From a virus: 64,000 nt of DNA. The translations under genes and the position numbers were made by a program. The stretch spans positions 96,001-160,000 of the IMG/VR virus record IMGVR_UViG_3300002026_002465; one strand, given 5' to 3'. The notes beneath the pieces are model-generated. The model was given only the letters and a program-made list of their open reading frames with translations. It made no database searches and had not been told where the DNA came from. Shown here one piece after another: positions 1 through 64,000 of the stretch (positions are counted from its first letter, which is position 1; every line of letters begins with the position of its first letter).

Positions 1-179
1 ATATAAATCTACAAAATAAATACAATATTTACATTGATGTAAACAAAATGGAATTTTTATAAATAATGATAAATAATCATATTCATTTTTTGTTTCAAAA
101 TAATCATTCCATAATTCATATATTTGTTCTTTTGAAAGAGAATTTTCTTCTGAATCTTGTTGATAATCTGTTTTTAATT

Positions 180-1100
180 CTAACACTTAAATTCCTTGAG
201 TGCATTATCTATATCATTTTCAATAAAAAAATTAGATTTATAATTTCTATATTTTTCTATTCCTGAATTACAATCCAATACTGAATAATTATATTTTTTA
301 TCTAAAACTTCTTTCATTATTTCATATACTAATCCTTCATCATAAACATGATGAAGTGCATCTTTATATACCAAAGCATTTGGATATATTTTTTCTATAG
401 AATCTTTATTATAATCAGTATATTGCACTTCTATTAAATTTAAATGGGATATACCTATTTTATCAAATATTTCAAGATGTGATAACAATAAATCCTTGTG
501 CAAAGGCCATGATGGTTCTTCTATTGTTATAATAAATCCCATTTCTTTTGCATCATACAAATAGTCAAAAACTTTTTTAGAAAAACCACTTGCACTTATG
601 TGCACTCTAAGTTCTTGAATATTCATATTCTTTAATATTAATAAATTTTCTTTATTTAATAACAATCCATTAGTATAAATATGTTTGTAAATATTGTAAT
701 TATTATTTGATTCTATTTTTGAAAGTAATTTTGAAAATTCTTCATATTCATTTAAATATAATAATGACTCTCCCCATGTATTAAATGATACTGTTTTTGG
801 TTTGAAATTTAAATCTAAACTCTTTTTATATAATTCTTTAATTTCAGTTTTTGGAATATCATTGAAATAATCAAGCATTTCATTGTCAATATTATTATAA
901 TAACACATTGGACATTTTAATTGACATTTAGTTCCAACATGAATAGCAAATGATTGATTTGTTTTAAAACAAGATATACATCCTGGAGATATTTTTCCTA
1001 TGTGAATGCAATCACCATTTACATGCTTTTCAAGTTCTGGTATAGATTTTTGAGATTCTAATTTTTTCTGGAAAATATCACTATAAGATACTATTTTCAT
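180..1100 (-). CDS. Radical SAM protein, COG2108-like subfamily
   Basis: CQLKCPMC motif preceded by GKISPGCISC; YTNG and ELRVH barrel motifs. Start moved to the ATG at 1100, which gives an ATGA overlap with the upstream stop. Confidence 0.85.
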   Translation of the reverse strand: MKIVSYSDIFQKKLESQKSIPELEKHVNGDCIHIGKISPGCISCFKTNQSFAIHVGTKCQLKCPMCYYNNIDNEMLDYFNDIPKTEIKELYKKSLDLNFKPKTVSFNTWGESLLYLNEYEEFSKLLSKIESNNNYNIYKHIYTNGLLLNKENLLILKNMNIQELRVHISASGFSKKVFDYLYDAKEMGFIITIEEPSWPLHKDLLLSHLEIFDKIGISHLNLIEVQYTDYNKDSIEKIYPNALVYKDALHHVYDEGLVYEIMKEVLDKKYNYSVLDCNSGIEKYRNYKSNFFIENDIDNALKEFKC

Positions 1101-2629
1101 GTTTTTTCGCCACAAATAACTAAAGCACTAAACTCACCAACATTGAATATATTTTCTATATTATATTTTTCTTTCGTTTTGATTAATCTATCTTCTATAA
1201 AATTTTTGTCAAAAATAACACCATTGTTAAAAACATTATAAATTAATATTATTTTTCCAGAAAATTTATTTTGTTTATATAATTTATATCTAAAATCAAA
1301 TTCATCTAGTGTGTTGTCAATGCCTGCATTAAGAATATAATCAAATTTATGATGATCAATAATACAGTCTTCATCATTGATTGTAAAATTAATTTTCGAT
1401 CCATTAAAAGTTTTTAAAATATTTGCTATTTTAATAGAAGTTTCATCAATATCAAATCCATGTATTAATATATTTGGAAACACTTCTTCTAGAATAAATG
1501 AATTTGTGCCATTATTACAGCAAATATCTAGAATTTTACTTCCAGATTTAATATCTAATTGTTTAAGCAATAATTTTCTAGCACTGTAAGATTGAATATC
1601 ACAGTCAAATAATATTTCATTGTTTAAAATAATAGGTGAAACAAGTTTATTATTCTCTTTTGAATATTTTAATAAATCTAAAATATCTTTTTTATATTCT
1701 ATTGGATAAATATCTAATTCATTTTGATAAAGATCAACATATTCTTTCCAAACACCTAAACATTTATTGTTATATACACATCTTAAACATTCTTGAGGTT
1801 TTTTAAAGTCATATTTAACCATCTCTTTAAAGTCACCATCAGGTTCATAGCCTGGATTGTCATTTACAAGTTCTATACATCTATCATATGATGAATATGA
1901 TTGATATTCTTCTAATGATCCTTCAATTTGATGTTTAAAACCTTGTAAATAACATGGAGGGAAGGCACTTGTATATATTTTATAATAATATTTACTTAAA
2001 ATATTATGAACAATATCTTTTAAGTCTGAATATTTTGGAACAACATTGTAAAAATCAGCCAATGCATTTCCCATAGCATGAGGAAATGTTAAACTTGAAT
2101 TATCAACATTTAACATATGAAAGAAATCAAATGTTTTTTCAAGTGATAATAAATTATATTTTGATATAACCGTTTGTGTTTGTATTTTAAATTTATCAGA
2201 TTTTAAATTAATTAGATTTGATAGTCCATTCAATGTATCATCCCATGAACCTTCTTTTTGACAAATAAAATCGTGTTCTACTTTATCAAAAGAATGTATA
2301 GCTACAAGAAAAGAATCTACATATTTTACAAGTTCTTTTGTAAGATTTATATCTTTAAGTCCAGTGCCATTTGTTTGTAGATCTATAGTGCAACTTGGAT
2401 TTATCTTTTTTATATATTGAACCATATCAACTAAATCTGGCCTTATTGTTGGTTCACCCCCTGTGATAGTGAATTTATCACATGTAGAGTATTTGTCTAT
2501 TATATTTTTCAATTCATCAAGAGAAAAATCAGGTCTATGTGTATATTGTTTTTTATCTGAAACAACACAATGAACACAATTATGATTACAATTCCAGCCC
2601 ACTTTTAAATCAATATGACTTTCTAACAT
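1097..2629 (-). CDS. Radical SAM protein (HxsC-like) fused to a C-terminal class I SAM-dependent methyltransferase
   Basis: CNHNCVHC, TGGEPT, LQTNG and a CLRCVYNNKCLGV cluster; the C-terminal region has ILDICCNNG (motif I) and HGFDID (motif II). Confidence 0.85.
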   Translation of the reverse strand: MLESHIDLKVGWNCNHNCVHCVVSDKKQYTHRPDFSLDELKNIIDKYSTCDKFTITGGEPTIRPDLVDMVQYIKKINPSCTIDLQTNGTGLKDINLTKELVKYVDSFLVAIHSFDKVEHDFICQKEGSWDDTLNGLSNLINLKSDKFKIQTQTVISKYNLLSLEKTFDFFHMLNVDNSSLTFPHAMGNALADFYNVVPKYSDLKDIVHNILSKYYYKIYTSAFPPCYLQGFKHQIEGSLEEYQSYSSYDRCIELVNDNPGYEPDGDFKEMVKYDFKKPQECLRCVYNNKCLGVWKEYVDLYQNELDIYPIEYKKDILDLLKYSKENNKLVSPIILNNEILFDCDIQSYSARKLLLKQLDIKSGSKILDICCNNGTNSFILEEVFPNILIHGFDIDETSIKIANILKTFNGSKINFTINDEDCIIDHHKFDYILNAGIDNTLDEFDFRYKLYKQNKFSGKIILIYNVFNNGVIFDKNFIEDRLIKTKEKYNIENIFNVGEFSALVICGEKT

Positions 2630-2639
2630 TAATTAATCC

Positions 2640-3101
2640 TTATAATGACTTTACGTATTCTATTGCTTTTTCCATATTAAAAAACATTACATCTTTTTTT
2701 GTATATTCATACATGTTATCTTCAATATAATTAAATTCTGGTATTAATGCTTTTTCTTTTTTAATGTCGAAAGTATCATCCTGTTTAGGATTACTTTTAT
2801 CAAAATACTCTTTAAATTTATTAAAATTATTAACTTCAATTGTTTTTATTGAACTATCAAATATAAGTTTCCACCTTGTTTTTACCATTTCAAATTTATC
2901 ATCATCTTTCAGAAAGTTTTTTACTGTCATAATGTCATATACTGTTGGACAGTCTTGTTGTATTATTATTATTTTATTTAAAAGCTCTTTGTAATTATCG
3001 TTTATTACAATATCAATATGACTTTTTATAACTTCATCAATACCATAGCCTATATTATTAATTAAATAAGCGTTTTTTATTTCCTCTCCATTATAATTCA
3101 T
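2640..3101 (-). CDS. Hypothetical rSAM-cluster accessory protein, paralog of 11251-11709
   Basis: 153-aa ORF inside the operon; aligns by eye with 11251-11709 (ID-I-DN, NF..D.F..K...FD....EV, N.+.A+..+K). Confidence 0.7.
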   Translation of the reverse strand: MNYNGEEIKNAYLINNIGYGIDEVIKSHIDIVINDNYKELLNKIIIIQQDCPTVYDIMTVKNFLKDDDKFEMVKTRWKLIFDSSIKTIEVNNFNKFKEYFDKSNPKQDDTFDIKKEKALIPEFNYIEDNMYEYTKKDVMFFNMEKAIEYVKSL

Positions 3102-3999
3102 TGTTTACCTCCCAATTTAAAAATACATTTGTTACAGGTTTTAAAAATTTATCATCATAAATATAATAATAAGATTTATGAATTCCAAGACAATATTCAA
3201 AATGTGTGCATTTTTCACAATTAAAATGAAAAACATTTTCTTTAAATAAATCTCTTATTTGTTTTATTCCATTTTCTTTTTTCAAAGAAGCTAAAATCCA
3301 ATTATATTCTATAGAATATTTAACAAGATTTTTTAATTCACATATAGGAATATATGCTATTCTATATTTACTTTTATCTCTTGAATTACTAATTATAGTA
3401 TTTAATATATTATATACATCACCATATAAAGGTAAAAATTTTTGTATTTCACTTATATCAGCATTAAATGGATTATATACTTTAAAAAAAATATCAGCAT
3501 TTGGCCATTTTGAACTTACATAAGAATTCCATTCCTCCATAGAATCTAAATTTATTTTATTTACAACAACTCCAATTGTTATTTCTTTAAATTTATAATT
3601 ATAAATTTTATCTATTAATTGTATTTTTTCTTTATAAAATACTCTATTACAAAGTTTATCATGTATTTCTTCAATGTGACTATCTAAAGATGTAGATATT
3701 GATATCTTAGATATGTCTCTTTTAATAAACTCATCAAAAAAAGCATTATCATTAAATTTTAATAAATTACTTATCACAAGTATATTATCAAACTTATTTA
3801 GACAAATATCTAATATTTCAAAAAAATCTGGTCTTATAGTTGGTTCACCACCTGTAATAGTTATATTACTACTTTCACATTTAATAATATCTATTTGTTT
3901 TAAAATATCATTTGAAGATGGAATTGGAGAGTTTTTTTCTCCACAGAACTCACAATCTAAATTGCATATTCCACCCAAATTAATATCATTAACAATCAT
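3091..3999 (-). CDS. Radical SAM protein, HxsC-like
   Basis: CNLDCEFC, TGGEPT and C-terminal CEKCTHFEYCLGI. Confidence 0.85.
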   Translation of the reverse strand: MIVNDINLGGICNLDCEFCGEKNSPIPSSNDILKQIDIIKCESSNITITGGEPTIRPDFFEILDICLNKFDNILVISNLLKFNDNAFFDEFIKRDISKISISTSLDSHIEEIHDKLCNRVFYKEKIQLIDKIYNYKFKEITIGVVVNKINLDSMEEWNSYVSSKWPNADIFFKVYNPFNADISEIQKFLPLYGDVYNILNTIISNSRDKSKYRIAYIPICELKNLVKYSIEYNWILASLKKENGIKQIRDLFKENVFHFNCEKCTHFEYCLGIHKSYYYIYDDKFLKPVTNVFLNWEVNNEL

Positions 4000-4658
4000 A
4001 GATTATCTTGATATGTTGCTGGATTAGTGAATACATTTAAATATGTTAAATTAGCATATGCTGTTGCTGTGTTTAAATGACTACTTCCTGTATTAGAATG
4101 ATTTCCATGATTTCTATGGCATGTATAACTTCTAGTATTTGAACTATGTGAGTTGCTATGATTTTGATAACCATTAAGATATGATGGTGCAGGACTATCT
4201 GTATAGTTTGAATAATTAGCATAGGCAGCTACTTGTTTAAGTCTTGTAGCAATTTCATCTATTTTTGATTTTGTAATTACTTCTCCTTCTACAACAGGCC
4301 CAACTGATCCTAACATCCCCATTTCTGACATTTCATCTAATAACCCTGAATATGTTCCATTTATTACACCACTTTGTTCATTAAGATGTTCTTGTTCAAT
4401 TATTTCACTATCTGCAACTTCAGTATCTGAAACACGAGTATATGTTGGAGATCCTGCATACCCAAACTGTATTTTTACAGCTTTTGCATGTTGTCTAAGC
4501 TGTTTTAATGTTTCACCATCTAATTTTGTATCTGCTTTTACTGTTCCATCAGCATTAAAATATGTTGAGTTAAACGGTAAATCTAATGGCCATTTTTTAG
4601 CGGAGTCATCAATTTCAGTAGCTGCATTTGAATAATTTGCGTAATTTACATATCCCAT
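3996..4658 (-). CDS. Putative rSAM substrate/precursor protein (220 aa) with Y/H/F-x-N repeats
   Basis: ATG at 4658 has AGGAG 8 nt upstream; begins YVNYANYSN; the C-terminal ~75 aa hold 12 aromatic-x-Asn motifs; embedded among rSAM genes. The CDS is solid, the function is inferred. Confidence 0.75.
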   Translation of the reverse strand: MGYVNYANYSNAATEIDDSAKKWPLDLPFNSTYFNADGTVKADTKLDGETLKQLRQHAKAVKIQFGYAGSPTYTRVSDTEVADSEIIEQEHLNEQSGVINGTYSGLLDEMSEMGMLGSVGPVVEGEVITKSKIDEIATRLKQVAAYANYSNYTDSPAPSYLNGYQNHSNSHSSNTRSYTCHRNHGNHSNTGSSHLNTATAYANLTYLNVFTNPATYQDNL

Positions 4659-4660
4659 AA

Positions 4661-5605
4661 CTATATCTCCTTTTTTAAGAATCCTAGGCATGGACCTGGA
4701 CACTCTTTGAATAAGAAACAACATTTTTTACATTCTTCAGGTAAACCTTGTGTCGAATATGCTAACCTTTTTCTAAGAAAAAGTTCATTTTCAACTGTAT
4801 TCAATAAAGAATGTTTATCCATATCAACTCTTATGTTTTCTCCTGGATAACAATATTGAACTTCTGATGGATTCAAAATATCAACTGGAATTCCATTTTC
4901 ACAACCATATTTGAACCCTTCAAGCCATTCTAATAAAAATGTTTTTACAGTATTATCTTTGATCATACACGGATAAATTCCGCAATCTAGATTAAATTTT
5001 ACTTTATTTTTTATACCCCAATTAACAAAATCAATAATTCTATCAATATATTCATAATTATTAAAAAAATACATTTTACTATTAGTATCTTTTGGGTTTG
5101 GAAATGGTAAACTTATTCTTGCTCTACTAAACACATCACCTAATTTTTCCTTATACTTATTTAAATTATCTTCATAATATTTAAAATCATAATCAAGATT
5201 GATTGTATACCCTAATCTTATATTAGCATTAGTGTATTTAGATATTAATAGCATGTTTTCAGATGTTAAATCAAACTGTTGTTGAGATACTTCAGAAACA
5301 TTTATTAAAAATCCAAGATTTTTTTCACTTATAAAATCTATAATACTGTTTAAAATTTTTTCTCCAAAAATAAAATTGCTTATTAAAGTAATTTTATTTG
5401 GTAGTGTTTTCAAATAAGATAGTATTTCAACAAAATTTGAATTATTTGTTGGTTCACCACCTAAAAGAGATATGTTATTATTTACAGTCATTTTTTTTAC
5501 AATGTTTTTTACATCATCTAATGACATTTCACTTTTATCTAGAACATCTTTAGCAAAGCAAAAAGAGCATCCTTTATTACATGAAGTAGTTAAGATAAGA
5601 TTCAT
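4661..5605 (-). CDS. Radical SAM protein with C-terminal SPASM/Twitch-like Cys cluster
   Basis: CNKGCSFC, LLGGEPT; C-terminal C..VDI....YCYP and CKKC....CPGPC. Confidence 0.85.
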   Translation of the reverse strand: MNLILTTSCNKGCSFCFAKDVLDKSEMSLDDVKNIVKKMTVNNNISLLGGEPTNNSNFVEILSYLKTLPNKITLISNFIFGEKILNSIIDFISEKNLGFLINVSEVSQQQFDLTSENMLLISKYTNANIRLGYTINLDYDFKYYEDNLNKYKEKLGDVFSRARISLPFPNPKDTNSKMYFFNNYEYIDRIIDFVNWGIKNKVKFNLDCGIYPCMIKDNTVKTFLLEWLEGFKYGCENGIPVDILNPSEVQYCYPGENIRVDMDKHSLLNTVENELFLRKRLAYSTQGLPEECKKCCFLFKECPGPCLGFLKKEI

Positions 5606-6800
5606 TTTTTATTTCATCCTTTAATAGTTCTGATATTTTTAGTCTATTTTTATTAAAAAACTCTGATAACCCTTTATTAAACTCACAAGTTGCATCATCA
5701 ATAATACCTTTTCCATATTTTTGATATGAAAAGCTTAAGCATCCATAATCGCAAAATGCTTGTGAAGAACAAAGATTACATTTTCTTTCTATAACTGCAT
5801 CTGCTTTTGATCTATGAAATTGCCACATTTTATGTGTATGTATTAATTCACCAACATCTTTAGACGTTACATTGCCTGATGATACATTATTACTTTTTTC
5901 AGAATTTCTACCACAAAAAAGAGTTGTTCCATCTGGTTCAACTTCTAATATTCCATTTCCAGCACCACAATATCTCGTATAGCATATATCTCCAACACTT
6001 ATTTCTTGACCAAAACTAATGTTTTCAATATATTTTTTCATTTTATTATATAGAGTTTCTTCTTTAAAGCCCTTATTGTCAAACATAAAATTAATTATTT
6101 TTATTGATGCTTCTAAATTTTCTTGTGCTGTTAACTCAAATTCACTTCCAGTATTTGCAACATCAACAGCCCTATTAATTTTAATAGAATTAAAACCCAT
6201 TGATTGTATCATTCTTAAATCATCAACTATTGTTAAATGATTTTGTTTGTGTAAAATAGATAATAAACCTGGTTGTAATCCATAACCTCTTAATTTTATT
6301 ATATTTTCTAATAATTTACCATTTGCATTCCTATTAGAATCAGAAATTCCAAACCCATCAAAACTCACTCCAGGACTTATATTATATCTTCTAAATATTC
6401 CAATCCATTCATCGTCAATTAAAGTGCCATTTGTTTGCAAAGATATTGCAAGCATTTTTCCATGCTCTCTTGCAAGTTGTGTTGCAATTTTACAAAATGC
6501 AGAAAACTTTTCTTTACCTATTTTTAGTGCTTCCCCTCCATGAAAAACTAAACTTAGTGGATTCCATTTTTGGAGATTTTCAGTTTTAGTATCAGAATTT
6601 AAAGCATCTATTAAACTTTGTTGAGATTCTATATTACCGTGAGATGTTTCTAAAAACCACCTTCTAATAGTATTCTCAAACACCTCATATGACATTGATT
6701 CTTCACTATAGTCATCTTTATGAAACACATAACAATATGAGCACCTTAAATTACACCCTCTTGTAACTTTTAGAATTACTTGTCTAGTATTTTGAAACAT
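5577..6800 (-). CDS. Radical SAM/SPASM maturase (anSME/HxsB-like)
   Basis: TRGCNLRCSYC, FHGGE, QTNG, SFDG; SPASM motifs CYTRYCGAG, EPDG..FC and CNLCSSQAFCDYGC. Confidence 0.9.
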   Translation of the reverse strand: MFQNTRQVILKVTRGCNLRCSYCYVFHKDDYSEESMSYEVFENTIRRWFLETSHGNIESQQSLIDALNSDTKTENLQKWNPLSLVFHGGEALKIGKEKFSAFCKIATQLAREHGKMLAISLQTNGTLIDDEWIGIFRRYNISPGVSFDGFGISDSNRNANGKLLENIIKLRGYGLQPGLLSILHKQNHLTIVDDLRMIQSMGFNSIKINRAVDVANTGSEFELTAQENLEASIKIINFMFDNKGFKEETLYNKMKKYIENISFGQEISVGDICYTRYCGAGNGILEVEPDGTTLFCGRNSEKSNNVSSGNVTSKDVGELIHTHKMWQFHRSKADAVIERKCNLCSSQAFCDYGCLSFSYQKYGKGIIDDATCEFNKGLSEFFNKNRLKISELLKDEIKNESYLNYFM

Positions 6801-6801
6801 T

Positions 6802-7089
6802 TTATTCTCCTATTGTTTTATGCTCATTAAAACCAGATTCACCTATTGGATTTTCAGACTGAATTTTTTCAGATTCAGAAGTAAAATTTTCAATATGACC
6901 TATTAACCTATCAAAACAAACGTCACAATACAAAGATGTTGTTTTTCTACACATACTAGCATCCATTTCACTTTGATTTGTATTTGGGTCTTTAATCCAT
7001 GTTTTAAAATCTATAACTATTTCATGATAATATCTATTTTTATAGATGTTTTTACCACAACCGTCACATTCAACTACTGAGTATTTCAT
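6802..7089 (-). CDS. Small CxxC...CxxC zinc-finger-like protein, paralog of 13975-14199
   Basis: CDGCGK ... YCDVCFD; similar spacing to CTRCKN ... LCDDCFN. Confidence 0.7.
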   Translation of the reverse strand: MKYSVVECDGCGKNIYKNRYYHEIVIDFKTWIKDPNTNQSEMDASMCRKTTSLYCDVCFDRLIGHIENFTSESEKIQSENPIGESGFNEHKTIGE

Positions 7090-8123
7090 AATTTCTCCTT
7101 TGTGTATTCATTAAATTCATCTTCTAATATTTTAATTCCAACCATTATAGAGCAAAAAACATCTCTTGATTCTTTAAACGCTGCATAACATCCTGTTCTA
7201 CAAAAATCTTTTGCTTTACAATCTTCACATGTTTTATCATAAAAATCATTTGATTTAATTTTATCATAATTTGTAACATTAAATTTCATATTAGGAAAAT
7301 CATTAAGATTTAAATATATTTTTTTCTTATCATATTCTAGACCACAATGGGATATTTCACCAGATGGAAAAACTGAAAAAGATAGATGTTTATCAAGACA
7401 GTATTGCTTATTTTTAGTTATAAAATTTAAAAAATCTAAACTGCCAAACTCCAATGCTGTTTTAGCAAATTGTTTTAATAGTGTTTGAACAAAATTCTTT
7501 GCATCTTTTTTAGGTGAAAAGAAATCTATTGAAGTTGAGTGTTCTAATTTTAATGAGTCAAGAAACTTTTTATCTTCTAAAAAAGATCCAGCATTATTTT
7601 CTGATATTGTCCTATTAATAAAAACTTTATTTGGAAATATAGATGCAAACGTCATTAGATTGTTTATTGTTTTATTAAATGATCCTAATCCTCTAACCTT
7701 ATCATGAGTGATTTCACTACTATCTAATGATATGCTTATTTCACTATACATTGCTCCCATAAATTCAATTTGTTCTTTACTATAATCTAAAGTTAAATTT
7801 GTAACAAGAGATAATTCACAGTTTGGTATAGACTTTAATATTAATGTATAATTATAAAAATATTGCCAGTCTAATGTGGGCTCGCCACCATTTATTAAAA
7901 TATGTAATGTATTATCAGGGTGTCTATACATATTAATCATTTGTGTAAAATTATAAAAATTTTCTATTGAAAGCTTTTCTTTTGTATTTTTATGAAATTT
8001 ATTTTCATTATTTTTATGCACACAATAATTACAATTTAAATTACAATCAAAAGATGGAAATATAGTAACATCATCTATTCTTATTTCATTTTTTATAGGA
8101 TTATCAACCTCAAAATAGCTCAT
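7086..8123 (-). CDS. Radical SAM/SPASM protein
   Basis: CNLNCNYC, NGGEPT, ISLD; C....SVFPSGEISHC and CEDCKAKDFCRTGC. Confidence 0.88.
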   Translation of the reverse strand: MSYFEVDNPIKNEIRIDDVTIFPSFDCNLNCNYCVHKNNENKFHKNTKEKLSIENFYNFTQMINMYRHPDNTLHILINGGEPTLDWQYFYNYTLILKSIPNCELSLVTNLTLDYSKEQIEFMGAMYSEISISLDSSEITHDKVRGLGSFNKTINNLMTFASIFPNKVFINRTISENNAGSFLEDKKFLDSLKLEHSTSIDFFSPKKDAKNFVQTLLKQFAKTALEFGSLDFLNFITKNKQYCLDKHLSFSVFPSGEISHCGLEYDKKKIYLNLNDFPNMKFNVTNYDKIKSNDFYDKTCEDCKAKDFCRTGCYAAFKESRDVFCSIMVGIKILEDEFNEYTKEKL

Positions 8124-9058
8124 TTTTTCTCCTTATCAACCATATTTTTAAAATCATTTTCATCATCAAGAACCTCATTTCTATTTACAATATATCTTGC
8201 TCTAACTGTATCGGAGTTACAATCAAGAACTGAAAATTTATAATTTTTATTTATTACCTCTTCCATTATATCATATACAAGACCTTCATCATATAGATGA
8301 TAGTTTAGATTTTTATACATTCTTCCTTCTGGATAAATAGAATTTACTTTTTGAATATTCATTGGAGTTATATCTATTTCATCTAAATTTAAATGTTTGA
8401 CCCCAATAGAATCAAAAAGTTTAATTGCTTCAAACAACTTATCTCTATTGAGCATCCATGATGGTTCTTCTACTGTTACTCTAAATCCATTTTTTGCTGC
8501 ATGTTCCATGTTATTATATACTTTAATTGAAAAATCACTTGCACTTATATGAAATCTTATTTCTTCAATATCTAAATCTTTTAATATTTGAGTGTTATTC
8601 ATATCATATAAAATACCTGTAGTGTATATTCTTTTATGAATATTAATATTTCTTTTTGTTTCAATCTGTTTGATAATTTTTGAGGTTGATAAATAATGTT
8701 CTAAATATAAAAAAGGCTCTCCAATTGAATTATAACATATATTTGATGGAGAGTAATTCTCATCAAAAAGTTTTGAATAATAAAATTCATTTGTATTTAT
8801 AATATCTTTCTCTATTGATTTACTTTCATCAGTATTATTGTGTAATGTTGTGTAATAACACATTGGACATTGAAATGGACATTTATTTCCAATAAAAATA
8901 CTTTTTCTACATGCCTTTTCAGTAAAACATCCTTCACATCCTGGAGATATTTTGCCTATATGAGAAGCAAAACCATTTGCATGAAGTATAAGATTTGGTA
9001 TGTTTTTTTGTCTTAAATATTTTTCATTTAATATAGTTCTGAAATCAACTAAAATCAT
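8120..9058 (-). CDS. Radical SAM protein, COG2108-like, paralog of 180-1100
   Basis: GKISPGCEGC and CPFQCPMC; shares EEPSW, YDEGLVY.IM and SVLDCNS with 180-1100. Confidence 0.85.
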   Translation of the reverse strand: MILVDFRTILNEKYLRQKNIPNLILHANGFASHIGKISPGCEGCFTEKACRKSIFIGNKCPFQCPMCYYTTLHNNTDESKSIEKDIINTNEFYYSKLFDENYSPSNICYNSIGEPFLYLEHYLSTSKIIKQIETKRNINIHKRIYTTGILYDMNNTQILKDLDIEEIRFHISASDFSIKVYNNMEHAAKNGFRVTVEEPSWMLNRDKLFEAIKLFDSIGVKHLNLDEIDITPMNIQKVNSIYPEGRMYKNLNYHLYDEGLVYDIMEEVINKNYKFSVLDCNSDTVRARYIVNRNEVLDDENDFKNMVDKEKK

Positions 9059-9849
9059 GGTATCCTTTTAAAAACACTTGTATTCATTTCAAGAAAATTA
9101 AATTGTGTGCTTCCTTCATAAGAAGGATTTAACAATCTATCAACATCACTGCTCCAATAAAATATTGAATTTGTTCTATTTTTTGAAAAATAGAGATTGC
9201 TCATTATATCTAAAGTTTCATAGCTGGATATATACCAGTTTATATTTTTATAAATCTTATTATCATAAAATTTATTTTGATTATTTACTTCAACATCTCT
9301 TAGGATGATATAATTAAATTTATCAATAATACTTTCTAATAATGTATAATCTTCTTGAGAATATTTAATAAGAGGAATTTCTAATACTGAATTAGATACA
9401 ATATATTTATAATTAAAATCACTCTGAAAAGTATATCTAGTTTCATTTAAGTTAGGATAAATACCATCACTATTAACATATCCAAATGTGTATGTAGATT
9501 CATTTAATAAATCATTATATTCATTTATATAATTAAATGTTTTTATATCAGCATAACCATTTACTGATACAATATGAGGAGATGATTTATTAATTCTAAC
9601 ATAATTAGAAAGATTTTCTAATCTCCACGTTATATGGTCTGATAATTTAGAATTATAATAATTTGCATAATATTGCACTTCTAATAAATATTGAATATAT
9701 TCAGACTTTGGTATAGAGAAAAAGTCTATAAAAGAATAAGGAATATTACCTTTATAAATACAATACCCTGAGTAGTCAGAAATATATGGATATTTTAATA
9801 TAGTCTTATATTTATTTATAAATTCATCTTGAAAATTAATTTTAATCAT
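9055..9849 (-). CDS. Degenerate paralog of the COG2108-like rSAM proteins lacking the Fe-S cysteines
   Basis: GYCIYKGNIPYS resembles GDCIHIGKISPG; KIYKNINWY..LDIM..KN..S...SDVDR resembles RMYKNLNYH..YDIM..KN..SVLDCNSDTVR; no CxxxCxxC. Confidence 0.6.
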   Translation of the reverse strand: MIKINFQDEFINKYKTILKYPYISDYSGYCIYKGNIPYSFIDFFSIPKSEYIQYLLEVQYYANYYNSKLSDHITWRLENLSNYVRINKSSPHIVSVNGYADIKTFNYINEYNDLLNESTYTFGYVNSDGIYPNLNETRYTFQSDFNYKYIVSNSVLEIPLIKYSQEDYTLLESIIDKFNYIILRDVEVNNQNKFYDNKIYKNINWYISSYETLDIMSNLYFSKNRTNSIFYWSSDVDRLLNPSYEGSTQFNFLEMNTSVFKRIP

Positions 9850-9868
9850 TGTTATATTAACTATGCTT

Positions 9869-11185
9869 TTATTTTGAATTAATTATATTCAAAAACTCAT
9901 TAGTTTTATCTAATAATTGCGTATTAAAGTATTCTCCTTTTGATTGAATATTAATATTCAAATTTTTTTTATATTCAAATGTACCCTCATATTCTTTTAA
10001 ATATAGAAATGATTCGAATATATATAAATACAAACCACTTATATTAGGAATATTAGAAATATATTTAAAAAACTCAGTAATTATTTCAGAATCTGATTTA
10101 TAATCATTTATATCAAATTGTTTAAAATATACAGGCTCTTTATTTTTATAAACTTCAATATATTGAAAATCTTGACCTATTTTAGAATAAATATCCACAA
10201 TGTTTTTCATTCTACCAGGTTTAATCTTATTTTCTATTTTAGAACCTATACCTAAAATAGAAAATGTTGGTTCAGATTTTAATATATCATCTTGACTTTT
10301 ATACTGTGGATATATCTTATTTATAAATAAATTTAAAGGTATTGTATTTTTTATTAAATTTACCTTATTAAACTCTCGTAAAATATTAAAAATTTTTTCA
10401 TAAGACAAAGTTTCATCTTTAAATTTAAAAAGTCCAGATGGATAATATCCAAATTTTTTACAAAATTCTAAAATAAATATACAATATGTTTTATATAAAT
10501 CTTCTGATGGATATAATTCCTTATTATTTTTATCTGAAAAACTATAATCAATTGCTAAATTAATTTCATCTACACCCATGGAAGCAACATTAAACATATC
10601 ATAAATCATTTTTTCTACATGATCTTTTTCTTTCCAAAAGATTATAAAGTCGGTTAAAACATATATATTTTGTTTTTTAAAATCTGAAATAATTTTAGGA
10701 ATATTCTCATAATTTTTATATATCCTATTTTGCTTTTTTAAATATTCTTTATCAAAAGTCTGTATACAAAGAATAATAGAGTTAAAGTTGTATTCGCCAA
10801 GAAGTAACGATTGTTCTTCTATATAAGCAGACGGATGAATTTCCATTAGTTTTGATTCTATTTGTTTAAAATTTGGAATTTTTTCAAAAACCATTCTCAT
10901 GTCATCTATAGACATAATATTAGCCGTTCCGCCACCAAAACAATATGTTTCAATTTCTGAATTCGCAATTATATTAGAATAAAAATCAATTTGAGATATT
11001 AAATATGTAATATAATCTTGATATTTAGTACTTTCTTCATAATTTTGAGATATTATTGAACCATGAAAAGGACAATATAAGCAATTAGTGAAGCAAAATG
11101 GATTATGCACATAAACTCTTACAGGAGTGTTATTAAACTCCCATAAATCTAAAATAGATTCTTTTAATATTTCTTGTAGTTTCAT
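9869..11185 (-). CDS. HemN-like (class C) radical SAM protein
   Basis: VYVHNPFCFTNCLYC, FGGGT, CIQTF and LGIGS match HemN-family signatures. Confidence 0.8.
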   Translation of the reverse strand: MKLQEILKESILDLWEFNNTPVRVYVHNPFCFTNCLYCPFHGSIISQNYEESTKYQDYITYLISQIDFYSNIIANSEIETYCFGGGTANIMSIDDMRMVFEKIPNFKQIESKLMEIHPSAYIEEQSLLLGEYNFNSIILCIQTFDKEYLKKQNRIYKNYENIPKIISDFKKQNIYVLTDFIIFWKEKDHVEKMIYDMFNVASMGVDEINLAIDYSFSDKNNKELYPSEDLYKTYCIFILEFCKKFGYYPSGLFKFKDETLSYEKIFNILREFNKVNLIKNTIPLNLFINKIYPQYKSQDDILKSEPTFSILGIGSKIENKIKPGRMKNIVDIYSKIGQDFQYIEVYKNKEPVYFKQFDINDYKSDSEIITEFFKYISNIPNISGLYLYIFESFLYLKEYEGTFEYKKNLNINIQSKGEYFNTQLLDKTNEFLNIINSK

Positions 11186-11194
11186 TATAAGAAA

Positions 11195-11220
11195 TATGCT
11201 TTTTCAAATGAAAAAGCATA
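11195..11220. promoter_or_regulatory. Perfect 12-bp inverted repeat between the divergent rSAM operons
   Basis: TATGCTTTTTCA-AA-TGAAAAAGCATA in the 65-bp divergent intergenic gap. Confidence 0.6.
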
Positions 11221-11250
11221 AATTTATGTTTTTTTTCATAAGATAATAAT

Positions 11251-11709
11251 ATGATAAAAATAACAACTATTGATAATATATATGAAGTGCTGCAAGATAC
11301 TACAAGTGTTGAAGAAAGATGTGAAATTGCTATAAAATTAATTGATACTATTATTAAAGATAATTTCAATGAGTATTATATAATTTTTTTAGATAATTAT
11401 AACGTTCCAGTTCAGTGGAGTGATTTTGAGAATTTTTGTATAAAAGAAAATTTAGATTTTGATAAATATAAAAAGTTGACTAATCAATGTTTCGATAAAG
11501 CAACATTATATTTAGAAGTTGTTGATCTAGAAAAAATAAAAATCAACTACCCAAAGGATAAATTTCCAAAAGATGTAAATAACTACACTCCTTATGGATA
11601 TAGTAACTATCCAAATAGATTCAGAATTTATAATAGAGACATCGCCATGGATCTTATTAAAAACTACTCTCTACAAGAACTAGAAAAGTATAGTCATGAT
11701 TTATCATAA
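11251..11709 (+). CDS. Hypothetical rSAM-cluster accessory protein, paralog of 2640-3101
   Basis: 152-aa ORF; motif similarity to 2640-3101; directly upstream of an HxsC-like rSAM. Confidence 0.7.
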   Translation: MIKITTIDNIYEVLQDTTSVEERCEIAIKLIDTIIKDNFNEYYIIFLDNYNVPVQWSDFENFCIKENLDFDKYKKLTNQCFDKATLYLEVVDLEKIKINYPKDKFPKDVNNYTPYGYSNYPNRFRIYNRDIAMDLIKNYSLQELEKYSHDLS

Positions 11710-11746
11710 GTAAGGCATATTTTAGTAGTTAGTAATAGAGGTAAAA

Positions 11747-12718
11747 ATGCTTAAATGTTTAGATCTTGAAACGGAAAACACCAATGATTATTGGGGTTCA
11801 ATAATTATTTATGGGCACCAAAAATGTATGAATACTTGTTTGTTTTGTTCAGGTAAAAACGAATCAATTGATGATGATACTATAAAATATAAAAAAGCAA
11901 TTTATGATGCTGATTATTTAATAAGTAGTGGTGTAAATAAAATAGAAATATCTGGTGGAGATCCAGGTGAATTTAGTATGATTGTTGATGTTGTGTCTTA
12001 TTTAAAAACTAAAGGTATTAAAACAATTCAATTATCAACACACGGAAGAACTCTTATTAATGAAAATTTTGTAAAAAAATTAAAGGATGCAGGTGTTACT
12101 TTGTTTAAAATACCATTATATGGTAGCACACAAGAAATACATAATAAAAGTGTCCAGGTTGATAATTCAATAGATAATGCTTTTTCAGACACAATTACAG
12201 GTATTAAAAATTGTAATAAACATGGCATGAGTATAATAGGATATATTTTATTAAATCAATATAATAAAAATGATATTACAAATATAGTAAGATTATATTT
12301 AAGCATCTCAAATTATATTTATAAAATAATAATAGGAATAACATTTATTTCAACTGTTGAATATAGTTATACAAGAGATTGGTTTTTACCAATAAAAGAT
12401 ATGAAACCATATCTTGAAGATATATTGATTGAATTTTCTAAAAATAATATAAATTTTGAGATGATTGATATTCCTTATTGTGCTATTGGTAAGTATTCTG
12501 AAAATATAGATAATAGACTTATTTTTCCAAATCTTGGAAATCATAAAGTAGAAGAACAAAATAGATCAACAATTTCAGATTTTATTCCTCATTATAGAAT
12601 TAAATCATATTTTAATGAATGTAATTCTTGTAACTTAAAAAATCTATGTAGTGGTATTCCAATCAATGAAATTAAAATGTTTGGAATATATGGACTTGAA
12701 GGAGTTGGAAGTGTTTAG
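11747..12718 (+). CDS. Radical SAM protein, HxsC-like
   Basis: CMNTCLFC, SGGDP, LSTHG, DIPYC and C-terminal CNSCNLKNLCSGI; GAGG Shine-Dalgarno. Confidence 0.85.
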   Translation: MLKCLDLETENTNDYWGSIIIYGHQKCMNTCLFCSGKNESIDDDTIKYKKAIYDADYLISSGVNKIEISGGDPGEFSMIVDVVSYLKTKGIKTIQLSTHGRTLINENFVKKLKDAGVTLFKIPLYGSTQEIHNKSVQVDNSIDNAFSDTITGIKNCNKHGMSIIGYILLNQYNKNDITNIVRLYLSISNYIYKIIIGITFISTVEYSYTRDWFLPIKDMKPYLEDILIEFSKNNINFEMIDIPYCAIGKYSENIDNRLIFPNLGNHKVEEQNRSTISDFIPHYRIKSYFNECNSCNLKNLCSGIPINEIKMFGIYGLEGVGSV

Positions 12719-13973
12719 ATTTACAGATTTAATTATATTTAGATTAACAAGGGGGTGTAATCTAAATTGTAAATATTGTTTTATGCAAAATAAAGAAGAA
12801 TATAAAAATGAAAAAATAGATTTTGAACTTTTTAAAAAAATAATAGATAGAATTATAGAACAAAGACTAATAAATTCAAAACATACACAACTATCACTTG
12901 TTTTTCATGGTGGAGAATTTTTAACTATAGGGAAAAAAAGCCTGTATGAAATTTTAGAATATACAACTGCCCAAATGAATCTAAATAATATAGATTGTGA
13001 ATTAGGTTGTCAAACAAATGGGGTATTATTAGATGATGAAATTGCAAAAATATTAAGTAAATTTAGTGTAGGAATAGGACTTAGTTTTGATGGTGTAAAT
13101 GGTTCTAATGACTTGCGTGATATTAAACAGGAAATATTTGAAAGCAAGTTTGAAATATTAAAGAAAAATAAAAACAATTTTGGTTTTCTTATCATTGCAA
13201 ACAAATCTAATATTGATAAAATCCAAGATTCACAAGATTATATTAAAAAGTTAAATAGAACAAATGGATATAAAATAAATTATTCTGAAGATATGATAAA
13301 TCCTGGTGAAAACAGTGAAATAGAAGTCTCTGGTAAAGAAATGTTTGAGAAAGTTTTTAAGCCAGAATTATTACGTATTTTAAAAGGAGAACAACCTGAA
13401 GAACATAACACAAAAGAACTTTTAACAAAAGCAATAATAGATATTTTATCATATCATGAAAATGGCACAAAATCAGGTTGTGGCACTAAATGGTGTGGTG
13501 CTGGTATCTCAATGATAGCAATAGAGCCTGATGGTGAAATGGATTATTGTGATAGATATTCCAAAAAATTTTCTGAAACATATATTCAACATGCTTTAGA
13601 TTATGATTTTTTAGGTATATATCAATTAAATAAAATGATACAATACAATAAAATGAAAGCTAAATTATATAATAATTATGAGTGTGATACTTGTTATGCT
13701 GATTATATATGTAATCATGGTTGTGAATCATTTTATTATTCTAAATATGGTGAATATGGAATTGATACTAGACTAGTGTGTGATCAGTATAAAATGTTTT
13801 ATAGTTTTGTTCTAGAAAATATTGTTGAATTTGTTAAAAAACGTGAAATTGTTTCATATGCAAATGATACTATAATTAAGATTAGACCAAACATTAATTA
13901 CTTATTTTTTTCTTATGGAATTGACTTGATAATAACAGATGATAAAAAAAGCATAATTATTAAAAGGACATAA
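12711..13973 (+). CDS. Radical SAM/SPASM maturase (anSME/HxsB-like), paralog of 5577-6800
   Basis: TRGCNLNCKYC, FHGGE, QTNG, SFDG, CGTKWCGAG, EPDG..YC and CDTCYADYICNHGC. The GTG start at 12711 after GGAG gives MFRFT, matching MFQNT of the paralog. Confidence 0.9.
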   Translation: MFRFTDLIIFRLTRGCNLNCKYCFMQNKEEYKNEKIDFELFKKIIDRIIEQRLINSKHTQLSLVFHGGEFLTIGKKSLYEILEYTTAQMNLNNIDCELGCQTNGVLLDDEIAKILSKFSVGIGLSFDGVNGSNDLRDIKQEIFESKFEILKKNKNNFGFLIIANKSNIDKIQDSQDYIKKLNRTNGYKINYSEDMINPGENSEIEVSGKEMFEKVFKPELLRILKGEQPEEHNTKELLTKAIIDILSYHENGTKSGCGTKWCGAGISMIAIEPDGEMDYCDRYSKKFSETYIQHALDYDFLGIYQLNKMIQYNKMKAKLYNNYECDTCYADYICNHGCESFYYSKYGEYGIDTRLVCDQYKMFYSFVLENIVEFVKKREIVSYANDTIIKIRPNINYLFFSYGIDLIITDDKKSIIIKRT

Positions 13974-13974
13974 C

Positions 13975-14199
13975 ATGAATAAAAATTATTGTACTAGATG
14001 TAAAAATGAAATTATAGATATGGCAATTATAGTTGATTTTAAAATAAGTGTTGGAAGAGTAAAAAATAGTGGAATATTTGAAAACATTCCAAATCTTGAA
14101 AACAACTCAAGAGAAGTTTTATGTGATGATTGTTTTAACAAGTTTTCACTTTTAATGGAAGGCTTAAATATAAAATACAATAAAAAAGTGGAGAATTAA
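13975..14199 (+). CDS. Small CxxC...CxxC zinc-finger-like protein
   Basis: CTRC ... CDDC; paralog of 6802-7089. Confidence 0.7.
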   Translation: MNKNYCTRCKNEIIDMAIIVDFKISVGRVKNSGIFENIPNLENNSREVLCDDCFNKFSLLMEGLNIKYNKKVEN

Positions 14200-14945
14200 T
14201 GATATTAATAGCAGGACCTTGTGTTCTAGAAAATAAAGATATGCTTGATAAAGTTGCATCTTATTTAGTAGAGTTTAAAAAAGATAGTGATTTTTATCTT
14301 AAGGCATCATGTGTTAAAGATAATAGAACAAAGACCAATAATTTTAGTGGTCTTGGTTTTGAAAAGTGTTTAGATATATTTATTGAGATAAAAAATAAAT
14401 ATGGAGTGAAAATAACAACTGACTTCCATAATGAAGAGCAGTTAGAAAATTATGGTATGTATTTTGATCTTATTCAAATACCGGCATTCTTGGCAAGACA
14501 ACAATCTCTATTAAAAAAGGCTGTTGAATTGAATTTGCCTATCCATGTCAAAAAATCTCAATTTACATCACCATATAATACTATAGATATTGTAAGCATA
14601 TTAAAAGATTTTGGGCACTCTGAAGAAATAATGATAACTGATAGAGGAACTCAGTTTGGTTATGATAGAGTTATTATGGATCCACGTCACATTGCTTGGA
14701 TGCAAAATGATGGAGCTAAAACATTAGTTGATATAACCCATCCTAATAAACTCCTTGGGGAACCTTTAAAGTTAGCTAAAATATTAGCTGAATCTTATAT
14801 GATGGCAGGAGTAAATGGTGTATTTTTAGAAACACATCCAAACCCTGCAGAGGCTCTTTGTGATGCTGATACTCAAATTAATATAGATGATTCTGTTGTT
14901 CTAATAAGGAAATTATTAAAACTAGAAAAGTATATAAAGGAATAA
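14199..14945 (+). CDS. kdsA: 3-deoxy-D-manno-octulosonate 8-phosphate synthase-like (metal-dependent type)
   Basis: IAGPC, KAS..K.NR, TDFH, QIPAFL.RQ, VKK.QF, RG..FGY, D.TH and FLETHP.P..ALCD. Confidence 0.9.
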   Translation: MILIAGPCVLENKDMLDKVASYLVEFKKDSDFYLKASCVKDNRTKTNNFSGLGFEKCLDIFIEIKNKYGVKITTDFHNEEQLENYGMYFDLIQIPAFLARQQSLLKKAVELNLPIHVKKSQFTSPYNTIDIVSILKDFGHSEEIMITDRGTQFGYDRVIMDPRHIAWMQNDGAKTLVDITHPNKLLGEPLKLAKILAESYMMAGVNGVFLETHPNPAEALCDADTQINIDDSVVLIRKLLKLEKYIKE

Positions 14946-15680
14946 TTGATAAATAACTCAGTTGGTATAATACCTGCAAGATTGGATAGTACAAGATTTC
15001 CTAATAAATTATTCTCAAAACTAGACAACATTCCTATATTACAAAGAGTTATAGAGAATATATTAAGTGCTAATGTTGTAGATAAATTAATAATTGCTAC
15101 AGATAGTAAGCGAGTTATTGATTTCTGTAAATCATTTAATGTTGAATGTTTTTATATGGAGGATATGGTTAGTTGTGGGAGTGAAAGAGCATATTATGTT
15201 TATCAAAAGTATCCAAACTATGATCAATACATAACATTCCCTGCAGATGAACCCCTTATCAACCCTGATGAAACAAAAAAATTGTTTAAAGATTATGAAG
15301 TTAAAGCTCCTGTGACAACATGTTATTCAGACTTTCACTCAATGGATAGACTCCTTGATCCTAAATCTTGTAAAATTGTTTCTAATAAAGCCAACCAAGT
15401 ATTGTATTTTTCACGCTCTCCAATACCATGGTCAAAGACTGGATTATTAGATATAAAAGAGTATAAGAAACATGTTGGTGTGTTTATATTTGAAAATGAA
15501 TTTTTTACTAAATATAAAGATCAGTGGAAGAGTGACTTGGCAGATAAAGAAGGATTAGAACAAATTGCTTTTATAGATAATAATATACAAGTTAATCTAA
15601 TGAAAATAGAGCATAAATATTATGGAATAGATTCTCCAGAAGATATAATAAAAATAGAAGAATTAATGAGGCAAAAATGA
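14946..15680 (+). CDS. kdsB: CMP-KDO synthetase (3-deoxy-manno-octulosonate cytidylyltransferase)-like
   Basis: IIPARLDSTRFPNK, DEPLI, LYFSRSPIP, KHVG and LEQ motifs; TTG start. Confidence 0.88.
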   Translation: MINNSVGIIPARLDSTRFPNKLFSKLDNIPILQRVIENILSANVVDKLIIATDSKRVIDFCKSFNVECFYMEDMVSCGSERAYYVYQKYPNYDQYITFPADEPLINPDETKKLFKDYEVKAPVTTCYSDFHSMDRLLDPKSCKIVSNKANQVLYFSRSPIPWSKTGLLDIKEYKKHVGVFIFENEFFTKYKDQWKSDLADKEGLEQIAFIDNNIQVNLMKIEHKYYGIDSPEDIIKIEELMRQK

Positions 15681-16270
15681 AATATTTATTAGATTCAGTT
15701 AAACGAGAAGATATAGCAAAATGGAATAGCACTGTTGATGGAGTAACATCAAACCCTATTTTATTAAAAGAACAAAAAATGACCAATCTAGAGTTTTTAA
15801 AATCTATGACTGGATATAGCATGTCTGATAAAAAAATATTTATTCAGATAACAGATATTGAAGAGGCATTTTATTTAAAAAATGAATCTCCTTTAAATAT
15901 TATTTTTAAAGTTACAATGCATCCTAAATATTATCCATTAATAAAAAAATTAAAAGACAATGGGTATCAAGTGGCGGCAACTACAATGTATGATATTGTT
16001 CAAATTAATCAAGCAATAGAGTTTGGGTGTGATTATACAATGGTTTATTTTCACAAGAATACAAATAAATTGTTATTTGAACAAGCTTATAAACTAAAAC
16101 AAATTACAGGTTCAAAAATAAAACTTGTTGGAGCTTCATTTAGGAATAAACAAGAGGTTGAGAAGGCTATATTAAATGGTATGGATTATAGTACAGTAAG
16201 ACCAGAACATTTAGAAGTTGCATTTAAAAATGAACAACTAGAGTCAGATTTAAGCGTTTTATACGCATAA
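15677..16270 (+). CDS. Transaldolase-family protein, fructose-6-phosphate aldolase (FSA)-type
   Basis: LD, GVTSNP, Schiff-base Lys in IIFKV, and ASFR; Gln in FIQI and Tyr in MVYF match the FSA rather than TAL determinants. Confidence 0.8.
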   Translation: MKYLLDSVKREDIAKWNSTVDGVTSNPILLKEQKMTNLEFLKSMTGYSMSDKKIFIQITDIEEAFYLKNESPLNIIFKVTMHPKYYPLIKKLKDNGYQVAATTMYDIVQINQAIEFGCDYTMVYFHKNTNKLLFEQAYKLKQITGSKIKLVGASFRNKQEVEKAILNGMDYSTVRPEHLEVAFKNEQLESDLSVLYA

Positions 16271-16297
16271 ATTGATTTTATCATAAAGATAAGATAT

Positions 16298-16660
16298 ATG
16301 GCAAAAGGAATTGGATTTTACGATAAGAAATTTTTATTAATAAAAAAAGACAAAGAATTGGTTGCTGAGTCTATAACGAGGATTATAATGACAAATCCTG
16401 GTGAAAGAGTTGGCCAACCATTTTTTGGTGTAGGGTTAAGAAATGTTTTATTTGATCAGGTTGATGCAACAACAAAATCTAATTTAAAAAAGACTATTAT
16501 TGATCAATGTTCAACATATGAACCAAGAGCTGACATAACAGATGTTACTTTTGAAGAATTAACTGATAACAACACTATTATTGTTAAATTAAGTTTTCTT
16601 ATGGATGGAGATACTCCTAAAAATGTAAATATTTTAACATATAATTTTAGCTTACAATAG
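16298..16660 (+). CDS. Baseplate wedge subunit, gp25/GPW-like
   Basis: I..I+.T.PGER..QP.FG..L...LF and YEPR motifs; 120 aa. Confidence 0.88.
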   Translation: MAKGIGFYDKKFLLIKKDKELVAESITRIIMTNPGERVGQPFFGVGLRNVLFDQVDATTKSNLKKTIIDQCSTYEPRADITDVTFEELTDNNTIIVKLSFLMDGDTPKNVNILTYNFSLQ

Positions 16661-16693
16661 ATGGAAAAATATATTTTGATTAAGAGGTAAATA

Positions 16694-18967
16694 ATGGATA
16701 AATTAATCCGTCTTCCACGTTTTTCATATACTTCATTAGACTTTGATACAATAATAGAAGATATAAAGGCTTTAATAAAAGAACACCCAGAGTATAACCA
16801 AGAATGGGATGACTTTCTTGAATCTAATGCTGGCAAAATGACTGTTGAGTTAGTTTCATTCATTATGCAAAAGTTTGCAGAAAGAGCTGATTGGATTGCT
16901 AGAGAATTGTTTATATCAACAGCAACACAAAGACAATCAGTAATTAATTTATTAAAGTTAATTAATTATAGACCAGCCCTTCCTAAAGCTGCAAAAGCAA
17001 ATGTTACAATGAAACTCACCCAGTGGGTTCCATCTTTTTATCTTCCTATAAGAGATTCAATTCAAGCAACAGATATAAATGGGAGCACAATTAATTTTGA
17101 ATGTATAGAACTTGATGATGATGGAAAACCAAATTATAATTATGAACACTTTATTAATAGTGGAACTGTTGATGCCCAAATTAAAGAAATAAATAACATA
17201 CCCTATTATCAAGGAAGAACTCATGTTGATCAGGAAATATATTTAGATGGTATAGATAATGAAAAATATATTTTATCAAATTATCCTGTTATAGAAAATA
17301 CTGTTAGAGTTTATTCAGCAACAACTGGAAAAGAGCATATACAAGTAAATTCATTCGTATCACCAGAAGCACAACAACCAGACGTTGCAGCGGATGTTGA
17401 TAAAATTCCACCATATATGATTGAAATAGACGCTGATAATAGAATGACAATAAAATGGGGATCATCACAAATTGTTAAAACACCTGGTAAGGGTGAGAAA
17501 ATTACTATTTATTATAGAGTTGGTGGAGGGGCTAATACAAATATTGTTGCAAAAGGTATATCAACAACAAAAACATATTCTTCTGGTGATAAAAGAATAA
17601 CGATTATAATAACAAACCCAAAATCTGCAGCCGGTGGAGCAAATGGAGATGATATTGATGAAGAAAAATTAATAGCTCCAATTAGATTGAGATCAGCCGA
17701 AAAAACTGTAACAGAAGAAGATTATATAACACACCTTGAAGATGATGCAAATATTATGCATGTTATTCCCATTGGAGCTGAAAATGAACCTGCTCAATTA
17801 AAAATTGATTATGGACATGCTCTCCCTCCTCTTGATACATGGCTTTATATTATACCAAATAGAGAAGATTGGACAAATTATAACCCATATGAATATAATT
17901 CATTATTTGAAATATCAAGACCTTATGATGTATGGCAAGAAAGTGATTATGAAGATATATTCTTTGATTCAACAATACAAACCGTATTTCTTAAAAAACT
18001 AAAAAAATATTATGGACATAAACTCTATATTACATTATATGAAAACACAGTTGAAGGATCATGGTGGCTTACATCTCCATCATTTATTCAAGATGTTGAT
18101 TATACTTTAAATAAAGATAGTTGTGAAATAACTCGTATTACAACAGTTGAAGGTGGAACTATACCATCTTCAACTAGAACATTAAGAGTTAGATATATAA
18201 AACAAGATGTTACAAAATTTAAAGAAAAAACTGTCAAGACATTTGATATTAATAATAAAATATATCTTGGTCTCTTTAATAACAAGCTTTTCCCATCAAA
18301 TGAAATAAAAATTTATAATAATAAAATGACTGTTCAATATAAAGAAGATGTTGATTATAAGATTTATTGGACAAGTGGAATTATTGAATTAATTGTTGAT
18401 AAGGCAATATTACCAGGACAAGCTGTTATTGTTTATTATACAGATAATTATGATGAAGAAGATAAATCATCTGAGGAATATAATCTTTTAAGTATAATAA
18501 AAAACAAAAAAATGATTTGTGTTGATAACTATGTTAAAGAATCTTTTATTACTCCATTTGACATTTCAGGAACAGTTTATTGTTATAAAAACATGAGATC
18601 AAATGTTACACAAAATCTTGAAAGTTATTTATTAGATAAATATAGTTTATTAAATGCAAGTTTTAATAAACCTATATTAATTCCAGATATTATTACAGAT
18701 ATAATGAATTTTAGTGGTGTTAGATTTTTTCAACCTGATTATGTTGGTGAAAATTATCATTTATATAAAAAATATATAAGTGATGAAATCACATTTGAAG
18801 AATTAGATACCTTGGGTGCAAAGAATTATTTTAAAGAAGAGAATCAACAAATACCAGCAAATTATAGAACTCTATATGTTTTATCAAATAATGAATATGA
18901 TGGAGATGAAACAATAGAAAATAGAATTCATGGTTTAATCTTAAAAATTAAGGATTCTAATATATAA
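16694..18967 (+). CDS. Baseplate wedge protein, T4 gp6 / baseplate-J-like
   Basis: LDFD.I, DFLESNAG, A..R.SV..L..LINY, YRVGGG..N, A.GG...DD, and VT.EDY. Confidence 0.85.
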   Translation: MDKLIRLPRFSYTSLDFDTIIEDIKALIKEHPEYNQEWDDFLESNAGKMTVELVSFIMQKFAERADWIARELFISTATQRQSVINLLKLINYRPALPKAAKANVTMKLTQWVPSFYLPIRDSIQATDINGSTINFECIELDDDGKPNYNYEHFINSGTVDAQIKEINNIPYYQGRTHVDQEIYLDGIDNEKYILSNYPVIENTVRVYSATTGKEHIQVNSFVSPEAQQPDVAADVDKIPPYMIEIDADNRMTIKWGSSQIVKTPGKGEKITIYYRVGGGANTNIVAKGISTTKTYSSGDKRITIIITNPKSAAGGANGDDIDEEKLIAPIRLRSAEKTVTEEDYITHLEDDANIMHVIPIGAENEPAQLKIDYGHALPPLDTWLYIIPNREDWTNYNPYEYNSLFEISRPYDVWQESDYEDIFFDSTIQTVFLKKLKKYYGHKLYITLYENTVEGSWWLTSPSFIQDVDYTLNKDSCEITRITTVEGGTIPSSTRTLRVRYIKQDVTKFKEKTVKTFDINNKIYLGLFNNKLFPSNEIKIYNNKMTVQYKEDVDYKIYWTSGIIELIVDKAILPGQAVIVYYTDNYDEEDKSSEEYNLLSIIKNKKMICVDNYVKESFITPFDISGTVYCYKNMRSNVTQNLESYLLDKYSLLNASFNKPILIPDIITDIMNFSGVRFFQPDYVGENYHLYKKYISDEITFEELDTLGAKNYFKEENQQIPANYRTLYVLSNNEYDGDETIENRIHGLILKIKDSNI

Positions 18968-21723
18968 TGGGAAAAAGAACTTATTTTGATACGCCAGTAA
19001 AAATTTATACACTCTTGACAGAACATCCTATTATGAGTAATTTATTATCAGAATTTAATATTGATAGTGATAATGTTAAGAAAGTTGTTATAACACTTTT
19101 TTCTCTTGATAATGAAATTACATCTACTCCATTAAATAATCTTTATTTTTATTCTGATATAATAGAAGCAATTGCTACTGATTATGGTTTTGATGCTCCT
19201 TATGATGATCAAGTATCTGCTAGTGGAACAAAATTATATGAGTTATTAAATTTTACTCTTTATTTATATAAATTTGGAACAGTTGATAATTTTTATGAAC
19301 AAAATATATTAGATTTTTTACCAGAATATGATAGAGATTATATTAAAAGTGAACCAAAATTAAAACTCTTGTATGAATCAATTGGAAGAAAGCTTGATTC
19401 AATAGAACTTTCATTATCTAAGATGAAGGATATTTATGATATTGATGATGTTCCTGAACAACTATTAGATTATTTAGGACAAAATATTGGATATGAAAAA
19501 GAAGATTACACCCTCCAAAATGTTTCATTTAGAGAGTTATTAAAAAATATAATTGAAATTTATAAAATAAAGGGAACTAATTATTCATTCTCTTTCTTTT
19601 TCAAATTTCTTGGTTTTGAAATAGCATTAAAAGAATTCTTTTTTAATCATGATGTTTCAAATCCTGAAGGTTTTCCAGGAATAGAATCTAATAAAGTTGA
19701 ATATTATTTAACTACAATTAATCCTATAAAAGATATAACAAATAATAAACCAGCAAAATTTTTAAATAAAATAAAAAACATTAATGACTGGGATATTGAA
19801 ATGAAAAGCCTTGAAGAAAAAGGTTGTATAAATTCTACAAAATATATGCTTGGATTTGAACCTTTTAATAATAGTAAAGATAATCCAAAATGGCACTCAA
19901 ATCCATGGACTTATTTTAAAACAAATCTTATTGAATATAATTTATCACAACTATCATCAAATTTAAATCTTACAGCAAGTGATAATGATACTATTAGAAA
20001 GTATGTAAAGTTTTTATCTCCAACTTATTTATTTACTTGGATAAATGTAAATCTATCTCCATGGATTGAACAAATTAATATTATTGTTGATTCTACAAAA
20101 GATTGGAATATATCAATAACTAATAACCTTGGTGATGTTAGACCAACACCGTCACCATGGCCTTTTGGTTTAACTAAAAAAACAAATCAAGATCCTGGAT
20201 TTAATGGTTTTAATAATGATGGAAAGTATTATGATCATGAACCATTAAATGAAATATTAAAAGTATATAAACCTGGAGGAGAAACACTTACATTTAGTGT
20301 TAGTAATAATTTAAATCTTGGTGGTGTTGATTCAATTGGAACAACATTAAAAAGAAATGGTGTTTATGTTAGACAACCAGGAAACCCAAAATATATATCA
20401 AATATAACTCATAAGGGTGATAGAAAAATATCCTTTGACTTTATGGGAATACAAGTAAAAGATTATATTAATATGAATAACCTTGTAACAGTAAATTATT
20501 ATTCAGAATTGCCACAAAGTATTATTGATGATTCTGTTTATTTTGTAACATTTAATCAAGGTAATTATCTTTCTGGTTATTATAGGTTTAATTCTTTAAC
20601 AGGATGGGTTTATATTGAAACAGAAGACTATTCATATAGATCTTATCCATCTACACCCGTAAAATCATTTCCAAATGATAATCAAATAATCTCAAATGGT
20701 AATTATTTACAACTATCATGGGAAGAAATTAAAGGTGCAGAACAATATTGGATTCAAGTTTCAAAAGATTCAAAATTTAATAACTTAATAATAAATGATA
20801 AAACACTGACAACAAATTTTTTTACAAGTAATTATTTATTAAGTAACAATAGATATTATTGGAAAATAAAAGTAAAAAACTCTGCTACTTTTCCAAATCT
20901 TCCTAAACAAAATATATTAAATTATCCAACTTTTGAACAAATAAACCCAGATAATTTTATTTGGACTCCATGGTCTAATAACTGGAAATTCACATTAAAA
21001 AGTCTTCCATTTCCTTATAATAATGAAATTATAAATGAAGAAACATTATTCGTTAAAATAGATAATGATTTAACAACTTTTAATATTTCTTGGCCAAACA
21101 TTCCTGGAGCATCTAAATATAAGATCCAAGTATTAGAAAGCAAACCATTTGTTTGGATAAAAAAGGATCTTGAATGGGTTCAATCTTTTTCAAACTTAAT
21201 GGAAAAAGAAATAGATGATGTTTGTTACGTTAAAGATGAACAAAAATCTTATAAATATACAAGCACCCAAAAAGACTGGGTTATTGTTGAAAAACCAGAA
21301 TCTTTTAGTGTAATAGATCATTTTATAGATTTACCAAAAACTGAACAAAGACTTGGTGATTCTTGGCTTGTTATAGATAATGGTCAATATTATACTTGGA
21401 CCTCTATTCAAAATGTATGGCAAGAATATACTCCTTTATATAATATGATTGGAAATGTCAAAGATAATAATACTCTCTATCAAATAAATACTAGTCTTTA
21501 TTCTGTTTGCTTTTTATTAGCAGAAAATGAATTTTATGAATATGTTCCAATAGAAAATACTTCTCAATATATTTCATCAGTATATGACACAATTGTTAAA
21601 GATAATTCTTTAAGTGTATCATTAAAAAATGGAACATATTATTGGAGATATAGTAAATATAATTCTATAAATGATATAATGGTTTGGAGTGATATTTATA
21701 GTTTTACAATTAATTTTGCATAG
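18967..21723 (+). CDS. Baseplate protein, gp7/P2 gpI-like, with C-terminal Fn3/Ig-like domains
   Basis: DIDDVPEQLLDYLGQNIG and IYKIKGT..S..FFF motifs; two SW..+.GA..Y.IQV...YYW...WS domains. Confidence 0.7.
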   Translation: MGKRTYFDTPVKIYTLLTEHPIMSNLLSEFNIDSDNVKKVVITLFSLDNEITSTPLNNLYFYSDIIEAIATDYGFDAPYDDQVSASGTKLYELLNFTLYLYKFGTVDNFYEQNILDFLPEYDRDYIKSEPKLKLLYESIGRKLDSIELSLSKMKDIYDIDDVPEQLLDYLGQNIGYEKEDYTLQNVSFRELLKNIIEIYKIKGTNYSFSFFFKFLGFEIALKEFFFNHDVSNPEGFPGIESNKVEYYLTTINPIKDITNNKPAKFLNKIKNINDWDIEMKSLEEKGCINSTKYMLGFEPFNNSKDNPKWHSNPWTYFKTNLIEYNLSQLSSNLNLTASDNDTIRKYVKFLSPTYLFTWINVNLSPWIEQINIIVDSTKDWNISITNNLGDVRPTPSPWPFGLTKKTNQDPGFNGFNNDGKYYDHEPLNEILKVYKPGGETLTFSVSNNLNLGGVDSIGTTLKRNGVYVRQPGNPKYISNITHKGDRKISFDFMGIQVKDYINMNNLVTVNYYSELPQSIIDDSVYFVTFNQGNYLSGYYRFNSLTGWVYIETEDYSYRSYPSTPVKSFPNDNQIISNGNYLQLSWEEIKGAEQYWIQVSKDSKFNNLIINDKTLTTNFFTSNYLLSNNRYYWKIKVKNSATFPNLPKQNILNYPTFEQINPDNFIWTPWSNNWKFTLKSLPFPYNNEIINEETLFVKIDNDLTTFNISWPNIPGASKYKIQVLESKPFVWIKKDLEWVQSFSNLMEKEIDDVCYVKDEQKSYKYTSTQKDWVIVEKPESFSVIDHFIDLPKTEQRLGDSWLVIDNGQYYTWTSIQNVWQEYTPLYNMIGNVKDNNTLYQINTSLYSVCFLLAENEFYEYVPIENTSQYISSVYDTIVKDNSLSVSLKNGTYYWRYSKYNSINDIMVWSDIYSFTINFA

Positions 21724-21742
21724 TTTAATAAGGAGATTTAAA

Positions 21743-22549
21743 ATGAATTGGTTAGAAAATATTAAAATGCCTAAAGGATATCTTGAGATAATTATAACTG
21801 ATCACAAAACAGGTGAAATTCTTCGCCATGATGAAGATCATAATCAGATACAAGACTGGACAAGACATGCTCTAACATATTTACAATCTGGTAGATTGTT
21901 TTCTACATGGGGAAATCATGGTGAAACATTTATAGATACAGGTCTTAGTTTAAGTTATGATCACATCTCACATTTTAAAGATAGTACTGATGGAACTGGT
22001 CTTGGAGAAAGAGAAGTTTCTTCACCATGGACATATACAGATTCAATGGCAGGTCTTATTCAAATAAGAACACAAGAATTAGGTGATTTAACAGGAGCAA
22101 CAACAACAATTGGATCTGCTCTTTATCCTTTCTTTCCAACAAAAATGAGATTTGGAATTGGAGGACTTGATGCTGATCAAAATCCAAAAACTGGTATTTC
22201 AACATCAGCAACAAACTTACAAAATGTTTTAGATGTTTTTCCATTCGTTACAATAGATAGAACACGTGCAGTAAATGCTCAACATATTACTCTTGCAGAA
22301 GGTGATATTGGAGTTGTAAATAAAGTTACATTTTCTGTAAAATTACCAGGAGGGGGAGCTAATTTCCCTTATGATAATTATGTTATATCAGAAGCAGGAT
22401 TGTTTTGTGATGCAGCATTAAAAGTAATTAAAAATGGAAATACTGATAATAATATGAGAACAGGTATTATGCTTGCTTATAGAACATTCTATGGTATAAC
22501 TAAGAATCCATCAATTGATTGCACATTTAATTGGACCCTACAATTTTAG
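21743..22549 (+). CDS. Baseplate/tail-fibre attachment (tail-collar fibre-like) protein
   Basis: Follows the baseplate genes; HN.I, MRFG.GG, ISEAGLF, and C-terminal AYRTF..ITK...F.WTLQF; AGGAG Shine-Dalgarno before the ATG at 21743. Confidence 0.55.
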   Translation: MNWLENIKMPKGYLEIIITDHKTGEILRHDEDHNQIQDWTRHALTYLQSGRLFSTWGNHGETFIDTGLSLSYDHISHFKDSTDGTGLGEREVSSPWTYTDSMAGLIQIRTQELGDLTGATTTIGSALYPFFPTKMRFGIGGLDADQNPKTGISTSATNLQNVLDVFPFVTIDRTRAVNAQHITLAEGDIGVVNKVTFSVKLPGGGANFPYDNYVISEAGLFCDAALKVIKNGNTDNNMRTGIMLAYRTFYGITKNPSIDCTFNWTLQF

Positions 22550-22575
22550 GTAAAAACCTAAAAAGTAATATCTAC

Positions 22576-22605
22576 AAGCATACTCCTATGGAGTATGCTT
22601 TTTTT
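22576..22605 (+). terminator. Rho-independent terminator ending the baseplate operon
   Basis: AAGCATACTCC-TAT-GGAGTATGCTT followed by a T-run. Confidence 0.85.
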
Positions 22606-22676
22606 ATGTAATAATGGATTATTATGTGTTATATAACAAAGATATCATATGCAAAATCATTATTATCAGTGGATGA

Positions 22677-23135
22677 TTGTCACTTTTTACTTATGGAATT
22701 GGGACTAATTACGATTCATGTTATATGGGCAAAGATTTTTTTGGAAAATATTTTCAATTTTTTTATGCTTATAGAACTAAATATTATTATGAAAAAAATA
22801 TTATATTAAGTGCTGATTGGATTGATTTTGATGGATTAAAATTTAATAAAATTAAAAATATAAAGGGTGATGTATATGATGAAAGAGGTAATGGAAAAAT
22901 TGCTGACAATTATTTAGTATATATTGAAGATAAATTTTATTTAATAAAAGGTGTTAGGTCAATATCATCCTCTTTTGGTGGCACATCAAAAGGCGTTTCA
23001 TATGACATATTAAGAGTTAAAACAAAGGAATTAGATCCTGAAAACAATCTTGATTATATTACATTCAATATAAAAACTGTAGAAGGATTTAAAAGAAAAA
23101 TGACTCAATTAGATGTTGAGATATTTGAAATATAA
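22677..23135 (+). CDS. Hypothetical protein
   Basis: 152-aa ORF between two terminators; TTG start uncertain. Confidence 0.55.
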   Translation: MSLFTYGIGTNYDSCYMGKDFFGKYFQFFYAYRTKYYYEKNIILSADWIDFDGLKFNKIKNIKGDVYDERGNGKIADNYLVYIEDKFYLIKGVRSISSSFGGTSKGVSYDILRVKTKELDPENNLDYITFNIKTVEGFKRKMTQLDVEIFEI

Positions 23136-23164
23136 GGCACCTTTTTAACAAGGTGTCTTTTTTT
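23134..23164 (+). terminator. Rho-independent terminator
   Basis: AAGGCACCTT-N6-AAGGTGTCTT (one G-U pair) followed by a T-run. Confidence 0.75.
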
Positions 23165-23416
23165 ATGCAAGATAATTATATGACAATATATAAGCATTTA
23201 TATGGAGACAGTAAAACAATAAGATATTATTTTATTGTTGGAGATGATTATTATGTTCAAAAATTGAATAATTTTTCCAAAACATATAAATCTTCATTTT
23301 TAGAAATAAAGGCTACAAGAAGTGATACTTATATAAGTGAATTTACAGATGTGACTATTGAAGATGTTCCTACTAAAGTTATAAAACTATTATTAGATTG
23401 TGTTTTTAATGATTAG
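23165..23416 (+). CDS. Hypothetical protein
   Basis: Short ORF; start moved out of the terminator to the ATG at 23165. Confidence 0.45.
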   Translation: MQDNYMTIYKHLYGDSKTIRYYFIVGDDYYVQKLNNFSKTYKSSFLEIKATRSDTYISEFTDVTIEDVPTKVIKLLLDCVFND

Positions 23417-23474
23417 CTGTTCATATTATGAACAGGCTGTTTTCTTGGTGAACTCTACTGTTCACCTGGTGAAC
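23417..23474. promoter_or_regulatory. Cluster of GTTCA/TGAAC inverted repeats upstream of 23521
   Basis: CTGTTCAT-ATT-ATGAACAG, then GGTGAAC-N6-GTTCACC-T-GGTGAAC, directly followed by TATAAATA. Confidence 0.5.
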
Positions 23475-23520
23475 GTATAAATATAGTCTTATAAAAATAA
23501 GTACTACTAAGGAGGATATA

Positions 23521-23727
23521 ATGCCAAAAATTAGATTTGGAGAATACTTAGTTCAAAAACAAATAATTACCCAAGAACAGTTAAATAAAGCTTTACTTAT
23601 TCAAAAAGAAGATACTTTAGAAGGTTATCATAGAATGATAGGATTTGTTCTTTTAAATGAATATAAATTATTTTCAAAAGATGGTTTATATGATTTATTA
23701 AAGGAATGGGAAAATGGAAAAGATTGA
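23521..23727 (+). CDS. Stand-alone MshEN-like (T2SSE_N) putative c-di-GMP-binding protein
   Basis: RFGEYLVQKQIITQEQLNKALLIQ fits the 24-aa RLGxxLLxxGLIxxxxLxxALxxQ motif, followed by a RMIGFVLL half-repeat; AGGAGG Shine-Dalgarno. Confidence 0.7.
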   Translation: MPKIRFGEYLVQKQIITQEQLNKALLIQKEDTLEGYHRMIGFVLLNEYKLFSKDGLYDLLKEWENGKD

Positions 23728-23971
23728 AGATTTTTTATATCAACCATTTGTTGGAAATGGTGGTTCAAATTTTGTGATAATTCGTGGATCTATTAATGGC
23801 CAGTTTTATGGACTATTATATGACATAGGTAAAATATACAAACTTACATTTTTAAATGAATTAAATGCCAAATATTTTATAAAAACAAATAAAGGTGTGC
23901 CTACAGACAAAATACCAGAAGAGACTATGAGATTATTTGTTAAAAGAGCAATGGATAATGGAAACACATAA
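23714..23971 (+). CDS. Hypothetical protein
   Basis: 85-aa ORF overlapping its neighbours, GGGA Shine-Dalgarno-like site. Confidence 0.55.
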   Translation: MEKIEDFLYQPFVGNGGSNFVIIRGSINGQFYGLLYDIGKIYKLTFLNELNAKYFIKTNKGVPTDKIPEETMRLFVKRAMDNGNT

Positions 23972-24536
23972 TCATGCAGTTTTAAAAGTTAAAGCATTAG
24001 AGTGGTTATATTTAAATGCAAAATGTCAATATGTTACAACTGAATTAAAAATAGGAAGATATATTTTCGATGTTGTAGGATGTGATGGTAGTAGAGTATT
24101 TATAATTGAAGCAAAACAAGATATAAATGATTATATAAGAGATTTAAACAATCCTAATGAAATAAAAGAAAATATACTTTTATTAAAAAAAGAATTTTTA
24201 ATAGATAATAATAAAGAGAAATATGTTGATAATGTAAAAAAAGAAAGAGAAAAAAGTATAAAATTTTTAGATGATAGTTTATTAAAGCTTTCTTCACATA
24301 GATATTTAATAACTCCAGATGGAATGTTAACAGAGGAAAACACTCCACAAGGATGGGGATTATTAAATGAGGAACCAAGAGTTATAAAAAAATGTGATGG
24401 AAACAGAATAGACAAGAAAATAGCTGAAAAGATTATTCGAGATATTTGTGTGAGAAACACCAAGATATATCTAGAAATGAAAGAAGGAGTAGAATTTGGA
24501 AAACAAGTAACCTTTCCAGATTTAATGTTATTATGA
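23958..24536 (+). CDS. PD-(D/E)xK nuclease-fold protein, MmcB-like
   Basis: TE....FDVVG...FIIEAK...DY..D, Y+ITP.G and P.GWGLL pattern. Confidence 0.6.
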   Translation: METHNHAVLKVKALEWLYLNAKCQYVTTELKIGRYIFDVVGCDGSRVFIIEAKQDINDYIRDLNNPNEIKENILLLKKEFLIDNNKEKYVDNVKKEREKSIKFLDDSLLKLSSHRYLITPDGMLTEENTPQGWGLLNEEPRVIKKCDGNRIDKKIAEKIIRDICVRNTKIYLEMKEGVEFGKQVTFPDLMLL

Positions 24537-24760
24537 TATTGTTTGGAGCACTAGTAAAGATGATGAATTAGTTGAAAGAGTTGTTTCTGGTGGAATGTCA
24601 TTAACAAGAATTTTTGATTCAAAAGAAGAAAAAGATTGTGAAAGATTAATTTCTTTGTTTTTTGAAAGAAAAGATGAATAATTTAAAATAATTGAATAAG
24701 ATATATTGAAGCCTCTAATTGCTTCTGAAGCAAAATGGTATATAAAATATAGAGGGTATA

Positions 24761-25171
24761 ATGGAATTTGAACAAGTATTAAACGAATCTTTTAAAAAGT
24801 ATAAATTGACTTATATAGGTAGTAGAAAAGACTACAAGATTCACGATCCAAATCCAATGGTTCTTGCCGTTGATGAAAAGTATGATGTTGACGGCAATGG
24901 AGAATCAATTCTTGGAATAAACCTTAATTATTATAAAGGTGATAAAAGTAAACTCATTGATGATATAAATAAAAAAGACAATGAAGCTGGATTTCGTAAT
25001 TTTGAAATAATGGCTAAATTGAAAAAACAATTTAATAATGAAAAAGATTGGGAGATTGAAGAAAGAAAGAGAAGATATAGTCATCTTTCCACTCAGTTTC
25101 CACATATGATGAAGTTTATTCGTCGTTATAAACTTTCTGGAATAGAAAGTAAAAAACGCAAATTCTTTTAA
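24761..25171 (+). CDS. Hypothetical protein, possibly DNA end-protector (T4 gp2)-like
   Basis: HDPNPMVL...ILGINLNYY resembles the D..PL+...GlNLHY motif; N-terminus MEFEQVLNES. Confidence 0.4.
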   Translation: MEFEQVLNESFKKYKLTYIGSRKDYKIHDPNPMVLAVDEKYDVDGNGESILGINLNYYKGDKSKLIDDINKKDNEAGFRNFEIMAKLKKQFNNEKDWEIEERKRRYSHLSTQFPHMMKFIRRYKLSGIESKKRKFF

Positions 25172-25184
25172 TAATTGAGGGTAA

Positions 25185-25574
25185 ATGAAATTTAACAATC
25201 TAATACAAGAAGCATCTCAAGAAATAGTCACTAATTTTAATTCTTTTTATGATGAAATAAAAACTAAAAAAGAAATTTTAAATTATGGTGATTTACGTAT
25301 GCGTGAGATATATCCATCTAATAATAATTACTCAATGCAATTTCAATTAAAACCAAAATATTCAAATTTAGAAAATAGTGATGAAAATATAAAATATATA
25401 ATTAGATTATTAAAAGATATAGCAGTTAAATATAATCAAGATGCAAAAGTCAAAAGAGAAATTGCAATAAACAATCAAGCTGTTATAAAGATAATATTTA
25501 AGGATATTCAACAGGGAGAAAACATGAATAAAGAAAATAATATAGGTTTAAATAGACTTGGGGGTACAATTTGA
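25185..25574 (+). CDS. Hypothetical protein (possible virion protein)
   Basis: 129-aa ORF with GAGG Shine-Dalgarno; N-terminus MKFNNLIQEA. Confidence 0.6.
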   Translation: MKFNNLIQEASQEIVTNFNSFYDEIKTKKEILNYGDLRMREIYPSNNNYSMQFQLKPKYSNLENSDENIKYIIRLLKDIAVKYNQDAKVKREIAINNQAVIKIIFKDIQQGENMNKENNIGLNRLGGTI

Positions 25575-28500
25575 GTGTTATCAAACGTTGGTCAACAGGT
25601 TCAATAGGTAATGAATATCCAGATCACAAGGAAAGAAATAATCCAAATACAAAGGGTCTTTCTTATGAAGGCTCTGAAATAGTAGGTCCTGGTATTGAAG
25701 GATATATTGAAGAAGATGAAGTTCTTGCTTCTAGTGATAATAGACCATTAAAAAACTTGGTTGAAAATGATATTATTCTTGATAAAAATATTTCAGATGT
25801 TGCATCTGAAGTTGATCATGGAATTTTCAAAAATAGATATAATGAATTTAAATTAGATATTTTAACACAAGATTATTTAAATGATCCTGAAATTCAATCA
25901 ACAGAATTTCTTACAACACTATTAAGAATTAACTCAGGATCTTCTATTATTAATGGTAAAGTTACTCGTATTGGTAATCAAAAAATATTATACTTTATGA
26001 GAACAACTGACAGTTCAATTATTTTCCCTGATTATGAAAATAACACAGATTCAATTTTAATTGAAATAAATGATGATAATTATTTTAATGATTATAATGT
26101 TGTATATACTACAATATCAGATACTCTTCCTAATAATTTTGAATCATATGAAGTAAAAATAACAAATAAATCAACAATAAATACTTCTGTTGAAGACAGA
26201 GTATTAATATATAAAATATATAGAGATTGGGAAGATATAACTCCATTAAAAGCTGACTCTAAAGAAGCAAAAAATGAAATAATTAATTTCCAAAATGATA
26301 TTAACTTTGGTAAAACTAGTGATGGTTATTGGTTAAAATCTCCAACAGGTCTTGGAGACCCAATAAAAGGAACGTTTGTTACTGATGTAAAAATAAAAAA
26401 AGATATTGAAATAAAAGACAAATTTCTAGAAAAAGATTTATTTACAATAAATACAACAACTGGAAAAAAAGAATACGAAATCATAACAGATGGTATTTTC
26501 TTTAATGATATTCAATGGTTTATAGCTGATGAATTAATAGATAAATCAGCTGATATTCAAGATATTTATGTTGATGAAAACAACAATATATATTTTATTA
26601 TTAGATCAAAAACATCAACACAATTATATTATAAGGCAGCAACATCAACTCAGCTTGTTGCAAAACCAATAAGAAATGTAGGTGAACCAAATACTATTTC
26701 AGTTAATACTAGATTAAAACAAATTAAAAATTATTTGTTTGTATATGGCACGAATGGTTTCATAAGAGCAGTTCAATTAGATAGCAATAATTATATAGAA
26801 ACTCCAGCACTTGTATTTAGTAATATTCAAACAACACAAGAAATAACTTCTATATATGTTTGGAATGATCAAATTTGGATTGCAGGTGAAAATACATTAT
26901 GGCATTCTAATCAAACATTATCTTCAATAAGTAATTATTCTACAATATTTCCAACCTGGACATTTACAGAATTAAAATTGAATGATGTTGTAAAAGATTT
27001 ATCAGGTCAACCAATTGTTAAAAAAATAACAACTCTTGAAAGAACAAAAGGAAATATTATTGTTGATACTGCTATTAATACTAATATTTTTAACTTGGTA
27101 AAAAATGGTTCTTTTGAACAGGGAACACCAGGACAAATACCAACAAATTGGAATCTTACTGATGATCTTTCTGAATTAAATGCAGAATTATTATCAACAT
27201 TTGAAATGACTCAATCATCTGGAAGTTCAAACACAGATAGATGGGGAAATTATAAAGGTATATTAAAACTTGGATCTGGTGTTACAAGAGCTACAGTTTA
27301 TCAAGATTTTATATTAGAAGAAAATTCTCAAAATAAAATATATAACTTTTCTGTTTTCTTGAAATCAGGAGTTCCACAAGGTTCAACTATAAAAATAGCT
27401 GAATATAATAGTGACAATGAAATTGTAACAAGTATTGATAGTGGTCTTTTAAATACTTCAAGTGAATCTTGGGTTATTGATAATACAAATGTTAACACAT
27501 GGATTAGACCTGAAATTGCATTTAGAATTGCAAATAATAATTCAAAATATTTAAGATTTAGTATTAACTGTGAAAGTGCAAGTCCTCTTCAAATAGATGG
27601 TGTTCAATTAGAGGAAATTAATAACTCTGGTATTGAAATAACAAATATCACATGTGCTGCAGATATTGATGGATCACTTTCAGGAAAATATTTATTAATA
27701 AGTTCACCTTTACATAATTATTATGCTTGGATAAATGTTGACATGGATTTGAATGGTCAAGGTGATTCTATAGATCCAAAGTTATTAGAAACTTTTGATG
27801 GAAGTGGTATATCTAAATATCCTGTTTTATTAAATAAAACAGGAATTCAAGTTCTTATTTCTAAAAATTCTCATGCAGATGTTGTTGCAGAAAAAGTTGC
27901 AAAGGCTATAAATTTTGTTTCAGATCTTGTTGCATATAGAATACAAAACACAATTCAAGTTCAAGTAAGTAGTGAAATACCAGGTCAAGTTGCTGATGCT
28001 AGTATTGCTACATTAGGATCAGTTGGATTTTTTATAGACATTGTAGTTCAAGGTCTTTATAAGGCTTCTCAATATATAGAAAATTATGAATATTTGTTTA
28101 TTGGTTTTGAAAAATTTGAATCTAATAGAACAGATCAACCTTTCGCTTTTATTGATATTGCAAACCCAACAGGACCACAAGCAATTAAATATGTATTAGG
28201 AAAATATGGTAATGTAATGAGAATCAATGCTGCCATACATGATGATTCAAATAGAATGTATGTAACAGATGATAAGAGAATTTATACTTTAACATTCCTT
28301 AATAACTATAATATGTATGATCGTTTTACAATGGTTGATATTAGTAATAAAAATTCAAATGAATTAGATTTTAGTTCTAATATTTATAAGTTTGAAACAA
28401 TAGCAAAATTTAATAATAGAATTATGTTTGGTGGAACAGTTGATAATCGTGTTATTAAAGCAAAATATGGAATAGATGATAAAAAAGATCATACTATAGA

Positions 28501-31500
28501 ATTTGTTGATGCTCTAGATGGATTTAAGAGTTTTAATAGTTTATTTGGTGAAACTGTATTTGTTCATTCTAATGGTATTGATAATTCAACAATAGAATTT
28601 AAAAGAACAAAAAGTTGTTATGAAAAAATATCAACAACATCTGATTCAAATATTGGATATTATGAACCTGGAGAATTTTATACTTTTAAAATATTAATTG
28701 ATGGTCAAGAAGATAAAATAATAAAAATACTTTCTCCAAGTTGGAATAAAGGTCCATGGACTATACAAAAAATATATGAACAAATTAAATCAAACTATAG
28801 TGGTAGTCTAATAGACTGGTTAAATCCTGAAGGTAAAGAATCTGTTGTTAAAACATTGGATTGGACAAATCCTGAATCATCTTCAATTAAAACTGATGGT
28901 TTTTATTCAATTGGAAAACAAGATTTAACAAGACATGTTAGAGGAAATATCCATAAAATATTTATACCAGCAAATCAAAATAAAACATTTTATATTATTC
29001 GTGGAAAACAAATATTCCAATCAAAATTTGATCCAAATGTTTTAAAAGATGATAATGGAAAATATCCTGGTGTTATAGCTCCTAGAGGAACTGTTTTATC
29101 TTATGATCTCCTTCCAAAAAACCTCGATGCAACTAGTATAAACTTTGTTTGGTTTGTTCAAGATAAAGGATATTATAAATGGACTCAAGATGGATGGGAA
29201 GAAGTTCAATATTATACAAAATGGGATATATATTCTGAAGGTATTAAACTAACAAAATATAAACATATTAATGATATTGAAAAAACTTTTGGTGATGCTT
29301 CTAATAATAAAGTATGGGTTGATCTTCCAATAGAACCTGGTTATAATTTATTAAAAGGATCTGTTAGAGTAAAAACAAATTTTATTGCAGAAGTTGGATT
29401 TACAGAAGGTGAAGATTATTTTATTGATTATGATAATAATAAAATGATAAGATCAGATACAACAAATATGTTGTTAAATTCTGAATTTTCTTATGCAGAT
29501 ACATATATTAATTTAAATAATCTTGATTATAAAGGTGAAGTTTCAAGCACAGGATCATTACCAACAGTTGGTGTTTCAATTGGTGATGCTTATAAAGTTG
29601 GAAGCGATTATTATAGATGTAAAGAGTTACCAATATCTGGATTTAGTTCATGGATAAAATTCTCAAATGAAATTGTTCCATTAAACTGGAAATATTATGC
29701 TCAAAATGATACAGGTTTTGAAACAATTTTAAGAAAAACACGAGATGCATATGATAATAGAAATGATGTAGCAGAATTTATAGTAAAATCAGTATCTTCA
29801 GGAAGTGAAGTTGGTGTATTATATCAAGTTGTTGATATTGATTATGCTCAAGATGTATATACATTCTCCGTTGATTTGAAGGCTTATAATTATTCAAAAG
29901 TAATAATAAGAATATCAGAATGTGATAACTCAAATATTTCTAGTTTTGGATATAACAAACTAGGAAATTCATTTACTGATTTAGTTTATAAATCATCTAG
30001 ATTAGATTATCAAATAGGAAATGCTAATAACTCTACATCTGTTGATAGTTATGATAAGTGGAATAGAGTTGTATTGTCACATGAATTAAAAGATGCAAGA
30101 ACAACAAAACTTAGAGTTGAAATTTATTCTTTAAAGAATAATCAACTTTATGTAGATAAGGCTCAACTTGAAAAAAATGCTTCTCAAACACCATTTGTTG
30201 AGACTGCAAGATTATCAAGAATTGATCCTAATATGCATGTTTGGATTGATTATGTAGAATATACAACTGCAATAAAAGGAACTGATTACAAGTTTGATTT
30301 AGCAACAAGAAAAATAAAAATGATAGAAGACATATCAGATAATGAATATTTTTATTTTAATTACAAATATAATAAAATATTTAATCCATATGATTATGGA
30401 AACTCAAAACCAGTTGCTGCTGTTAATTATGATCCTAGAGATGATTACTTTATATTAAAATCAGAAGGTCATATATGGGCAATAAATCAAATGTTCGCTA
30501 TGATTTCATTAGAAACAGAAGATCCTCTCCTTGTTTCATATAATTATCACTATCCACGCGTTGATCAAATTAAAATAAGAAATCAACCTGATAGATTTGG
30601 TAATTTTATTTATGTTGTAAAGGGCGAAGCAGCTTATGACAACCCATATAAACCAAATGACATTGGATCTGGTTATGGAATAAATGGATCAAAACAATAT
30701 TATAATGGTGTTGATATTAGTGAAATAGAAGATTCTGTAAATAATGATATTCTTTATGAAATAAACGTTGTTGATAATAATTATCAAATAAATGATATTT
30801 ATGATAGACGTATTTATATTGATGCTAGAGACAATCTTAATTATAATATTTCTCTTTTACCTGAAACACTTGCATACTTCCCATTTAAAAAAGATTTTAA
30901 CTCAACAAATGGTTTAACACCATTGAATTTTATTCAAAATAGTAAAATTATTCCAATAATTAAAAACTATTCTATATTACAACTTGTTGAAGTTGGAGCT
31001 TGGAGAAATGGATATCAGTTAGGATTAAGAACACAATTTACTTATCCAGGAACTTCATTCTCTGTTTTCGTAGATCCTATAGATGGAAATGATACAAATA
31101 CTGGTAAATCAGAAAACAGTGCATTTAAAACTGTTCAACGAGCATTAGATGGAGATGCACTATATAGTAATAGCACTGATGATTATGTAACAAACATTAT
31201 TATTACAAAACCATCAACAATTAAAGAAAATATAGAAATCAATAAACCATTTACAGTTTCAATTGTTGCAAAATCATATTGCTATTGGGTTGGTTCAATT
31301 CAAAACTTGACAGAATGTAATATTCAAGGTGTTTGGTTTAAAAACACTGCAATATATCCATTTAATAAAATAAGTTTTTATTATTGTACTTTTGATAATA
31401 CATCAATAAACTGTATATCACCACAAAATATAAGTTTATATAATTGTGAAGCCACAAACAATCATAATCCTCTATTAAGAGTTAAAAACACTCTCTATCC

Positions 31501-34500
31501 ATCACCATTCAAATTCCCATATATGAGAATGTCAGAAAGAGATGATGGAATAATAGGATATCCTGATAGTGTTGCTACAAGCAATAATGAATCTATTGCA
31601 CCTGGTGACGTCTTTAATACACCACAATTAACAGCCTCAACATATATTTTCAAGAATTGTTTAATTTATGGTTCAACAGATCATATTATAAAATTCGATC
31701 CATCACCTGCATGGACTGGAAGTTTTGGTTTTGATTTCTGTACAATAGCAGATAACGTTGGAATGTTTTCAACACCAAAATATAATCTATCAATAAATTA
31801 TTCAAACTCAATTATTTCAAATAATAGAGAAATAATTTCACAAACAGATGATGCAATTATTAAAAAAGTTTTTAATTGTAATTCATCAATAAACTTTGAT
31901 ACTTGCTATATTGATTTCCCAAATAAATCAGATGAAGAAGGATCTTCAAATCTTTGGAATAATTTAAGTGGTGAATTATTAGGAAGAGAATCATGTATTT
32001 ATAGTAAAAATGTTGGTGGATCTCCTCAATTTTTAGGTGATAATGATTATCACTTAAAGTCAATAGCAAAAGGATCAACAACAGATTCTCCAGTTCTTGA
32101 TAAAGGAACTGGCGGTATAGATCTTGGATGCTATACAGAAACAAGACAACAAACAGAACAAAACATTCCAAAAAAATTAAAAAACTATACGGCCTATATT
32201 GATGAAGCAATTCATTATGCAATGGTAATTAACTCTGAAAAAATAACTGTAACACTTGAATTTAAACCATCAGGAACAGTTACAAAGAGTGGTATATTAT
32301 TTGATACAAGAACATCAGATGATGACGTTGATTATATTGTTCTTGCCTATAATAACAATAATGATAATGATCATAATCTTGAACAAAGTGAAGGTAACTT
32401 ACAAAGTAATCCTTATAGATTTAGAGTAATAGTTGCCAACAAAGAAAAATCATACTCAATAATATCACCAATTCAAATAACCACTGATGAAGAATTTCAA
32501 ATTTGGCACAGAATTTCTTTCACTATAAACTATGAAAAGATAATAAATACAAAACCAAAATATGATGAATATAATAAAATTCAAAACATTATTATATTAT
32601 ATCATAACAAACAAGAATCAATAGAATCTTTTGTAAAGTATGACTTGTCAAGATATACAAGTGGTGAATTAATTTCTGGCAGTGGAAATGATGGATTCAA
32701 TTCTTGGAATTATAATGATATCACAAAATATATAACTATTGGTGCAGATTATAAAAATACTGAAACACTAAGAATGACTGGTTATTATGATGAATTAAGA
32801 ATTGACAATAGATTCATAGACAGAAAACAATTTGAATTATGGAATGTAAAAAAAGTTCAATTCAATGATCCTGTTGCCTATGTTAATCAAATTCCATTAA
32901 CAAAATCTTTTAACCCTCGTACTCTTCAAGAATATTGGTCATTAAAAGATATATATGATGTTGGATCTAAAGGAAATAAATTCTTAGAAAATACATCTAA
33001 AAGAATGACATATGAAGATGGATACCCTGCATGGTTTATTGGAAATACAACTAATAACATAATTGAAAATTCTAACTTCTCTGGAAACTATAATGCTCTC
33101 CTAGAAACTGAATCTTTAGTTTTTGATACACCAATTGTTTTAACATCAAACTGGCATATATCAACATCAGGATCAAGAAATACAATTGATGAAGCTGGAT
33201 TTGATATTACAATATTAGACACATCATCTCCTCAATATTCTGATGCAGCAGGCTATCAAGATCTAGGATTAAATATAACAGATACCACAGTAACATCTAG
33301 CTTAGGTGCTAAAACATTCCCATTTGATGTTAAAATTAATAATACTCTATATCACAAGAATCTTATCCTCCAAGCAGATCCTGGATATCAAGAATTATCA
33401 TTAATAAGCGGTGTGGCAAACTCTTTAATAGTTCCAGGAATAAATCCAAATGGAACAGAACCAGAGTATAATCTTAATTATAAATTATATGATAGTAATA
33501 ATCCAACTGGTATTGATAAAATAATTCCATTATCTATATCTGGTGTAAATGAAATAACACACATTACAACAGTTGGTTCATTAACAGAACTTAAAAACAA
33601 ATATTTTACTCTATCATCAACTGGTGACAGTCATAGATATTATGTTTGGTATGCACAAGAAGAAGGAACTACAAATAAACCAACATTAAATTCTCACGAT
33701 CCTGCTGGTCAATTACAAAAAATAGAATTGACAGTTACTGCGCCTATACCAAGAGAACAAATAAATAGTGGCAAGTATGAGGGTAAAGGATTTACTATTT
33801 ATGATAATGCAGGAGTTGCTAGAAATGTTTATTTTGATGAATCATCAACACTTATACCAGTTGTAACAATGCCACCATTATGGGTAGGAACTGATCTAAC
33901 AAAAGTAATAAGAGTATCTTTAACAACAACTTCTGCTAATGAAGGAATGCTTACACCATACATAGCTGAAAAAATTCAAGAAGCTATTAATCCTGTTGGA
34001 CAATGGACTGTTACATTAAATGGAAGTACTTTAACAATAGAGAATAAAGAAAAAGTTTCTTTGTCAGACGTAAACTTAACAATTGGAAACTCTAGTGACT
34101 TATTAAGTGTTAATAAAATAACAGAAGGTTGTGCACCAATAGCTGGTTTTGATACAAGAACTGGAATTATGGCTCTTATTTCTTCAACAGATGATCAAGA
34201 TGCTATTTTATTAAAAACAAAAAATGCATTTACTTCAGCTGTTAACACAGATATTATGACTGCTGAAAAAATTAATGGTAATGTTGAAGAAATAGAAATA
34301 ACCTTTAATTCAGGTGTCAAGAATGATTATGATAGTAAATATTTCACATTAACAAGCAATGATCAGTTTGGATTTAGTTCAAATTATTATGTTTGGTTTA
34401 ATGCAGGAATAGATGGTGATAAACAAGTAACAAGAGTAACTTGTAATGCAGATGAAACATTAGGTGGAGACCCAAGCAAAATATTAAACAACAAATATTT

Positions 34501-37500
34501 TACTCTTCCTACAAATTCAGGTGAAAATTATTTCTGGTATAATGCTAATGGACTTGGAAGAGATCCAGGACAAAACCACTTAGCAATAAAAGAGGAATTT
34601 ACTCTTTCATTTGGTGATGATCTAAAAGACAAGAATTCTTATCATGGAAAGTATTTTACGTTATCAACACCAATTGAAAATTATTGTGTTTATTATACAG
34701 TAAATGGTGTAGATGTTGATCTCGTATTAAATGAAGTGCTTGATACTTATCAGAAAATACGAATCGATATTGGTTCTGATGTTGGTGGTCTTGATCAAAG
34801 ATCAACAATCATGACTCAAACAAAAAATGTTCTTAGAGCTCAAGTATCAGGTTTTGTAGATAGCTCTATTTCAATCCAAGGTAATGTTATGAGCTTTTCA
34901 ATTCCAGAAGGAAAAACAAGAGCAATATCAACTACTGGTAGTTTTAGTGATGATATAACTTATACAAGAATTACAATTGGAATGAATACACAGACTAAAA
35001 CATATCAAGGCGCAGGACTTGGATATGTTATTGCAATATCAGAAAATGATAGTGCTAACGCCATTACAGTTGCAACTCAAAGTGTAATTAATAATACTGG
35101 TAAATATGATATTGTTGCTAATACAAATATATTAACAATAACAAATAAAGTTGTTGGCAAGTGTAGTGTTTTTGAAAGTAATACTGGGTTTACAATAATA
35201 AGTGTTATTGGTGGTGTAAATTCAACAACAAATCCAAATATATTAAATTCTATAGGTGTTGAGATTGATATAACAGATACGTTAAATGCTGTTGGAGTTG
35301 CAAGTGCTGTGAATTCTGTTATTAATAACTTGAGTGATTTTAATTCAACAATTTTAGTAGATACAACAAAAATAAAGATTGTAACAACAGATGATGAAAA
35401 GAACTTCGTAAATCCATCTATTGGAAATTTAGGAGAAACAACAACACTTGATATTATAAATCATGGAAAGTTGCCATATGTTAAATTTACTAATACTGAA
35501 AATGGAGTTGTAACAACAAAGCCAACTTTCTCATTTAATGGAACATATGAAATTACTCAAACTGGTATTTTTGCTAATACAGGTTTTGGAAACTTGATAA
35601 CAATATTAAATCAAAAAACTTTAAATGATTTAACATGGTCAATTATTGGTGGAAAACTAAGAGCAACAACAGTATCACAAGGAGTTGAATCAACAATTGA
35701 AATAATAAATACTAATTTGACAAATGACTTAATAAAAGTTATTGGTTTTAATATTTCTCCAAAGGTTTATGGACTTCCTGTTGATGATGATTTGGAAACA
35801 GTTTTATATGAATTGAATAAGATTGATTCTAGAATACATTGGGAGTTTATTACAAAAACAAATGGCAAGAAAGATATTAGAGCTATATTGACATATAAGG
35901 GTCAAGAGTCTTTAATAAAGTTTGAAGATACTGGTAATGTTCTTGATTTATTTACAAAACTTGGTGTTGTATATAATAATATAACTTCATTTGATGGATT
36001 CTCAAAAATAACATTATACAATCAATATCAAGCTGAAGAATTAGTCAAGCAAGTCTTTTCAAAATTAAGACAAGAAAAAAAAACTGATATAGATTGTAAT
36101 ATAAGAAATCAAAAATTAATTATATTTACTGATGATTTTATTACTAATACTATTACTGTTGACTTTAAAAATGATTATGCAAAACTTTTCCCAGCAAGAA
36201 ATCAAATTACAAGTGTTACAGCTGTTGTTGGAAATAAAAACCATGGTGTTTGGAATGTTAATTTAACAAATATTACTCCTGTTGATGATACAGTTTCATA
36301 TAACTATGATAAAGAATATAATAAATATTCTGAAAATTCATTGGTTGTTGAAAAGAAATCTAGTGATGCTTTAAACATTAATATATCACAATATATAATG
36401 TTAAAAAAAGAAACAGATTATACATTATCAACTTATGTTTATTCAGAAGATTATCTCTCATCAAATAATATTAAATTTAAGTTTACAAATGAAGAACTTG
36501 ATTGGGATAATATTGAAAGACTTGATGGTAACTGGTGGAGATTAGTATACTCATTTAAAAATGAATATGCTGGACAATATCATATTGGTCTTGTTGTTAT
36601 AAAAACAAATAGAATGTATATTGATGCTGTTCAATTTGAAGAAAATAAATTTATGACTCCGTTTGTGCTTAGTTCAAAAAATGATATTGGTAAGTTGGGA
36701 ATAAATAAGTCATTATTAAATAAAAAAAGAGGAACATTATTCTTTAAGTTTAAACCTTATTTTGATTACTACAAACCAACTATTACTAATCCAAGGGTAA
36801 TAATAAACATGCCTACAATAGATGATAATATTGTAGATCAATCTCTTGGTTTTAAAGTAATTTATTATTTTGATCCAATTAAAAATAGAGGAATATTTGA
36901 GTTTAGTATAAATAATGAAGATTCATCTTCTTGGAAGCTTGAAGCAATAGAATCATTCTTTAATCAATGGCACTCTATTGGTTTTGTTTATGATTATATT
37001 AACGATAGATTTATTTATTGGTTTGATTATTTTAATAATATAATTGACTCTCCATTTAATAATTATGAATGGGCAAATCTTTGGATTGGTCATAATGGAC
37101 TTGATTCTTCTAGTATGTCAGCCGATATAGTTGTTAAAGATATAGTTATACAAAATTATACAACAACAGACTCTGAAATTCTTAATTGGAATACAACATA
37201 TGAATTCTTTAATACTTCACTTTTTAACTCAACAATACAAGAAGTTAAAAATGAGTTGTTAGGATTAAAACAAGGAACATTAAGTAACTCTGATTTATCT
37301 CTAGATTTACAAAATCAACTCGCTATTATTGAAAACAGAGTTGATGAATATGACTCTAATGAAGTTGATAACTTGAACTATATTACAAAGTTATCAAGTT
37401 TCATAGGGTATCCAAAACCATTAAGTGATTCTTATTCTGAAATTCCTTCAGATCAAGGAAATCATGAAAACAGAATTAAAGGTGTTGAAATAACTACAAC

Positions 37501-39157
37501 TTTCTTGAATGGAAAAAACAGTGTTTTTGAAGATAGATTAAATTATGCTCTATCAGAAGTAGATAATGTTAATAACTCTCTTGGAAATATTTTAGCTGAA
37601 ATAAATACAGAGAAAAATACAAGATCTACAGAAGATCAAGCAATAAAAAATCTTTATGCTTCAACATCAATTAATAAAGGTGCTTCTCTTGTTGGTATAT
37701 ATGATGTTAATGGAAGATATTCAGCAATTAACGTTGAGGATATATTACAAGAAATTGCAGGTGGTGGTAGAACAACTGAAAGCTTGAAATCATTAAAAGA
37801 TGATATATCAAGTCTTGAATTATTGATTGGACAAAATGATGAAGATTTTGAATATATTAAAGATGGCAACACACAACTTTTAACAAGAGTATTATCTCAA
37901 TCAGCTGGATATAATGTTTTTGATATAAAAAATGATTTAACTACATTAGAAAATGATGTTTCTCTTATTAGAGATAATAACAAAAAAGCAAAACTTTCTT
38001 CTCAAAAAATAATTGTTAATTTTACTGATAGTGGCTCATTTGTTCCACTATTACCAGAAACAGTATATTCATTTATTGTTAATGGCAAAGAATTTAGTAT
38101 AATAACACCAGAAGAAAATGTAACTTGGAATAGTTTAATTACAAACTTTTTACCAAATGCTACAAGTGCCGATAATGAGTTATTATCACTAAAACATAAT
38201 ATACTCAGAACATCAGATAATAATATTTCATTCAATATTCTAATTGAAAACAAGGCTGATATTGTAGAAGGTTTTACTGTTGATATACTTCCTGGAATAA
38301 CAGAAATAGATTTGTTAATATCATTAAGTGCTGGTGTTGGTATTGCTACAAGCACACAAATTAATTTTATACCTTTAACAATGAATAATGCTTCAATGTT
38401 TGAGAAAATTAATACAGAAATAACTGATAGACAAAATTCAATTTCTGCAATACGAAATGATCTAAGTAATGATACTTTAGTTGCTCCTGGAGCTTCATTA
38501 ATTGGAATTAATTCTGCTGGTATATTTACATCAACAACAGTTCAACAAGCTCTAGAAGAAATTTCTGGCATAGAGAGAAACTCAAGTATGACAATAGCAG
38601 GAAACTATAATAACATTCAAGGTATGTTATCTAGTATATCTACATTACAATCAAATGTTTCTAATTCTTCTTCAAACATTGTTGGTATTAAAGAAAATAT
38701 ACAATTAATGAAAGATGGTAATCTTGGAATAACTTGGGATGGCGTGCAAACAATAAAACCAAATCTTATGGATTTATCATCAAGACTTGGAATTGCTGAA
38801 GATGATATTATATCATCAAACACTGCAATTGGTGTTAATGCTCTTGGTCTTGCAAATACAAATCAAACATTAAACAATGTAAGTAATAATCTAACAACAG
38901 AAATTACAAATAGAGTAAATGGTGATAGTAATATCATGCAACAACTTGCAAGCTCTTCTGTTAATAAAGGTGCTTCTTTAATTGCTATACAAGATGTTGC
39001 TGGAAAATATACAGCAACAACAGTTGAAGGTGCTTTAGCAGAAGTTGATACAAAGCTTGCAGCCTTAGCAGGTGCACTATCATGGCAATCTCCAGTTGCT
39101 AGTCTATTATTATTACCAACAACTGGAAATATAATAGGAAATGCAAGAACAGTATAG
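25571..39157 (+). CDS. Giant modular tail/baseplate-associated protein (4528 aa; about 4820 aa if the frameshift is repaired)
   Basis: Uninterrupted 13.6-kb ORF with CBM-like (NG.F...W..DxVQLE), beta-helix (VDPIDGND.N.G...AFKT), LamG-like, KYFTL repeats and GASL.I.D tail-fibre repeats. Confidence 0.85.
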   Translation: MSVIKRWSTGSIGNEYPDHKERNNPNTKGLSYEGSEIVGPGIEGYIEEDEVLASSDNRPLKNLVENDIILDKNISDVASEVDHGIFKNRYNEFKLDILTQDYLNDPEIQSTEFLTTLLRINSGSSIINGKVTRIGNQKILYFMRTTDSSIIFPDYENNTDSILIEINDDNYFNDYNVVYTTISDTLPNNFESYEVKITNKSTINTSVEDRVLIYKIYRDWEDITPLKADSKEAKNEIINFQNDINFGKTSDGYWLKSPTGLGDPIKGTFVTDVKIKKDIEIKDKFLEKDLFTINTTTGKKEYEIITDGIFFNDIQWFIADELIDKSADIQDIYVDENNNIYFIIRSKTSTQLYYKAATSTQLVAKPIRNVGEPNTISVNTRLKQIKNYLFVYGTNGFIRAVQLDSNNYIETPALVFSNIQTTQEITSIYVWNDQIWIAGENTLWHSNQTLSSISNYSTIFPTWTFTELKLNDVVKDLSGQPIVKKITTLERTKGNIIVDTAINTNIFNLVKNGSFEQGTPGQIPTNWNLTDDLSELNAELLSTFEMTQSSGSSNTDRWGNYKGILKLGSGVTRATVYQDFILEENSQNKIYNFSVFLKSGVPQGSTIKIAEYNSDNEIVTSIDSGLLNTSSESWVIDNTNVNTWIRPEIAFRIANNNSKYLRFSINCESASPLQIDGVQLEEINNSGIEITNITCAADIDGSLSGKYLLISSPLHNYYAWINVDMDLNGQGDSIDPKLLETFDGSGISKYPVLLNKTGIQVLISKNSHADVVAEKVAKAINFVSDLVAYRIQNTIQVQVSSEIPGQVADASIATLGSVGFFIDIVVQGLYKASQYIENYEYLFIGFEKFESNRTDQPFAFIDIANPTGPQAIKYVLGKYGNVMRINAAIHDDSNRMYVTDDKRIYTLTFLNNYNMYDRFTMVDISNKNSNELDFSSNIYKFETIAKFNNRIMFGGTVDNRVIKAKYGIDDKKDHTIEFVDALDGFKSFNSLFGETVFVHSNGIDNSTIEFKRTKSCYEKISTTSDSNIGYYEPGEFYTFKILIDGQEDKIIKILSPSWNKGPWTIQKIYEQIKSNYSGSLIDWLNPEGKESVVKTLDWTNPESSSIKTDGFYSIGKQDLTRHVRGNIHKIFIPANQNKTFYIIRGKQIFQSKFDPNVLKDDNGKYPGVIAPRGTVLSYDLLPKNLDATSINFVWFVQDKGYYKWTQDGWEEVQYYTKWDIYSEGIKLTKYKHINDIEKTFGDASNNKVWVDLPIEPGYNLLKGSVRVKTNFIAEVGFTEGEDYFIDYDNNKMIRSDTTNMLLNSEFSYADTYINLNNLDYKGEVSSTGSLPTVGVSIGDAYKVGSDYYRCKELPISGFSSWIKFSNEIVPLNWKYYAQNDTGFETILRKTRDAYDNRNDVAEFIVKSVSSGSEVGVLYQVVDIDYAQDVYTFSVDLKAYNYSKVIIRISECDNSNISSFGYNKLGNSFTDLVYKSSRLDYQIGNANNSTSVDSYDKWNRVVLSHELKDARTTKLRVEIYSLKNNQLYVDKAQLEKNASQTPFVETARLSRIDPNMHVWIDYVEYTTAIKGTDYKFDLATRKIKMIEDISDNEYFYFNYKYNKIFNPYDYGNSKPVAAVNYDPRDDYFILKSEGHIWAINQMFAMISLETEDPLLVSYNYHYPRVDQIKIRNQPDRFGNFIYVVKGEAAYDNPYKPNDIGSGYGINGSKQYYNGVDISEIEDSVNNDILYEINVVDNNYQINDIYDRRIYIDARDNLNYNISLLPETLAYFPFKKDFNSTNGLTPLNFIQNSKIIPIIKNYSILQLVEVGAWRNGYQLGLRTQFTYPGTSFSVFVDPIDGNDTNTGKSENSAFKTVQRALDGDALYSNSTDDYVTNIIITKPSTIKENIEINKPFTVSIVAKSYCYWVGSIQNLTECNIQGVWFKNTAIYPFNKISFYYCTFDNTSINCISPQNISLYNCEATNNHNPLLRVKNTLYPSPFKFPYMRMSERDDGIIGYPDSVATSNNESIAPGDVFNTPQLTASTYIFKNCLIYGSTDHIIKFDPSPAWTGSFGFDFCTIADNVGMFSTPKYNLSINYSNSIISNNREIISQTDDAIIKKVFNCNSSINFDTCYIDFPNKSDEEGSSNLWNNLSGELLGRESCIYSKNVGGSPQFLGDNDYHLKSIAKGSTTDSPVLDKGTGGIDLGCYTETRQQTEQNIPKKLKNYTAYIDEAIHYAMVINSEKITVTLEFKPSGTVTKSGILFDTRTSDDDVDYIVLAYNNNNDNDHNLEQSEGNLQSNPYRFRVIVANKEKSYSIISPIQITTDEEFQIWHRISFTINYEKIINTKPKYDEYNKIQNIIILYHNKQESIESFVKYDLSRYTSGELISGSGNDGFNSWNYNDITKYITIGADYKNTETLRMTGYYDELRIDNRFIDRKQFELWNVKKVQFNDPVAYVNQIPLTKSFNPRTLQEYWSLKDIYDVGSKGNKFLENTSKRMTYEDGYPAWFIGNTTNNIIENSNFSGNYNALLETESLVFDTPIVLTSNWHISTSGSRNTIDEAGFDITILDTSSPQYSDAAGYQDLGLNITDTTVTSSLGAKTFPFDVKINNTLYHKNLILQADPGYQELSLISGVANSLIVPGINPNGTEPEYNLNYKLYDSNNPTGIDKIIPLSISGVNEITHITTVGSLTELKNKYFTLSSTGDSHRYYVWYAQEEGTTNKPTLNSHDPAGQLQKIELTVTAPIPREQINSGKYEGKGFTIYDNAGVARNVYFDESSTLIPVVTMPPLWVGTDLTKVIRVSLTTTSANEGMLTPYIAEKIQEAINPVGQWTVTLNGSTLTIENKEKVSLSDVNLTIGNSSDLLSVNKITEGCAPIAGFDTRTGIMALISSTDDQDAILLKTKNAFTSAVNTDIMTAEKINGNVEEIEITFNSGVKNDYDSKYFTLTSNDQFGFSSNYYVWFNAGIDGDKQVTRVTCNADETLGGDPSKILNNKYFTLPTNSGENYFWYNANGLGRDPGQNHLAIKEEFTLSFGDDLKDKNSYHGKYFTLSTPIENYCVYYTVNGVDVDLVLNEVLDTYQKIRIDIGSDVGGLDQRSTIMTQTKNVLRAQVSGFVDSSISIQGNVMSFSIPEGKTRAISTTGSFSDDITYTRITIGMNTQTKTYQGAGLGYVIAISENDSANAITVATQSVINNTGKYDIVANTNILTITNKVVGKCSVFESNTGFTIISVIGGVNSTTNPNILNSIGVEIDITDTLNAVGVASAVNSVINNLSDFNSTILVDTTKIKIVTTDDEKNFVNPSIGNLGETTTLDIINHGKLPYVKFTNTENGVVTTKPTFSFNGTYEITQTGIFANTGFGNLITILNQKTLNDLTWSIIGGKLRATTVSQGVESTIEIINTNLTNDLIKVIGFNISPKVYGLPVDDDLETVLYELNKIDSRIHWEFITKTNGKKDIRAILTYKGQESLIKFEDTGNVLDLFTKLGVVYNNITSFDGFSKITLYNQYQAEELVKQVFSKLRQEKKTDIDCNIRNQKLIIFTDDFITNTITVDFKNDYAKLFPARNQITSVTAVVGNKNHGVWNVNLTNITPVDDTVSYNYDKEYNKYSENSLVVEKKSSDALNINISQYIMLKKETDYTLSTYVYSEDYLSSNNIKFKFTNEELDWDNIERLDGNWWRLVYSFKNEYAGQYHIGLVVIKTNRMYIDAVQFEENKFMTPFVLSSKNDIGKLGINKSLLNKKRGTLFFKFKPYFDYYKPTITNPRVIINMPTIDDNIVDQSLGFKVIYYFDPIKNRGIFEFSINNEDSSSWKLEAIESFFNQWHSIGFVYDYINDRFIYWFDYFNNIIDSPFNNYEWANLWIGHNGLDSSSMSADIVVKDIVIQNYTTTDSEILNWNTTYEFFNTSLFNSTIQEVKNELLGLKQGTLSNSDLSLDLQNQLAIIENRVDEYDSNEVDNLNYITKLSSFIGYPKPLSDSYSEIPSDQGNHENRIKGVEITTTFLNGKNSVFEDRLNYALSEVDNVNNSLGNILAEINTEKNTRSTEDQAIKNLYASTSINKGASLVGIYDVNGRYSAINVEDILQEIAGGGRTTESLKSLKDDISSLELLIGQNDEDFEYIKDGNTQLLTRVLSQSAGYNVFDIKNDLTTLENDVSLIRDNNKKAKLSSQKIIVNFTDSGSFVPLLPETVYSFIVNGKEFSIITPEENVTWNSLITNFLPNATSADNELLSLKHNILRTSDNNISFNILIENKADIVEGFTVDILPGITEIDLLISLSAGVGIATSTQINFIPLTMNNASMFEKINTEITDRQNSISAIRNDLSNDTLVAPGASLIGINSAGIFTSTTVQQALEEISGIERNSSMTIAGNYNNIQGMLSSISTLQSNVSNSSSNIVGIKENIQLMKDGNLGITWDGVQTIKPNLMDLSSRLGIAEDDIISSNTAIGVNALGLANTNQTLNNVSNNLTTEITNRVNGDSNIMQQLASSSVNKGASLIAIQDVAGKYTATTVEGALAEVDTKLAALAGALSWQSPVASLLLLPTTGNIIGNARTV

Positions 39158-40043
39158 AACAGTATTAGATGATGGAGATGGACACCAAGCACAATATGTT
39201 TGGTCAGGTAGTGAATGGATCAAGATTGCTGATATAAATTGGGGTGATGCAAGTGCTATAGCATTTAATAGTTCACATCTTGAAATAACATCATCAAATG
39301 TTAGAGATGCAATTGATTTCGTTTATCAAAACCAAAAAGATAAAACAAAAGCTATTGTTGAAATTAAGAATACAGATTGGATTGCAGCAACTGGACAATA
39401 TAATGGTTATTATAACACTGTTATAAACCACAATCTTGGAACAGATAATGTTGTTTGTTTAATTATGGATGGTGGAATTGTAATTGGTGTTGAAGAAATT
39501 GAAAGAGTTGATGAAAATAATGTTAGAGTATATGTTGTTGATAACACATTAAATCTTGATGTCACAGTTTTTGGTGTAGTTGATAAATACTCTATCATAA
39601 TAAATCAATGGACTCCAGATGGAACTGGTGGATATTATGCAGATGTTGTTCATAATTTTGATTCAAAAAAACTAATGGTTTCAACATTTGATATTGATAC
39701 AAAACTTGGTATTGGATGGTTAACTGGAACAGAATCAATAGAGTTTATTGATAATAATACTATAAGAGTAAGAACGGCTGAAAATACAACTGTTATGAAT
39801 GTATTTATTATTAAAAAGACAACTGATGCAATAACAAAAGATATTCAGAATTGGATTTGGGATGATGTTAATAAAACATATTCAGCTGCAATACAAGTTA
39901 ATGCTTCTTATGATTCTATATTTAGTTTCTTTGATCCAATAAGTGGAAAATCAATTGGAATGGATATGGTTCAATTAGAAAAAGGCGTTTTAACAATTTC
40001 TAAATCAAAAAATAGTTTAGTTAGAATGATAATAATTAAATAA
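39141..40043 (+). CDS. C-terminal part of the giant tail protein (separate ORF in this sequence)
   Basis: Completes the W..PV...LP..GN..G.AR.V..Y.W repeat begun in 25571-39157; HNL/HNF and I..IDxN.+RV repeats. Confidence 0.75.
   Translation: MQEQYRTVLDDGDGHQAQYVWSGSEWIKIADINWGDASAIAFNSSHLEITSSNVRDAIDFVYQNQKDKTKAIVEIKNTDWIAATGQYNGYYNTVINHNLGTDNVVCLIMDGGIVIGVEEIERVDENNVRVYVVDNTLNLDVTVFGVVDKYSIIINQWTPDGTGGYYADVVHNFDSKKLMVSTFDIDTKLGIGWLTGTESIEFIDNNTIRVRTAENTTVMNVFIIKKTTDAITKDIQNWIWDDVNKTYSAAIQVNASYDSIFSFFDPISGKSIGMDMVQLEKGVLTISKSKNSLVRMIIIK
39146..39165 (+). repeat. Exact 10-bp tandem duplication AGAACAGTAT x2 that breaks the giant ORF
   Basis: Removing one copy gives ...GNARTVLDDGDGHQAQYVW..., joining 25571 to the 39141-40043 frame. 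Confidence 0.92.
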
Positions 40044-40051
40044 ACCAATAA

Positions 40052-40072
40052 TGTGGGTACTCAGTACCCACA
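40052..40072. other. GC-rich perfect palindrome in an intergenic gap
   Basis: TGTGGGTACT-C-AGTACCCACA with no U-tract after it. Confidence 0.6.
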
Positions 40073-40101
40073 ATGTTAACAGATAATATTGGAGGTATAA
40101 T

Positions 40102-41565
40102 ATGAGATGGCAGGGATCGATTGATTTTGAAAAGGCTATAAAAATAGATGGGAAACCACACGGTGTTGAGCACATTCCAACACTGACACTTTGGTCAGAT
40201 AAAGACATAGGAAGAGTTATTCATACAGAAGATAATGATAAAGTATTTATTGCAGGCTCTTCTGCTTGGATTGAATTGACTCCAGGTGGTGTTGGAGCAC
40301 ACGATCATAATTCTGTATATTATACAGAGGGTGAAATTGATAATTTCTTTTCTGGTGAAGCATCTGGCAAAAAAGAAATAGATTATTCTAATGTTAAGAA
40401 TAAACCATTAACTTTTACTCCATCAAGTCATAATAACACATCTCATAGTGAGACATATATAACTTCTGCTGGAGTTACTTTTGAGAATCTCCAAACAAAT
40501 GGAGATGTTGGTATAGGTATTAATCAGCTTGCAATAGGGAGTCATAATCATGACTTAGTTTATGCTTCAAAAATACATACTCATACTGAGAGCGATATAA
40601 CAAATTTGGATAAATATACAAAGGCAGAAGTGAATAGTGCCTTATCTAATAAATCAAATTCTAACCATATCCATGATGATATATATTTTACACAAACAGA
40701 ATTGTCTTCAATAATTGATAATCTATCAGGAGCTGATTTAGTTGGAGCCACTGTTTTATCAGGTGGGGTAAAAACAACTGTTCAAGGTGTATTAGAAGAA
40801 TTAGATGCAAGAATAAATACATTGAATCTCAATGCTGCAACATTTGAGGCTTTAAATGCTATTGGTGATATAGGGCCTGGTGTTGATCAGTTATCAGCAG
40901 GTAATCATACTCACACTGGAGTATATGAACCAAAATTAAATAATCCATTAACTAATGGATATATTCTTTCTTCTACAACAACTGGTGTAAAATCATGGGT
41001 TGGACAATATAGTTATTCTCTCCCAGTAGCAACAGATTCAGTATTAGGTGGTGTTAAACAAGGTGATAATGTTATTATTGATGGAAACGGTGTTATATCT
41101 ATTGGAGAGTATGAACCTGTTATAACAAAAGCTACAGGATTTAATTTAGCACTGGGAACAACCGTAGGAACTATAGCAGCAGGCAATCACCTTCACACTG
41201 GAGTATATGAGTCTGTTATAACAAAAGCTACAGGATTTAATTTAGCACTAGGAACAACTGCAGGAACTGTAAACACTGGAGTATATGAGTCTGTTATAAC
41301 AAAAGCTACAGGATTTAATTTAGCACTAGGAACAACTGCAGGAACTGTAACAGAGGGCAATCATACTCACACAGAAAGTGATATAACAGATTTAGATAAA
41401 TATACAAAGAGTCAAGTTGATACAAAGTTTAGTCAATTACTTGTACCATCAACAACTGGACTCCCTATTGATACACCAGGAAGTGGAACTGTAAGATTTG
41501 ATGCTGCAGGAAGTAAACTTTATATTTATAATGGCACATCATGGGTGAGTACAATACTAAGTTAA
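40102..41565 (+). CDS. Tail fibre protein with HxH metal-binding repeats
   Basis: HDH/HNH/HTH/HIH/HLH repeats, H.HD..YYT.xE, and LPVATDSVLGGVKQG. Confidence 0.8.
   Translation: MRWQGSIDFEKAIKIDGKPHGVEHIPTLTLWSDKDIGRVIHTEDNDKVFIAGSSAWIELTPGGVGAHDHNSVYYTEGEIDNFFSGEASGKKEIDYSNVKNKPLTFTPSSHNNTSHSETYITSAGVTFENLQTNGDVGIGINQLAIGSHNHDLVYASKIHTHTESDITNLDKYTKAEVNSALSNKSNSNHIHDDIYFTQTELSSIIDNLSGADLVGATVLSGGVKTTVQGVLEELDARINTLNLNAATFEALNAIGDIGPGVDQLSAGNHTHTGVYEPKLNNPLTNGYILSSTTTGVKSWVGQYSYSLPVATDSVLGGVKQGDNVIIDGNGVISIGEYEPVITKATGFNLALGTTVGTIAAGNHLHTGVYESVITKATGFNLALGTTAGTVNTGVYESVITKATGFNLALGTTAGTVTEGNHTHTESDITDLDKYTKSQVDTKFSQLLVPSTTGLPIDTPGSGTVRFDAAGSKLYIYNGTSWVSTILS
41195..41350 (+). repeat. Exact in-frame 78-bp tandem duplication in the tail fibre gene
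   Basis: 41195-41272 is identical to 41273-41350 (TGVYESVITKATGFNLALGTTAGTV); a diverged 96-bp copy begins at about 41104. Confidence 0.9.
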
Positions 41566-41580
41566 TAATAGGAGAAACAA

Positions 41581-43113
41581 ATGGCATTTGAAGGAACACC
41601 TATCTTAGATCATAAACCAACTCTTGTTTGGGAAAATAATTCTGGTACGCCGTTGGCTGCAGCCTCACTTTCAAAATCAACTGATTTAAAAGTTTCATAT
41701 TTGGATTTTAATTATAATGATCCAACAGATCCTCTTCATAGAGAGGGAACAATTTTGGTTGCTGATCCAACGTCAGTAAATCCAGCACAAATAGTTATGA
41801 AAAGAGGTGTTGTTTTTTCAATCATTAATCAAAAAGATACTATTTCATCTCCAAATGATGAATATAAAATATTTGATTCAGGATTAGATGATTTATGGAT
41901 TACACCTGCAAATAAAGATTCTGTGTCAGCTAGTATTTCAGGATGGGGCGTTAGTAAACAATGGTTTATATTTATTTGTGATGAAAGAGTAAATAACCCT
42001 GTTACAAAACAAAATACTGCACAAATAATAGTATCACAAAGTAATAATACACCACAACTTACAAAAATACCAGGAACAAATGATTTTTATTCTGCTTTAG
42101 ATACTCGTCTTATTGGTGGTTTTAAATCTAATAGTATAGGATCTATTATAAAAGAATCTGTTTGGGATATTGCTGGAAAGTTTCATACTGTAAAAGCAAA
42201 ACAATATATGATCTTGGATGAATATTCAACAACAGAAGGTCAACATTTATATAGAAAATTAAGAGTTTCTGATCTTGATTCTGCTGGTTTAAGTTCTATT
42301 ATTGGTGGTGGATTATTAGTAACGGGAGATACTCAATTAGGAGGTGATCTTCTTGCTAAAAAAGATACAGAAATTATTGGAAATTTAAAGGCAAATGATA
42401 TTACTGTAAATGGAGATTATATCTCCATAAAAGATAGAACATTAGTTGAATATAGATTAGAAAGTGATCAAAACGAAATAATAAAACCAGGCATGGTTTT
42501 AAGAGCTTTGGAACAACCATTAACTGGTTCGGCTTTGTTTTCAGTTAGAACACAAAATCAAGCCGATATTTTAAGAGTTGAATATGACGGAAAAATATCA
42601 ACAACAAACAATGTTTTATCTCTAAATGGATTGACACTTACAAATACGCTTGGAACTCCAGTTATTGGTGGAACTGATAAACTTGTTGTAAATGGTCATG
42701 TATATGCAACAAAAGTTTATAATGCTGTTTGGAATGATTTAGCTGAATTCTTTTTATCTGTTGATCCAGTTGTTCCTGGCAAGGTATATGTTTTACATAA
42801 TGATGGAAAAGTAAAAATAGCAAATAAAAAGTGTGATGGAAAAGTTATTGGCGTTTGTTCAGACACACCAGCATTTATAATGAAGCAAGAATATGAAGAT
42901 AAAGGTGGAGTTCCAATAGCAATGTCAGGTACAGTTAATGTTTGGGTTAATTCAATAATAAAAGAAGGCGATGAATTAGTATCTGATTTTGATGGTTTTG
43001 CAAGAAGAGCATCTTTTATAGAAAAGATTTTTATGAGAGATTCTATTTTTGGAAAAGCTTTGCAATCTTCTTTCGATAGAAATGAAAAAAGAGTCTTAAT
43101 GTTAGTAAGATAA
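41581..43113 (+). CDS. Tail fibre/spike protein with C-terminal peptidase G2 (intramolecular chaperone)-like domain
   Basis: N-terminal WENN..T.L..S.LSK and IGGFK..WD; C-terminal YNAVWNDLAE, VIGVCS..P and VPIAMSG.V.V. Confidence 0.7.
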   Translation: MAFEGTPILDHKPTLVWENNSGTPLAAASLSKSTDLKVSYLDFNYNDPTDPLHREGTILVADPTSVNPAQIVMKRGVVFSIINQKDTISSPNDEYKIFDSGLDDLWITPANKDSVSASISGWGVSKQWFIFICDERVNNPVTKQNTAQIIVSQSNNTPQLTKIPGTNDFYSALDTRLIGGFKSNSIGSIIKESVWDIAGKFHTVKAKQYMILDEYSTTEGQHLYRKLRVSDLDSAGLSSIIGGGLLVTGDTQLGGDLLAKKDTEIIGNLKANDITVNGDYISIKDRTLVEYRLESDQNEIIKPGMVLRALEQPLTGSALFSVRTQNQADILRVEYDGKISTTNNVLSLNGLTLTNTLGTPVIGGTDKLVVNGHVYATKVYNAVWNDLAEFFLSVDPVVPGKVYVLHNDGKVKIANKKCDGKVIGVCSDTPAFIMKQEYEDKGGVPIAMSGTVNVWVNSIIKEGDELVSDFDGFARRASFIEKIFMRDSIFGKALQSSFDRNEKRVLMLVR

Positions 43114-43138
43114 CTATAATATAAAATAGGAGATAAAA

Positions 43139-43561
43139 ATGAAAAAACTATATACAGTTAAAGATTGTGAACCATGTAATGATTTAAAAAAATGGATTAA
43201 ACAACAACCTGATCCATTTGAATTAGAAATAGTTGAGTTGGTAAAATTAGAAAATGAATGGCATGAAAAAACAGATGATGGTTTTATAAAATTTGACAAG
43301 TCTGTTATTTCTTTTCCAGCTTTAATGATTGGAAAACAAGAAGAAAGAAATGTATATGTTATTGGAAAAGAAGGGGTGCAGTCTGTTTTAGAGAAAGGTT
43401 ATTTATATGAAAAGAAATTATGTCCATTTTTAAATAAAGATTGTATTGAAAAGAAATGTGCCAAGTTTGTTGTAATGACAAAGGGACCTGTTTTAGAAGG
43501 GAATTGTAGTGATTATTGGACATCTATATTATTGACTGAATTGTTAACAAAGGGGAATTAA
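43139..43561 (+). CDS. Glutaredoxin/thioredoxin-fold protein with extra C-terminal Cys cluster
   Basis: LYTVKDCEPCNDLK, cis-Pro motif SFPALM, and C-terminal CPFLNKDCIEKKC...C. Confidence 0.7.
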   Translation: MKKLYTVKDCEPCNDLKKWIKQQPDPFELEIVELVKLENEWHEKTDDGFIKFDKSVISFPALMIGKQEERNVYVIGKEGVQSVLEKGYLYEKKLCPFLNKDCIEKKCAKFVVMTKGPVLEGNCSDYWTSILLTELLTKGN

Positions 43562-43564
43562 TAA

Positions 43565-45601
43565 ATGCCAGGAACTGTTAATGCAAAAATTATTTGGGAA
43601 AATAATCCAGATACATCTCTAAGCTCTTCAAATTTATCAAAATCTATAGATTTTATTTCAGATTCTAAATTTATTGAATATATAAATACTGATGAGGCTT
43701 ATTCTAAATGGGCAGATTTTTCTATAACAAATAGAGTTCCTTTAGCTATATATTATGATAAAATTATTTATATAACTTCTGAGAAAAAGTTTTATAAAGG
43801 TTCAAAAAACCAAGATGAGACGCCTGGTTTTATAACTTATGGTTTTATTCCTCCAAATGAAAAACTTTTAAAAATAAAAGCTAATACAAAAGTAGCAATG
43901 AGTTATACTAATTTAATACAATCTCAAATAAACTTAAATTATGAAATTGGAAATGAAGATTCATTTTTTTCTGTTGAAAGTCTTATCATAGAAAACGACT
44001 TTTCTCCAAATACTGTTTATTATATATACTTGTATAACTCTTCAACAACAGGTGATTTTTCTCAATTAAAAATAGTTTCTAAATATAATGATGATAATAA
44101 TACAAGTGATTGGAAAAATGGTGATATTGATTCTAATTCTCCAACTGGAAGGAGAGTTATTGCTATTAGAAAAATAGGTGGATTTAAAACAAACTCTAAT
44201 GGTAAAATAGATGAATCATCATTATGGGATTTATCAACATATAAAAAAGAAATAACACCAGAAAAATATAAAATATTTGAAGATAATAAAGCAAGAGATT
44301 TAAATGCTGCGGATATTCCAATTATAGATTCAAAAAATAATTTTGATTCAAATAATGTTGAAGAAGCTTTGAGTGATATGAAAACAAACTTAAATCAACT
44401 ATATGGAGATATGTATTATACAGCTGATAAATATGGCGTTGAATTAGAATTTTCTATTTTTTATGAAAATAATGGAAACTTACAACCAATAAATTTAAAT
44501 GCTAATTCAACTCTTTTAATTCCTCTAAGAATAACACCAGGTTATATTAATGTTTTTGGAAGAAGAATAAATATAGAATCACCTATTTATTTTGGTAAAT
44601 CTAATTTTGAAGTAAAAATAAATTCATATCCAGGAACTGTCAGTGGAATAAAACTAGGAGGTGCTCCTGTAAATCCATATGATCCATCTTTACAATCTGC
44701 AGTAATATATCCTGGTATTTGGAGAGTTTTTATTGATACAGATGGAACTATTATTCTAAGAGAAGGTGATACTTATTTACCACAATTTATTGTTAATACA
44801 ATTCAAAAAGGATGGTATTATTCAGGTGATAATTCAAGATGTATTGGTAAATTTAAAGTAACTTCAAATAATGGTTATTATGTTGAAAAGATGTCAATAA
44901 CAAATACTTTTGATATTCAAGTTCCAAAAAATACTGTTCATATTTTTCATGGAACGATGTGCCCTGATGGTTTATTTTTATGTGATGGACTCTGGCATGA
45001 TACAAATGGAAAATCAAGTTTAACTTATGAAAACATGCCAATGTCTAATGTTGGATGGGGCACTAGTTGGTGGGATCAAACACCAAACATGTTAGGTAGA
45101 ACAATTAAGATGTTTGATAGAGAAGATTTTGTTCAAAACACTGGTGGAAGTTCAAACCTAAAAGTAATAAATCAAAATGCTTTTACTTGGAGATTAAATA
45201 CAAATGGAACACAGGCACTTATTGTAAGTGGATCTTCTCCTGATTGTGGTGCTGAAGATGGAAGTGCATCTCATGTTCATAGTATTAATCATAAACATGA
45301 TCCTGGAGAAATAAGAATTGTTAGTAATCAAAATGATGTTCATGGTCATGCAACTCAATCATTTGTGACACAACCTCCACCAACTCCAGTATATGCTGTG
45401 CAACATACAAATGAAATTTCATTTGTTCAAGTAGCACCTATAAATCATACTCATTCTGGCTTGATTCAAGCTGTTGATGGAAAACATGGTCATTCAACAA
45501 GTTCTTTTTCTGGTCAAGTTAGTAATCCAACAATTCCTGACTCAGCTACAACAAGTAGTTGGGCACCATATAAAGAATTTATTATATGTATAAAAAAATA
45601 A
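43565..45601 (+). CDS. Tail fibre with tail-collar-like domain and HxH tip
   Basis: Shared WENN N-terminal domain; CPDGLFLCDG...TPNMLGR, HVH/HKH/HGH/HTH, and terminal PYKEFIICIK. Confidence 0.7.
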   Translation: MPGTVNAKIIWENNPDTSLSSSNLSKSIDFISDSKFIEYINTDEAYSKWADFSITNRVPLAIYYDKIIYITSEKKFYKGSKNQDETPGFITYGFIPPNEKLLKIKANTKVAMSYTNLIQSQINLNYEIGNEDSFFSVESLIIENDFSPNTVYYIYLYNSSTTGDFSQLKIVSKYNDDNNTSDWKNGDIDSNSPTGRRVIAIRKIGGFKTNSNGKIDESSLWDLSTYKKEITPEKYKIFEDNKARDLNAADIPIIDSKNNFDSNNVEEALSDMKTNLNQLYGDMYYTADKYGVELEFSIFYENNGNLQPINLNANSTLLIPLRITPGYINVFGRRINIESPIYFGKSNFEVKINSYPGTVSGIKLGGAPVNPYDPSLQSAVIYPGIWRVFIDTDGTIILREGDTYLPQFIVNTIQKGWYYSGDNSRCIGKFKVTSNNGYYVEKMSITNTFDIQVPKNTVHIFHGTMCPDGLFLCDGLWHDTNGKSSLTYENMPMSNVGWGTSWWDQTPNMLGRTIKMFDREDFVQNTGGSSNLKVINQNAFTWRLNTNGTQALIVSGSSPDCGAEDGSASHVHSINHKHDPGEIRIVSNQNDVHGHATQSFVTQPPPTPVYAVQHTNEISFVQVAPINHTHSGLIQAVDGKHGHSTSSFSGQVSNPTIPDSATTSSWAPYKEFIICIKK

Positions 45602-45614
45602 ATGGAGAAAAATA

Positions 45615-45893
45615 ATGGTATATATACAACTTTCACAACCATATAGAAACTTTGATAAAGCAAAAATAAAAACAGTTTTTATATATGATGCTCTTATTTC
45701 TGTTAATTATTCTATTATCAATGATACAAATGAATTATTTGATAAAAACTTTAATGTATTAGAAAGTGATTATACAAAAATGGTATCATCTTTATTAAAA
45801 AATAATTTTTCTATTATGGATAATATTCATATATTATTATTAGAATACATGATAGAAAAAAATATAGAAACCGGAACTTTAGAGGTTAAATAA
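45615..45893 (+). CDS. Hypothetical protein (possible tail-fibre assembly factor)
   Basis: 92-aa ORF between tail fibre genes, GGAG Shine-Dalgarno. Confidence 0.55.
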   Translation: MVYIQLSQPYRNFDKAKIKTVFIYDALISVNYSIINDTNELFDKNFNVLESDYTKMVSSLLKNNFSIMDNIHILLLEYMIEKNIETGTLEVK

Positions 45894-45895
45894 TT

Positions 45896-48800
45896 ATGGC
45901 AAAACTTAAGCAAATATGGGAAAACAATCCAGATACTCCAATAACAGCATCAAATCTTTCTAAAATAACTCAAAACGATGAATCATTAAATTTACTTTAT
46001 TCAGATTCAAATGGAGTAATTGATTATTCAGATAATAAAATTAAATTAAGAGCTAATTCAAAATTTAATTTAAATATAAAAAACACATTTGCTTTTTTTG
46101 ATTTCAATGATTCATTAATATCTCATGATAGTAAAACAACTGCTAGTCTTGCAAGTAATATAAAATTTAGAAAAGAAACACCTCTATTATCTGGTAAATC
46201 ATTAGCTTTAGAAACTGGAACAGTTAATAAAATAGTTAATGGTGATTTCAGTAACAATCTTGCTAATTGGATTAGTGATCCAGATGATGCACAAAGGTTA
46301 TTTACAAGAAATGATGGTTTATATAATAAGTCAGCTGTTTTGAAAAATTCAGTTATTGGAGAAAAAACAACATTATCTCAAACAGTTGATTTTGGATCAA
46401 GTATTGCTGATTTTATATCAATATCATTTTATTATAAATCAAATAATATTATTAATTTAAATTTTATTGGTAAATGGGATACTCAACAACCTCTTTATTG
46501 GAATAATAATTCTTTAGGTTGGGGAATAAATCAATCATCAGCAAATATTATACTTGAACCATCTTCTGTTTGGAAAAGAGTAGAAATAAAAAAAATAAAT
46601 ACAACACCTTTAAAGCCAATAAATAATATAAAAATTAATTTTATAAATGATAAAATACAAGAATGTTCTATAAGTGCAGTTCAAATTGAAGAAAAAGAAT
46701 TTTGTTCAACATTTACAAATACAACTAGTAATGAAACAATCTTAAATTATAGTAAAGATGTGTTAAGATCAGAAAAGGGATTAATAGATATAGAATTTTT
46801 ACCAAAAATATTTAATCAAGAATCAAATATTATATTTAGATTAAAAATGAATCCTATAAATAATTTAGGTATTATTTATTCAGATGCAATGAGGTTAGAA
46901 CTAAAAAAAGATAGTTATTCATTAGTATTTTCAATATATGATACTGTTTCAAAAACTGAAAAACAATTATCAAAAATTTTTACACCATCAAAATTTGATG
47001 AGTTAATTGATAATTGGCAAAGACTTATAATATCTTGGGATAAAGATTTTTACTTAAAATTCTCATTAAATGGTGGTGAAATAAATATTATAACAACTGA
47101 ATTTTCACCAATTGAAAAAGAAAGTATATTATTTTTTGAATTAGGAGGAGACTCTCAACTAAAGTTTGAAGGATTGATATCATCTTTAAAATTTAATTTA
47201 TTCACAAAACCAACTGAAGAATTAATATTGGATTGTTCTTTAACTCCATCATCTGATGAAGATTACTTTAAAGTATTTTGTATTGGAAATGATAAAATAA
47301 TTATTGATTCTTCTTTATTAGAAGAAGGAAATGACTTTATACAATCAACAGAATATTATATTTATTTAATTGATAATGATTTAATAAAAGATGAAGAAAA
47401 TGTTATTATTGCTTCAAATATTGTAATATCATCTAGTAATATATCTCCAAAAAATATAAGCAAATATTTTACGTCTATAATTGGCGGATTTAAGACTGAT
47501 GAAAATAAGAACATTGTAATATCTTCATTGTGGGATAGAAAAACAAAATTATTTCCAACAGTTATGGCTGAAAGATTTGTTATTCATGGAAAAGATTCTG
47601 ATAATAACAGTATAGAATTCAAATCAAGTCCATTTATATCAGATGCAAAATTCAATATACCAACTTATGTTACAGATAATTTTTATGGTGTTACAGGTAC
47701 TGGTATTAATTTTCTAAATATAAATCCAAATGGTTATTTAATTGTTGATAATGTTAAAATTGATAGTAATGGTATTTCATCAGTAGGACAAAATGATATT
47801 ACAATTGGTGCTACAGTTGGAAGAAATGTTCAAATAAATAGTGATAATGTTATTATATCATCAACTGTTGGAACAGTTCAAGTTGAAGGTTTAAAAATAA
47901 AGGGTCAAACTATAAGTCCAAAAAACGGTCAAGATATTTATATAATGAATGATTCATTTACAAGTAATGTTATAATAGATTCATTATTAGGATCTACTTT
48001 TATACGTGGATCAAATCATACAAATCAATCAAAAGTTATTAATATAAATCCAGAAATAGATTATCAATTAAATACTGGAACAGGCACAACAGCAATAGAT
48101 AATATTATATTTAAAACAAATATTATATCATCTAAACCAAATCAAGATATTTATATAATGAATGATTCATTTACAAGTAATGTTATAATAGACTCAACAA
48201 CAGGAAATAACATAATTAAAGGAAATCAAATCAATGTTGAACCAGCTGTTAATTTTCAAATAACTACTGGAAGTGGAATTACTGCTATAGATAATATTGT
48301 TTTTAAATCAAGCACTATTTCTTCAAAAACAGGAAATGTGCATTTCGATGCTGGAATTAAATTTGTTGGTAGTGTTGAAATTGGAAATCAAACATCTGTT
48401 GAATCTACATCCAGAAAAAATTCTATCTATAATAGAACAGAAGGGCATTTTGCATGGTATAGAGGTGGAATACATAATTCATCTTTAGGAAATCCTGGTG
48501 CTGGTGGAACTGTTTTAGGTCTTTTAACTGGTAATAATATGTCAAAACAAAATTTAGGAGTTACAATTGATCCTAATTCAAGATTTTATGCTGGTAAAAT
48601 TTATAACGCTGTTTGGAATGATATTGCAGAGTGTTGGGATAAAGATCCTAATGTAGATCTTGATTATGGACAAATTGCCATCAGAACAAAAACAGGATTA
48701 AAACCTTCTTCTCAGAGAGCTGAAAAAGCTACTATAGGCGTTGTATCTAATACATATGGATATTTATTAGGTGATGATGGATTTAATGAAGATTTATCAA

Positions 48801-49006
48801 AATCAAAAAAAATACCAATTGGAATAAGTGGAAGAGTAAAGGTTAAAACTATTGGTAAGTTAGAAATAGGTGATGAAGTTGTTTCATGGAGATTTGGATT
48901 AGCAATTAAGGCAAATATATTTGAAACAATTTTTAAAAGAGCGAGAATTATTGGTATGGTAGATTCTATAATAAACAGTAACGAATGTTGGATAAAGATT
49001 AGATAA
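45896..49006 (+). CDS. Tail fibre/spike with CBM- and LamG-like domains and peptidase G2-like C-terminus
   Basis: WENNPDTP..SNLSK, IVNGDF...W...VQIEE, IGGFKT..WD, YNAVWNDIAE and IGVVS. Confidence 0.72.
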   Translation: MAKLKQIWENNPDTPITASNLSKITQNDESLNLLYSDSNGVIDYSDNKIKLRANSKFNLNIKNTFAFFDFNDSLISHDSKTTASLASNIKFRKETPLLSGKSLALETGTVNKIVNGDFSNNLANWISDPDDAQRLFTRNDGLYNKSAVLKNSVIGEKTTLSQTVDFGSSIADFISISFYYKSNNIINLNFIGKWDTQQPLYWNNNSLGWGINQSSANIILEPSSVWKRVEIKKINTTPLKPINNIKINFINDKIQECSISAVQIEEKEFCSTFTNTTSNETILNYSKDVLRSEKGLIDIEFLPKIFNQESNIIFRLKMNPINNLGIIYSDAMRLELKKDSYSLVFSIYDTVSKTEKQLSKIFTPSKFDELIDNWQRLIISWDKDFYLKFSLNGGEINIITTEFSPIEKESILFFELGGDSQLKFEGLISSLKFNLFTKPTEELILDCSLTPSSDEDYFKVFCIGNDKIIIDSSLLEEGNDFIQSTEYYIYLIDNDLIKDEENVIIASNIVISSSNISPKNISKYFTSIIGGFKTDENKNIVISSLWDRKTKLFPTVMAERFVIHGKDSDNNSIEFKSSPFISDAKFNIPTYVTDNFYGVTGTGINFLNINPNGYLIVDNVKIDSNGISSVGQNDITIGATVGRNVQINSDNVIISSTVGTVQVEGLKIKGQTISPKNGQDIYIMNDSFTSNVIIDSLLGSTFIRGSNHTNQSKVININPEIDYQLNTGTGTTAIDNIIFKTNIISSKPNQDIYIMNDSFTSNVIIDSTTGNNIIKGNQINVEPAVNFQITTGSGITAIDNIVFKSSTISSKTGNVHFDAGIKFVGSVEIGNQTSVESTSRKNSIYNRTEGHFAWYRGGIHNSSLGNPGAGGTVLGLLTGNNMSKQNLGVTIDPNSRFYAGKIYNAVWNDIAECWDKDPNVDLDYGQIAIRTKTGLKPSSQRAEKATIGVVSNTYGYLLGDDGFNEDLSKSKKIPIGISGRVKVKTIGKLEIGDEVVSWRFGLAIKANIFETIFKRARIIGMVDSIINSNECWIKIR
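47929..48192 (+). repeat. Exact 51-bp direct repeat 213 bp apart inside the tail fibre gene
   Basis: 47929-47979 is identical to 48142-48192 (QDIYIMNDSFTSNVIID). Confidence 0.88.
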
Positions 49007-49581
49007 TGAAATCACCAAGAGAATCAAATGAAAGAAAAATTGAATCTTCTAATATTAGGTTATTAAAAGAATCAAAAGAAAAAGAAGTTCATATAATATC
49101 TTCAGGACCTTCAATTAAAGATTTTGATTGGAAGAGTTTAAGAGGTAAAGATATAATGACTTTAAATGATTCTATATTTTATTTACCTTTAAAGACAACA
49201 TATCATGTATATAATGAACCTTTTGAAAAAGAACAAAAAAATTATTTAAAAATGAGTGCCAAGTTTTATAATACAAAGAAATTTACTACATTTGATATAC
49301 CAGGGTGGTATCAATTAAATTTATATGATGATAAGAATTTGGCATTTATGCTTGCAATAAATCTTTCAATAGATTTAGGATATGAAAAAGCTTTTTTATA
49401 TGGTTATGATTTTGAGTGTATAGGTGGTTTTATACATTGGTGGGACACTATTTCTGAAAAAAATGAAAAAACAATAAAGATAAAGATGGAATTAGTTGAA
49501 AAACAAAAGATAATGTTTGAAGAATTTAAAGAAAATATTTCTGACAAAATCATTCTTCAACAGGTAAGGGTAAAAAAATAA
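49006..49581 (+). CDS. DUF115/Maf/sialyltransferase-like putative glycosyltransferase
   Basis: VHIISSGPSI...DIMTLND and A..L...LGY..AFLYGYDF pattern typical of the Maf/MptE-like/CstII-like fold. Confidence 0.55.
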   Translation: MKSPRESNERKIESSNIRLLKESKEKEVHIISSGPSIKDFDWKSLRGKDIMTLNDSIFYLPLKTTYHVYNEPFEKEQKNYLKMSAKFYNTKKFTTFDIPGWYQLNLYDDKNLAFMLAINLSIDLGYEKAFLYGYDFECIGGFIHWWDTISEKNEKTIKIKMELVEKQKIMFEEFKENISDKIILQQVRVKK

Positions 49582-50265
49582 ATGAATGGCGAGTATGAAG
49601 AAGTTTCACAGAATTTAGAAAAATTAGAAAATAACCTCATTACTGTCATTAATGATTTAAAGGCATCAACTGAAATTATTCTTAAAGAATTAACAGGATA
49701 TCTTAATGTATCAGCCCATGATTTATCAGAAATAAGATCTACAGTTATAAAAGTAGAAACAGTTTTAGACTCTATTAAAGACTATATCTCTAAACTAGAT
49801 AATATAGAAAGAGAAATATATTCTATAAAACCAATCATAGCAGCAACAGAGTTAAAAATTATAAATGAGTTTCAGAAATTATTCCAATATAATAATGATA
49901 ACTTTAAAAAACTTGTAAGTTACGTTGGACAATCTATGAAAAAACTTGATTTAAATGATTCAAATATTGACAAGAGATTAGAGACTGTAGGGTTGCAGAT
50001 TAAGCATGTTGGTATGTCATTTAAAGAAACAAAAGAAGAATTAATAAAAAACCAAGAAGGTTTGTATAAAATAATAAATACACTTGTTAGTGGACAAAAT
50101 GATGTAGAAAAAGCTCAAATTTCTCTCCAAGGATCAAAGATAAAAACAGAGGCTGAAATACAAAAAAATAAATTATGGTTTATAGTTAAAATTGTAGGTA
50201 TATTTTTTAGTTCAGGTGGAATATTGTTTTTTGTCATTAAATCAGTAGTTGAAATGTTTATCTAA
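49582..50265 (+). CDS. Coiled-coil protein with C-terminal transmembrane segment (holin-like?)
   Basis: Heptad-rich body followed by LWFIVKIVGIFFSSGGILFFVI. Confidence 0.5.
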   Translation: MNGEYEEVSQNLEKLENNLITVINDLKASTEIILKELTGYLNVSAHDLSEIRSTVIKVETVLDSIKDYISKLDNIEREIYSIKPIIAATELKIINEFQKLFQYNNDNFKKLVSYVGQSMKKLDLNDSNIDKRLETVGLQIKHVGMSFKETKEELIKNQEGLYKIINTLVSGQNDVEKAQISLQGSKIKTEAEIQKNKLWFIVKIVGIFFSSGGILFFVIKSVVEMFI

Positions 50266-50288
50266 TAAATGTTTTAAAGGAGAAATAA

Positions 50289-50849
50289 GTGAGTGAATTA
50301 TATGATATATTCGTGCGAATAAAAGAACTCCTTTATGAAAAGAAATTTGAAAAATTAGATCTTCCTGAATTAGTCGAATTAATACTAAAAGAAAATAAAA
50401 CTAAAAAAGATTTAGAAACTCTGAAATCAGTCTATGAATATGTTGTCGGAATGGAAAAATCTCTTGAAGATTTAGGAACAATAGTTTATGAAATGATGAG
50501 TTTTTCAAGTTCTACTTCTATTGTAGAAATAGAAACAAAGGTTAGAGGTATAGTTTTAACAGTTGATCAATTTATAGATGGTCTTGCTGCTGTTATTAGA
50601 GTTGTCAAATTTAGTGAAAGTAAATTAAAACTTAAACAATCATTAGCATATTTAAAATCTATTAGAGGTCTAATAATTAATAAAACTAATGAATATAAAT
50701 TAAAAATAGGAAAGACATCAATAGATTCTGATACATTTTTAAGATTTCTTACAGATACAATTGATACCTTTTTAAGAGAGGCTTATATAATTCGTATTCT
50801 TAAGATAAAAGATGTAATTCAAAAAACTATAGATATAAATCATGATTGA
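50289..50849 (+). CDS. Hypothetical helical protein
   Basis: 186-aa ORF in the operon. Confidence 0.6.
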   Translation: MSELYDIFVRIKELLYEKKFEKLDLPELVELILKENKTKKDLETLKSVYEYVVGMEKSLEDLGTIVYEMMSFSSSTSIVEIETKVRGIVLTVDQFIDGLAAVIRVVKFSESKLKLKQSLAYLKSIRGLIINKTNEYKLKIGKTSIDSDTFLRFLTDTIDTFLREAYIIRILKIKDVIQKTIDINHD

Positions 50850-53800
50850 AAATGTTATTGTTACAAAAACTGGTCAAGAAGCAGATAATACTCAAAAAAC
50901 CATTTTTTCAACCAACACTCCTTGGGAAAATAATGGATCTAATCTTGTAGTCTATTTAAATAAAGCTCCATTAGATAAAAACAATTATACAATTATTGAT
51001 TCATGGAGATTGCAATTTCAGTCTCCACTTAAAACAACAGATGAGATTCAGTTTATTATTACAAAACTTGGAATATCATTTCAAGCACAAGTTGACAAGT
51101 TTAACAAGAAAATAGAAGGCAAAACACAAACTTCATTATTAAAAAAAGAATATGAAGAAACAATACCATCAAAAATAATAACACACTCAGATGAAATATG
51201 GTCATCAACCATACCTTCTTCACCACAAACTGCAGTATCAAATGGTGTTGTTCAAGTTTTATCATTAAAAGAATTAACTCAAGACACCACTGTCCCAGGG
51301 AGAAAAGGATGGTATGCTTCTTCTAATGGATTTTTATCAGGAAGAATTAAAGATTGGGTTCCTTCAAGATTTGGACAAGCATATCACATACGATTATTTG
51401 ATGCTGATGGAAAAGAAATAGTATCATCAGATAAAATAGATTGGAGTTGGGATTATGCTTCTGGGTATTTAACTATATTAAATTCACATAATTATAAAAC
51501 GCCATTTAAAGTTACTGGTTTTCAATATATTGGAGGTTATGGTGTAGATTTAGATGGAATCAGTCAATGGAAAAATCCAATTCCATCTTTTGGACAATTA
51601 CCAACAGAAGGAAATACTCAAGGCGATGCAAGAATTGTTTTAGATGATAATTCTCTATGGAGATGGGATTCACTTAAATCAATTTGGATAAAAATGGTTT
51701 CATCTATCATGAAAGATAGTGTTACAACATTTGCAGATCTTTCTGCTGTTATTTCTTATCCTGGTGATATAAGATTAGTTGATGATGAGAGTATGTTCTA
51801 TAAATATACTCTCACTGGTTGGGAAAAAATCCTATTTTCACATAATCATGATGAGAGATATTATACAGAAAATGAAATAAGTCAAATACTTACAAGATAT
51901 TCACCAAGTAGTCATGTTCATGATTCTTTATATTATAGACAATATGAAGTTACGAATATGGTTAGATGGAGAGTGTCTGCGGCAACAGAAGCAGACTTAC
52001 CTGAATGGACATCATCAAGAGACGGTGATGTTGTTTTAGTTAGATCTACAAATACAATTTATAGATGGGATCCTAATAAACTTCCTCTTGGTAAATGGGT
52101 TGCTATTATATCTGGAAATCTTACGTGGAAAATGCCAGTTCAAACAATTGCTCTTTTACCAACAGTTGATAATAATACTGGTGATGTTAGAATAGTTCTT
52201 GAAAAGAAAGAAGCATATATGTGGGATGGAACACAATGGCTTCCATTTACCAATAAAGTTCATAATCATGATGACCGTTACTATACTGAGAGTGAAATAA
52301 ATGTAATGGTTAGATGGCTCCCACCTGTTGCAAATATATCTCTCCTTCCTTTATCTAATAATACCGATGGTGATATAAGATTAACACTTGATAACAATGC
52401 AATATATAGATGGAAAGGATCGTCTTGGATAAATATATCAGCGTCAAATACCTGGCGTGATCCTGTAGATTTATTTACAGATCTTCCAATCATGGGAAAT
52501 AAAGAAGGTGATACAAGAATAGCAAAAGACACTCTTCTCATTTATATTTGGGATAATAATTATAATATATGGAATGTAGTATCAAACCCTCCACATAATC
52601 ATAATGATAGTTATTATACTAAAAGTGAATTAGATTCAGGACAATTGGACAATCGTTATTATACAGAAAATGAAATCAATGCAATGTTCAATATAAATAC
52701 TGGTCATAATCATGATGGAACAGATTCTGCAAGAATAGATTATAATGATTTATTAAATATACCATATTTTTATTGGAAAAAGCCTGTTGCTACTTATGCA
52801 TCACTTCCTATTATTGGAAATACAACTGGTGATGCAAGAATAACATTAAATGAAAATGGATTATATGTTTGGACTGGAGTAAATTGGAATCTTGTTAATT
52901 CAGGTTTATTTGCTCCAATGAATCATAATCATGATGAGAGATATTATAGAGAAGATGAGATTAATAATATCATATCAAACCTTCAACTTTGGGTAACAGA
53001 TCTTTTATTAGAGAAAGCAAATGTTATTCATAACCATGATGAGAGATATTATAAAAAAGAAGATATTGATCAAGAGTTTGATGATAGATTCGACAAAGAT
53101 TTAGGTCATGATCATGATGGTGTTAATTCAAAAAGAATAAGTTATTATAACTTAGAAGATGTCCCTCCATTAAATGCTCATACTCATGATGATTTATATT
53201 ATAGAAAAACAGAATTAGCAACTCCTGGAGAGGCTGAAGTTCATTGGGAAAATGTAGCATCAAAGCCTGATTTAGCAAATGGACACTGGAAAAGCCCTGT
53301 TCAAACATTTCAAGATTTACCTGCAACTAATAATGAATTATATGATATTAGAATTGTATTAAATGATAGTGATATATATGAGTGGAGTGGAACAGAATGG
53401 ATATATGTTGGACACTGGGATAATCAATATGTAAATTATTGGAGAGAACCAGTTGAAACTTATAACTCCCTTCCATTAGTTAATAATGTAAGAGGTGATA
53501 TACGCCTTGTTATATCTGACAACTCTCTTTATAGATGGGATGATGAAATAAAAAGATGGGTTGTTTTATCATCAAATAAAACAAATGTTCAGATTTATCA
53601 AAATGGTCTCCATTTAGTTCAAAAAGTCGAATGGCTTAGAACAAAAGAAAAGGCAGTTGAATTGCTCACACCAGCATTTGGTGGGGATAGAATAACGTTA
53701 ATTATTAATGGTGATTATTATATTCGTAAAGACTTTGTTGCTTGGCAAGGACAAACAATCTTTGAATTAAGTAATGAGTATTATAGACAAGATTGGGTTG

Positions 53801-55896
53801 TTCAACAAAATCAAATGGTTTTTATGTTAGATAAGAACTATATAATGAATGCTAAAAATCTTGTTATATGGTGGAATGGTTTATTACAAAGAAAAGGAAA
53901 AGATTATATTGAATCTTCTCCAAACTCTTTTACGTTTAATCATATTATATATCCTGAAGATCATGTTATTGCAATAATAATGGACCAGGCTTCTGGTGAA
54001 GGAACATATGTAATAGAAGATCAACAAGCAACATCAGGTCAAACAGTTTTTAATCTTGAAAACTTTTATATACCAGGAAGTAAAACATTATTAGTTTATT
54101 TTAATGGAGATTTATTAAAACCAGGTGATGATTATTATGAAACATCAAACTCAACTATTGAGTTAAGAGCAATAAGTGCAACAACTGAAGATACCCTGTC
54201 ATTTATTATATTTGGAAACGGAATTGGTGGCGGATGTTGTAATGCTAAAGATATTATATTAGGAACTCCAACAGATGGAGCTTGGTCTGATGGTCTTTTA
54301 TATTTATTTGATGAAATGAAATTAAACGACTCAATTGATGATATTAATGAGGTGTTAAAAGATATAGCACCAGAAGCTCCTACAACTTTTGATAACCTGC
54401 CATTAGATAAAAATGGACTCTCATTATTTTCAGGATATGTATCTAATAATAATATAAATTATGAAACAGGATATGGACAAACTGGAGCTGGTCAATATCA
54501 AAATTATTTAACAGAAAGTCAATCTTTTTATCTATACTCTCCAAATGATACTTGTTTTGGAGATGCTGATAAAGGAACTATTACACTTTATTTAAATGGC
54601 GTGATTATAGATTCATTTAGATTATATGCAGCCTTTGTTGAAGATAATGCTTCAGCCTCTCAAACATCTATTTCTTATGGTCAATTGTTTTCAGGTGCAA
54701 GAGAAAACGAAGGTATAACTGGAACAGATGGTGCTTTGAGAAATTCTATGAATGGATATATTTCTATAATGAATGTTGGTATTTATAATAATTTTAAGAT
54801 GTGGCAAAAAGGAAGAATAAGAATAAATATAACACCAGGAACATTAAGACAAGGTTATAATTCAATCTATATTGTTCATAAGTCAGCAAATTTTAATAGA
54901 AAATCTGTTGCATTAAAACTATTTTTAGATACAGCAAATGCCAGACCATACTTGGCACAACAAACAATACTTGAAAATACATATTTGATATCATCCAAGT
55001 ATTGTTCAGGTATTAGATATTATTCTATTGGTGATAGGTTTAATGTTCGTTTTACAGGAATTGGTATTTTTAATAATACATTTGCTATGGCTCCAGTTGA
55101 ATTAGATATGCCAGGACTTCAACCTTATGAAATAGAATGGAATCATGAAGATATAACAGGGCCACAAAATCCACCACGTCTTGGAGATTTATTTAATTTT
55201 AATGGAGAGATCATATTGAATGAGTATAATGAATATGATTCAAATGCTATAATGACAATAACAACAAAGGATCCATTTGGATCTGGTGCTACAACCACTA
55301 CTACTCCTGTAAATAGATTGATTAATACATTTACAAATGGAAGTTCTGATTTAATTGAATTTTTCAGAGATGAAATCTATCGCCTCCCTGCTGGTGATTA
55401 TAATTCAATACCATCAATTAGAGTTAATGCTTGGAATAGTCAAAACTTGCTACAATCAGGTAATGCTATGTTATTTAATAGAAAATTAAAATATGCTAAT
55501 TTAAATTTTTCTAATTATACGCCACCTCAAACAGCCAATTATTCAGGTTTTACCGGACCACAAACATATTATAGAAGTTTTTACAAACATGCGGCAAAAA
55601 ATGGTGGAATTATACAAATTAATGGTGTAACAATACAAGATATAACAAGCAATAGAGTGTTAATTGATATTAAACTTCCTGCTAAAACAGGTTGGTTATC
55701 ACTTAATAAAAATTATGATGTTAGTGTTTTTACAGGGTCAGATGGAAACGGATGTTTGCTTAAAGTTGATGGTAATAATTATTATTATTCATCAGGAACA
55801 TTTTCAACCGCAAGTAGTGGATATATGGTTGTTGTAAGAATAACTCTTCCAAACTCTAATATACCTGAAATAGAATATATGGAAATGAAGTGGTGA
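50842..55896 (+). CDS. Large repetitive tail fibre/virion protein (1684 aa)
   Basis: Nine W..PV....LP..gN..GD.R....Y.W repeats, about nine H.HD..YY repeats, and GQT.F.L...Y.PG...L.VY.NG repeats. Confidence 0.8.
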   Translation: MIENVIVTKTGQEADNTQKTIFSTNTPWENNGSNLVVYLNKAPLDKNNYTIIDSWRLQFQSPLKTTDEIQFIITKLGISFQAQVDKFNKKIEGKTQTSLLKKEYEETIPSKIITHSDEIWSSTIPSSPQTAVSNGVVQVLSLKELTQDTTVPGRKGWYASSNGFLSGRIKDWVPSRFGQAYHIRLFDADGKEIVSSDKIDWSWDYASGYLTILNSHNYKTPFKVTGFQYIGGYGVDLDGISQWKNPIPSFGQLPTEGNTQGDARIVLDDNSLWRWDSLKSIWIKMVSSIMKDSVTTFADLSAVISYPGDIRLVDDESMFYKYTLTGWEKILFSHNHDERYYTENEISQILTRYSPSSHVHDSLYYRQYEVTNMVRWRVSAATEADLPEWTSSRDGDVVLVRSTNTIYRWDPNKLPLGKWVAIISGNLTWKMPVQTIALLPTVDNNTGDVRIVLEKKEAYMWDGTQWLPFTNKVHNHDDRYYTESEINVMVRWLPPVANISLLPLSNNTDGDIRLTLDNNAIYRWKGSSWINISASNTWRDPVDLFTDLPIMGNKEGDTRIAKDTLLIYIWDNNYNIWNVVSNPPHNHNDSYYTKSELDSGQLDNRYYTENEINAMFNINTGHNHDGTDSARIDYNDLLNIPYFYWKKPVATYASLPIIGNTTGDARITLNENGLYVWTGVNWNLVNSGLFAPMNHNHDERYYREDEINNIISNLQLWVTDLLLEKANVIHNHDERYYKKEDIDQEFDDRFDKDLGHDHDGVNSKRISYYNLEDVPPLNAHTHDDLYYRKTELATPGEAEVHWENVASKPDLANGHWKSPVQTFQDLPATNNELYDIRIVLNDSDIYEWSGTEWIYVGHWDNQYVNYWREPVETYNSLPLVNNVRGDIRLVISDNSLYRWDDEIKRWVVLSSNKTNVQIYQNGLHLVQKVEWLRTKEKAVELLTPAFGGDRITLIINGDYYIRKDFVAWQGQTIFELSNEYYRQDWVVQQNQMVFMLDKNYIMNAKNLVIWWNGLLQRKGKDYIESSPNSFTFNHIIYPEDHVIAIIMDQASGEGTYVIEDQQATSGQTVFNLENFYIPGSKTLLVYFNGDLLKPGDDYYETSNSTIELRAISATTEDTLSFIIFGNGIGGGCCNAKDIILGTPTDGAWSDGLLYLFDEMKLNDSIDDINEVLKDIAPEAPTTFDNLPLDKNGLSLFSGYVSNNNINYETGYGQTGAGQYQNYLTESQSFYLYSPNDTCFGDADKGTITLYLNGVIIDSFRLYAAFVEDNASASQTSISYGQLFSGARENEGITGTDGALRNSMNGYISIMNVGIYNNFKMWQKGRIRINITPGTLRQGYNSIYIVHKSANFNRKSVALKLFLDTANARPYLAQQTILENTYLISSKYCSGIRYYSIGDRFNVRFTGIGIFNNTFAMAPVELDMPGLQPYEIEWNHEDITGPQNPPRLGDLFNFNGEIILNEYNEYDSNAIMTITTKDPFGSGATTTTTPVNRLINTFTNGSSDLIEFFRDEIYRLPAGDYNSIPSIRVNAWNSQNLLQSGNAMLFNRKLKYANLNFSNYTPPQTANYSGFTGPQTYYRSFYKHAAKNGGIIQINGVTIQDITSNRVLIDIKLPAKTGWLSLNKNYDVSVFTGSDGNGCLLKVDGNNYYYSSGTFSTASSGYMVVVRITLPNSNIPEIEYMEMKW

Positions 55897-55904
55897 GGTA
55901 TTAA

Positions 55905-56289
55905 ATGACAATAAGACAATTAAAAAAAAATATATGATTATACAGATGATGAGTTTATAAATGGAAGGCTTGTTGTTAATTTAAAAGATGATTGGGGACA
56001 CGTTGATAGAAATGGTAAAGTAACCACTCCAATTATTTATGAATGGGTTAGTGTTTTTTGTGGAGAAAGAGCCAGAGTAGAGTTAAATGGAAAGTATGGG
56101 CATGTTGATTTAAATGGCAAAATAATTACACCTATTATTTATGATATAGCATATAGTTTTAATTCAGATACAACAAGTGTTTCATTAAATAGAAATTATG
56201 GACAAGTTAATTTAGATGGGGAGTTGCTTGTAAAATATAGAAGAAAATTTATTAAAGCAGTTTTTAAATTGTCAAAGAAGAAAATATAG
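55905..56289 (+). pseudogene. WG-repeat (KWG/WG_beta_rep) protein frameshifted at an A9 run; absent from the ORF track
   Basis: GAGG Shine-Dalgarno and ATG at 55905; with one A removed at 55922-55930 it reads MTIRQLKKIYDYTDDEFINGRLVVNLKDDWGHVDRNGKVTTPIIYE...KYGHVDLNGKIITPIIYD... (127 aa). Confidence 0.8.
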
Positions 56290-56298
56290 GAGAATAAG

Positions 56299-56901
56299 AT
56301 GAGATTAAAAAATATTAATATTGATGAAAGAAGCTCAACTTTTTCAGACGAAAATCAAAAAAAGACTTTAAAAGAAATGTCATCTTCTGTTAATAAATTA
56401 GGAGAAGTATTTGATAGTATGGTAAATCTTGAAACATTTATTCTCCAAAGTATTTATCAAGAGTTATCAATTCTAATTGGTATAAAAAATGATAAAGAAA
56501 AAATAGTTCAAGAAAATGGATTAGATTCATATTTAGAAGATTATTTTAAACCAGCTGCATATAAAATGGAAGAAAAGATAATATCTTCTATAAAAGATTG
56601 GGATGGTGAAAATGATAGATTATCAACAAATGAAATAAAAGAAACCATAGTTGTATTAAAAGAAGTTTCAAACTTTTTAAAAATAAGTGGAAATAAATTT
56701 CAATCATTAAGTATTTTAAACGATATGATTGATGAATTTGGATATTTTCAAATATGTAAAGCTGTTTTTACAGGTGATATAGTTGATAGAGTTGTTGTAT
56801 TAACAAAATTGAAAACAGAAATAAAAGAAGTTTTTTCAGAACAATCAATTACAAAAACAGAACAGCCTAAAAGAAAAAAATTAACAATAGATGATTTATA
56901 A
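56299..56901 (+). CDS. Hypothetical protein
   Basis: 200-aa ORF, GGAG Shine-Dalgarno. Confidence 0.65.
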   Translation: MRLKNINIDERSSTFSDENQKKTLKEMSSSVNKLGEVFDSMVNLETFILQSIYQELSILIGIKNDKEKIVQENGLDSYLEDYFKPAAYKMEEKIISSIKDWDGENDRLSTNEIKETIVVLKEVSNFLKISGNKFQSLSILNDMIDEFGYFQICKAVFTGDIVDRVVVLTKLKTEIKEVFSEQSITKTEQPKRKKLTIDDL

Positions 56902-56915
56902 AAAAGGAGTTTATT

Positions 56916-57146
56916 ATGTCAAAATTAGAGGATAAGGCAAAAGAGTATGCTGAAAAAATAAACAATCTTGAAAACTTAAATATTCAACCCGCTGAATTAC
57001 AAAGATATCATTCTTTGTCTGAGCAAGAGTTTGATAAAAATATGCAAAAGATTGAAGATTCATTGCAAGATGATATAAAAAAGATACCAGAAGTTTTAAT
57101 TGTTTTCAATAAAATTCTTGGATCGTTAAAAAGGATTTCAAAATAA
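56916..57146 (+). CDS. Hypothetical protein
   Basis: 76-aa ORF, AGGAG Shine-Dalgarno. Confidence 0.6.
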   Translation: MSKLEDKAKEYAEKINNLENLNIQPAELQRYHSLSEQEFDKNMQKIEDSLQDDIKKIPEVLIVFNKILGSLKRISK

Positions 57147-57337
57147 TGTCAATTAAAGGTTTAAATAATATATTAAAACAAAGAGAAGAACAGTATGGTT
57201 TTAATAATGGTGTAAAGAAAGAAACTTCTAATTCTGAAGAATTTGATATTTTACAAAAAGCAATAGCAACACTTGCTGAAAATCAAAAAATGATTTACGA
57301 AAAACTTATAGAGATAAGAAATAAACTAGGGGAATAA
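57146..57337 (+). CDS. Hypothetical coiled-coil protein
   Basis: 63-aa ORF coupled to the upstream stop. Confidence 0.55.
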   Translation: MSIKGLNNILKQREEQYGFNNGVKKETSNSEEFDILQKAIATLAENQKMIYEKLIEIRNKLGE

Positions 57338-57339
57338 TT

Positions 57340-58416
57340 TTGGCATCTAAAGATACTCAAATCAATATTGCATATAAAAAATTCCTCAAGCGTCAATATA
57401 CTACGACTGATAAAAAATGGCATGAAGAGTATCCTGGAAAAGCACTCAATATAAAATTAAGTGATGTTTGGATTGATGTCATTCCAAATAACCCACCTTT
57501 AGTTGATACATCTGTTATAAAAATAATAACAAAATTAGAATTAACCCAAGATGTTACAGTTGATGGAGCTGTATCATGGGTGGCATGTTCTACTCCAGGT
57601 GATTTAAATACACGCCTTGGTGATTTTATTCAACCTGATAAAGAGTTGAAACAAGGGTATTATGTAAAATTATATGATTCAAGTGATACTCAAATATATG
57701 TTGGAGATGATTTAAATTGGGAGTTTGATTATGCCAATGGAAATTTGACATTTGAATTTTCTCCTACAAATTATGTAGCTCCATTTAAAATATCATGTTA
57801 TCAATATATAGGAAGAAGTGGTTTTAACACTGAAGATTTCGTTACTCCATTAGATGAATCTTATGATGGAAAGAATGGATCAGGGTCTGGAAGGATAATT
57901 CATGCAGACTTTGGACCTGTTCAAATTACACCATCAAATGGTTCTGCAGCTTTACAATTAGACCCTGTAAACTATATTCCATCTATTGGATTAGCTGATG
58001 GTCAGTTAATAAATAATAGTGGAATTTTATATATATATGATTCAACTCGTGTAAAATGGATTAGTATGAATAGACAAAACATTACATTTGGAATGAAAAG
58101 AGCAGATGGATGTTATTTAAACATAGCTGATTTCTCATCATCAACTTCAGGTTGGCCAGCTTTAAGAAAAGGAACCATATTAGGAATAACAGCTCAAGCA
58201 TCATCAGGATATGCAAATAAAAAATTTATAATAAGCAGAAATAATGATCCTACATCTATATTTGATTTTAATTTAAATAATTATTATTATGCAAATTCAA
58301 ACATCTCAATTGACTTTGAAATGAATGATATAATTAAAATACTAGCAACATCAGAGTTTACAACTACATATAATGTTGTAATTACTGTTGAAGTTGCATG
58401 GAGGTTATCATCATGA
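57340..58416 (+). CDS. Virion structural protein sharing a domain with the N-terminus of 50842-55896
   Basis: ELTQD.TV.G...W, Y..+L+D, W.+DYA.G.LT and PFK+..+QYIG occur in both proteins. Confidence 0.65.
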   Translation: MASKDTQINIAYKKFLKRQYTTTDKKWHEEYPGKALNIKLSDVWIDVIPNNPPLVDTSVIKIITKLELTQDVTVDGAVSWVACSTPGDLNTRLGDFIQPDKELKQGYYVKLYDSSDTQIYVGDDLNWEFDYANGNLTFEFSPTNYVAPFKISCYQYIGRSGFNTEDFVTPLDESYDGKNGSGSGRIIHADFGPVQITPSNGSAALQLDPVNYIPSIGLADGQLINNSGILYIYDSTRVKWISMNRQNITFGMKRADGCYLNIADFSSSTSGWPALRKGTILGITAQASSGYANKKFIISRNNDPTSIFDFNLNNYYYANSNISIDFEMNDIIKILATSEFTTTYNVVITVEVAWRLSS

Positions 58417-58637
58417 TTAAGTTTGAAGAAGGGTATAAACAAAAAGATTTTATATTTTTTAGAAATCCAACCACTGGTCCTAACTTTTTGAAGGATAATA
58501 AGCCTTTTTATGAATTAGCCATTGTTGAAATAGCTAAAGGTGGTGTTTATAATGATACAATGTCATGGGATGGTAATTGGAATTTTAAAATTATAAAAAG
58601 ATTTTTTGGTGATGGCAGTTATGATAGATTTATTTAA
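58413..58637 (+). CDS. Hypothetical protein
   Basis: GAGG Shine-Dalgarno before the ATG at 58413. Confidence 0.5.
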   Translation: MIKFEEGYKQKDFIFFRNPTTGPNFLKDNKPFYELAIVEIAKGGVYNDTMSWDGNWNFKIIKRFFGDGSYDRFI

Positions 58638-58756
58638 GAGATAAAGTGTAATATGTTATATAGAGATTGGGAGAGTTTAGCGAAATACTTGGATAAAAAT
58701 GGCTTATTTTCAGATGTATTTAATGAGATTTTTAATAAATAAGCATATATTAAGAT

Positions 58757-59140
58757 ATGGTTATAGATGAAAAATACTATCTTGAAATAGAATCTGATTT
58801 AAAGAAGTTATTAGCTTATGAATTAGATAATAAAATTTGTTCTATTAAAAATGATGCTTATAAAGCATATTTTACGAAATCGGATGAATGGGACAAAAGG
58901 AAAAAATACTTTTTTTTTGATATAAAAACATTCAAAAAATCTCTCGGCACAAATCCAATTATGGCAATGGGTGAAGTTATGATAAAAATTGGAAAATTTG
59001 TGCAAGATAAGTCTGATGATAAAATTCAAATGTTGTCAGAAATAAATTTTGTAAATCAATATACTGATGATTTTAGAATTCGCATCAAATTTATATCTTA
59101 TGATATGGCTGCCAAGATTTTATTAAATCAGAGCCAATAA
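58757..59140 (+). CDS. Hypothetical protein
   Basis: 127-aa ORF. Confidence 0.6.
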   Translation: MVIDEKYYLEIESDLKKLLAYELDNKICSIKNDAYKAYFTKSDEWDKRKKYFFFDIKTFKKSLGTNPIMAMGEVMIKIGKFVQDKSDDKIQMLSEINFVNQYTDDFRIRIKFISYDMAAKILLNQSQ

Positions 59141-59148
59141 GGGGAGAG

Positions 59149-59697
59149 ATGGCTTCGTCTAATGATCAGATTATACAGAACTTTGATAAAGAAACATGCA
59201 AAGAATTGTCAGTAGATATTTCAAAAACGGATAATAACATTATAATTGTGAGTTTAAAAGGATATATAGACACTTATAATACAACATTTCTTTTAAGTAA
59301 AATGAATATGGTTTTTAATAAAGGTTATTATAATATTATTATGAACCTTGCAGGTATAAATTATGTATCATCAACAGGTATAGGAGCCTTTACTTCATTC
59401 TTAAAAGAAGTAAATAAACAAGGTGGTGGTATTTGTTTAATGAATTTACAATCAAAAGTTTATGAAGTTTTCCAACTCCTTGGATTTACATCATTTTTTA
59501 CTATAGTAGATAGTATTGATCTTGCAACTGAAAAACTATTGGATAAAAAAATACACAAAGAGTCTAGTTTCCCAGCTGTGACAGAATGTCCAGTTTGTAA
59601 TAAAATGCTTAAAATGATGAAAGCTGGCAAATTTAGGTGTTCTGAGTGTAAAACTATACTAAGAATAGATGATAATGCTAAGATGTTTTTAGTTTAG
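59149..59697 (+). CDS. STAS-domain anti-sigma-factor antagonist with C-terminal Zn ribbon (spirochaete type)
   Basis: L.GYIDTYN, +NYVSSTGIG.F (phosphorylatable Ser), KVYEVFQLLGF and CPVC...GKFRCSECKTIL.ID. Confidence 0.88.
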   Translation: MASSNDQIIQNFDKETCKELSVDISKTDNNIIIVSLKGYIDTYNTTFLLSKMNMVFNKGYYNIIMNLAGINYVSSTGIGAFTSFLKEVNKQGGGICLMNLQSKVYEVFQLLGFTSFFTIVDSIDLATEKLLDKKIHKESSFPAVTECPVCNKMLKMMKAGKFRCSECKTILRIDDNAKMFLV

Positions 59698-59739
59698 AGA
59701 TCAAGATTATATAGTATAATAACTTCATGTGGAGGACAC

Positions 59740-60363
59740 ATGAACTTAAATCGCAGAGAATATAAGTCTCAATCCTTTGTAAATCGTATCCAATTAAACC
59801 TCGCCAATGTTTCAGCCAATCCTGGTGATGAATTTACTCTTATAAATGCTTACTATGATCCTGCAATGTTTGATTGTGAACTTTGTGGACATAAGGGGTG
59901 TATGTTTGCCTTTGAAATTCAGAATACAGAAACAAAAAAAACCATTAAATTAGGTTCAGAATGTGTTCATCATTTTAAAGATCGCGGCGTAAACATTGAC
60001 CTCGCCGAGGCTCTAATGAAACGAGTCATGTCTGCAACAAATAAATCAAGGCGAGAGTTGGTTGAAAAGCTTGGAGATGAAGCTTGGAAAAATCTATCTG
60101 AAGAAGAAAGAAAAGAAATAGGCTGGAAAAGATTTGAATGGAAGAAAGAAGCTGGTAAAAAGGCATACAAAAGTCTTGATAAAGAAGAAAAACGAGTTCT
60201 TGTTGTAAATGAATTTATGATTATTCAGGCAAAAGAACTTTTAACTCAGGTTGCTTATAATAAGCATTATTTGACTGAAGAAGAAATATCTAAAATTATA
60301 AGCCTTGGTCTTGAAAAAGAGATAGAAAAAGCTAAGATTTTTTCCAAAACTTACTATAAATAA
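59740..60363 (+). CDS. Hypothetical Zn-binding protein
   Basis: CELCGH ... LGSECVHHF motif; GGAGG Shine-Dalgarno. Confidence 0.6.
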   Translation: MNLNRREYKSQSFVNRIQLNLANVSANPGDEFTLINAYYDPAMFDCELCGHKGCMFAFEIQNTETKKTIKLGSECVHHFKDRGVNIDLAEALMKRVMSATNKSRRELVEKLGDEAWKNLSEEERKEIGWKRFEWKKEAGKKAYKSLDKEEKRVLVVNEFMIIQAKELLTQVAYNKHYLTEEEISKIISLGLEKEIEKAKIFSKTYYK

Positions 60364-60409
60364 CAGTCAAATATACAAGATATATTAGTTAAACTAATAT
60401 GGAGTGTAT

Positions 60410-60586
60410 ATGACTTTTATAGAATTCTTGGAGTCTGAGGGGAAAATAAATCATAATCAATTTGATGAGGTATCAAAGCTGATTCAAAAAAACAACGAAA
60501 AGCCTGGGCAGATTCTTTTGAAGAAAAATATTCTTCAAAAGAATGATTTATTAGAACAACTCAAAGTATTTGTAGAACAAAGATAA
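60410..60586 (+). CDS. Second, degenerate stand-alone MshEN-like protein
   Basis: TFIEFLESEGKINHNQFDEVSKLIQ...KPGQILLKKNILQKNDLLEQL. Confidence 0.5.
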   Translation: MTFIEFLESEGKINHNQFDEVSKLIQKNNEKPGQILLKKNILQKNDLLEQLKVFVEQR

Positions 60587-60625
60587 ATACTTTAGACCAA
60601 AGCCAAAAAAGGATATAATATATCT

Positions 60626-61198
60626 ATGGCATTAAAATTTAATATTGAGAAATTCATTTTCATTATGAAAAGCAACTCTTTGTGGGGTGTTTTTTTAAGT
60701 AATACTACTACAAATTCAGTTCCGGCGTGTATAGCATTACACACTTATCTAAAATTATTAGATCTATTTAATAGTGATTTAATATCAGAGTCTGATTTTA
60801 CAAAAATACCAAATATAAAATTAATTAGAGATTGTTCTCGTCAAGACATATATGATGAAAATGATCATATCATAGATAATGATGTAATGAGTCTAAAACT
60901 TGCAAAAGAGTTACTTGAGGCTCTAGTTAGTCTTGGGTTTATTAATGAAAAAGAAACTCACAACCCTGAAAACACATGTCATACCCATCTTTCATGTTGT
61001 AGTTACCATATTAGTGATACAGGAGTATTATTATATAAAGAAATAGATGAATGTTTTTCAGGCGTTGATAGTGAAGTTATTATCTTAAAGATACTATTAC
61101 TTTTACCTTCGTGCAAGTTATTTAGTAAAGGAATTTATCAATCTGAATTTGCAAAAGTATATTTAGATTTTTTATATTATGGAGGCAAACATGTCTGA
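60626..61198 (+). CDS. Hypothetical protein
   Basis: 190-aa ORF. Confidence 0.55.
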   Translation: MALKFNIEKFIFIMKSNSLWGVFLSNTTTNSVPACIALHTYLKLLDLFNSDLISESDFTKIPNIKLIRDCSRQDIYDENDHIIDNDVMSLKLAKELLEALVSLGFINEKETHNPENTCHTHLSCCSYHISDTGVLLYKEIDECFSGVDSEVIILKILLLLPSCKLFSKGIYQSEFAKVYLDFLYYGGKHV

Positions 61199-61862
61199 GC
61201 TCAACGATTTATATGAAAGCATCAGGCCTCAAATTGAACAGAAATATGAAACATTTCAAACTGTTTGGGGTCTAGGTGATGCTGAAATTTTTCCTGAATT
61301 AGTTTTTTGTTTATGCACTCCACAAACAAATGCTAAACATGGTTGGAAAGCTGCTCAAGCGCTTATTGAATCAGGGCTTTTATATGAACCAATAAACGGT
61401 GTTATAGAAGAACAACAGCGACTCATCCAAGTAGGAGAAATTTTATCTAAAGCAGGAGTTAGATTTAAAAAGAATAAGGCAAAATATATTGTTCAAGCTA
61501 TTCAACGTTTTAATAATGGAAATGCCTTTAAAATATTTTTGACAAATCTTATTAAAAAAAGTAATAATATGAGAGATGTTAGAAATTGGTTGGCTGAAAA
61601 TGTTTATGGTATGGGTATGAAAGAAGCTAGTCATTTTCTTAGAAATGTTGGGCAGGGTGATGAAGTATGTATTCTTGATAGGCATATATTAAGAAACCTT
61701 GTTGAGAATGGTGTTATTGAAAAAATACCACAACATTTAAATAAAAAAACATATCTTGAAATAGAAACTGAAATGATAAAGTTTTCAAAGGAAGTTGATA
61801 TTCCTTTATTCGCTCTTGACTTTGTATTTTGGTATAATGCAAAAGGTGAACTTTTTAAATAA
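61191..61862 (+). CDS. ogg: 8-oxoguanine DNA glycosylase/AP lyase (archaeal/Thermotoga OGG type, N-glycosylase/DNA lyase)
   Basis: ELVFCLCTPQ, GVRF...KAKYI, HhH G+G.KEASHFLRNVG, ILDRHILR and Y..IE; GGAGG Shine-Dalgarno before the ATG at 61191. Confidence 0.88.
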   Translation: MSELNDLYESIRPQIEQKYETFQTVWGLGDAEIFPELVFCLCTPQTNAKHGWKAAQALIESGLLYEPINGVIEEQQRLIQVGEILSKAGVRFKKNKAKYIVQAIQRFNNGNAFKIFLTNLIKKSNNMRDVRNWLAENVYGMGMKEASHFLRNVGQGDEVCILDRHILRNLVENGVIEKIPQHLNKKTYLEIETEMIKFSKEVDIPLFALDFVFWYNAKGELFK

Positions 61863-61872
61863 GGAAGTTGTG

Positions 61873-62892
61873 ATGGATTTGAATTTGGTGTTTGAGAAAG
61901 AAATTGAAAAAAGAATGGGTGAATATAGAGTCAAGAATGAAGAGTTAACACTCACCATTAATAATTTGACCCAAGAAGTAAAAAGACTCAAAAGTTTAGA
62001 AAATTGTAATTTGTCAAATGAGGCTAGGAAATTAGTTACAATTCATACTATAAAAAATTTAATTTCTTTTGAGCCAACATTTAGTGGATATATTGAAAAC
62101 AAAGAAGCTCAAGGTATGAGAGAATCTCCTGAATGGTTTAATTATTTAATTGAATATTGGAATGATAGAAACTCTCTCCTTGATTTCTTTAATTTTTTTG
62201 GTATTGAATTTTCTCCATGGGCGAGAACTATGAAAATGCCTCATGAATGGAATGAAGAAGAGTTGATACTTTTTTTAAAGAATATAGAAATACAATATGT
62301 TTGTAATGGTGATTTGTTTGAAAAAAATTTAGGATGGTGGTATAAAGAACAAGCACATCTTAAAGATGCCTTTTCAAACCCCAAGAATATGATTACACAT
62401 AGGTCATATACTGAGATTCCATGGCAGTTTGTTTTTGAAAACCCACTATGGACAAGTGATGTTGTTTTTGATGAACTTGTAAAAACAATTGAAAGTGGAA
62501 AACAACATTTTATTTCTTTATTAAGGATTGTTAATTATCATAAATTTGATGAGGTTAAAATCAAAAAACTTGTCAAGGCTTGTGTTGTTATTAATAAAAA
62601 AGTAGGGTATAGTGAAGTAAGAAATTTCATTTCACGTAATATACCAAGTATTCAGATTAATAAAAGTGAAAAAGATTTACTTGAATATTTAACATGTGAA
62701 CCTCCTAATGCTAATTCTTGTTCAATTGTTCATGAATTTTATATTGAAAAGATTGCTGATTTTGTTGCAAAAATTTCTTATATTGAAAAATGTAATAAAC
62801 TAACTAAAATAGAAAAGGCTAATCTTGTTAAAAAATATGTTCTTGAAAAATACAGCAATGTAATTGTTGCAAAGGAATTGTTAGAAGAGTAA
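61873..62892 (+). CDS. Hypothetical protein
   Basis: Long ORF; likely start MDLNL at 61873 after AAGGA. Confidence 0.65.
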   Translation: MDLNLVFEKEIEKRMGEYRVKNEELTLTINNLTQEVKRLKSLENCNLSNEARKLVTIHTIKNLISFEPTFSGYIENKEAQGMRESPEWFNYLIEYWNDRNSLLDFFNFFGIEFSPWARTMKMPHEWNEEELILFLKNIEIQYVCNGDLFEKNLGWWYKEQAHLKDAFSNPKNMITHRSYTEIPWQFVFENPLWTSDVVFDELVKTIESGKQHFISLLRIVNYHKFDEVKIKKLVKACVVINKKVGYSEVRNFISRNIPSIQINKSEKDLLEYLTCEPPNANSCSIVHEFYIEKIADFVAKISYIEKCNKLTKIEKANLVKKYVLEKYSNVIVAKELLEE

Positions 62893-62915
62893 ATTTACAG
62901 AGGAGAGTTGTTTAA

Positions 62916-63107
62916 ATGGATATTCTTAAATTTATGTTTAGTAATTTTTGGGTTTTTATTGGTTTTATTATATTGATAGAAGCTATAACGTCATTTATAG
63001 TTAACTTTATTAAAGCTTTTATTCCTGATACTCATTATCATATTGATGGAACGAAAGTTGATATTGATGAATTTATCAAATGGAAAGAGGTAAAAGATGA
63101 TAAATAG
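62916..63107 (+). CDS. Small membrane protein
   Basis: FMFSNFWVFIGFIILI hydrophobic segment; GAGGAG Shine-Dalgarno. Confidence 0.6.
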   Translation: MDILKFMFSNFWVFIGFIILIEAITSFIVNFIKAFIPDTHYHIDGTKVDIDEFIKWKEVKDDK

Positions 63108-63288
63108 ATTCCAAACAAAGTTCATGAGTGAAGTAGCTAAACTGGGTCTTGAACATGGATTTTTAATTACAGAAGATGGATATATTGAACCAATTCTTGA
63201 TTGGTTTGATAGCAATCAAGTATTTCATTATACCTTGAAAGAAGATGCTATTGGTGTAAAAATAAATGGAGTGGAGTCAGGTGTTTAA
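63097..63288 (+). CDS. Hypothetical protein
   Basis: 63-aa ORF, GAGG Shine-Dalgarno. Confidence 0.5.
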   Translation: MINRFQTKFMSEVAKLGLEHGFLITEDGYIEPILDWFDSNQVFHYTLKEDAIGVKINGVESGV

Positions 63289-63661
63289 TAAAGATGATTT
63301 ATTTCTTATTTGTGATGATGGTTTTGATTTTTCTTATAAAGAAAGAACAAGTAGTTTTACATCTGTAGTTCATAAAACAAATTTCCTCCCTGATAATTAT
63401 CTCAAATATATGGAAATAACAGATGTTATAAAATATAAAACTAAAAGAACATACAAATGTCATTTCTTTATGGAAAATAAATCTGTTACTAATGGATTGT
63501 GGGGCATTAATAGTGAAGATGATTATCCAGATTATAACAAAGGTTTATACAAAACATTATCTGATAAAATAATCAAATCAAAAATAGAAAATAAGATTAT
63601 TACACCTTGTAAATGGAGTGATTTAGCAAAGGAAGAACTGGTAAAAGAAAATGATACCTAA
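63266..63661 (+). CDS. Hypothetical protein
   Basis: 131-aa ORF; the true start may be the GTG at 63281. Confidence 0.55.
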   Translation: MEWSQVFNKDDLFLICDDGFDFSYKERTSSFTSVVHKTNFLPDNYLKYMEITDVIKYKTKRTYKCHFFMENKSVTNGLWGINSEDDYPDYNKGLYKTLSDKIIKSKIENKIITPCKWSDLAKEELVKENDT

Positions 63662-63941
63662 GGCTAAAACAATTATTGTCTATAAATCAAAATATTTTCG
63701 TATCGGGCAAAAAGTACAACCATCTTGTTTTGTATTCTTGAAGACAAGAAAAAAGACTCCAAAGTCTTATGAATATCAAGCAGAGTTTTGGGACTGGAAT
63801 TATGAATTTAATAAAAGTGAAAGAACTATATCTCTTTTTTTTATAAAATCTCTTTTCCAACACCGTGAAGCTAAATATTTTGATGGTAGTGTAGAAGACT
63901 TTGATGCTTATATAGCTAAAGAGTTGTTATTAAATGAATGA
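63651..63941 (+). CDS. Hypothetical protein
   Basis: 96-aa ORF overlapping the upstream stop. Confidence 0.5.
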   Translation: MIPKAKTIIVYKSKYFRIGQKVQPSCFVFLKTRKKTPKSYEYQAEFWDWNYEFNKSERTISLFFIKSLFQHREAKYFDGSVEDFDAYIAKELLLNE

Positions 63942-64000
63942 ATTTTGCATAGTTTAATAATGAAAAACAATTTTTATGCTCATTAGATAAGGAGATATCT

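Follow-up and report, generated by a model that had tools for sequence, protein, structure and literature searches.

The window analysed here, a 64,000-nucleotide stretch of a viral record in IMG/VR, belongs to a 178-kb microbial-mat phage contig with an estimated completeness of 74%. The contig carries 11 radical SAM (rSAM) genes in total, all in one 15-kb block that is flanked by a tail-fibre gene on one side and by kdsA, kdsB, a transaldolase gene, and baseplate gp25 on the other (Table 1). The preliminary description listed ten CxxxCxxC open reading frames (ORFs; starts at 1100, 2629, 3999, 5605, 6800, 8123, 9058, 11185, 11747, and 12711). All ten are present, but the cluster holds 11 enzymes, as a HemN-like rSAM crosses the window's left edge. 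The PF04055 cut-off (Pfam) is passed by nine of the ten ORFs within the window and by 10 of 11 overall; the exception, at 8120-9058, has the CxxxCxxC motif, a domain E value of 1.6e-4, and a paralogue at 180-1100 that passes. As described earlier, the genes form two divergent, closely packed runs, with junctions that overlap or span at most 20 nt, apart from 37 nt before 11747. The gap between the runs (66 nt) contains an inverted repeat, and a promoter scan gave matches at chance level. Neither a transporter nor a peptidase was recognised in the cluster, again as first reported; three ORFs (153, 264, and 152 aa) have no family match, and no membrane helix was found in any accessory ORF. One contig of a public run, possibly from the same source sample, covers the whole region with one base different. 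The tail-fibre gene has no Pfam match; its chaperone-like end was recognised by a motif in common with window positions 41581-43113, which match Peptidase_G2 weakly (E = 0.0012).

Table 1. Features of the rSAM block and its right-hand flank (window coordinates)
Feature	Position	Strand	Basis or remark
HemN-like class C rSAM (eleventh), 366 aa, accessory	1..186 (genome 95086-96186)	-	5' end in window; relatives in L005 and L007 at 35 to 37% identity
rSAM without family assignment, accessory	180..1100	-	PF04055; 45% identical to paralogue 8120-9058
HxsC-like rSAM + class I methyltransferase fusion, accessory	1097..2629	-	PF13847 at 360-445
153-aa ORF	2640..3101	-	no Pfam, PHROG, or NCBIfam match
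HxsC-like rSAM, accessory	3091..3999	-	HxsC 60 of 268 bits
Repeat protein, 220 aa, predicted substrate	3996..4658	-	motif counts, locus conservation
Core rSAM 2	4661..5605	-	own family, conserved C-terminal cysteines
Core SPASM rSAM A, predicted cross-linking enzyme	5577..6800	-	PF13186, family scores
Core four-cysteine zinc-finger-like partner A	6802..7089	-	positional relatives, predicted model
SPASM-type rSAM, near-core	7086..8123	-	positional relatives
rSAM without family assignment, accessory	8120..9058	-	paralogue of 180-1100; weak rSAM matches
264-aa ORF	9055..9849	-	no family match
HemN-like (class C) rSAM, accessory	9869..11185	-	HemN/HutW-type matches below cut-off
11-bp inverted repeat	11195..11220	.	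in gap between divergent runs
152-aa ORF	11251..11709	+	no family match
HxsC-like rSAM, accessory	11747..12718	+	HxsC 89 of 268 bits
SPASM rSAM B	12711..13973	+	31% identical to A; YhhB 99 of 445 bits
Zinc-finger-like partner B, paralogue of partner A	13975..14199	+	sequence comparison
kdsA, kdsB, transaldolase/FSA	14199..16270	+	Pfam; linked module, same slot in L005, L057, L143
Baseplate gp25 + wedge subunit	16298..18967	+	PF04965; PHROG baseplate wedge; right-hand slot anchor

The repeat protein had been credited with 17 aromatic-x-Asn motifs, a count that holds, and 16 of them are Y/H-x-N, compared with 2.3 expected from shuffles (P = 0.0002). The last 81 residues hold 12 motifs versus 2.7 in shuffles (P = 5e-5), and at 6.6 motifs per 100 aa the protein ranks first in the genome (median, 0.33). 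Y/H-x-N exceeds shuffles in 15 of 16 members of the repeat-protein family, in which the +2 residue is Asn for 45% of Tyr and 47% of His, with Ser at +2 after only 5% of His. The xenorceptide motif has Asn at +2. The gene has the Shine-Dalgarno sequence GGAGA, and its product begins with Y-x-N triplets, continues with a folded helical domain (residues ∼20 to 145), and ends in a Y/H-x-N tail that contains a variable loop and, at the C terminus, a conserved motif; both ends flanking the domain are predicted to be disordered. The protein contains one Cys and has a tail of neutral charge, and no leader, signal peptide, membrane helix, or peptidoglycan-binding domain was detected in it.

Searches of Pfam, NCBIfam, PHROGs, PDB sequences, and cultured phages returned no match to the repeat protein, nor did pattern scans of IMG/VR and JGI contigs detect one, and the phage genome holds no paralogue. 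A fusion to a long fibre was not found either, the search for longer forms giving only three members of 281 to 288 aa, which is weak evidence. Fold searches with the helical domain, including PDB and BFVD, yielded nothing above background (best Z = 5.3, a generic helical match; all Foldseek E values > 0.7), and a Myoviridae "SCIFF" protein from BFVD (E = 1.1) is no more than a lead. A three-unit internal repeat is visible in the domain by eye and is not significant in self-alignment.

We compared gene neighbourhoods. A four-gene core of less than 3.1 kb, with the zinc-finger gene first, followed by those for SPASM A, rSAM 2, and the repeat protein, is found in 10 other complete loci and one partial locus. 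In nearly all close loci, the gene for rSAM 2 immediately precedes the repeat gene, and in all three loci fetched through close rSAM 2 orthologues (L141, L148, and L149) the repeat gene lies directly behind; in L002 it stands between accessory-type genes. Because this core is conserved, the repeat protein is the likely substrate, as had been proposed, and a link between the enzymes of the block and this protein is highly probable. The neighbourhood survey called for in the preliminary description thus finds the core with its repeat gene in at least 10 related loci, and therefore the virus probably applies cross-linking chemistry of the kind known from antibiotics to a protein of its own. The core is limited to two or three of the enzymes; the remaining rSAMs are swappable, and the accessory types (HxsC-like, HemN-like, and B12) vary across loci. 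In a 388-kb relative (L057; 98% complete), an rSAM 2 homologue occupies the corresponding slot and there is no match to the repeat protein anywhere, and single-enzyme matches in Vibrio D479, Thermus phiLo, and a 735-kb phage have no aromatic-x-Asn-type substrate nearby. Pairwise identities of enzymes and repeat proteins correlate (rho = 0.88 and 0.78; seven loci), for which shared descent alone suffices. Similarly, kinship confounds the His-x-N/S counts, which are 4 to 8 in tails beside HxsC-like genes and 0 to 1 in five loci where B12-type enzymes take the place of these.

Both SPASM A and SPASM B lack an N-terminal RRE, have eight SPASM cysteines, and carry CxxxCxxC at residue 16; in other genomes, SPASM B serves as the core enzyme of a sister type of cassette. 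Genes 37 to 41% identical to that of partner A precede SPASM A in six loci (L005, L006, L007, L010, L148, and L149). The predicted model of partner A is confident, with a weak treble-clef/ZAD likeness (Z = 3.9); an RRE/PqqD-like domain was considered and found no support, as the model resembles a treble-clef zinc finger instead, with weak matches only. Positional relatives of the near-core enzyme at 7086-8123 have lost CxxxCxxC in L006, L010, L141, and L149.

The suggestion that the rSAMs are of the Xye/Grr/Fxs type survives in part: cyclophane-forming families are the nearest to SPASM A and B, but none of the enzymes is a member of the Xye/Grr/Fxs/Yhh families, all scores falling far below the curated cut-offs. 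SPASM A scores 108 of 450 bits for DynA, 81 of 445 for YhhB, and 77 of 450 for XyeB, and among the triceptide-synthase models (XyeB, GrrM, FxsB, YhhB, and AmcB) the best scores are YhhB 99 of 445, XyeB 77 of 450, FxsB 67 of 370, and GrrM 62 of 310 bits. The dynobactin and darobactin cut-offs are not reached (DynA, 108 of 450; DarE, 64 of 650), and the thioether formers PapB and QhpD score about as well as the cyclophane families; with its one Cys, the repeat protein is not a Cys-rich substrate of the ranthipeptide/CXXX-repeat kind. The triceptide synthases XyeB, GrrM/OscB, FxsB, YhhB, HaaB, and HtkB form three-residue cyclophanes (PMC11499958). The block shares with these and with DynA an RRE-less SPASM enzyme and an adjacent substrate with aromatic-x-x motifs, Tyr or His first. 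Unlike them, it scores at 17 to 24% of family cut-offs, its predicted substrate is folded, is 220 aa long, and carries its 17 motifs at both ends, no leader, protease, or transporter is recognised (with three ORFs lacking a family match), and it includes a zinc-finger partner, a phage tail module, and up to nine more rSAMs. As SPASM A and SPASM B both find their best matches in cyclophane-forming families, we lean toward reading the block as a maturation cassette whose core would cross-link the repeat protein, which would stay whole and join the virion. On its own, an aromatic-Asn cross-link in this protein seems probable.

A dynobactin maturase as the best match of SPASM A could instead point to a true RiPP, with a host or distant phage protease freeing the tail and a polycyclic peptide released at lysis against competitors or the host envelope. 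Lysis could stand in for a transporter, the variable loop between conserved motifs looks like a core region, and cellular relatives have short leader-bearing precursors. We nevertheless consider this improbable: the motifs flank a folded domain here and stand before it in the sister type, the extreme C terminus is retained in 9 of 16 family members, and none of the loci compared shows a recognisable protease, transporter, or conserved cleavage motif.

The proposed likeness to HxsB and HxsC also holds partially. Three accessories are nearest to HxsC, but none is a family member (TIGR03977/03978): scores in the block are at most 49 of 370 bits for HxsB and 94 of 268 for HxsC, with 119 of 500 for HxsC4, the latter two from the fusion enzyme at 1097-2629, whose relatives in L007 and L143 lack the methyltransferase. 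The same HxsB model passes its cut-off on L070, where distant rSAM 2 relatives lie beside true HxsB and HxsD-like genes (a His-Xaa-Ser cassette); other distant relatives adjoin Y/H-x-N/D peptides in cellular (bacterial) contigs. Neither the small ORFs nor the repeat protein matched HxsD or HxsA. In bacterial HXS systems, which block the entry of phage DNA, two rSAMs and a small helper accompany a His-x-Ser repeat protein (PMC13128918). The cassette resembles them (HxsA-D, TIGR03976-03979) in pairing a SPASM enzyme and another rSAM with a small helper and with a repeat protein that would likewise be modified at the protein level, and in the HxsC-like enzymes of the block. It differs in having Asn for Ser, a four-Cys zinc finger rather than HxsD as the helper, core enzymes that are neither HxsB nor HxsC, and no export signal or peptidoglycan-binding domain, and it is phage encoded, whereas HXS is bacterial and antiphage. 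With this comparable make-up and three HxsC-like accessories, the modified protein might act inside the infected cell, for example by blocking superinfection in the manner of HXS or by serving as a decoy for host defences; the IMG/VR class of the record (provirus) and sister cassettes in two Margulisbacteria assemblies would fit. This seems unlikely to us, however, as the repeat protein shows neither a signal peptide nor a membrane helix nor a peptidoglycan-binding domain, its tail is neutral whereas HxsA is basic, and the cassette keeps to the tail module, even the Margulisbacteria copies following genes with weak baseplate-motif matches.

The number of rSAMs, initially thought to be without precedent, is equalled in Campylobacter phages CP220 and CPt10, which carry 11 and 12, five of them in one cluster (PMC2853527). 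These 175- to 180-kb myophages also have their exchangeable cluster near baseplate genes, but only five enzymes lie together, alongside sugar transferases and an amidinotransferase, and there is weak similarity to just one enzyme of our block; the part of the CP220 region examined showed no aromatic-x-Asn protein. That cluster, with sugar transferases and, in the same part, no repeat protein, is consistent with several accessory rSAMs tailoring a Kdo-type sugar from kdsA-kdsB-transaldolase for virion glycosylation, a role that leaves the core free to act on the repeat protein. In our block, kdsA and the gene for zinc finger B are translationally coupled, L143 interleaves carbamoyltransferase, aminotransferase, and SPASM enzymes with kds genes, and L005 has similar neighbours. 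Yet many core loci have no visible kds genes, and HxsC-like and HemN-like families occur beside the repeat gene where kds genes are unseen (L001, L002, and L007), so that Kdo tailoring appears improbable.

For the rSAM genes of Campylobacter and Thermus phages, DNA modification or cofactor roles have been put forward (PMC2853527, PMC11437467). The three-gene module of Thermus phages Cumys and phiMa is similar in its SPASM-type enzyme and small conserved neighbours; it differs in having one enzyme (∼24% identity) and a DUF483 partner, and its authors suggest DNA modification (PMC11437467). The block contains weak HemN-like and MoaA-like matches, and its enzymes could modify phage DNA or boost host cofactor metabolism, the repeat protein being incidental. 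The strict linkage to the repeat gene makes this very improbable. No enzyme passes the cut-off of a nucleotide- or cofactor-modifying family, an affinity named earlier as a counterargument to a protein substrate, and DpdA/TGT and QueC had no match in the contig (74% complete), whereas positive controls matched. A search for HMUDK gave no match anywhere and is uninformative.

Returning to the maturation cassette, its position beside tail and baseplate genes is conserved in related loci: the slot between a fibre with a chaperone-like end and gp25 is occupied here and in L057 and L143, and a fibre or gp25 lies within a few genes of the cassette in L005-L010, L064, and the P0016 contig. Because of this slot, the motifs at both termini, the lack of a leader, signal, or membrane helix, and the weak, reciprocal relationship of the helical domain to the carrier domain of other phages' Cys-tailed rSAM neighbours (hhalign, 16%), we somewhat favour a location of the repeat protein in the virion. 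Against this, tail regions of phages take up many unrelated genes. In the proposed maturation, the SPASM enzymes, each aided by its small zinc-finger partner, would abstract hydrogen from the Asn at i+2, which would then be joined to the ring of the Tyr or His, giving strings of three-residue cyclophanes (−2 Da each) at both disordered ends. Core rSAM 2 would perform a second, always-required step, and the HxsC-like, HemN-like, and methyltransferase accessories would tailor the tail by one-carbon additions and methylations and be swapped between phage lineages along with the tail sequence. Rather than being cut to a small peptide, the protein would retain its folded three-unit helical domain and would most likely sit on the tail or baseplate, forming a rigid and variable appendage that resists proteases, for example a fibre-tip cap. 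T2/S16 gp38, a small adhesin with an attachment domain and variable loops, docks on gp37 after cleavage of the C-terminal chaperone (PMC7917993). It is an architectural analogy only: no sequence or fold similarity to the repeat protein was found, and gp38 needs no rSAM, while a fibre whose end is chaperone-like is the usual neighbour of the cassette.

Cross-linking by rSAM enzymes has been described for peptides and for a small number of proteins of bacteria but is not known from virus particles. We found nothing relevant on phage rSAM modification of peptides or tail fibres in the openly searchable literature, in which such chemistry by a phage on its own protein is undescribed. If our reading is right, the cassette offers several uncharacterised enzyme families (rSAM 2, the zinc-finger-assisted SPASM enzymes, and the HxsC-like enzymes) with an obvious, soluble substrate. 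Tentatively, large phages may build a virion appendage by RiPP-type radical chemistry, with swapped enzyme-substrate cassettes setting host range or particle stability; up to eleven rSAMs would then give poly-cyclophane, methylated ends to a lineage-specific recognition element encoded in a fixed slot of the tail module. If true, this would provide a testable function for clusters of rSAM genes that have been a puzzle in phage genomics since 2010 and add an extra layer to how phages diversify host recognition.

The window covers positions 96001-160000 of a 177,948-bp phage contig that is present in microbial-mat metagenomes of one study. An ORF scan of the window recovered the ten CxxxCxxC ORFs of the preliminary description, all between positions 180 and 13973. 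A search of the whole contig raised the count to exactly 11 radical SAM (rSAM) genes, all inside 15 kb, the addition being a HemN-like enzyme that runs from window position 186 past the left edge. The leftward gene run of the block extends from 11185 down to genome position 95086, and the rightward run begins at 11251 and continues through kdsA, kdsB, a transaldolase gene, gp25 and a baseplate wedge gene. Very long fibre-like genes lie to the left, and the end domain of the nearest one carries a weak motif of an autocleaving chaperone; two further fibres also end in this chaperone-like domain. The kdsA-kdsB-transaldolase module, probably a virion glycosylation pathway, is conserved immediately ahead of gp25 in a number of related phages (L005, L057 and L143; L numbers denote loci or contigs fetched for comparison), and in L143 carbamoyltransferase, aminotransferase and SPASM genes are mixed into it. 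Elsewhere in the genome, hemerythrin-, response-regulator-, STAS- and MshEN-like small genes and lipoproteins, all recognized by eye, suggest a spirochaete-like host.

Coordinates of the features discussed (window positions unless a genome or locus is named)
Feature	Coordinates	Strand	Remark
Repeat protein gene	3996-4658	-	220 aa
rSAM 2	4661-5605	-	core
SPASM A	5577-6800	-	core
Zinc finger A	6802-7089	-	core
345-aa rSAM	7086-8123
Its relatives without CxxxCxxC	L006:6576-7406; L010:351-1166; L141:4739-5545; L149:3609-4475
SPASM B	12711-13973	+
Zinc finger B	13975-14199	+
kdsA-kdsB-transaldolase module	14199-16270
4528-aa ORF	25571-39157		tail region
Fibre next to the cassette	genome 92340-95024
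Further fibres	41581-43113; 45896-49006
191-aa ORF	49006-49581		after tail fibre; no Pfam match
8-oxoguanine DNA glycosylase	61179-61862		PF22175, E 1.6e-51
Small genes (hemerythrin-, response-regulator-, STAS-, MshEN-like)	genome 15670-16059, 31465-31863, 49566-50054; window 23521-23727
Fibre-like protein with Cys-rich tail	L141:29-1828		599 aa
His-Xaa-Ser cassette	L070:8344-14135
CP220 CPT_0080	L145:10691-11677		Campylobacter phage rSAM

The aromatic-x-Asn-rich ORF described in the middle of the cluster is the genome's top ORF for Y/H-x-N, with 16 such motifs versus 2.3 in shuffles. Its AlphaFold model has a confident helical domain (residues ∼20-145) and two disordered ends; three motifs precede this domain, two lie within it and 12 follow. 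Fold searches, PHROG and PDB sequences gave no match to the helical domain. Across the repeat-protein family (16 representatives, plus three from a later search), the helical domain and the motif run directly behind it are retained, and usually (in 9 of 16) so is the C-terminal motif; the mid-tail differs between members in its length and in how much Trp, Cys and Arg it contains. Counted over the family, 45% of Tyr residues and 47% of His residues have Asn at +2.

Zinc finger, SPASM A, rSAM 2 and repeat gene stand in this order also in L005, L006, L007, L010, L141, L148 and L149, in part in L001, and, judged by gene size and Pfam only, in the contigs of three repeat-protein relatives (P0003, P0015 and P0016). 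Three of these loci (L141, L148 and L149) were retrieved via the enzyme rather than the repeat protein, and in all three the repeat gene lies directly behind the enzyme. As the enzymes of the core loci are only 33 to 57% identical to those of the window, the loci represent distinct lineages. The case for an enzyme-substrate link between the core and the repeat protein is strong. In a sister type of cassette, with zinc finger B and SPASM B, triplets stand in front of the helical domain (L061, L143, L150 and L151; similar in L058). The window has both zinc finger-SPASM pairs, yet a single substrate gene. The sister cassettes of L150 and L151 come from Margulisbacteria/Termititenax assemblies; there, genes with weak hits to baseplate motifs precede the cassette and glycosyltransferase or aminotransferase genes follow it.

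The noncore genes vary between loci and include B12-type, HemN-like and HxsC-like enzymes and a carbamoyltransferase; in the window, three enzymes are nearest HxsC, two are nearest HemN/HutW and one has a fused methyltransferase. Tails with four to eight His-x-N/S motifs have HxsC-like neighbors and those with zero or one have B12-type or related neighbors, with L005 intermediate, a pattern amounting to one or two independent contrasts at most. Relatives of the 345-aa rSAM that have lost CxxxCxxC are still retained in front of the zinc finger and are possibly catalytically dead scaffolds.

SPASM A and B have eight SPASM cysteines each and no RRE. Their top models are DynA and YhhB, with PapB, QhpD and anSME little lower and every score far below the cutoff. 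The zinc fingers have treble-clef-like predicted folds rather than RRE-like ones. In cellular contigs, distant rSAM 2 relatives occur beside a SPASM enzyme, a 200- to 290-aa ORF and a short precursor in which Y-x-N/D repeats are densely packed behind a basic-hydrophobic leader (L099, L111, L112, L114, L121, L122, L125, L131, L132 and L139). Two of these precursors had no match in NCBIfam, and the cassette is a candidate undescribed RiPP family. Another distant relative, in L070, accompanies a genuine HxsB (above the cutoff), two HxsD-like genes and a His/Cys repeat protein with H-x-S/N motifs. The rSAM 2 family therefore tracks aromatic-x-polar repeats well beyond phages. Exceptions are L064 and L084, where Cys-tailed proteins take the place of the repeat protein, and the 388-kb phage L057, which gave no match to it.

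Triceptide synthases join an aromatic residue to the C-beta at +2 (-2 Da) (PMC11499958), and a His-x-Ser repeat protein is matured by HxsB/C/D (+8 Da), with the small HxsD bound by HxsC (PMC13128918). HemN-like enzymes are established as methyl or cyclopropyl donors in other pathways (PMC9062424). By these triceptide and His-Xaa-Ser precedents, the SPASM enzymes, assisted by the zinc fingers, would cross-link Tyr/His to Asn of the repeat protein, rSAM 2 would perform a second, obligatory step and the accessory enzymes would add carbon. Neither a protease nor a transporter was recognized in the cassette loci examined. As the motifs also flank a folded domain and the last residue block is conserved, the repeat protein seems to be itself the final product, uncut.

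The most likely place of the repeat protein is the virion. The cassette slot between fibre and baseplate genes is fixed here and in L143. L057 shares the fibre and kds/gp25 anchors with this genome, but its slot is filled by another set of three rSAM genes, and its genome gave no match to the repeat protein. In our survey, many viral SPASM loci adjoin Cys-tailed proteins or His-x-Asp array proteins. A profile of the Cys-tailed proteins' carrier domains alone placed the repeat-protein family at ranks 1 to 7 of 259, and the reverse search placed those domains at ranks 1 to 5 of 260, with no single score significant in either direction. Neighbors with a Cys-rich tail and a helical carrier domain were seen in L016-L023, L026, L028, L036, L043, L049, L050, L052, L064, L084 and L141, in the last of which the tail forms the end of a fibre-like protein. 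The His-x-Asp or Tyr/His-x-Asp/Asn array proteins (295 to 785 aa, up to ∼130 motifs; L011, L013, L014, L029, L044 and L046) directly precede SPASM enzymes. By analogy, the repeat protein may be a fibre-tip cap resembling gp38 (PMC7917993).

The number of rSAM enzymes is matched by Campylobacter phages CP220 and CPt10, which have 11 and 12 (PMC2853527); their cluster, however, comprises only five, with sugar enzymes, and the region of it that was read holds no such repeat protein. In CP220, a stretch rich in Cys lies close to the C-terminus of the rSAM CPT_0080 itself. A literature search that covered few subscription journals turned up nothing on the maturation of virion proteins by rSAM enzymes of phages. 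The cassette would operate in the manner of a triceptide or His-Xaa-Ser pathway but belongs to neither family, its enzymes scoring below the cutoffs. The block is real and conserved, and is probably an undescribed variant of rSAM repeat-protein maturation.

What the first reader, a model, noticed from the sequence alone, without database searches (positions are those of the whole stretch)
3996..4658. Unusual leader-less substrate architecture: aromatic-x-Asn triplets at both termini flanking three helical V-x-x-G/D-x-x-I repeats
Seen in sequence: the protein starts immediately with YVN-YAN-YSN. Its last ~75 aa hold YAN, YSN, YLN, YQN, HSN, HRN, HGN, HSN, HLN, YAN, YLN and FTN, plus YTD and YQD. 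The middle has three similar segments (VKADTKLDGETLKQLRQHA, VADSEIIEQEHLNEQSGVI, VVEGEVITKSKIDEIATRL). Tyr-type and His-type motifs fall in blocks, which could explain the need for several paralogous enzymes. Inference: classical RiPP precursors have an N-terminal leader and a short core. This looks more like a structural protein with internal recognition repeats and two modified ends.
Basis: partly seen in the sequence, partly recalled or inferred. Interest (0 to 1): 0.8.

Follow-up and report, generated by a model that had tools for sequence, protein, structure and literature searches.

The report
Phage protein with Tyr/His-x-Asn ends
A large uncultured phage encodes a 220-residue protein with a folded middle and two floppy ends packed with Tyr/His-x-Asn triplets, always next to the same radical-SAM enzymes; these enzymes probably cross-link the triplets into small rings, which would be peptide-antibiotic chemistry applied to a whole protein.

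Summary
The ORF is real. It lies on the minus strand (ATG 4658, stop 3996-3998), has an AAGGAGA ribosome site and overlaps both radical-SAM (rSAM) neighbours.

**Motif.** It carries 17 aromatic-x-Asn triplets where 2.8±1.5 are expected, and the excess exists only at i/i+2 spacing. All 18 members of its small metagenome-only family share the layout: 2-4 triplets in the first ~20 residues, 0-3 in the middle, 9-18 in the tail. Some triplets are kept in 17/17 homologs. A distant sister family (hhalign probability 94%) repeats this layout.

**Middle.** It is one confidently modelled helical domain (pLDDT 83) with no known fold. It is not three repeats.

**Partners.** In all seven contexts read, the gene follows a small 4-Cys protein, a SPASM rSAM and a second rSAM. 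This is the same order as HxsD-B-C-A of the HXS antiphage system. The SPASM enzyme is nearest, below family cut-offs, to cyclophane-forming maturases.

**Reading.** Most likely this is a protein-sized, two-ended substrate for triceptide-like Tyr/His-to-Asn cross-links. The chemistry is not shown.

**Virion role.** Not established. In the sister family the island sits among early genes.

The scan has reported rSAM cassettes with Cys-His-tailed proteins in other phages, but not this family.

The parts
3996..4658 (-). Substrate gene, 220 aa (P0001). It is single-copy in the 178-kb phage record.
   Evidence: An HMM of the family finds no paralog in the genome.
4666..4672 (-). Ribosome-binding site AAGGAGA, 7 nt before the ATG and inside the end of the upstream rSAM gene. 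This indicates translational coupling.
4626..4652 (-). N-terminal motif cluster, residues 3-11: YVN-YAN-YSN, three contiguous triplets.
   Evidence: Every one of the 18 family members has 2-4 triplets in its first ~20 residues. The Y9-x-N column is kept in 15/17 homologs.
4215..4610 (-). Central folded domain, about residues 17-148. Mainly helical, with helices at about 48-65, 106-112 and 130-150. Only 2 triplets (YFN at 33, HLN at 91), and these are not conserved.
   Evidence: AF2 on a 26-sequence alignment gave pLDDT 82.8 and pTM 0.81. No fold match was found. R55 and A60 are invariant.
3999..4223 (-). C-terminal motif tail, residues 146-220: 14 aromatic-x-Asn/Asp triplets arranged as a Tyr block, a His block and a Tyr/Phe block. 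Predicted disordered. Ends in the conserved NPATYQDNL.
   Evidence: pLDDT below 50 for residues 149-209. Triplets at 146 and 149 are kept in 17/17 homologs, 216 in 16/17, and 160, 201 and 206 in 15/17.
4661..5605 (-). rSAM enzyme, 314 aa, always immediately upstream of the substrate (the 'HxsC position').
   Evidence: Pfam PF04055. Orthologs of 34-40% identity sit directly before the substrate in L003, L004 and L005. A like-sized rSAM gene holds the same place in the P0003 contig, L006 and L007.
5577..6800 (-). rSAM/SPASM enzyme, 407 aa (the 'HxsB position'). It is the candidate cross-linking enzyme.
   Evidence: Pfam Radical_SAM and SPASM. Best NCBIfam hits, all below cut-off: DynA, PapB, anSME, YhhB, XyeB, AmcB. 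Solved relatives: anSME, ChlB, CteB. Orthologs of 43-48% identity in L003-L005.
6802..7089 (-). Small 4-Cys protein, 95 aa (CxxC...CxxC), always upstream of the SPASM enzyme (the 'HxsD position'). Its role is unknown.
   Evidence: Orthologs in L003, L004 and L005. No family hit.
3091..3999 (-). HxsC-like rSAM, 302 aa. Its start overlaps the substrate's stop codon.
   Evidence: TIGR03977 HxsC is the best hit at 59.5 bits, against a cut-off of 267.9.
180..3101 (-). Further island genes on the substrate's strand: an rSAM (180-1115), an HxsC4-like rSAM fused to a methyltransferase (1097-2629) and a 153-aa accessory protein (2640-3101).
7086..11185 (-). Upstream island genes: rSAM (7086-8123), rSAM (8120-9058, 45% identical to 180-1115), a 264-aa protein without a family (9055-9849) and rSAM (9869-11185).
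11251..14199 (+). Divergent arm: a 152-aa accessory protein, an rSAM (11747-12718), a SPASM-type paralog of 5577-6800 (12651-13973, 31% identity) and a 74-aa 4-Cys protein.

Best explanation
The ORF encodes the single dedicated protein substrate of a phage-borne radical-SAM maturation island.

**Shown**
- It has a compact, conserved central domain of about 130 residues, flanked by two disordered ends.
- The information in those ends is almost entirely the repeated triplet aromatic(Tyr/His/Phe)-small residue-Asn/Asp. The triplets often follow one another directly.
- The gene is translationally coupled to, and always found with, a 4-Cys protein, a SPASM rSAM and a second rSAM.

**Inferred**
- The SPASM enzyme, helped or followed by the other rSAM enzymes, abstracts a hydrogen from the Asn/Asp beta-carbon. 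It joins that carbon to the ring of the aromatic residue two positions earlier, as triceptide synthases do. This would give strings of three-residue cyclophane rings at both ends, costing 2 Da each.
- The folded middle plays the part of a leader, as a docking platform carried in cis.
- It probably also carries the product's later function, because nothing in the island suggests cleavage or export. The mature product is therefore probably a protein with rigid, protease-resistant, ring-studded ends.

**My odds**
- It is the substrate of the neighbouring rSAM enzymes: 0.85.
- The chemistry is aromatic-to-Asn cross-linking: 0.5.
- The product stays protein-sized: 0.6.
- Where it acts (virion tail or baseplate, or an effector in the infected cell) is open.
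For: **Motif**
- Enrichment occurs only at i/i+2, both in P0001 and in all 18 family members (z 3-10).
- The layout is conserved. Single triplets are kept in up to 17/17 homologs that share only about 30% identity.
- The commonest distance between successive triplets is 3 residues, so would-be rings are contiguous. X2 is mostly Ser, Thr or Ala.

**Sister family**
- A distant sister family (L009, P0033-P0041) matches at hhalign probability 94%.
- It shows the same enrichment, 14-20 triplets against 4-5 expected (0/2000), next to orthologs of the same two enzymes.

**Specificity**
- Among 172 fetched loci, triplet-dense ORFs occur only in the loci that carry close relatives of this SPASM enzyme. 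None occurs around about 160 more distant SPASM rSAMs.

**Gene order and coupling**
- The order 4-Cys protein, SPASM rSAM, second rSAM, substrate is seen in seven contexts.
- Genes overlap.

**Enzyme relatives**
- The SPASM enzyme's best matches include the cyclophane formers DynA, YhhB, XyeB, AmcB, FxsB, GrrM/OscB and ChlB.

**Published chemistry (review PMC11002830)**
- XncB and OscB link Trp or Phe to the beta-carbon of Asn at i+2.
- YxdB links Tyr-C3 to Asp.
- HaaB and YhhB use His-C2.
- The dynobactin enzyme links Trp to an Asn beta-carbon.

**Structure**
- The ends are predicted disordered and the centre folded.

**Precedent for a protein-sized rSAM substrate**
- HxsA is such a substrate, with the same gene order (PMC13128918).
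Against: - No modification has been observed, and no RNA or protein data exist for this gene.
- Every rSAM match is far below its family cut-off. For example DynA scores 107.7 bits against a cut-off of 450.
- The SPASM enzyme matches anSME and the thioether-forming PapB about as well, so homology does not fix the chemistry.
- Ten or more rSAM enzymes are far more than cyclophane formation needs, so other or additional chemistry is likely.
- The methyltransferase fusion, and the B12-binding rSAMs after the substrate in L005 and L006, also point to additional chemistry.
- Known triceptide precursors, as I recall them, are short peptides with N-terminal leaders. This protein is not.
- The docking role of the central domain is pure inference. 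The complex predictor was not available.
Confidence: 0.5

Rival explanations
1. Same substrate, different chemistry. The rSAM enzymes would modify the triplets without making aromatic-Asn rings. Candidates are epimerisation, C-methylation, other cross-links, or the still undefined +8 Da change that HxsB/HxsC make on the SHRSS motif of HxsA.
For: - Two island enzymes are nearest to HxsC/HxsC4, and the gene order equals HxsD-B-C-A.
- The island holds an rSAM-methyltransferase fusion.
- B12-binding rSAMs follow the substrate in L005 and L006.
- The SPASM enzyme scores similarly against non-cyclophane families such as PapB, anSME and QhpD.
Against: - The strict aromatic(i)/Asn(i+2) register is exactly what defines triceptide sites. 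Epimerases and methylases have no known need for it.
- Both Tyr and Asn are near-invariant at the conserved triplets.
Confidence: 0.25
2. Classical RiPP precursor with an oversized recognition domain. One or both modified ends would be cut off and released at lysis as small bioactive peptides. The middle would be discarded, like a very long leader or follower.
For: - The motif ends resemble multi-core triceptide precursors.
- Long, structured leaders are known in proteusins (PMC10858898 abstract).
Against: - No protease, transporter or immunity family was detected in the window's island, and none was on record among the genes of six related loci.
- No conserved cleavage motif is evident between domain and tails.
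- Triplets start at residue 3 and run to within 3 residues of the C-terminus.
- The central domain is the best conserved globular part of the protein.
Confidence: 0.12
3. Role as a virion part. The matured protein would be built into the tail or baseplate, where ring-stiffened ends serve adhesion or resistance to proteases.
For: - The island lies between a tail-fibre gene and gp25/gp6 baseplate genes here.
- In L004 the substrate gene is followed on the same strand by two small genes and then gp25 and gp6.
- Related islands in L006 and L007 sit next to a ~600-aa protein (599 and 606 aa) whose precomputed Pfam record carries a faint Cxxx-repeat rSAM-target flag. In the L006 protein I read a long Cys-repeat tail.
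- Other agents of this scan reported rSAM cassettes around presumed virion proteins in other phages (unchecked).
Against: - The window phage and L004 are related, so they count as one observation.
- In the sister-family phage the island sits between primase/homing endonuclease and RNA ligase/rIIA-rIIB.
- There is no PHROG, Pfam or fold similarity to any structural protein.
- The gene is translationally coupled to enzymes, which does not suggest high copy number.
Confidence: 0.3
4. Role as an effector in the infected cell. This would be a phage-borne counterpart of HxsA, for example excluding other phages or countering a host defence.
For: - Gene order and protein size match the HXS system, whose matured protein blocks phage DNA entry.
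- The island sits in an early-gene neighbourhood in the L009 phage.
Against: - By eye there is no signal peptide or membrane segment, and no Pfam or NCBIfam domain of any kind, peptidoglycan-binding included, was found.
- There is no HxsA, HxsB, HxsC or HxsD membership.
- The tails are not basic.
Confidence: 0.25
5. Not a substrate at all. The protein would be an Asn/Tyr-rich low-complexity segment or a run of N-x-S/T glycosylation sites, and the rSAM enzymes would act on something else, such as a sugar made by the neighbouring KdsA/KdsB genes.
For: - N-x-S/T is mildly enriched in the whole protein (8 against 3.9) and in the sister family.
- KdsA, KdsB and a transaldolase-like gene travel with the island here and in L004.
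Against: - N-x-S/T is not enriched within the tail (5 against 3.5). It follows automatically from tandem Y-S-N units.
- The register-specific conservation and the exclusive co-occurrence with the enzymes argue for a substrate.
- L003, L005 and L006 have the substrate and core enzymes but no Kds genes.
Confidence: 0.06

Closest known systems
Triceptides: three-residue cyclophane peptides made by rSAM/SPASM enzymes (XncB/XyeB, OscB/GrrM, MscB/FxsB, YxdB, YhhB, HaaB, HtkB, ChlB)
   Same: - The aromatic-X-X3 motif with a cross-link between residues i and i+2.
- Asn and Asp are known acceptors, and Tyr, His and Phe are known donors.
- Motifs are often repeated.
- The maker is a SPASM rSAM without a recognisable RRE domain (PMC11002830, PMC11499958).
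   Different: - The substrate is a 220-aa protein with a folded centre, not (as I recall triceptide precursors) a short peptide with an N-terminal leader.
- Motifs sit at both termini.
- There are 14-19 sites per protein.
- Up to 10 rSAM genes accompany it.
- It is phage-encoded.
- The enzymes score far below the cut-offs of all named families.
HXS antiphage system (HxsD-HxsB-HxsC-HxsA; Li et al., Nat Commun 2026, PMC13128918)
   Same: - Gene order is small protein, SPASM-type rSAM, second rSAM, then a substrate protein of about 215 aa.
- The substrate carries tandem His-x-small-polar triplets.
- The matured product is a protein, not a small peptide.
- HxsC/HxsC4 is the best-matching family for two island enzymes.
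   Different: - The motif is Tyr/His-x-Asn, not His-x-Ser, and it lies at both ends.
- No peptidoglycan-binding domain or export signal was seen.
- No protein reaches the Hxs family cut-offs.
- It is encoded by a phage, not by a bacterium defending itself.
Darobactin/dynobactin maturases (DarE, DynA)
   Same: - DynA is the best-scoring NCBIfam model for the 407-aa SPASM enzyme, with a near full-length alignment.
- The dynobactin enzyme joins a Trp ring to an Asn beta-carbon (PMC11002830).
   Different: - The score is 107.7 bits against a cut-off of 450.
- Those substrates are short peptides with one core (my recollection, not checked here).
- The products are secreted antibiotics.
QhpD/QhpC, the quinohemoprotein amine dehydrogenase gamma subunit cross-linked by a SPASM rSAM
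   Same: - It is a precedent for a SPASM rSAM installing several intramolecular cross-links in a protein that stays part of a larger assembly. This is from my own knowledge.
- TIGR03906 is among the hits.
   Different: - The cross-links there are Cys-to-Asp/Glu thioethers.
- The substrate has no aromatic-x-Asn motif.
- It is bacterial.

Membership tests
Triceptide precursor / 3-CyFE system | Precursor carries aromatic-X-X3 motifs that are conserved among homologs | tested here: met
   There are 17 triplets against 2.8 expected, and only the i/i+2 spacing is enriched. Individual triplets are kept in up to 17/17 homologs.
Triceptide precursor / 3-CyFE system | Adjacent rSAM/SPASM enzyme belonging to a named 3-CyFE family (XyeB, GrrM/OscB, FxsB, YhhB, AmcB) | tested here: not met
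   An rSAM/SPASM enzyme is adjacent, but all scores are sub-threshold: YhhB 81 against 445, XyeB 77 against 450, FxsB 64 against 370, GrrM 52 against 310.
Triceptide precursor / 3-CyFE system | Short precursor peptide with an N-terminal leader and C-terminal core (typical rather than formally defining; from my own knowledge of the family) | tested here: not met
   The protein is 220 aa. Triplets start at residue 3, and a folded 130-residue domain lies between two motif clusters.
Triceptide precursor / 3-CyFE system | C-C bond between the aromatic ring and the beta-carbon of residue i+2 | not testable with these tools
   This needs mass spectrometry and NMR of the co-expressed product.
HXS system | HxsA, HxsB, HxsC and HxsD family membership (TIGR03976-03979) | tested here: not met
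   The substrate and the 4-Cys protein have no hit. HxsB scores 35 bits against 370. HxsC scores 28-94 bits against 267.9.
HXS system | Gene order: small protein, rSAM B, rSAM C, substrate protein A | tested here: met
   The order is the same in the window and in six related contexts, compared with PMC13128918.
HXS system | Effector with His-x-Ser repeats, a peptidoglycan-binding domain and export to the periplasm | tested here: not met
   The repeats are Tyr/His-x-Asn. No Pfam or NCBIfam domain was found. No N-terminal hydrophobic signal is visible in the sequence.
Phage structural protein (tail or baseplate) | Sequence or fold similarity to a known virion protein family | tested here: inconclusive
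   No PHROG hit. No BFVD or PDB fold match: best VIA Z is 6.7, rmsd 3.0 over 113 residues, to a designed helical filament.

The most novel reading that the evidence does not exclude
A virus-encoded 'poly-cyclophane protein'. Both disordered termini of a folded 220-residue protein would be turned into runs of contiguous Tyr/His-to-Asn three-residue rings, by a battery of up to ten radical-SAM enzymes. The protein's own central domain would act as a built-in docking platform in place of a leader peptide. This would be the first triceptide-type chemistry on a full-size protein, at both ends, and in a phage. The product would be used as a functional protein, either a particle part or an HxsA-like effector, rather than as a secreted peptide.
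Probability: 0.35. Interest if true: 0.8.

Novelty: new variant of a known kind. Interest (0 to 1): 0.66.

Why it matters
- **Reach of the chemistry.** If the reading holds, ring-forming radical-SAM chemistry extends from small secreted peptides to whole proteins and to viruses.
- **A new substrate layout.** A folded domain presenting two modifiable tails could be reused to install cyclophane rings on proteins of choice.
- **Phage biology.** With the recently described HXS defence system and the other phage rSAM cassettes seen in this scan, it suggests phages and bacteria both use rSAM-matured proteins in their conflict or in building particles.
- **Testability.** The family is tiny, about 30 sequence clusters, all unnamed and from metagenomes. 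The core of four genes is compact enough for direct co-expression.

Tried and rejected
**Searches with no result for the substrate**
- Pfam, NCBIfam (also at E up to 10), PHROGs and PADLOC gave no family.
- tblastn against 50,697 isolated-phage records found no match for either substrate family.
- An IMG/VR scan with the substrate alignment found none.
- Fold searches of both models (PDB Foldseek, BFVD twice, VIA-wide twice) gave nothing above background.

**Rejected leads**
- Long 'relatives' P0015 and P0016 from the representative search are unrelated repeat proteins.
- Internal triplication of the middle is rejected.
- An N-glycosylation sequon as the true motif is rejected within the tail.
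- The T4-type late promoter TATAAATA is not above chance in this AT-rich window: 32 against 26±5.
- Orthologs in cellular genomes: none. The best hit among 185,579 species genomes is 26% identical over nearly the full length; shorter partial matches reach 37%.

- The ESM Atlas look-ups and the atlas fold library were not available.

**Sequencing runs**
- No RNA holder is listed. The DNA is found in microbial-mat metagenomes of one study and may be the source sample.
- Laid contigs are identical, so they give no information on variation.
Full report
**Setting.** The window is bases 96,001-160,000 of a 177,948-bp IMG/VR virus record, estimated 74% complete. GC content is about 25%. The DNA occurs in microbial-mat metagenomes. 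Baseplate genes gp25 and gp6, and a tail-fibre gene, mark the phage as a distant T4-like myovirus.

From about 180 to 13,973 lies an island of ten ORFs with Radical_SAM Pfam hits. They form two divergent, tightly packed arms together with several small proteins that have no family. A kdsA-kdsB-transaldolase-like trio follows, and then the baseplate genes.

**The gene.** The finding's ORF is on the minus strand. The longest frame starts at 4724, but that part lies inside the upstream rSAM gene. The real start is the ATG at 4658, preceded at 7 nt by AAGGAGA. The TGA at 3996-3998 overlaps the ATG of the next rSAM gene. Homologs also begin M-G/S/A followed at once by the motif. This fixes the start and shows that there is no N-terminal leader.

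**The motif is real and not a by-product of composition.**
- P0001 has 17 [YHFW]-x-N triplets against 2.8±1.5 in shuffles. With Asp as well, there are 19 triplets.
- Shuffling only the Asn/Tyr-rich last 76 residues still gives 12 against 2.9±1.4 (0 of 5000).
- The i+1 and i+3 spacings are at or below expectation there (0 and 2, against about 2.9).
- N-x-S/T is not enriched there.
- In this AT-rich genome the protein's triplet density is 2.4 times that of the next best ORF of at least 150 aa. No paralog exists.

**Family.** Searches of 5.8 billion proteins and 1.84 billion representatives found only a small, unnamed, metagenome-only family. In an 18-member alignment with about 30% mean identity, the invariant or near-invariant positions are dominated by the triplets. 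Y146, Y149, N151, Y201 and Y216 are invariant. N148, Y160, Y164 and Y206 are kept in at least 90%.

Per triplet, aromatic(i) plus Asn/Asp(i+2) is kept as follows:

| Triplet position | Homologs keeping it |
|---|---|
| 146, 149 | 17/17 |
| 216 | 16/17 |
| 9, 160, 201, 206 | 15/17 |

Every member has 2-4 triplets in its first ~20 residues, 0-3 in a middle of 115-160 residues, and 9-18 in the tail. The commonest gap between successive triplets is exactly three residues. X2 is mostly Ser, Thr or Ala.

**The middle.** They share 1-4 identities of 19. Shuffle p values are 0.07, 0.32 and 0.007. Profile-profile probabilities are 0.5-13%.

Folding the whole protein gave confident structure only for residues ~20-148, with both ends below pLDDT 50. 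Folding residues 14-152 with 26 sequences gave pLDDT 82.8 and pTM 0.81. The result is one compact, mainly helical domain. It matched nothing convincingly in the PDB or BFVD. The best VIA Z was 6.7 to a designed helical filament, within the tool's stated background.

**Partners.** Seven contexts were read: the window, the P0003 contig, and L003-L007. In each, the substrate gene directly follows an rSAM of 311-343 aa. That gene follows a ~400-aa rSAM, which carries a SPASM domain in the window and is 43-48% identical to it in L003-L005. That in turn follows a ~95-124-aa small protein, which is a 4-Cys protein in the window and has homologs in L003-L005. The remaining rSAM genes vary from 1 to 8.

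Searching IMG/VR with the SPASM enzyme recovered L009. There, orthologs of both core enzymes accompany two tandem proteins of 316 and 331 aa. These are remote homologs of the central domain (hhalign 94%, E 9.5e-8). They again have triplet-rich N- and C-terminal regions, with 14-20 triplets against 4-5 expected across this sister family.

Triplet-dense ORFs appear only where close relatives of this enzyme are present. No cellular genome has an ortholog: the best is 26% identical over nearly the full length, and shorter partial matches reach 37%.

**What the enzymes resemble.** The 407-aa enzyme has Radical_SAM and SPASM domains. Its best NCBIfam matches, all far below cut-off, are the following:

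| Family | Bits |
|---|---|
| DynA | 107.7 |
| PapB | 93.7 |
| anSME | 88.5 |
| YhhB | 81 |
| XyeB | 77 |
| QhpD | 76 |
| AmcB | 74 |

DarW, DarE, FxsB and GrrM/OscB follow. Among solved structures it is nearest to anSME, the triceptide synthase ChlB and CteB. Two other island enzymes are nearest to HxsC/HxsC4.

Published work shows that enzymes of this clade join an aromatic ring to the beta-carbon of the residue two positions on. Asn or Asp act as acceptors and Trp, Phe, Tyr or His as donors (PMC11002830, PMC11499958).

[quoted passage not shown] A 214-aa protein with five His-x-Ser repeats is matured by two rSAM enzymes and acts as a protein (PMC13128918). The organisational parallel with the present core is exact, but no component reaches the Hxs family thresholds.

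**Interpretation.** The evidence strongly supports a dedicated enzyme-substrate relationship. The triplets are the recognised or modified sites. The central domain is a folded element kept for docking, for function, or for both. The specific chemistry, Tyr/His-to-Asn cyclophanes, is the best-fitting inference, but it is not shown. The large and variable number of extra rSAM enzymes, a methyltransferase fusion and B12-type rSAMs in relatives suggest additional steps.

Loci whose substrates have His-rich blocks carry more rSAM genes than Tyr-dominated ones. The window, the P0003 contig, L004 and L007 have 4-10. L003, L005 and L006 have 3-4.

**Role.** The position between tail-fibre and baseplate genes here and in L004 suggests a particle protein. 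However, these two phages are related. In the sister-family phage the island lies among primase, homing endonuclease, RNA ligases and rIIA/rIIB. The island therefore behaves as a movable accessory cassette, and I leave virion part and intracellular effector at similar odds. No RNA data were available.

**Relation to earlier notes of the scan.** First-reader notes on this genome describe the same island and protein. Follow-up agents reported rSAM cassettes around Cys-His-tailed proteins in other phages, with the same two closest known systems. I did not test those. The Tyr/His-x-Asn family was not among them.

Noticed in passing
window 14199-16270; L004 1905-3965: A kdsA-kdsB-transaldolase-like trio (CMP-Kdo synthesis) travels with the rSAM island in both this phage and L004, at 46-60% identity. 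In L004 it lies inside the island, next to an aminotransferase and a methyltransferase. No Kdo transferase was identified.
   Followed up: partly
window 49006-49581: A 191-aa protein among the large tail-region genes matches a PHROG annotated alpha-2,3-sialyltransferase (E 2.7e-8). It could use a CMP-sugar such as CMP-Kdo.
   Followed up: no
L006 29-1828 (P0032); L007 6915-8735: A ~600-aa protein lies near related rSAM islands in both loci, and both carry a faint precomputed Pfam flag 'tSAM_targ_Cxxx_rpt' (PF27846). The L006 protein, which I translated, ends in roughly 210 residues rich in closely spaced Cys (mostly CxxxC). It looks like a second, larger rSAM substrate. None is present in the window's genome.
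   Followed up: partly
L009 3316-5276; flanks L011, L012: The sister-family phage carries two tandem substrate paralogs (46% identical). They are Cys-rich, with tails such as YSNHANHSNHSNYSN followed by CRRD-Y/N. Its island sits among early genes (primase, RNA ligases, rIIA/rIIB).
   Followed up: partly
window 11196-11219: A perfect AT-rich palindrome (ATGCTTTTTCA-AA-TGAAAAAGCAT) lies in the 65-nt gap between the two divergent rSAM operons. It may be an operator or a bidirectional terminator.
   Followed up: no
window 25571-39157: A single 4,528-aa ORF lies in the tail region. It was not examined.
   Followed up: no
window 180-1115 and 8120-9058; 5577-6800 and 12651-13973: The island contains internal paralog pairs, at 45% and 31% identity. 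Each SPASM paralog has its own small 4-Cys neighbour (6802-7089 and 13975-14199).
   Followed up: partly
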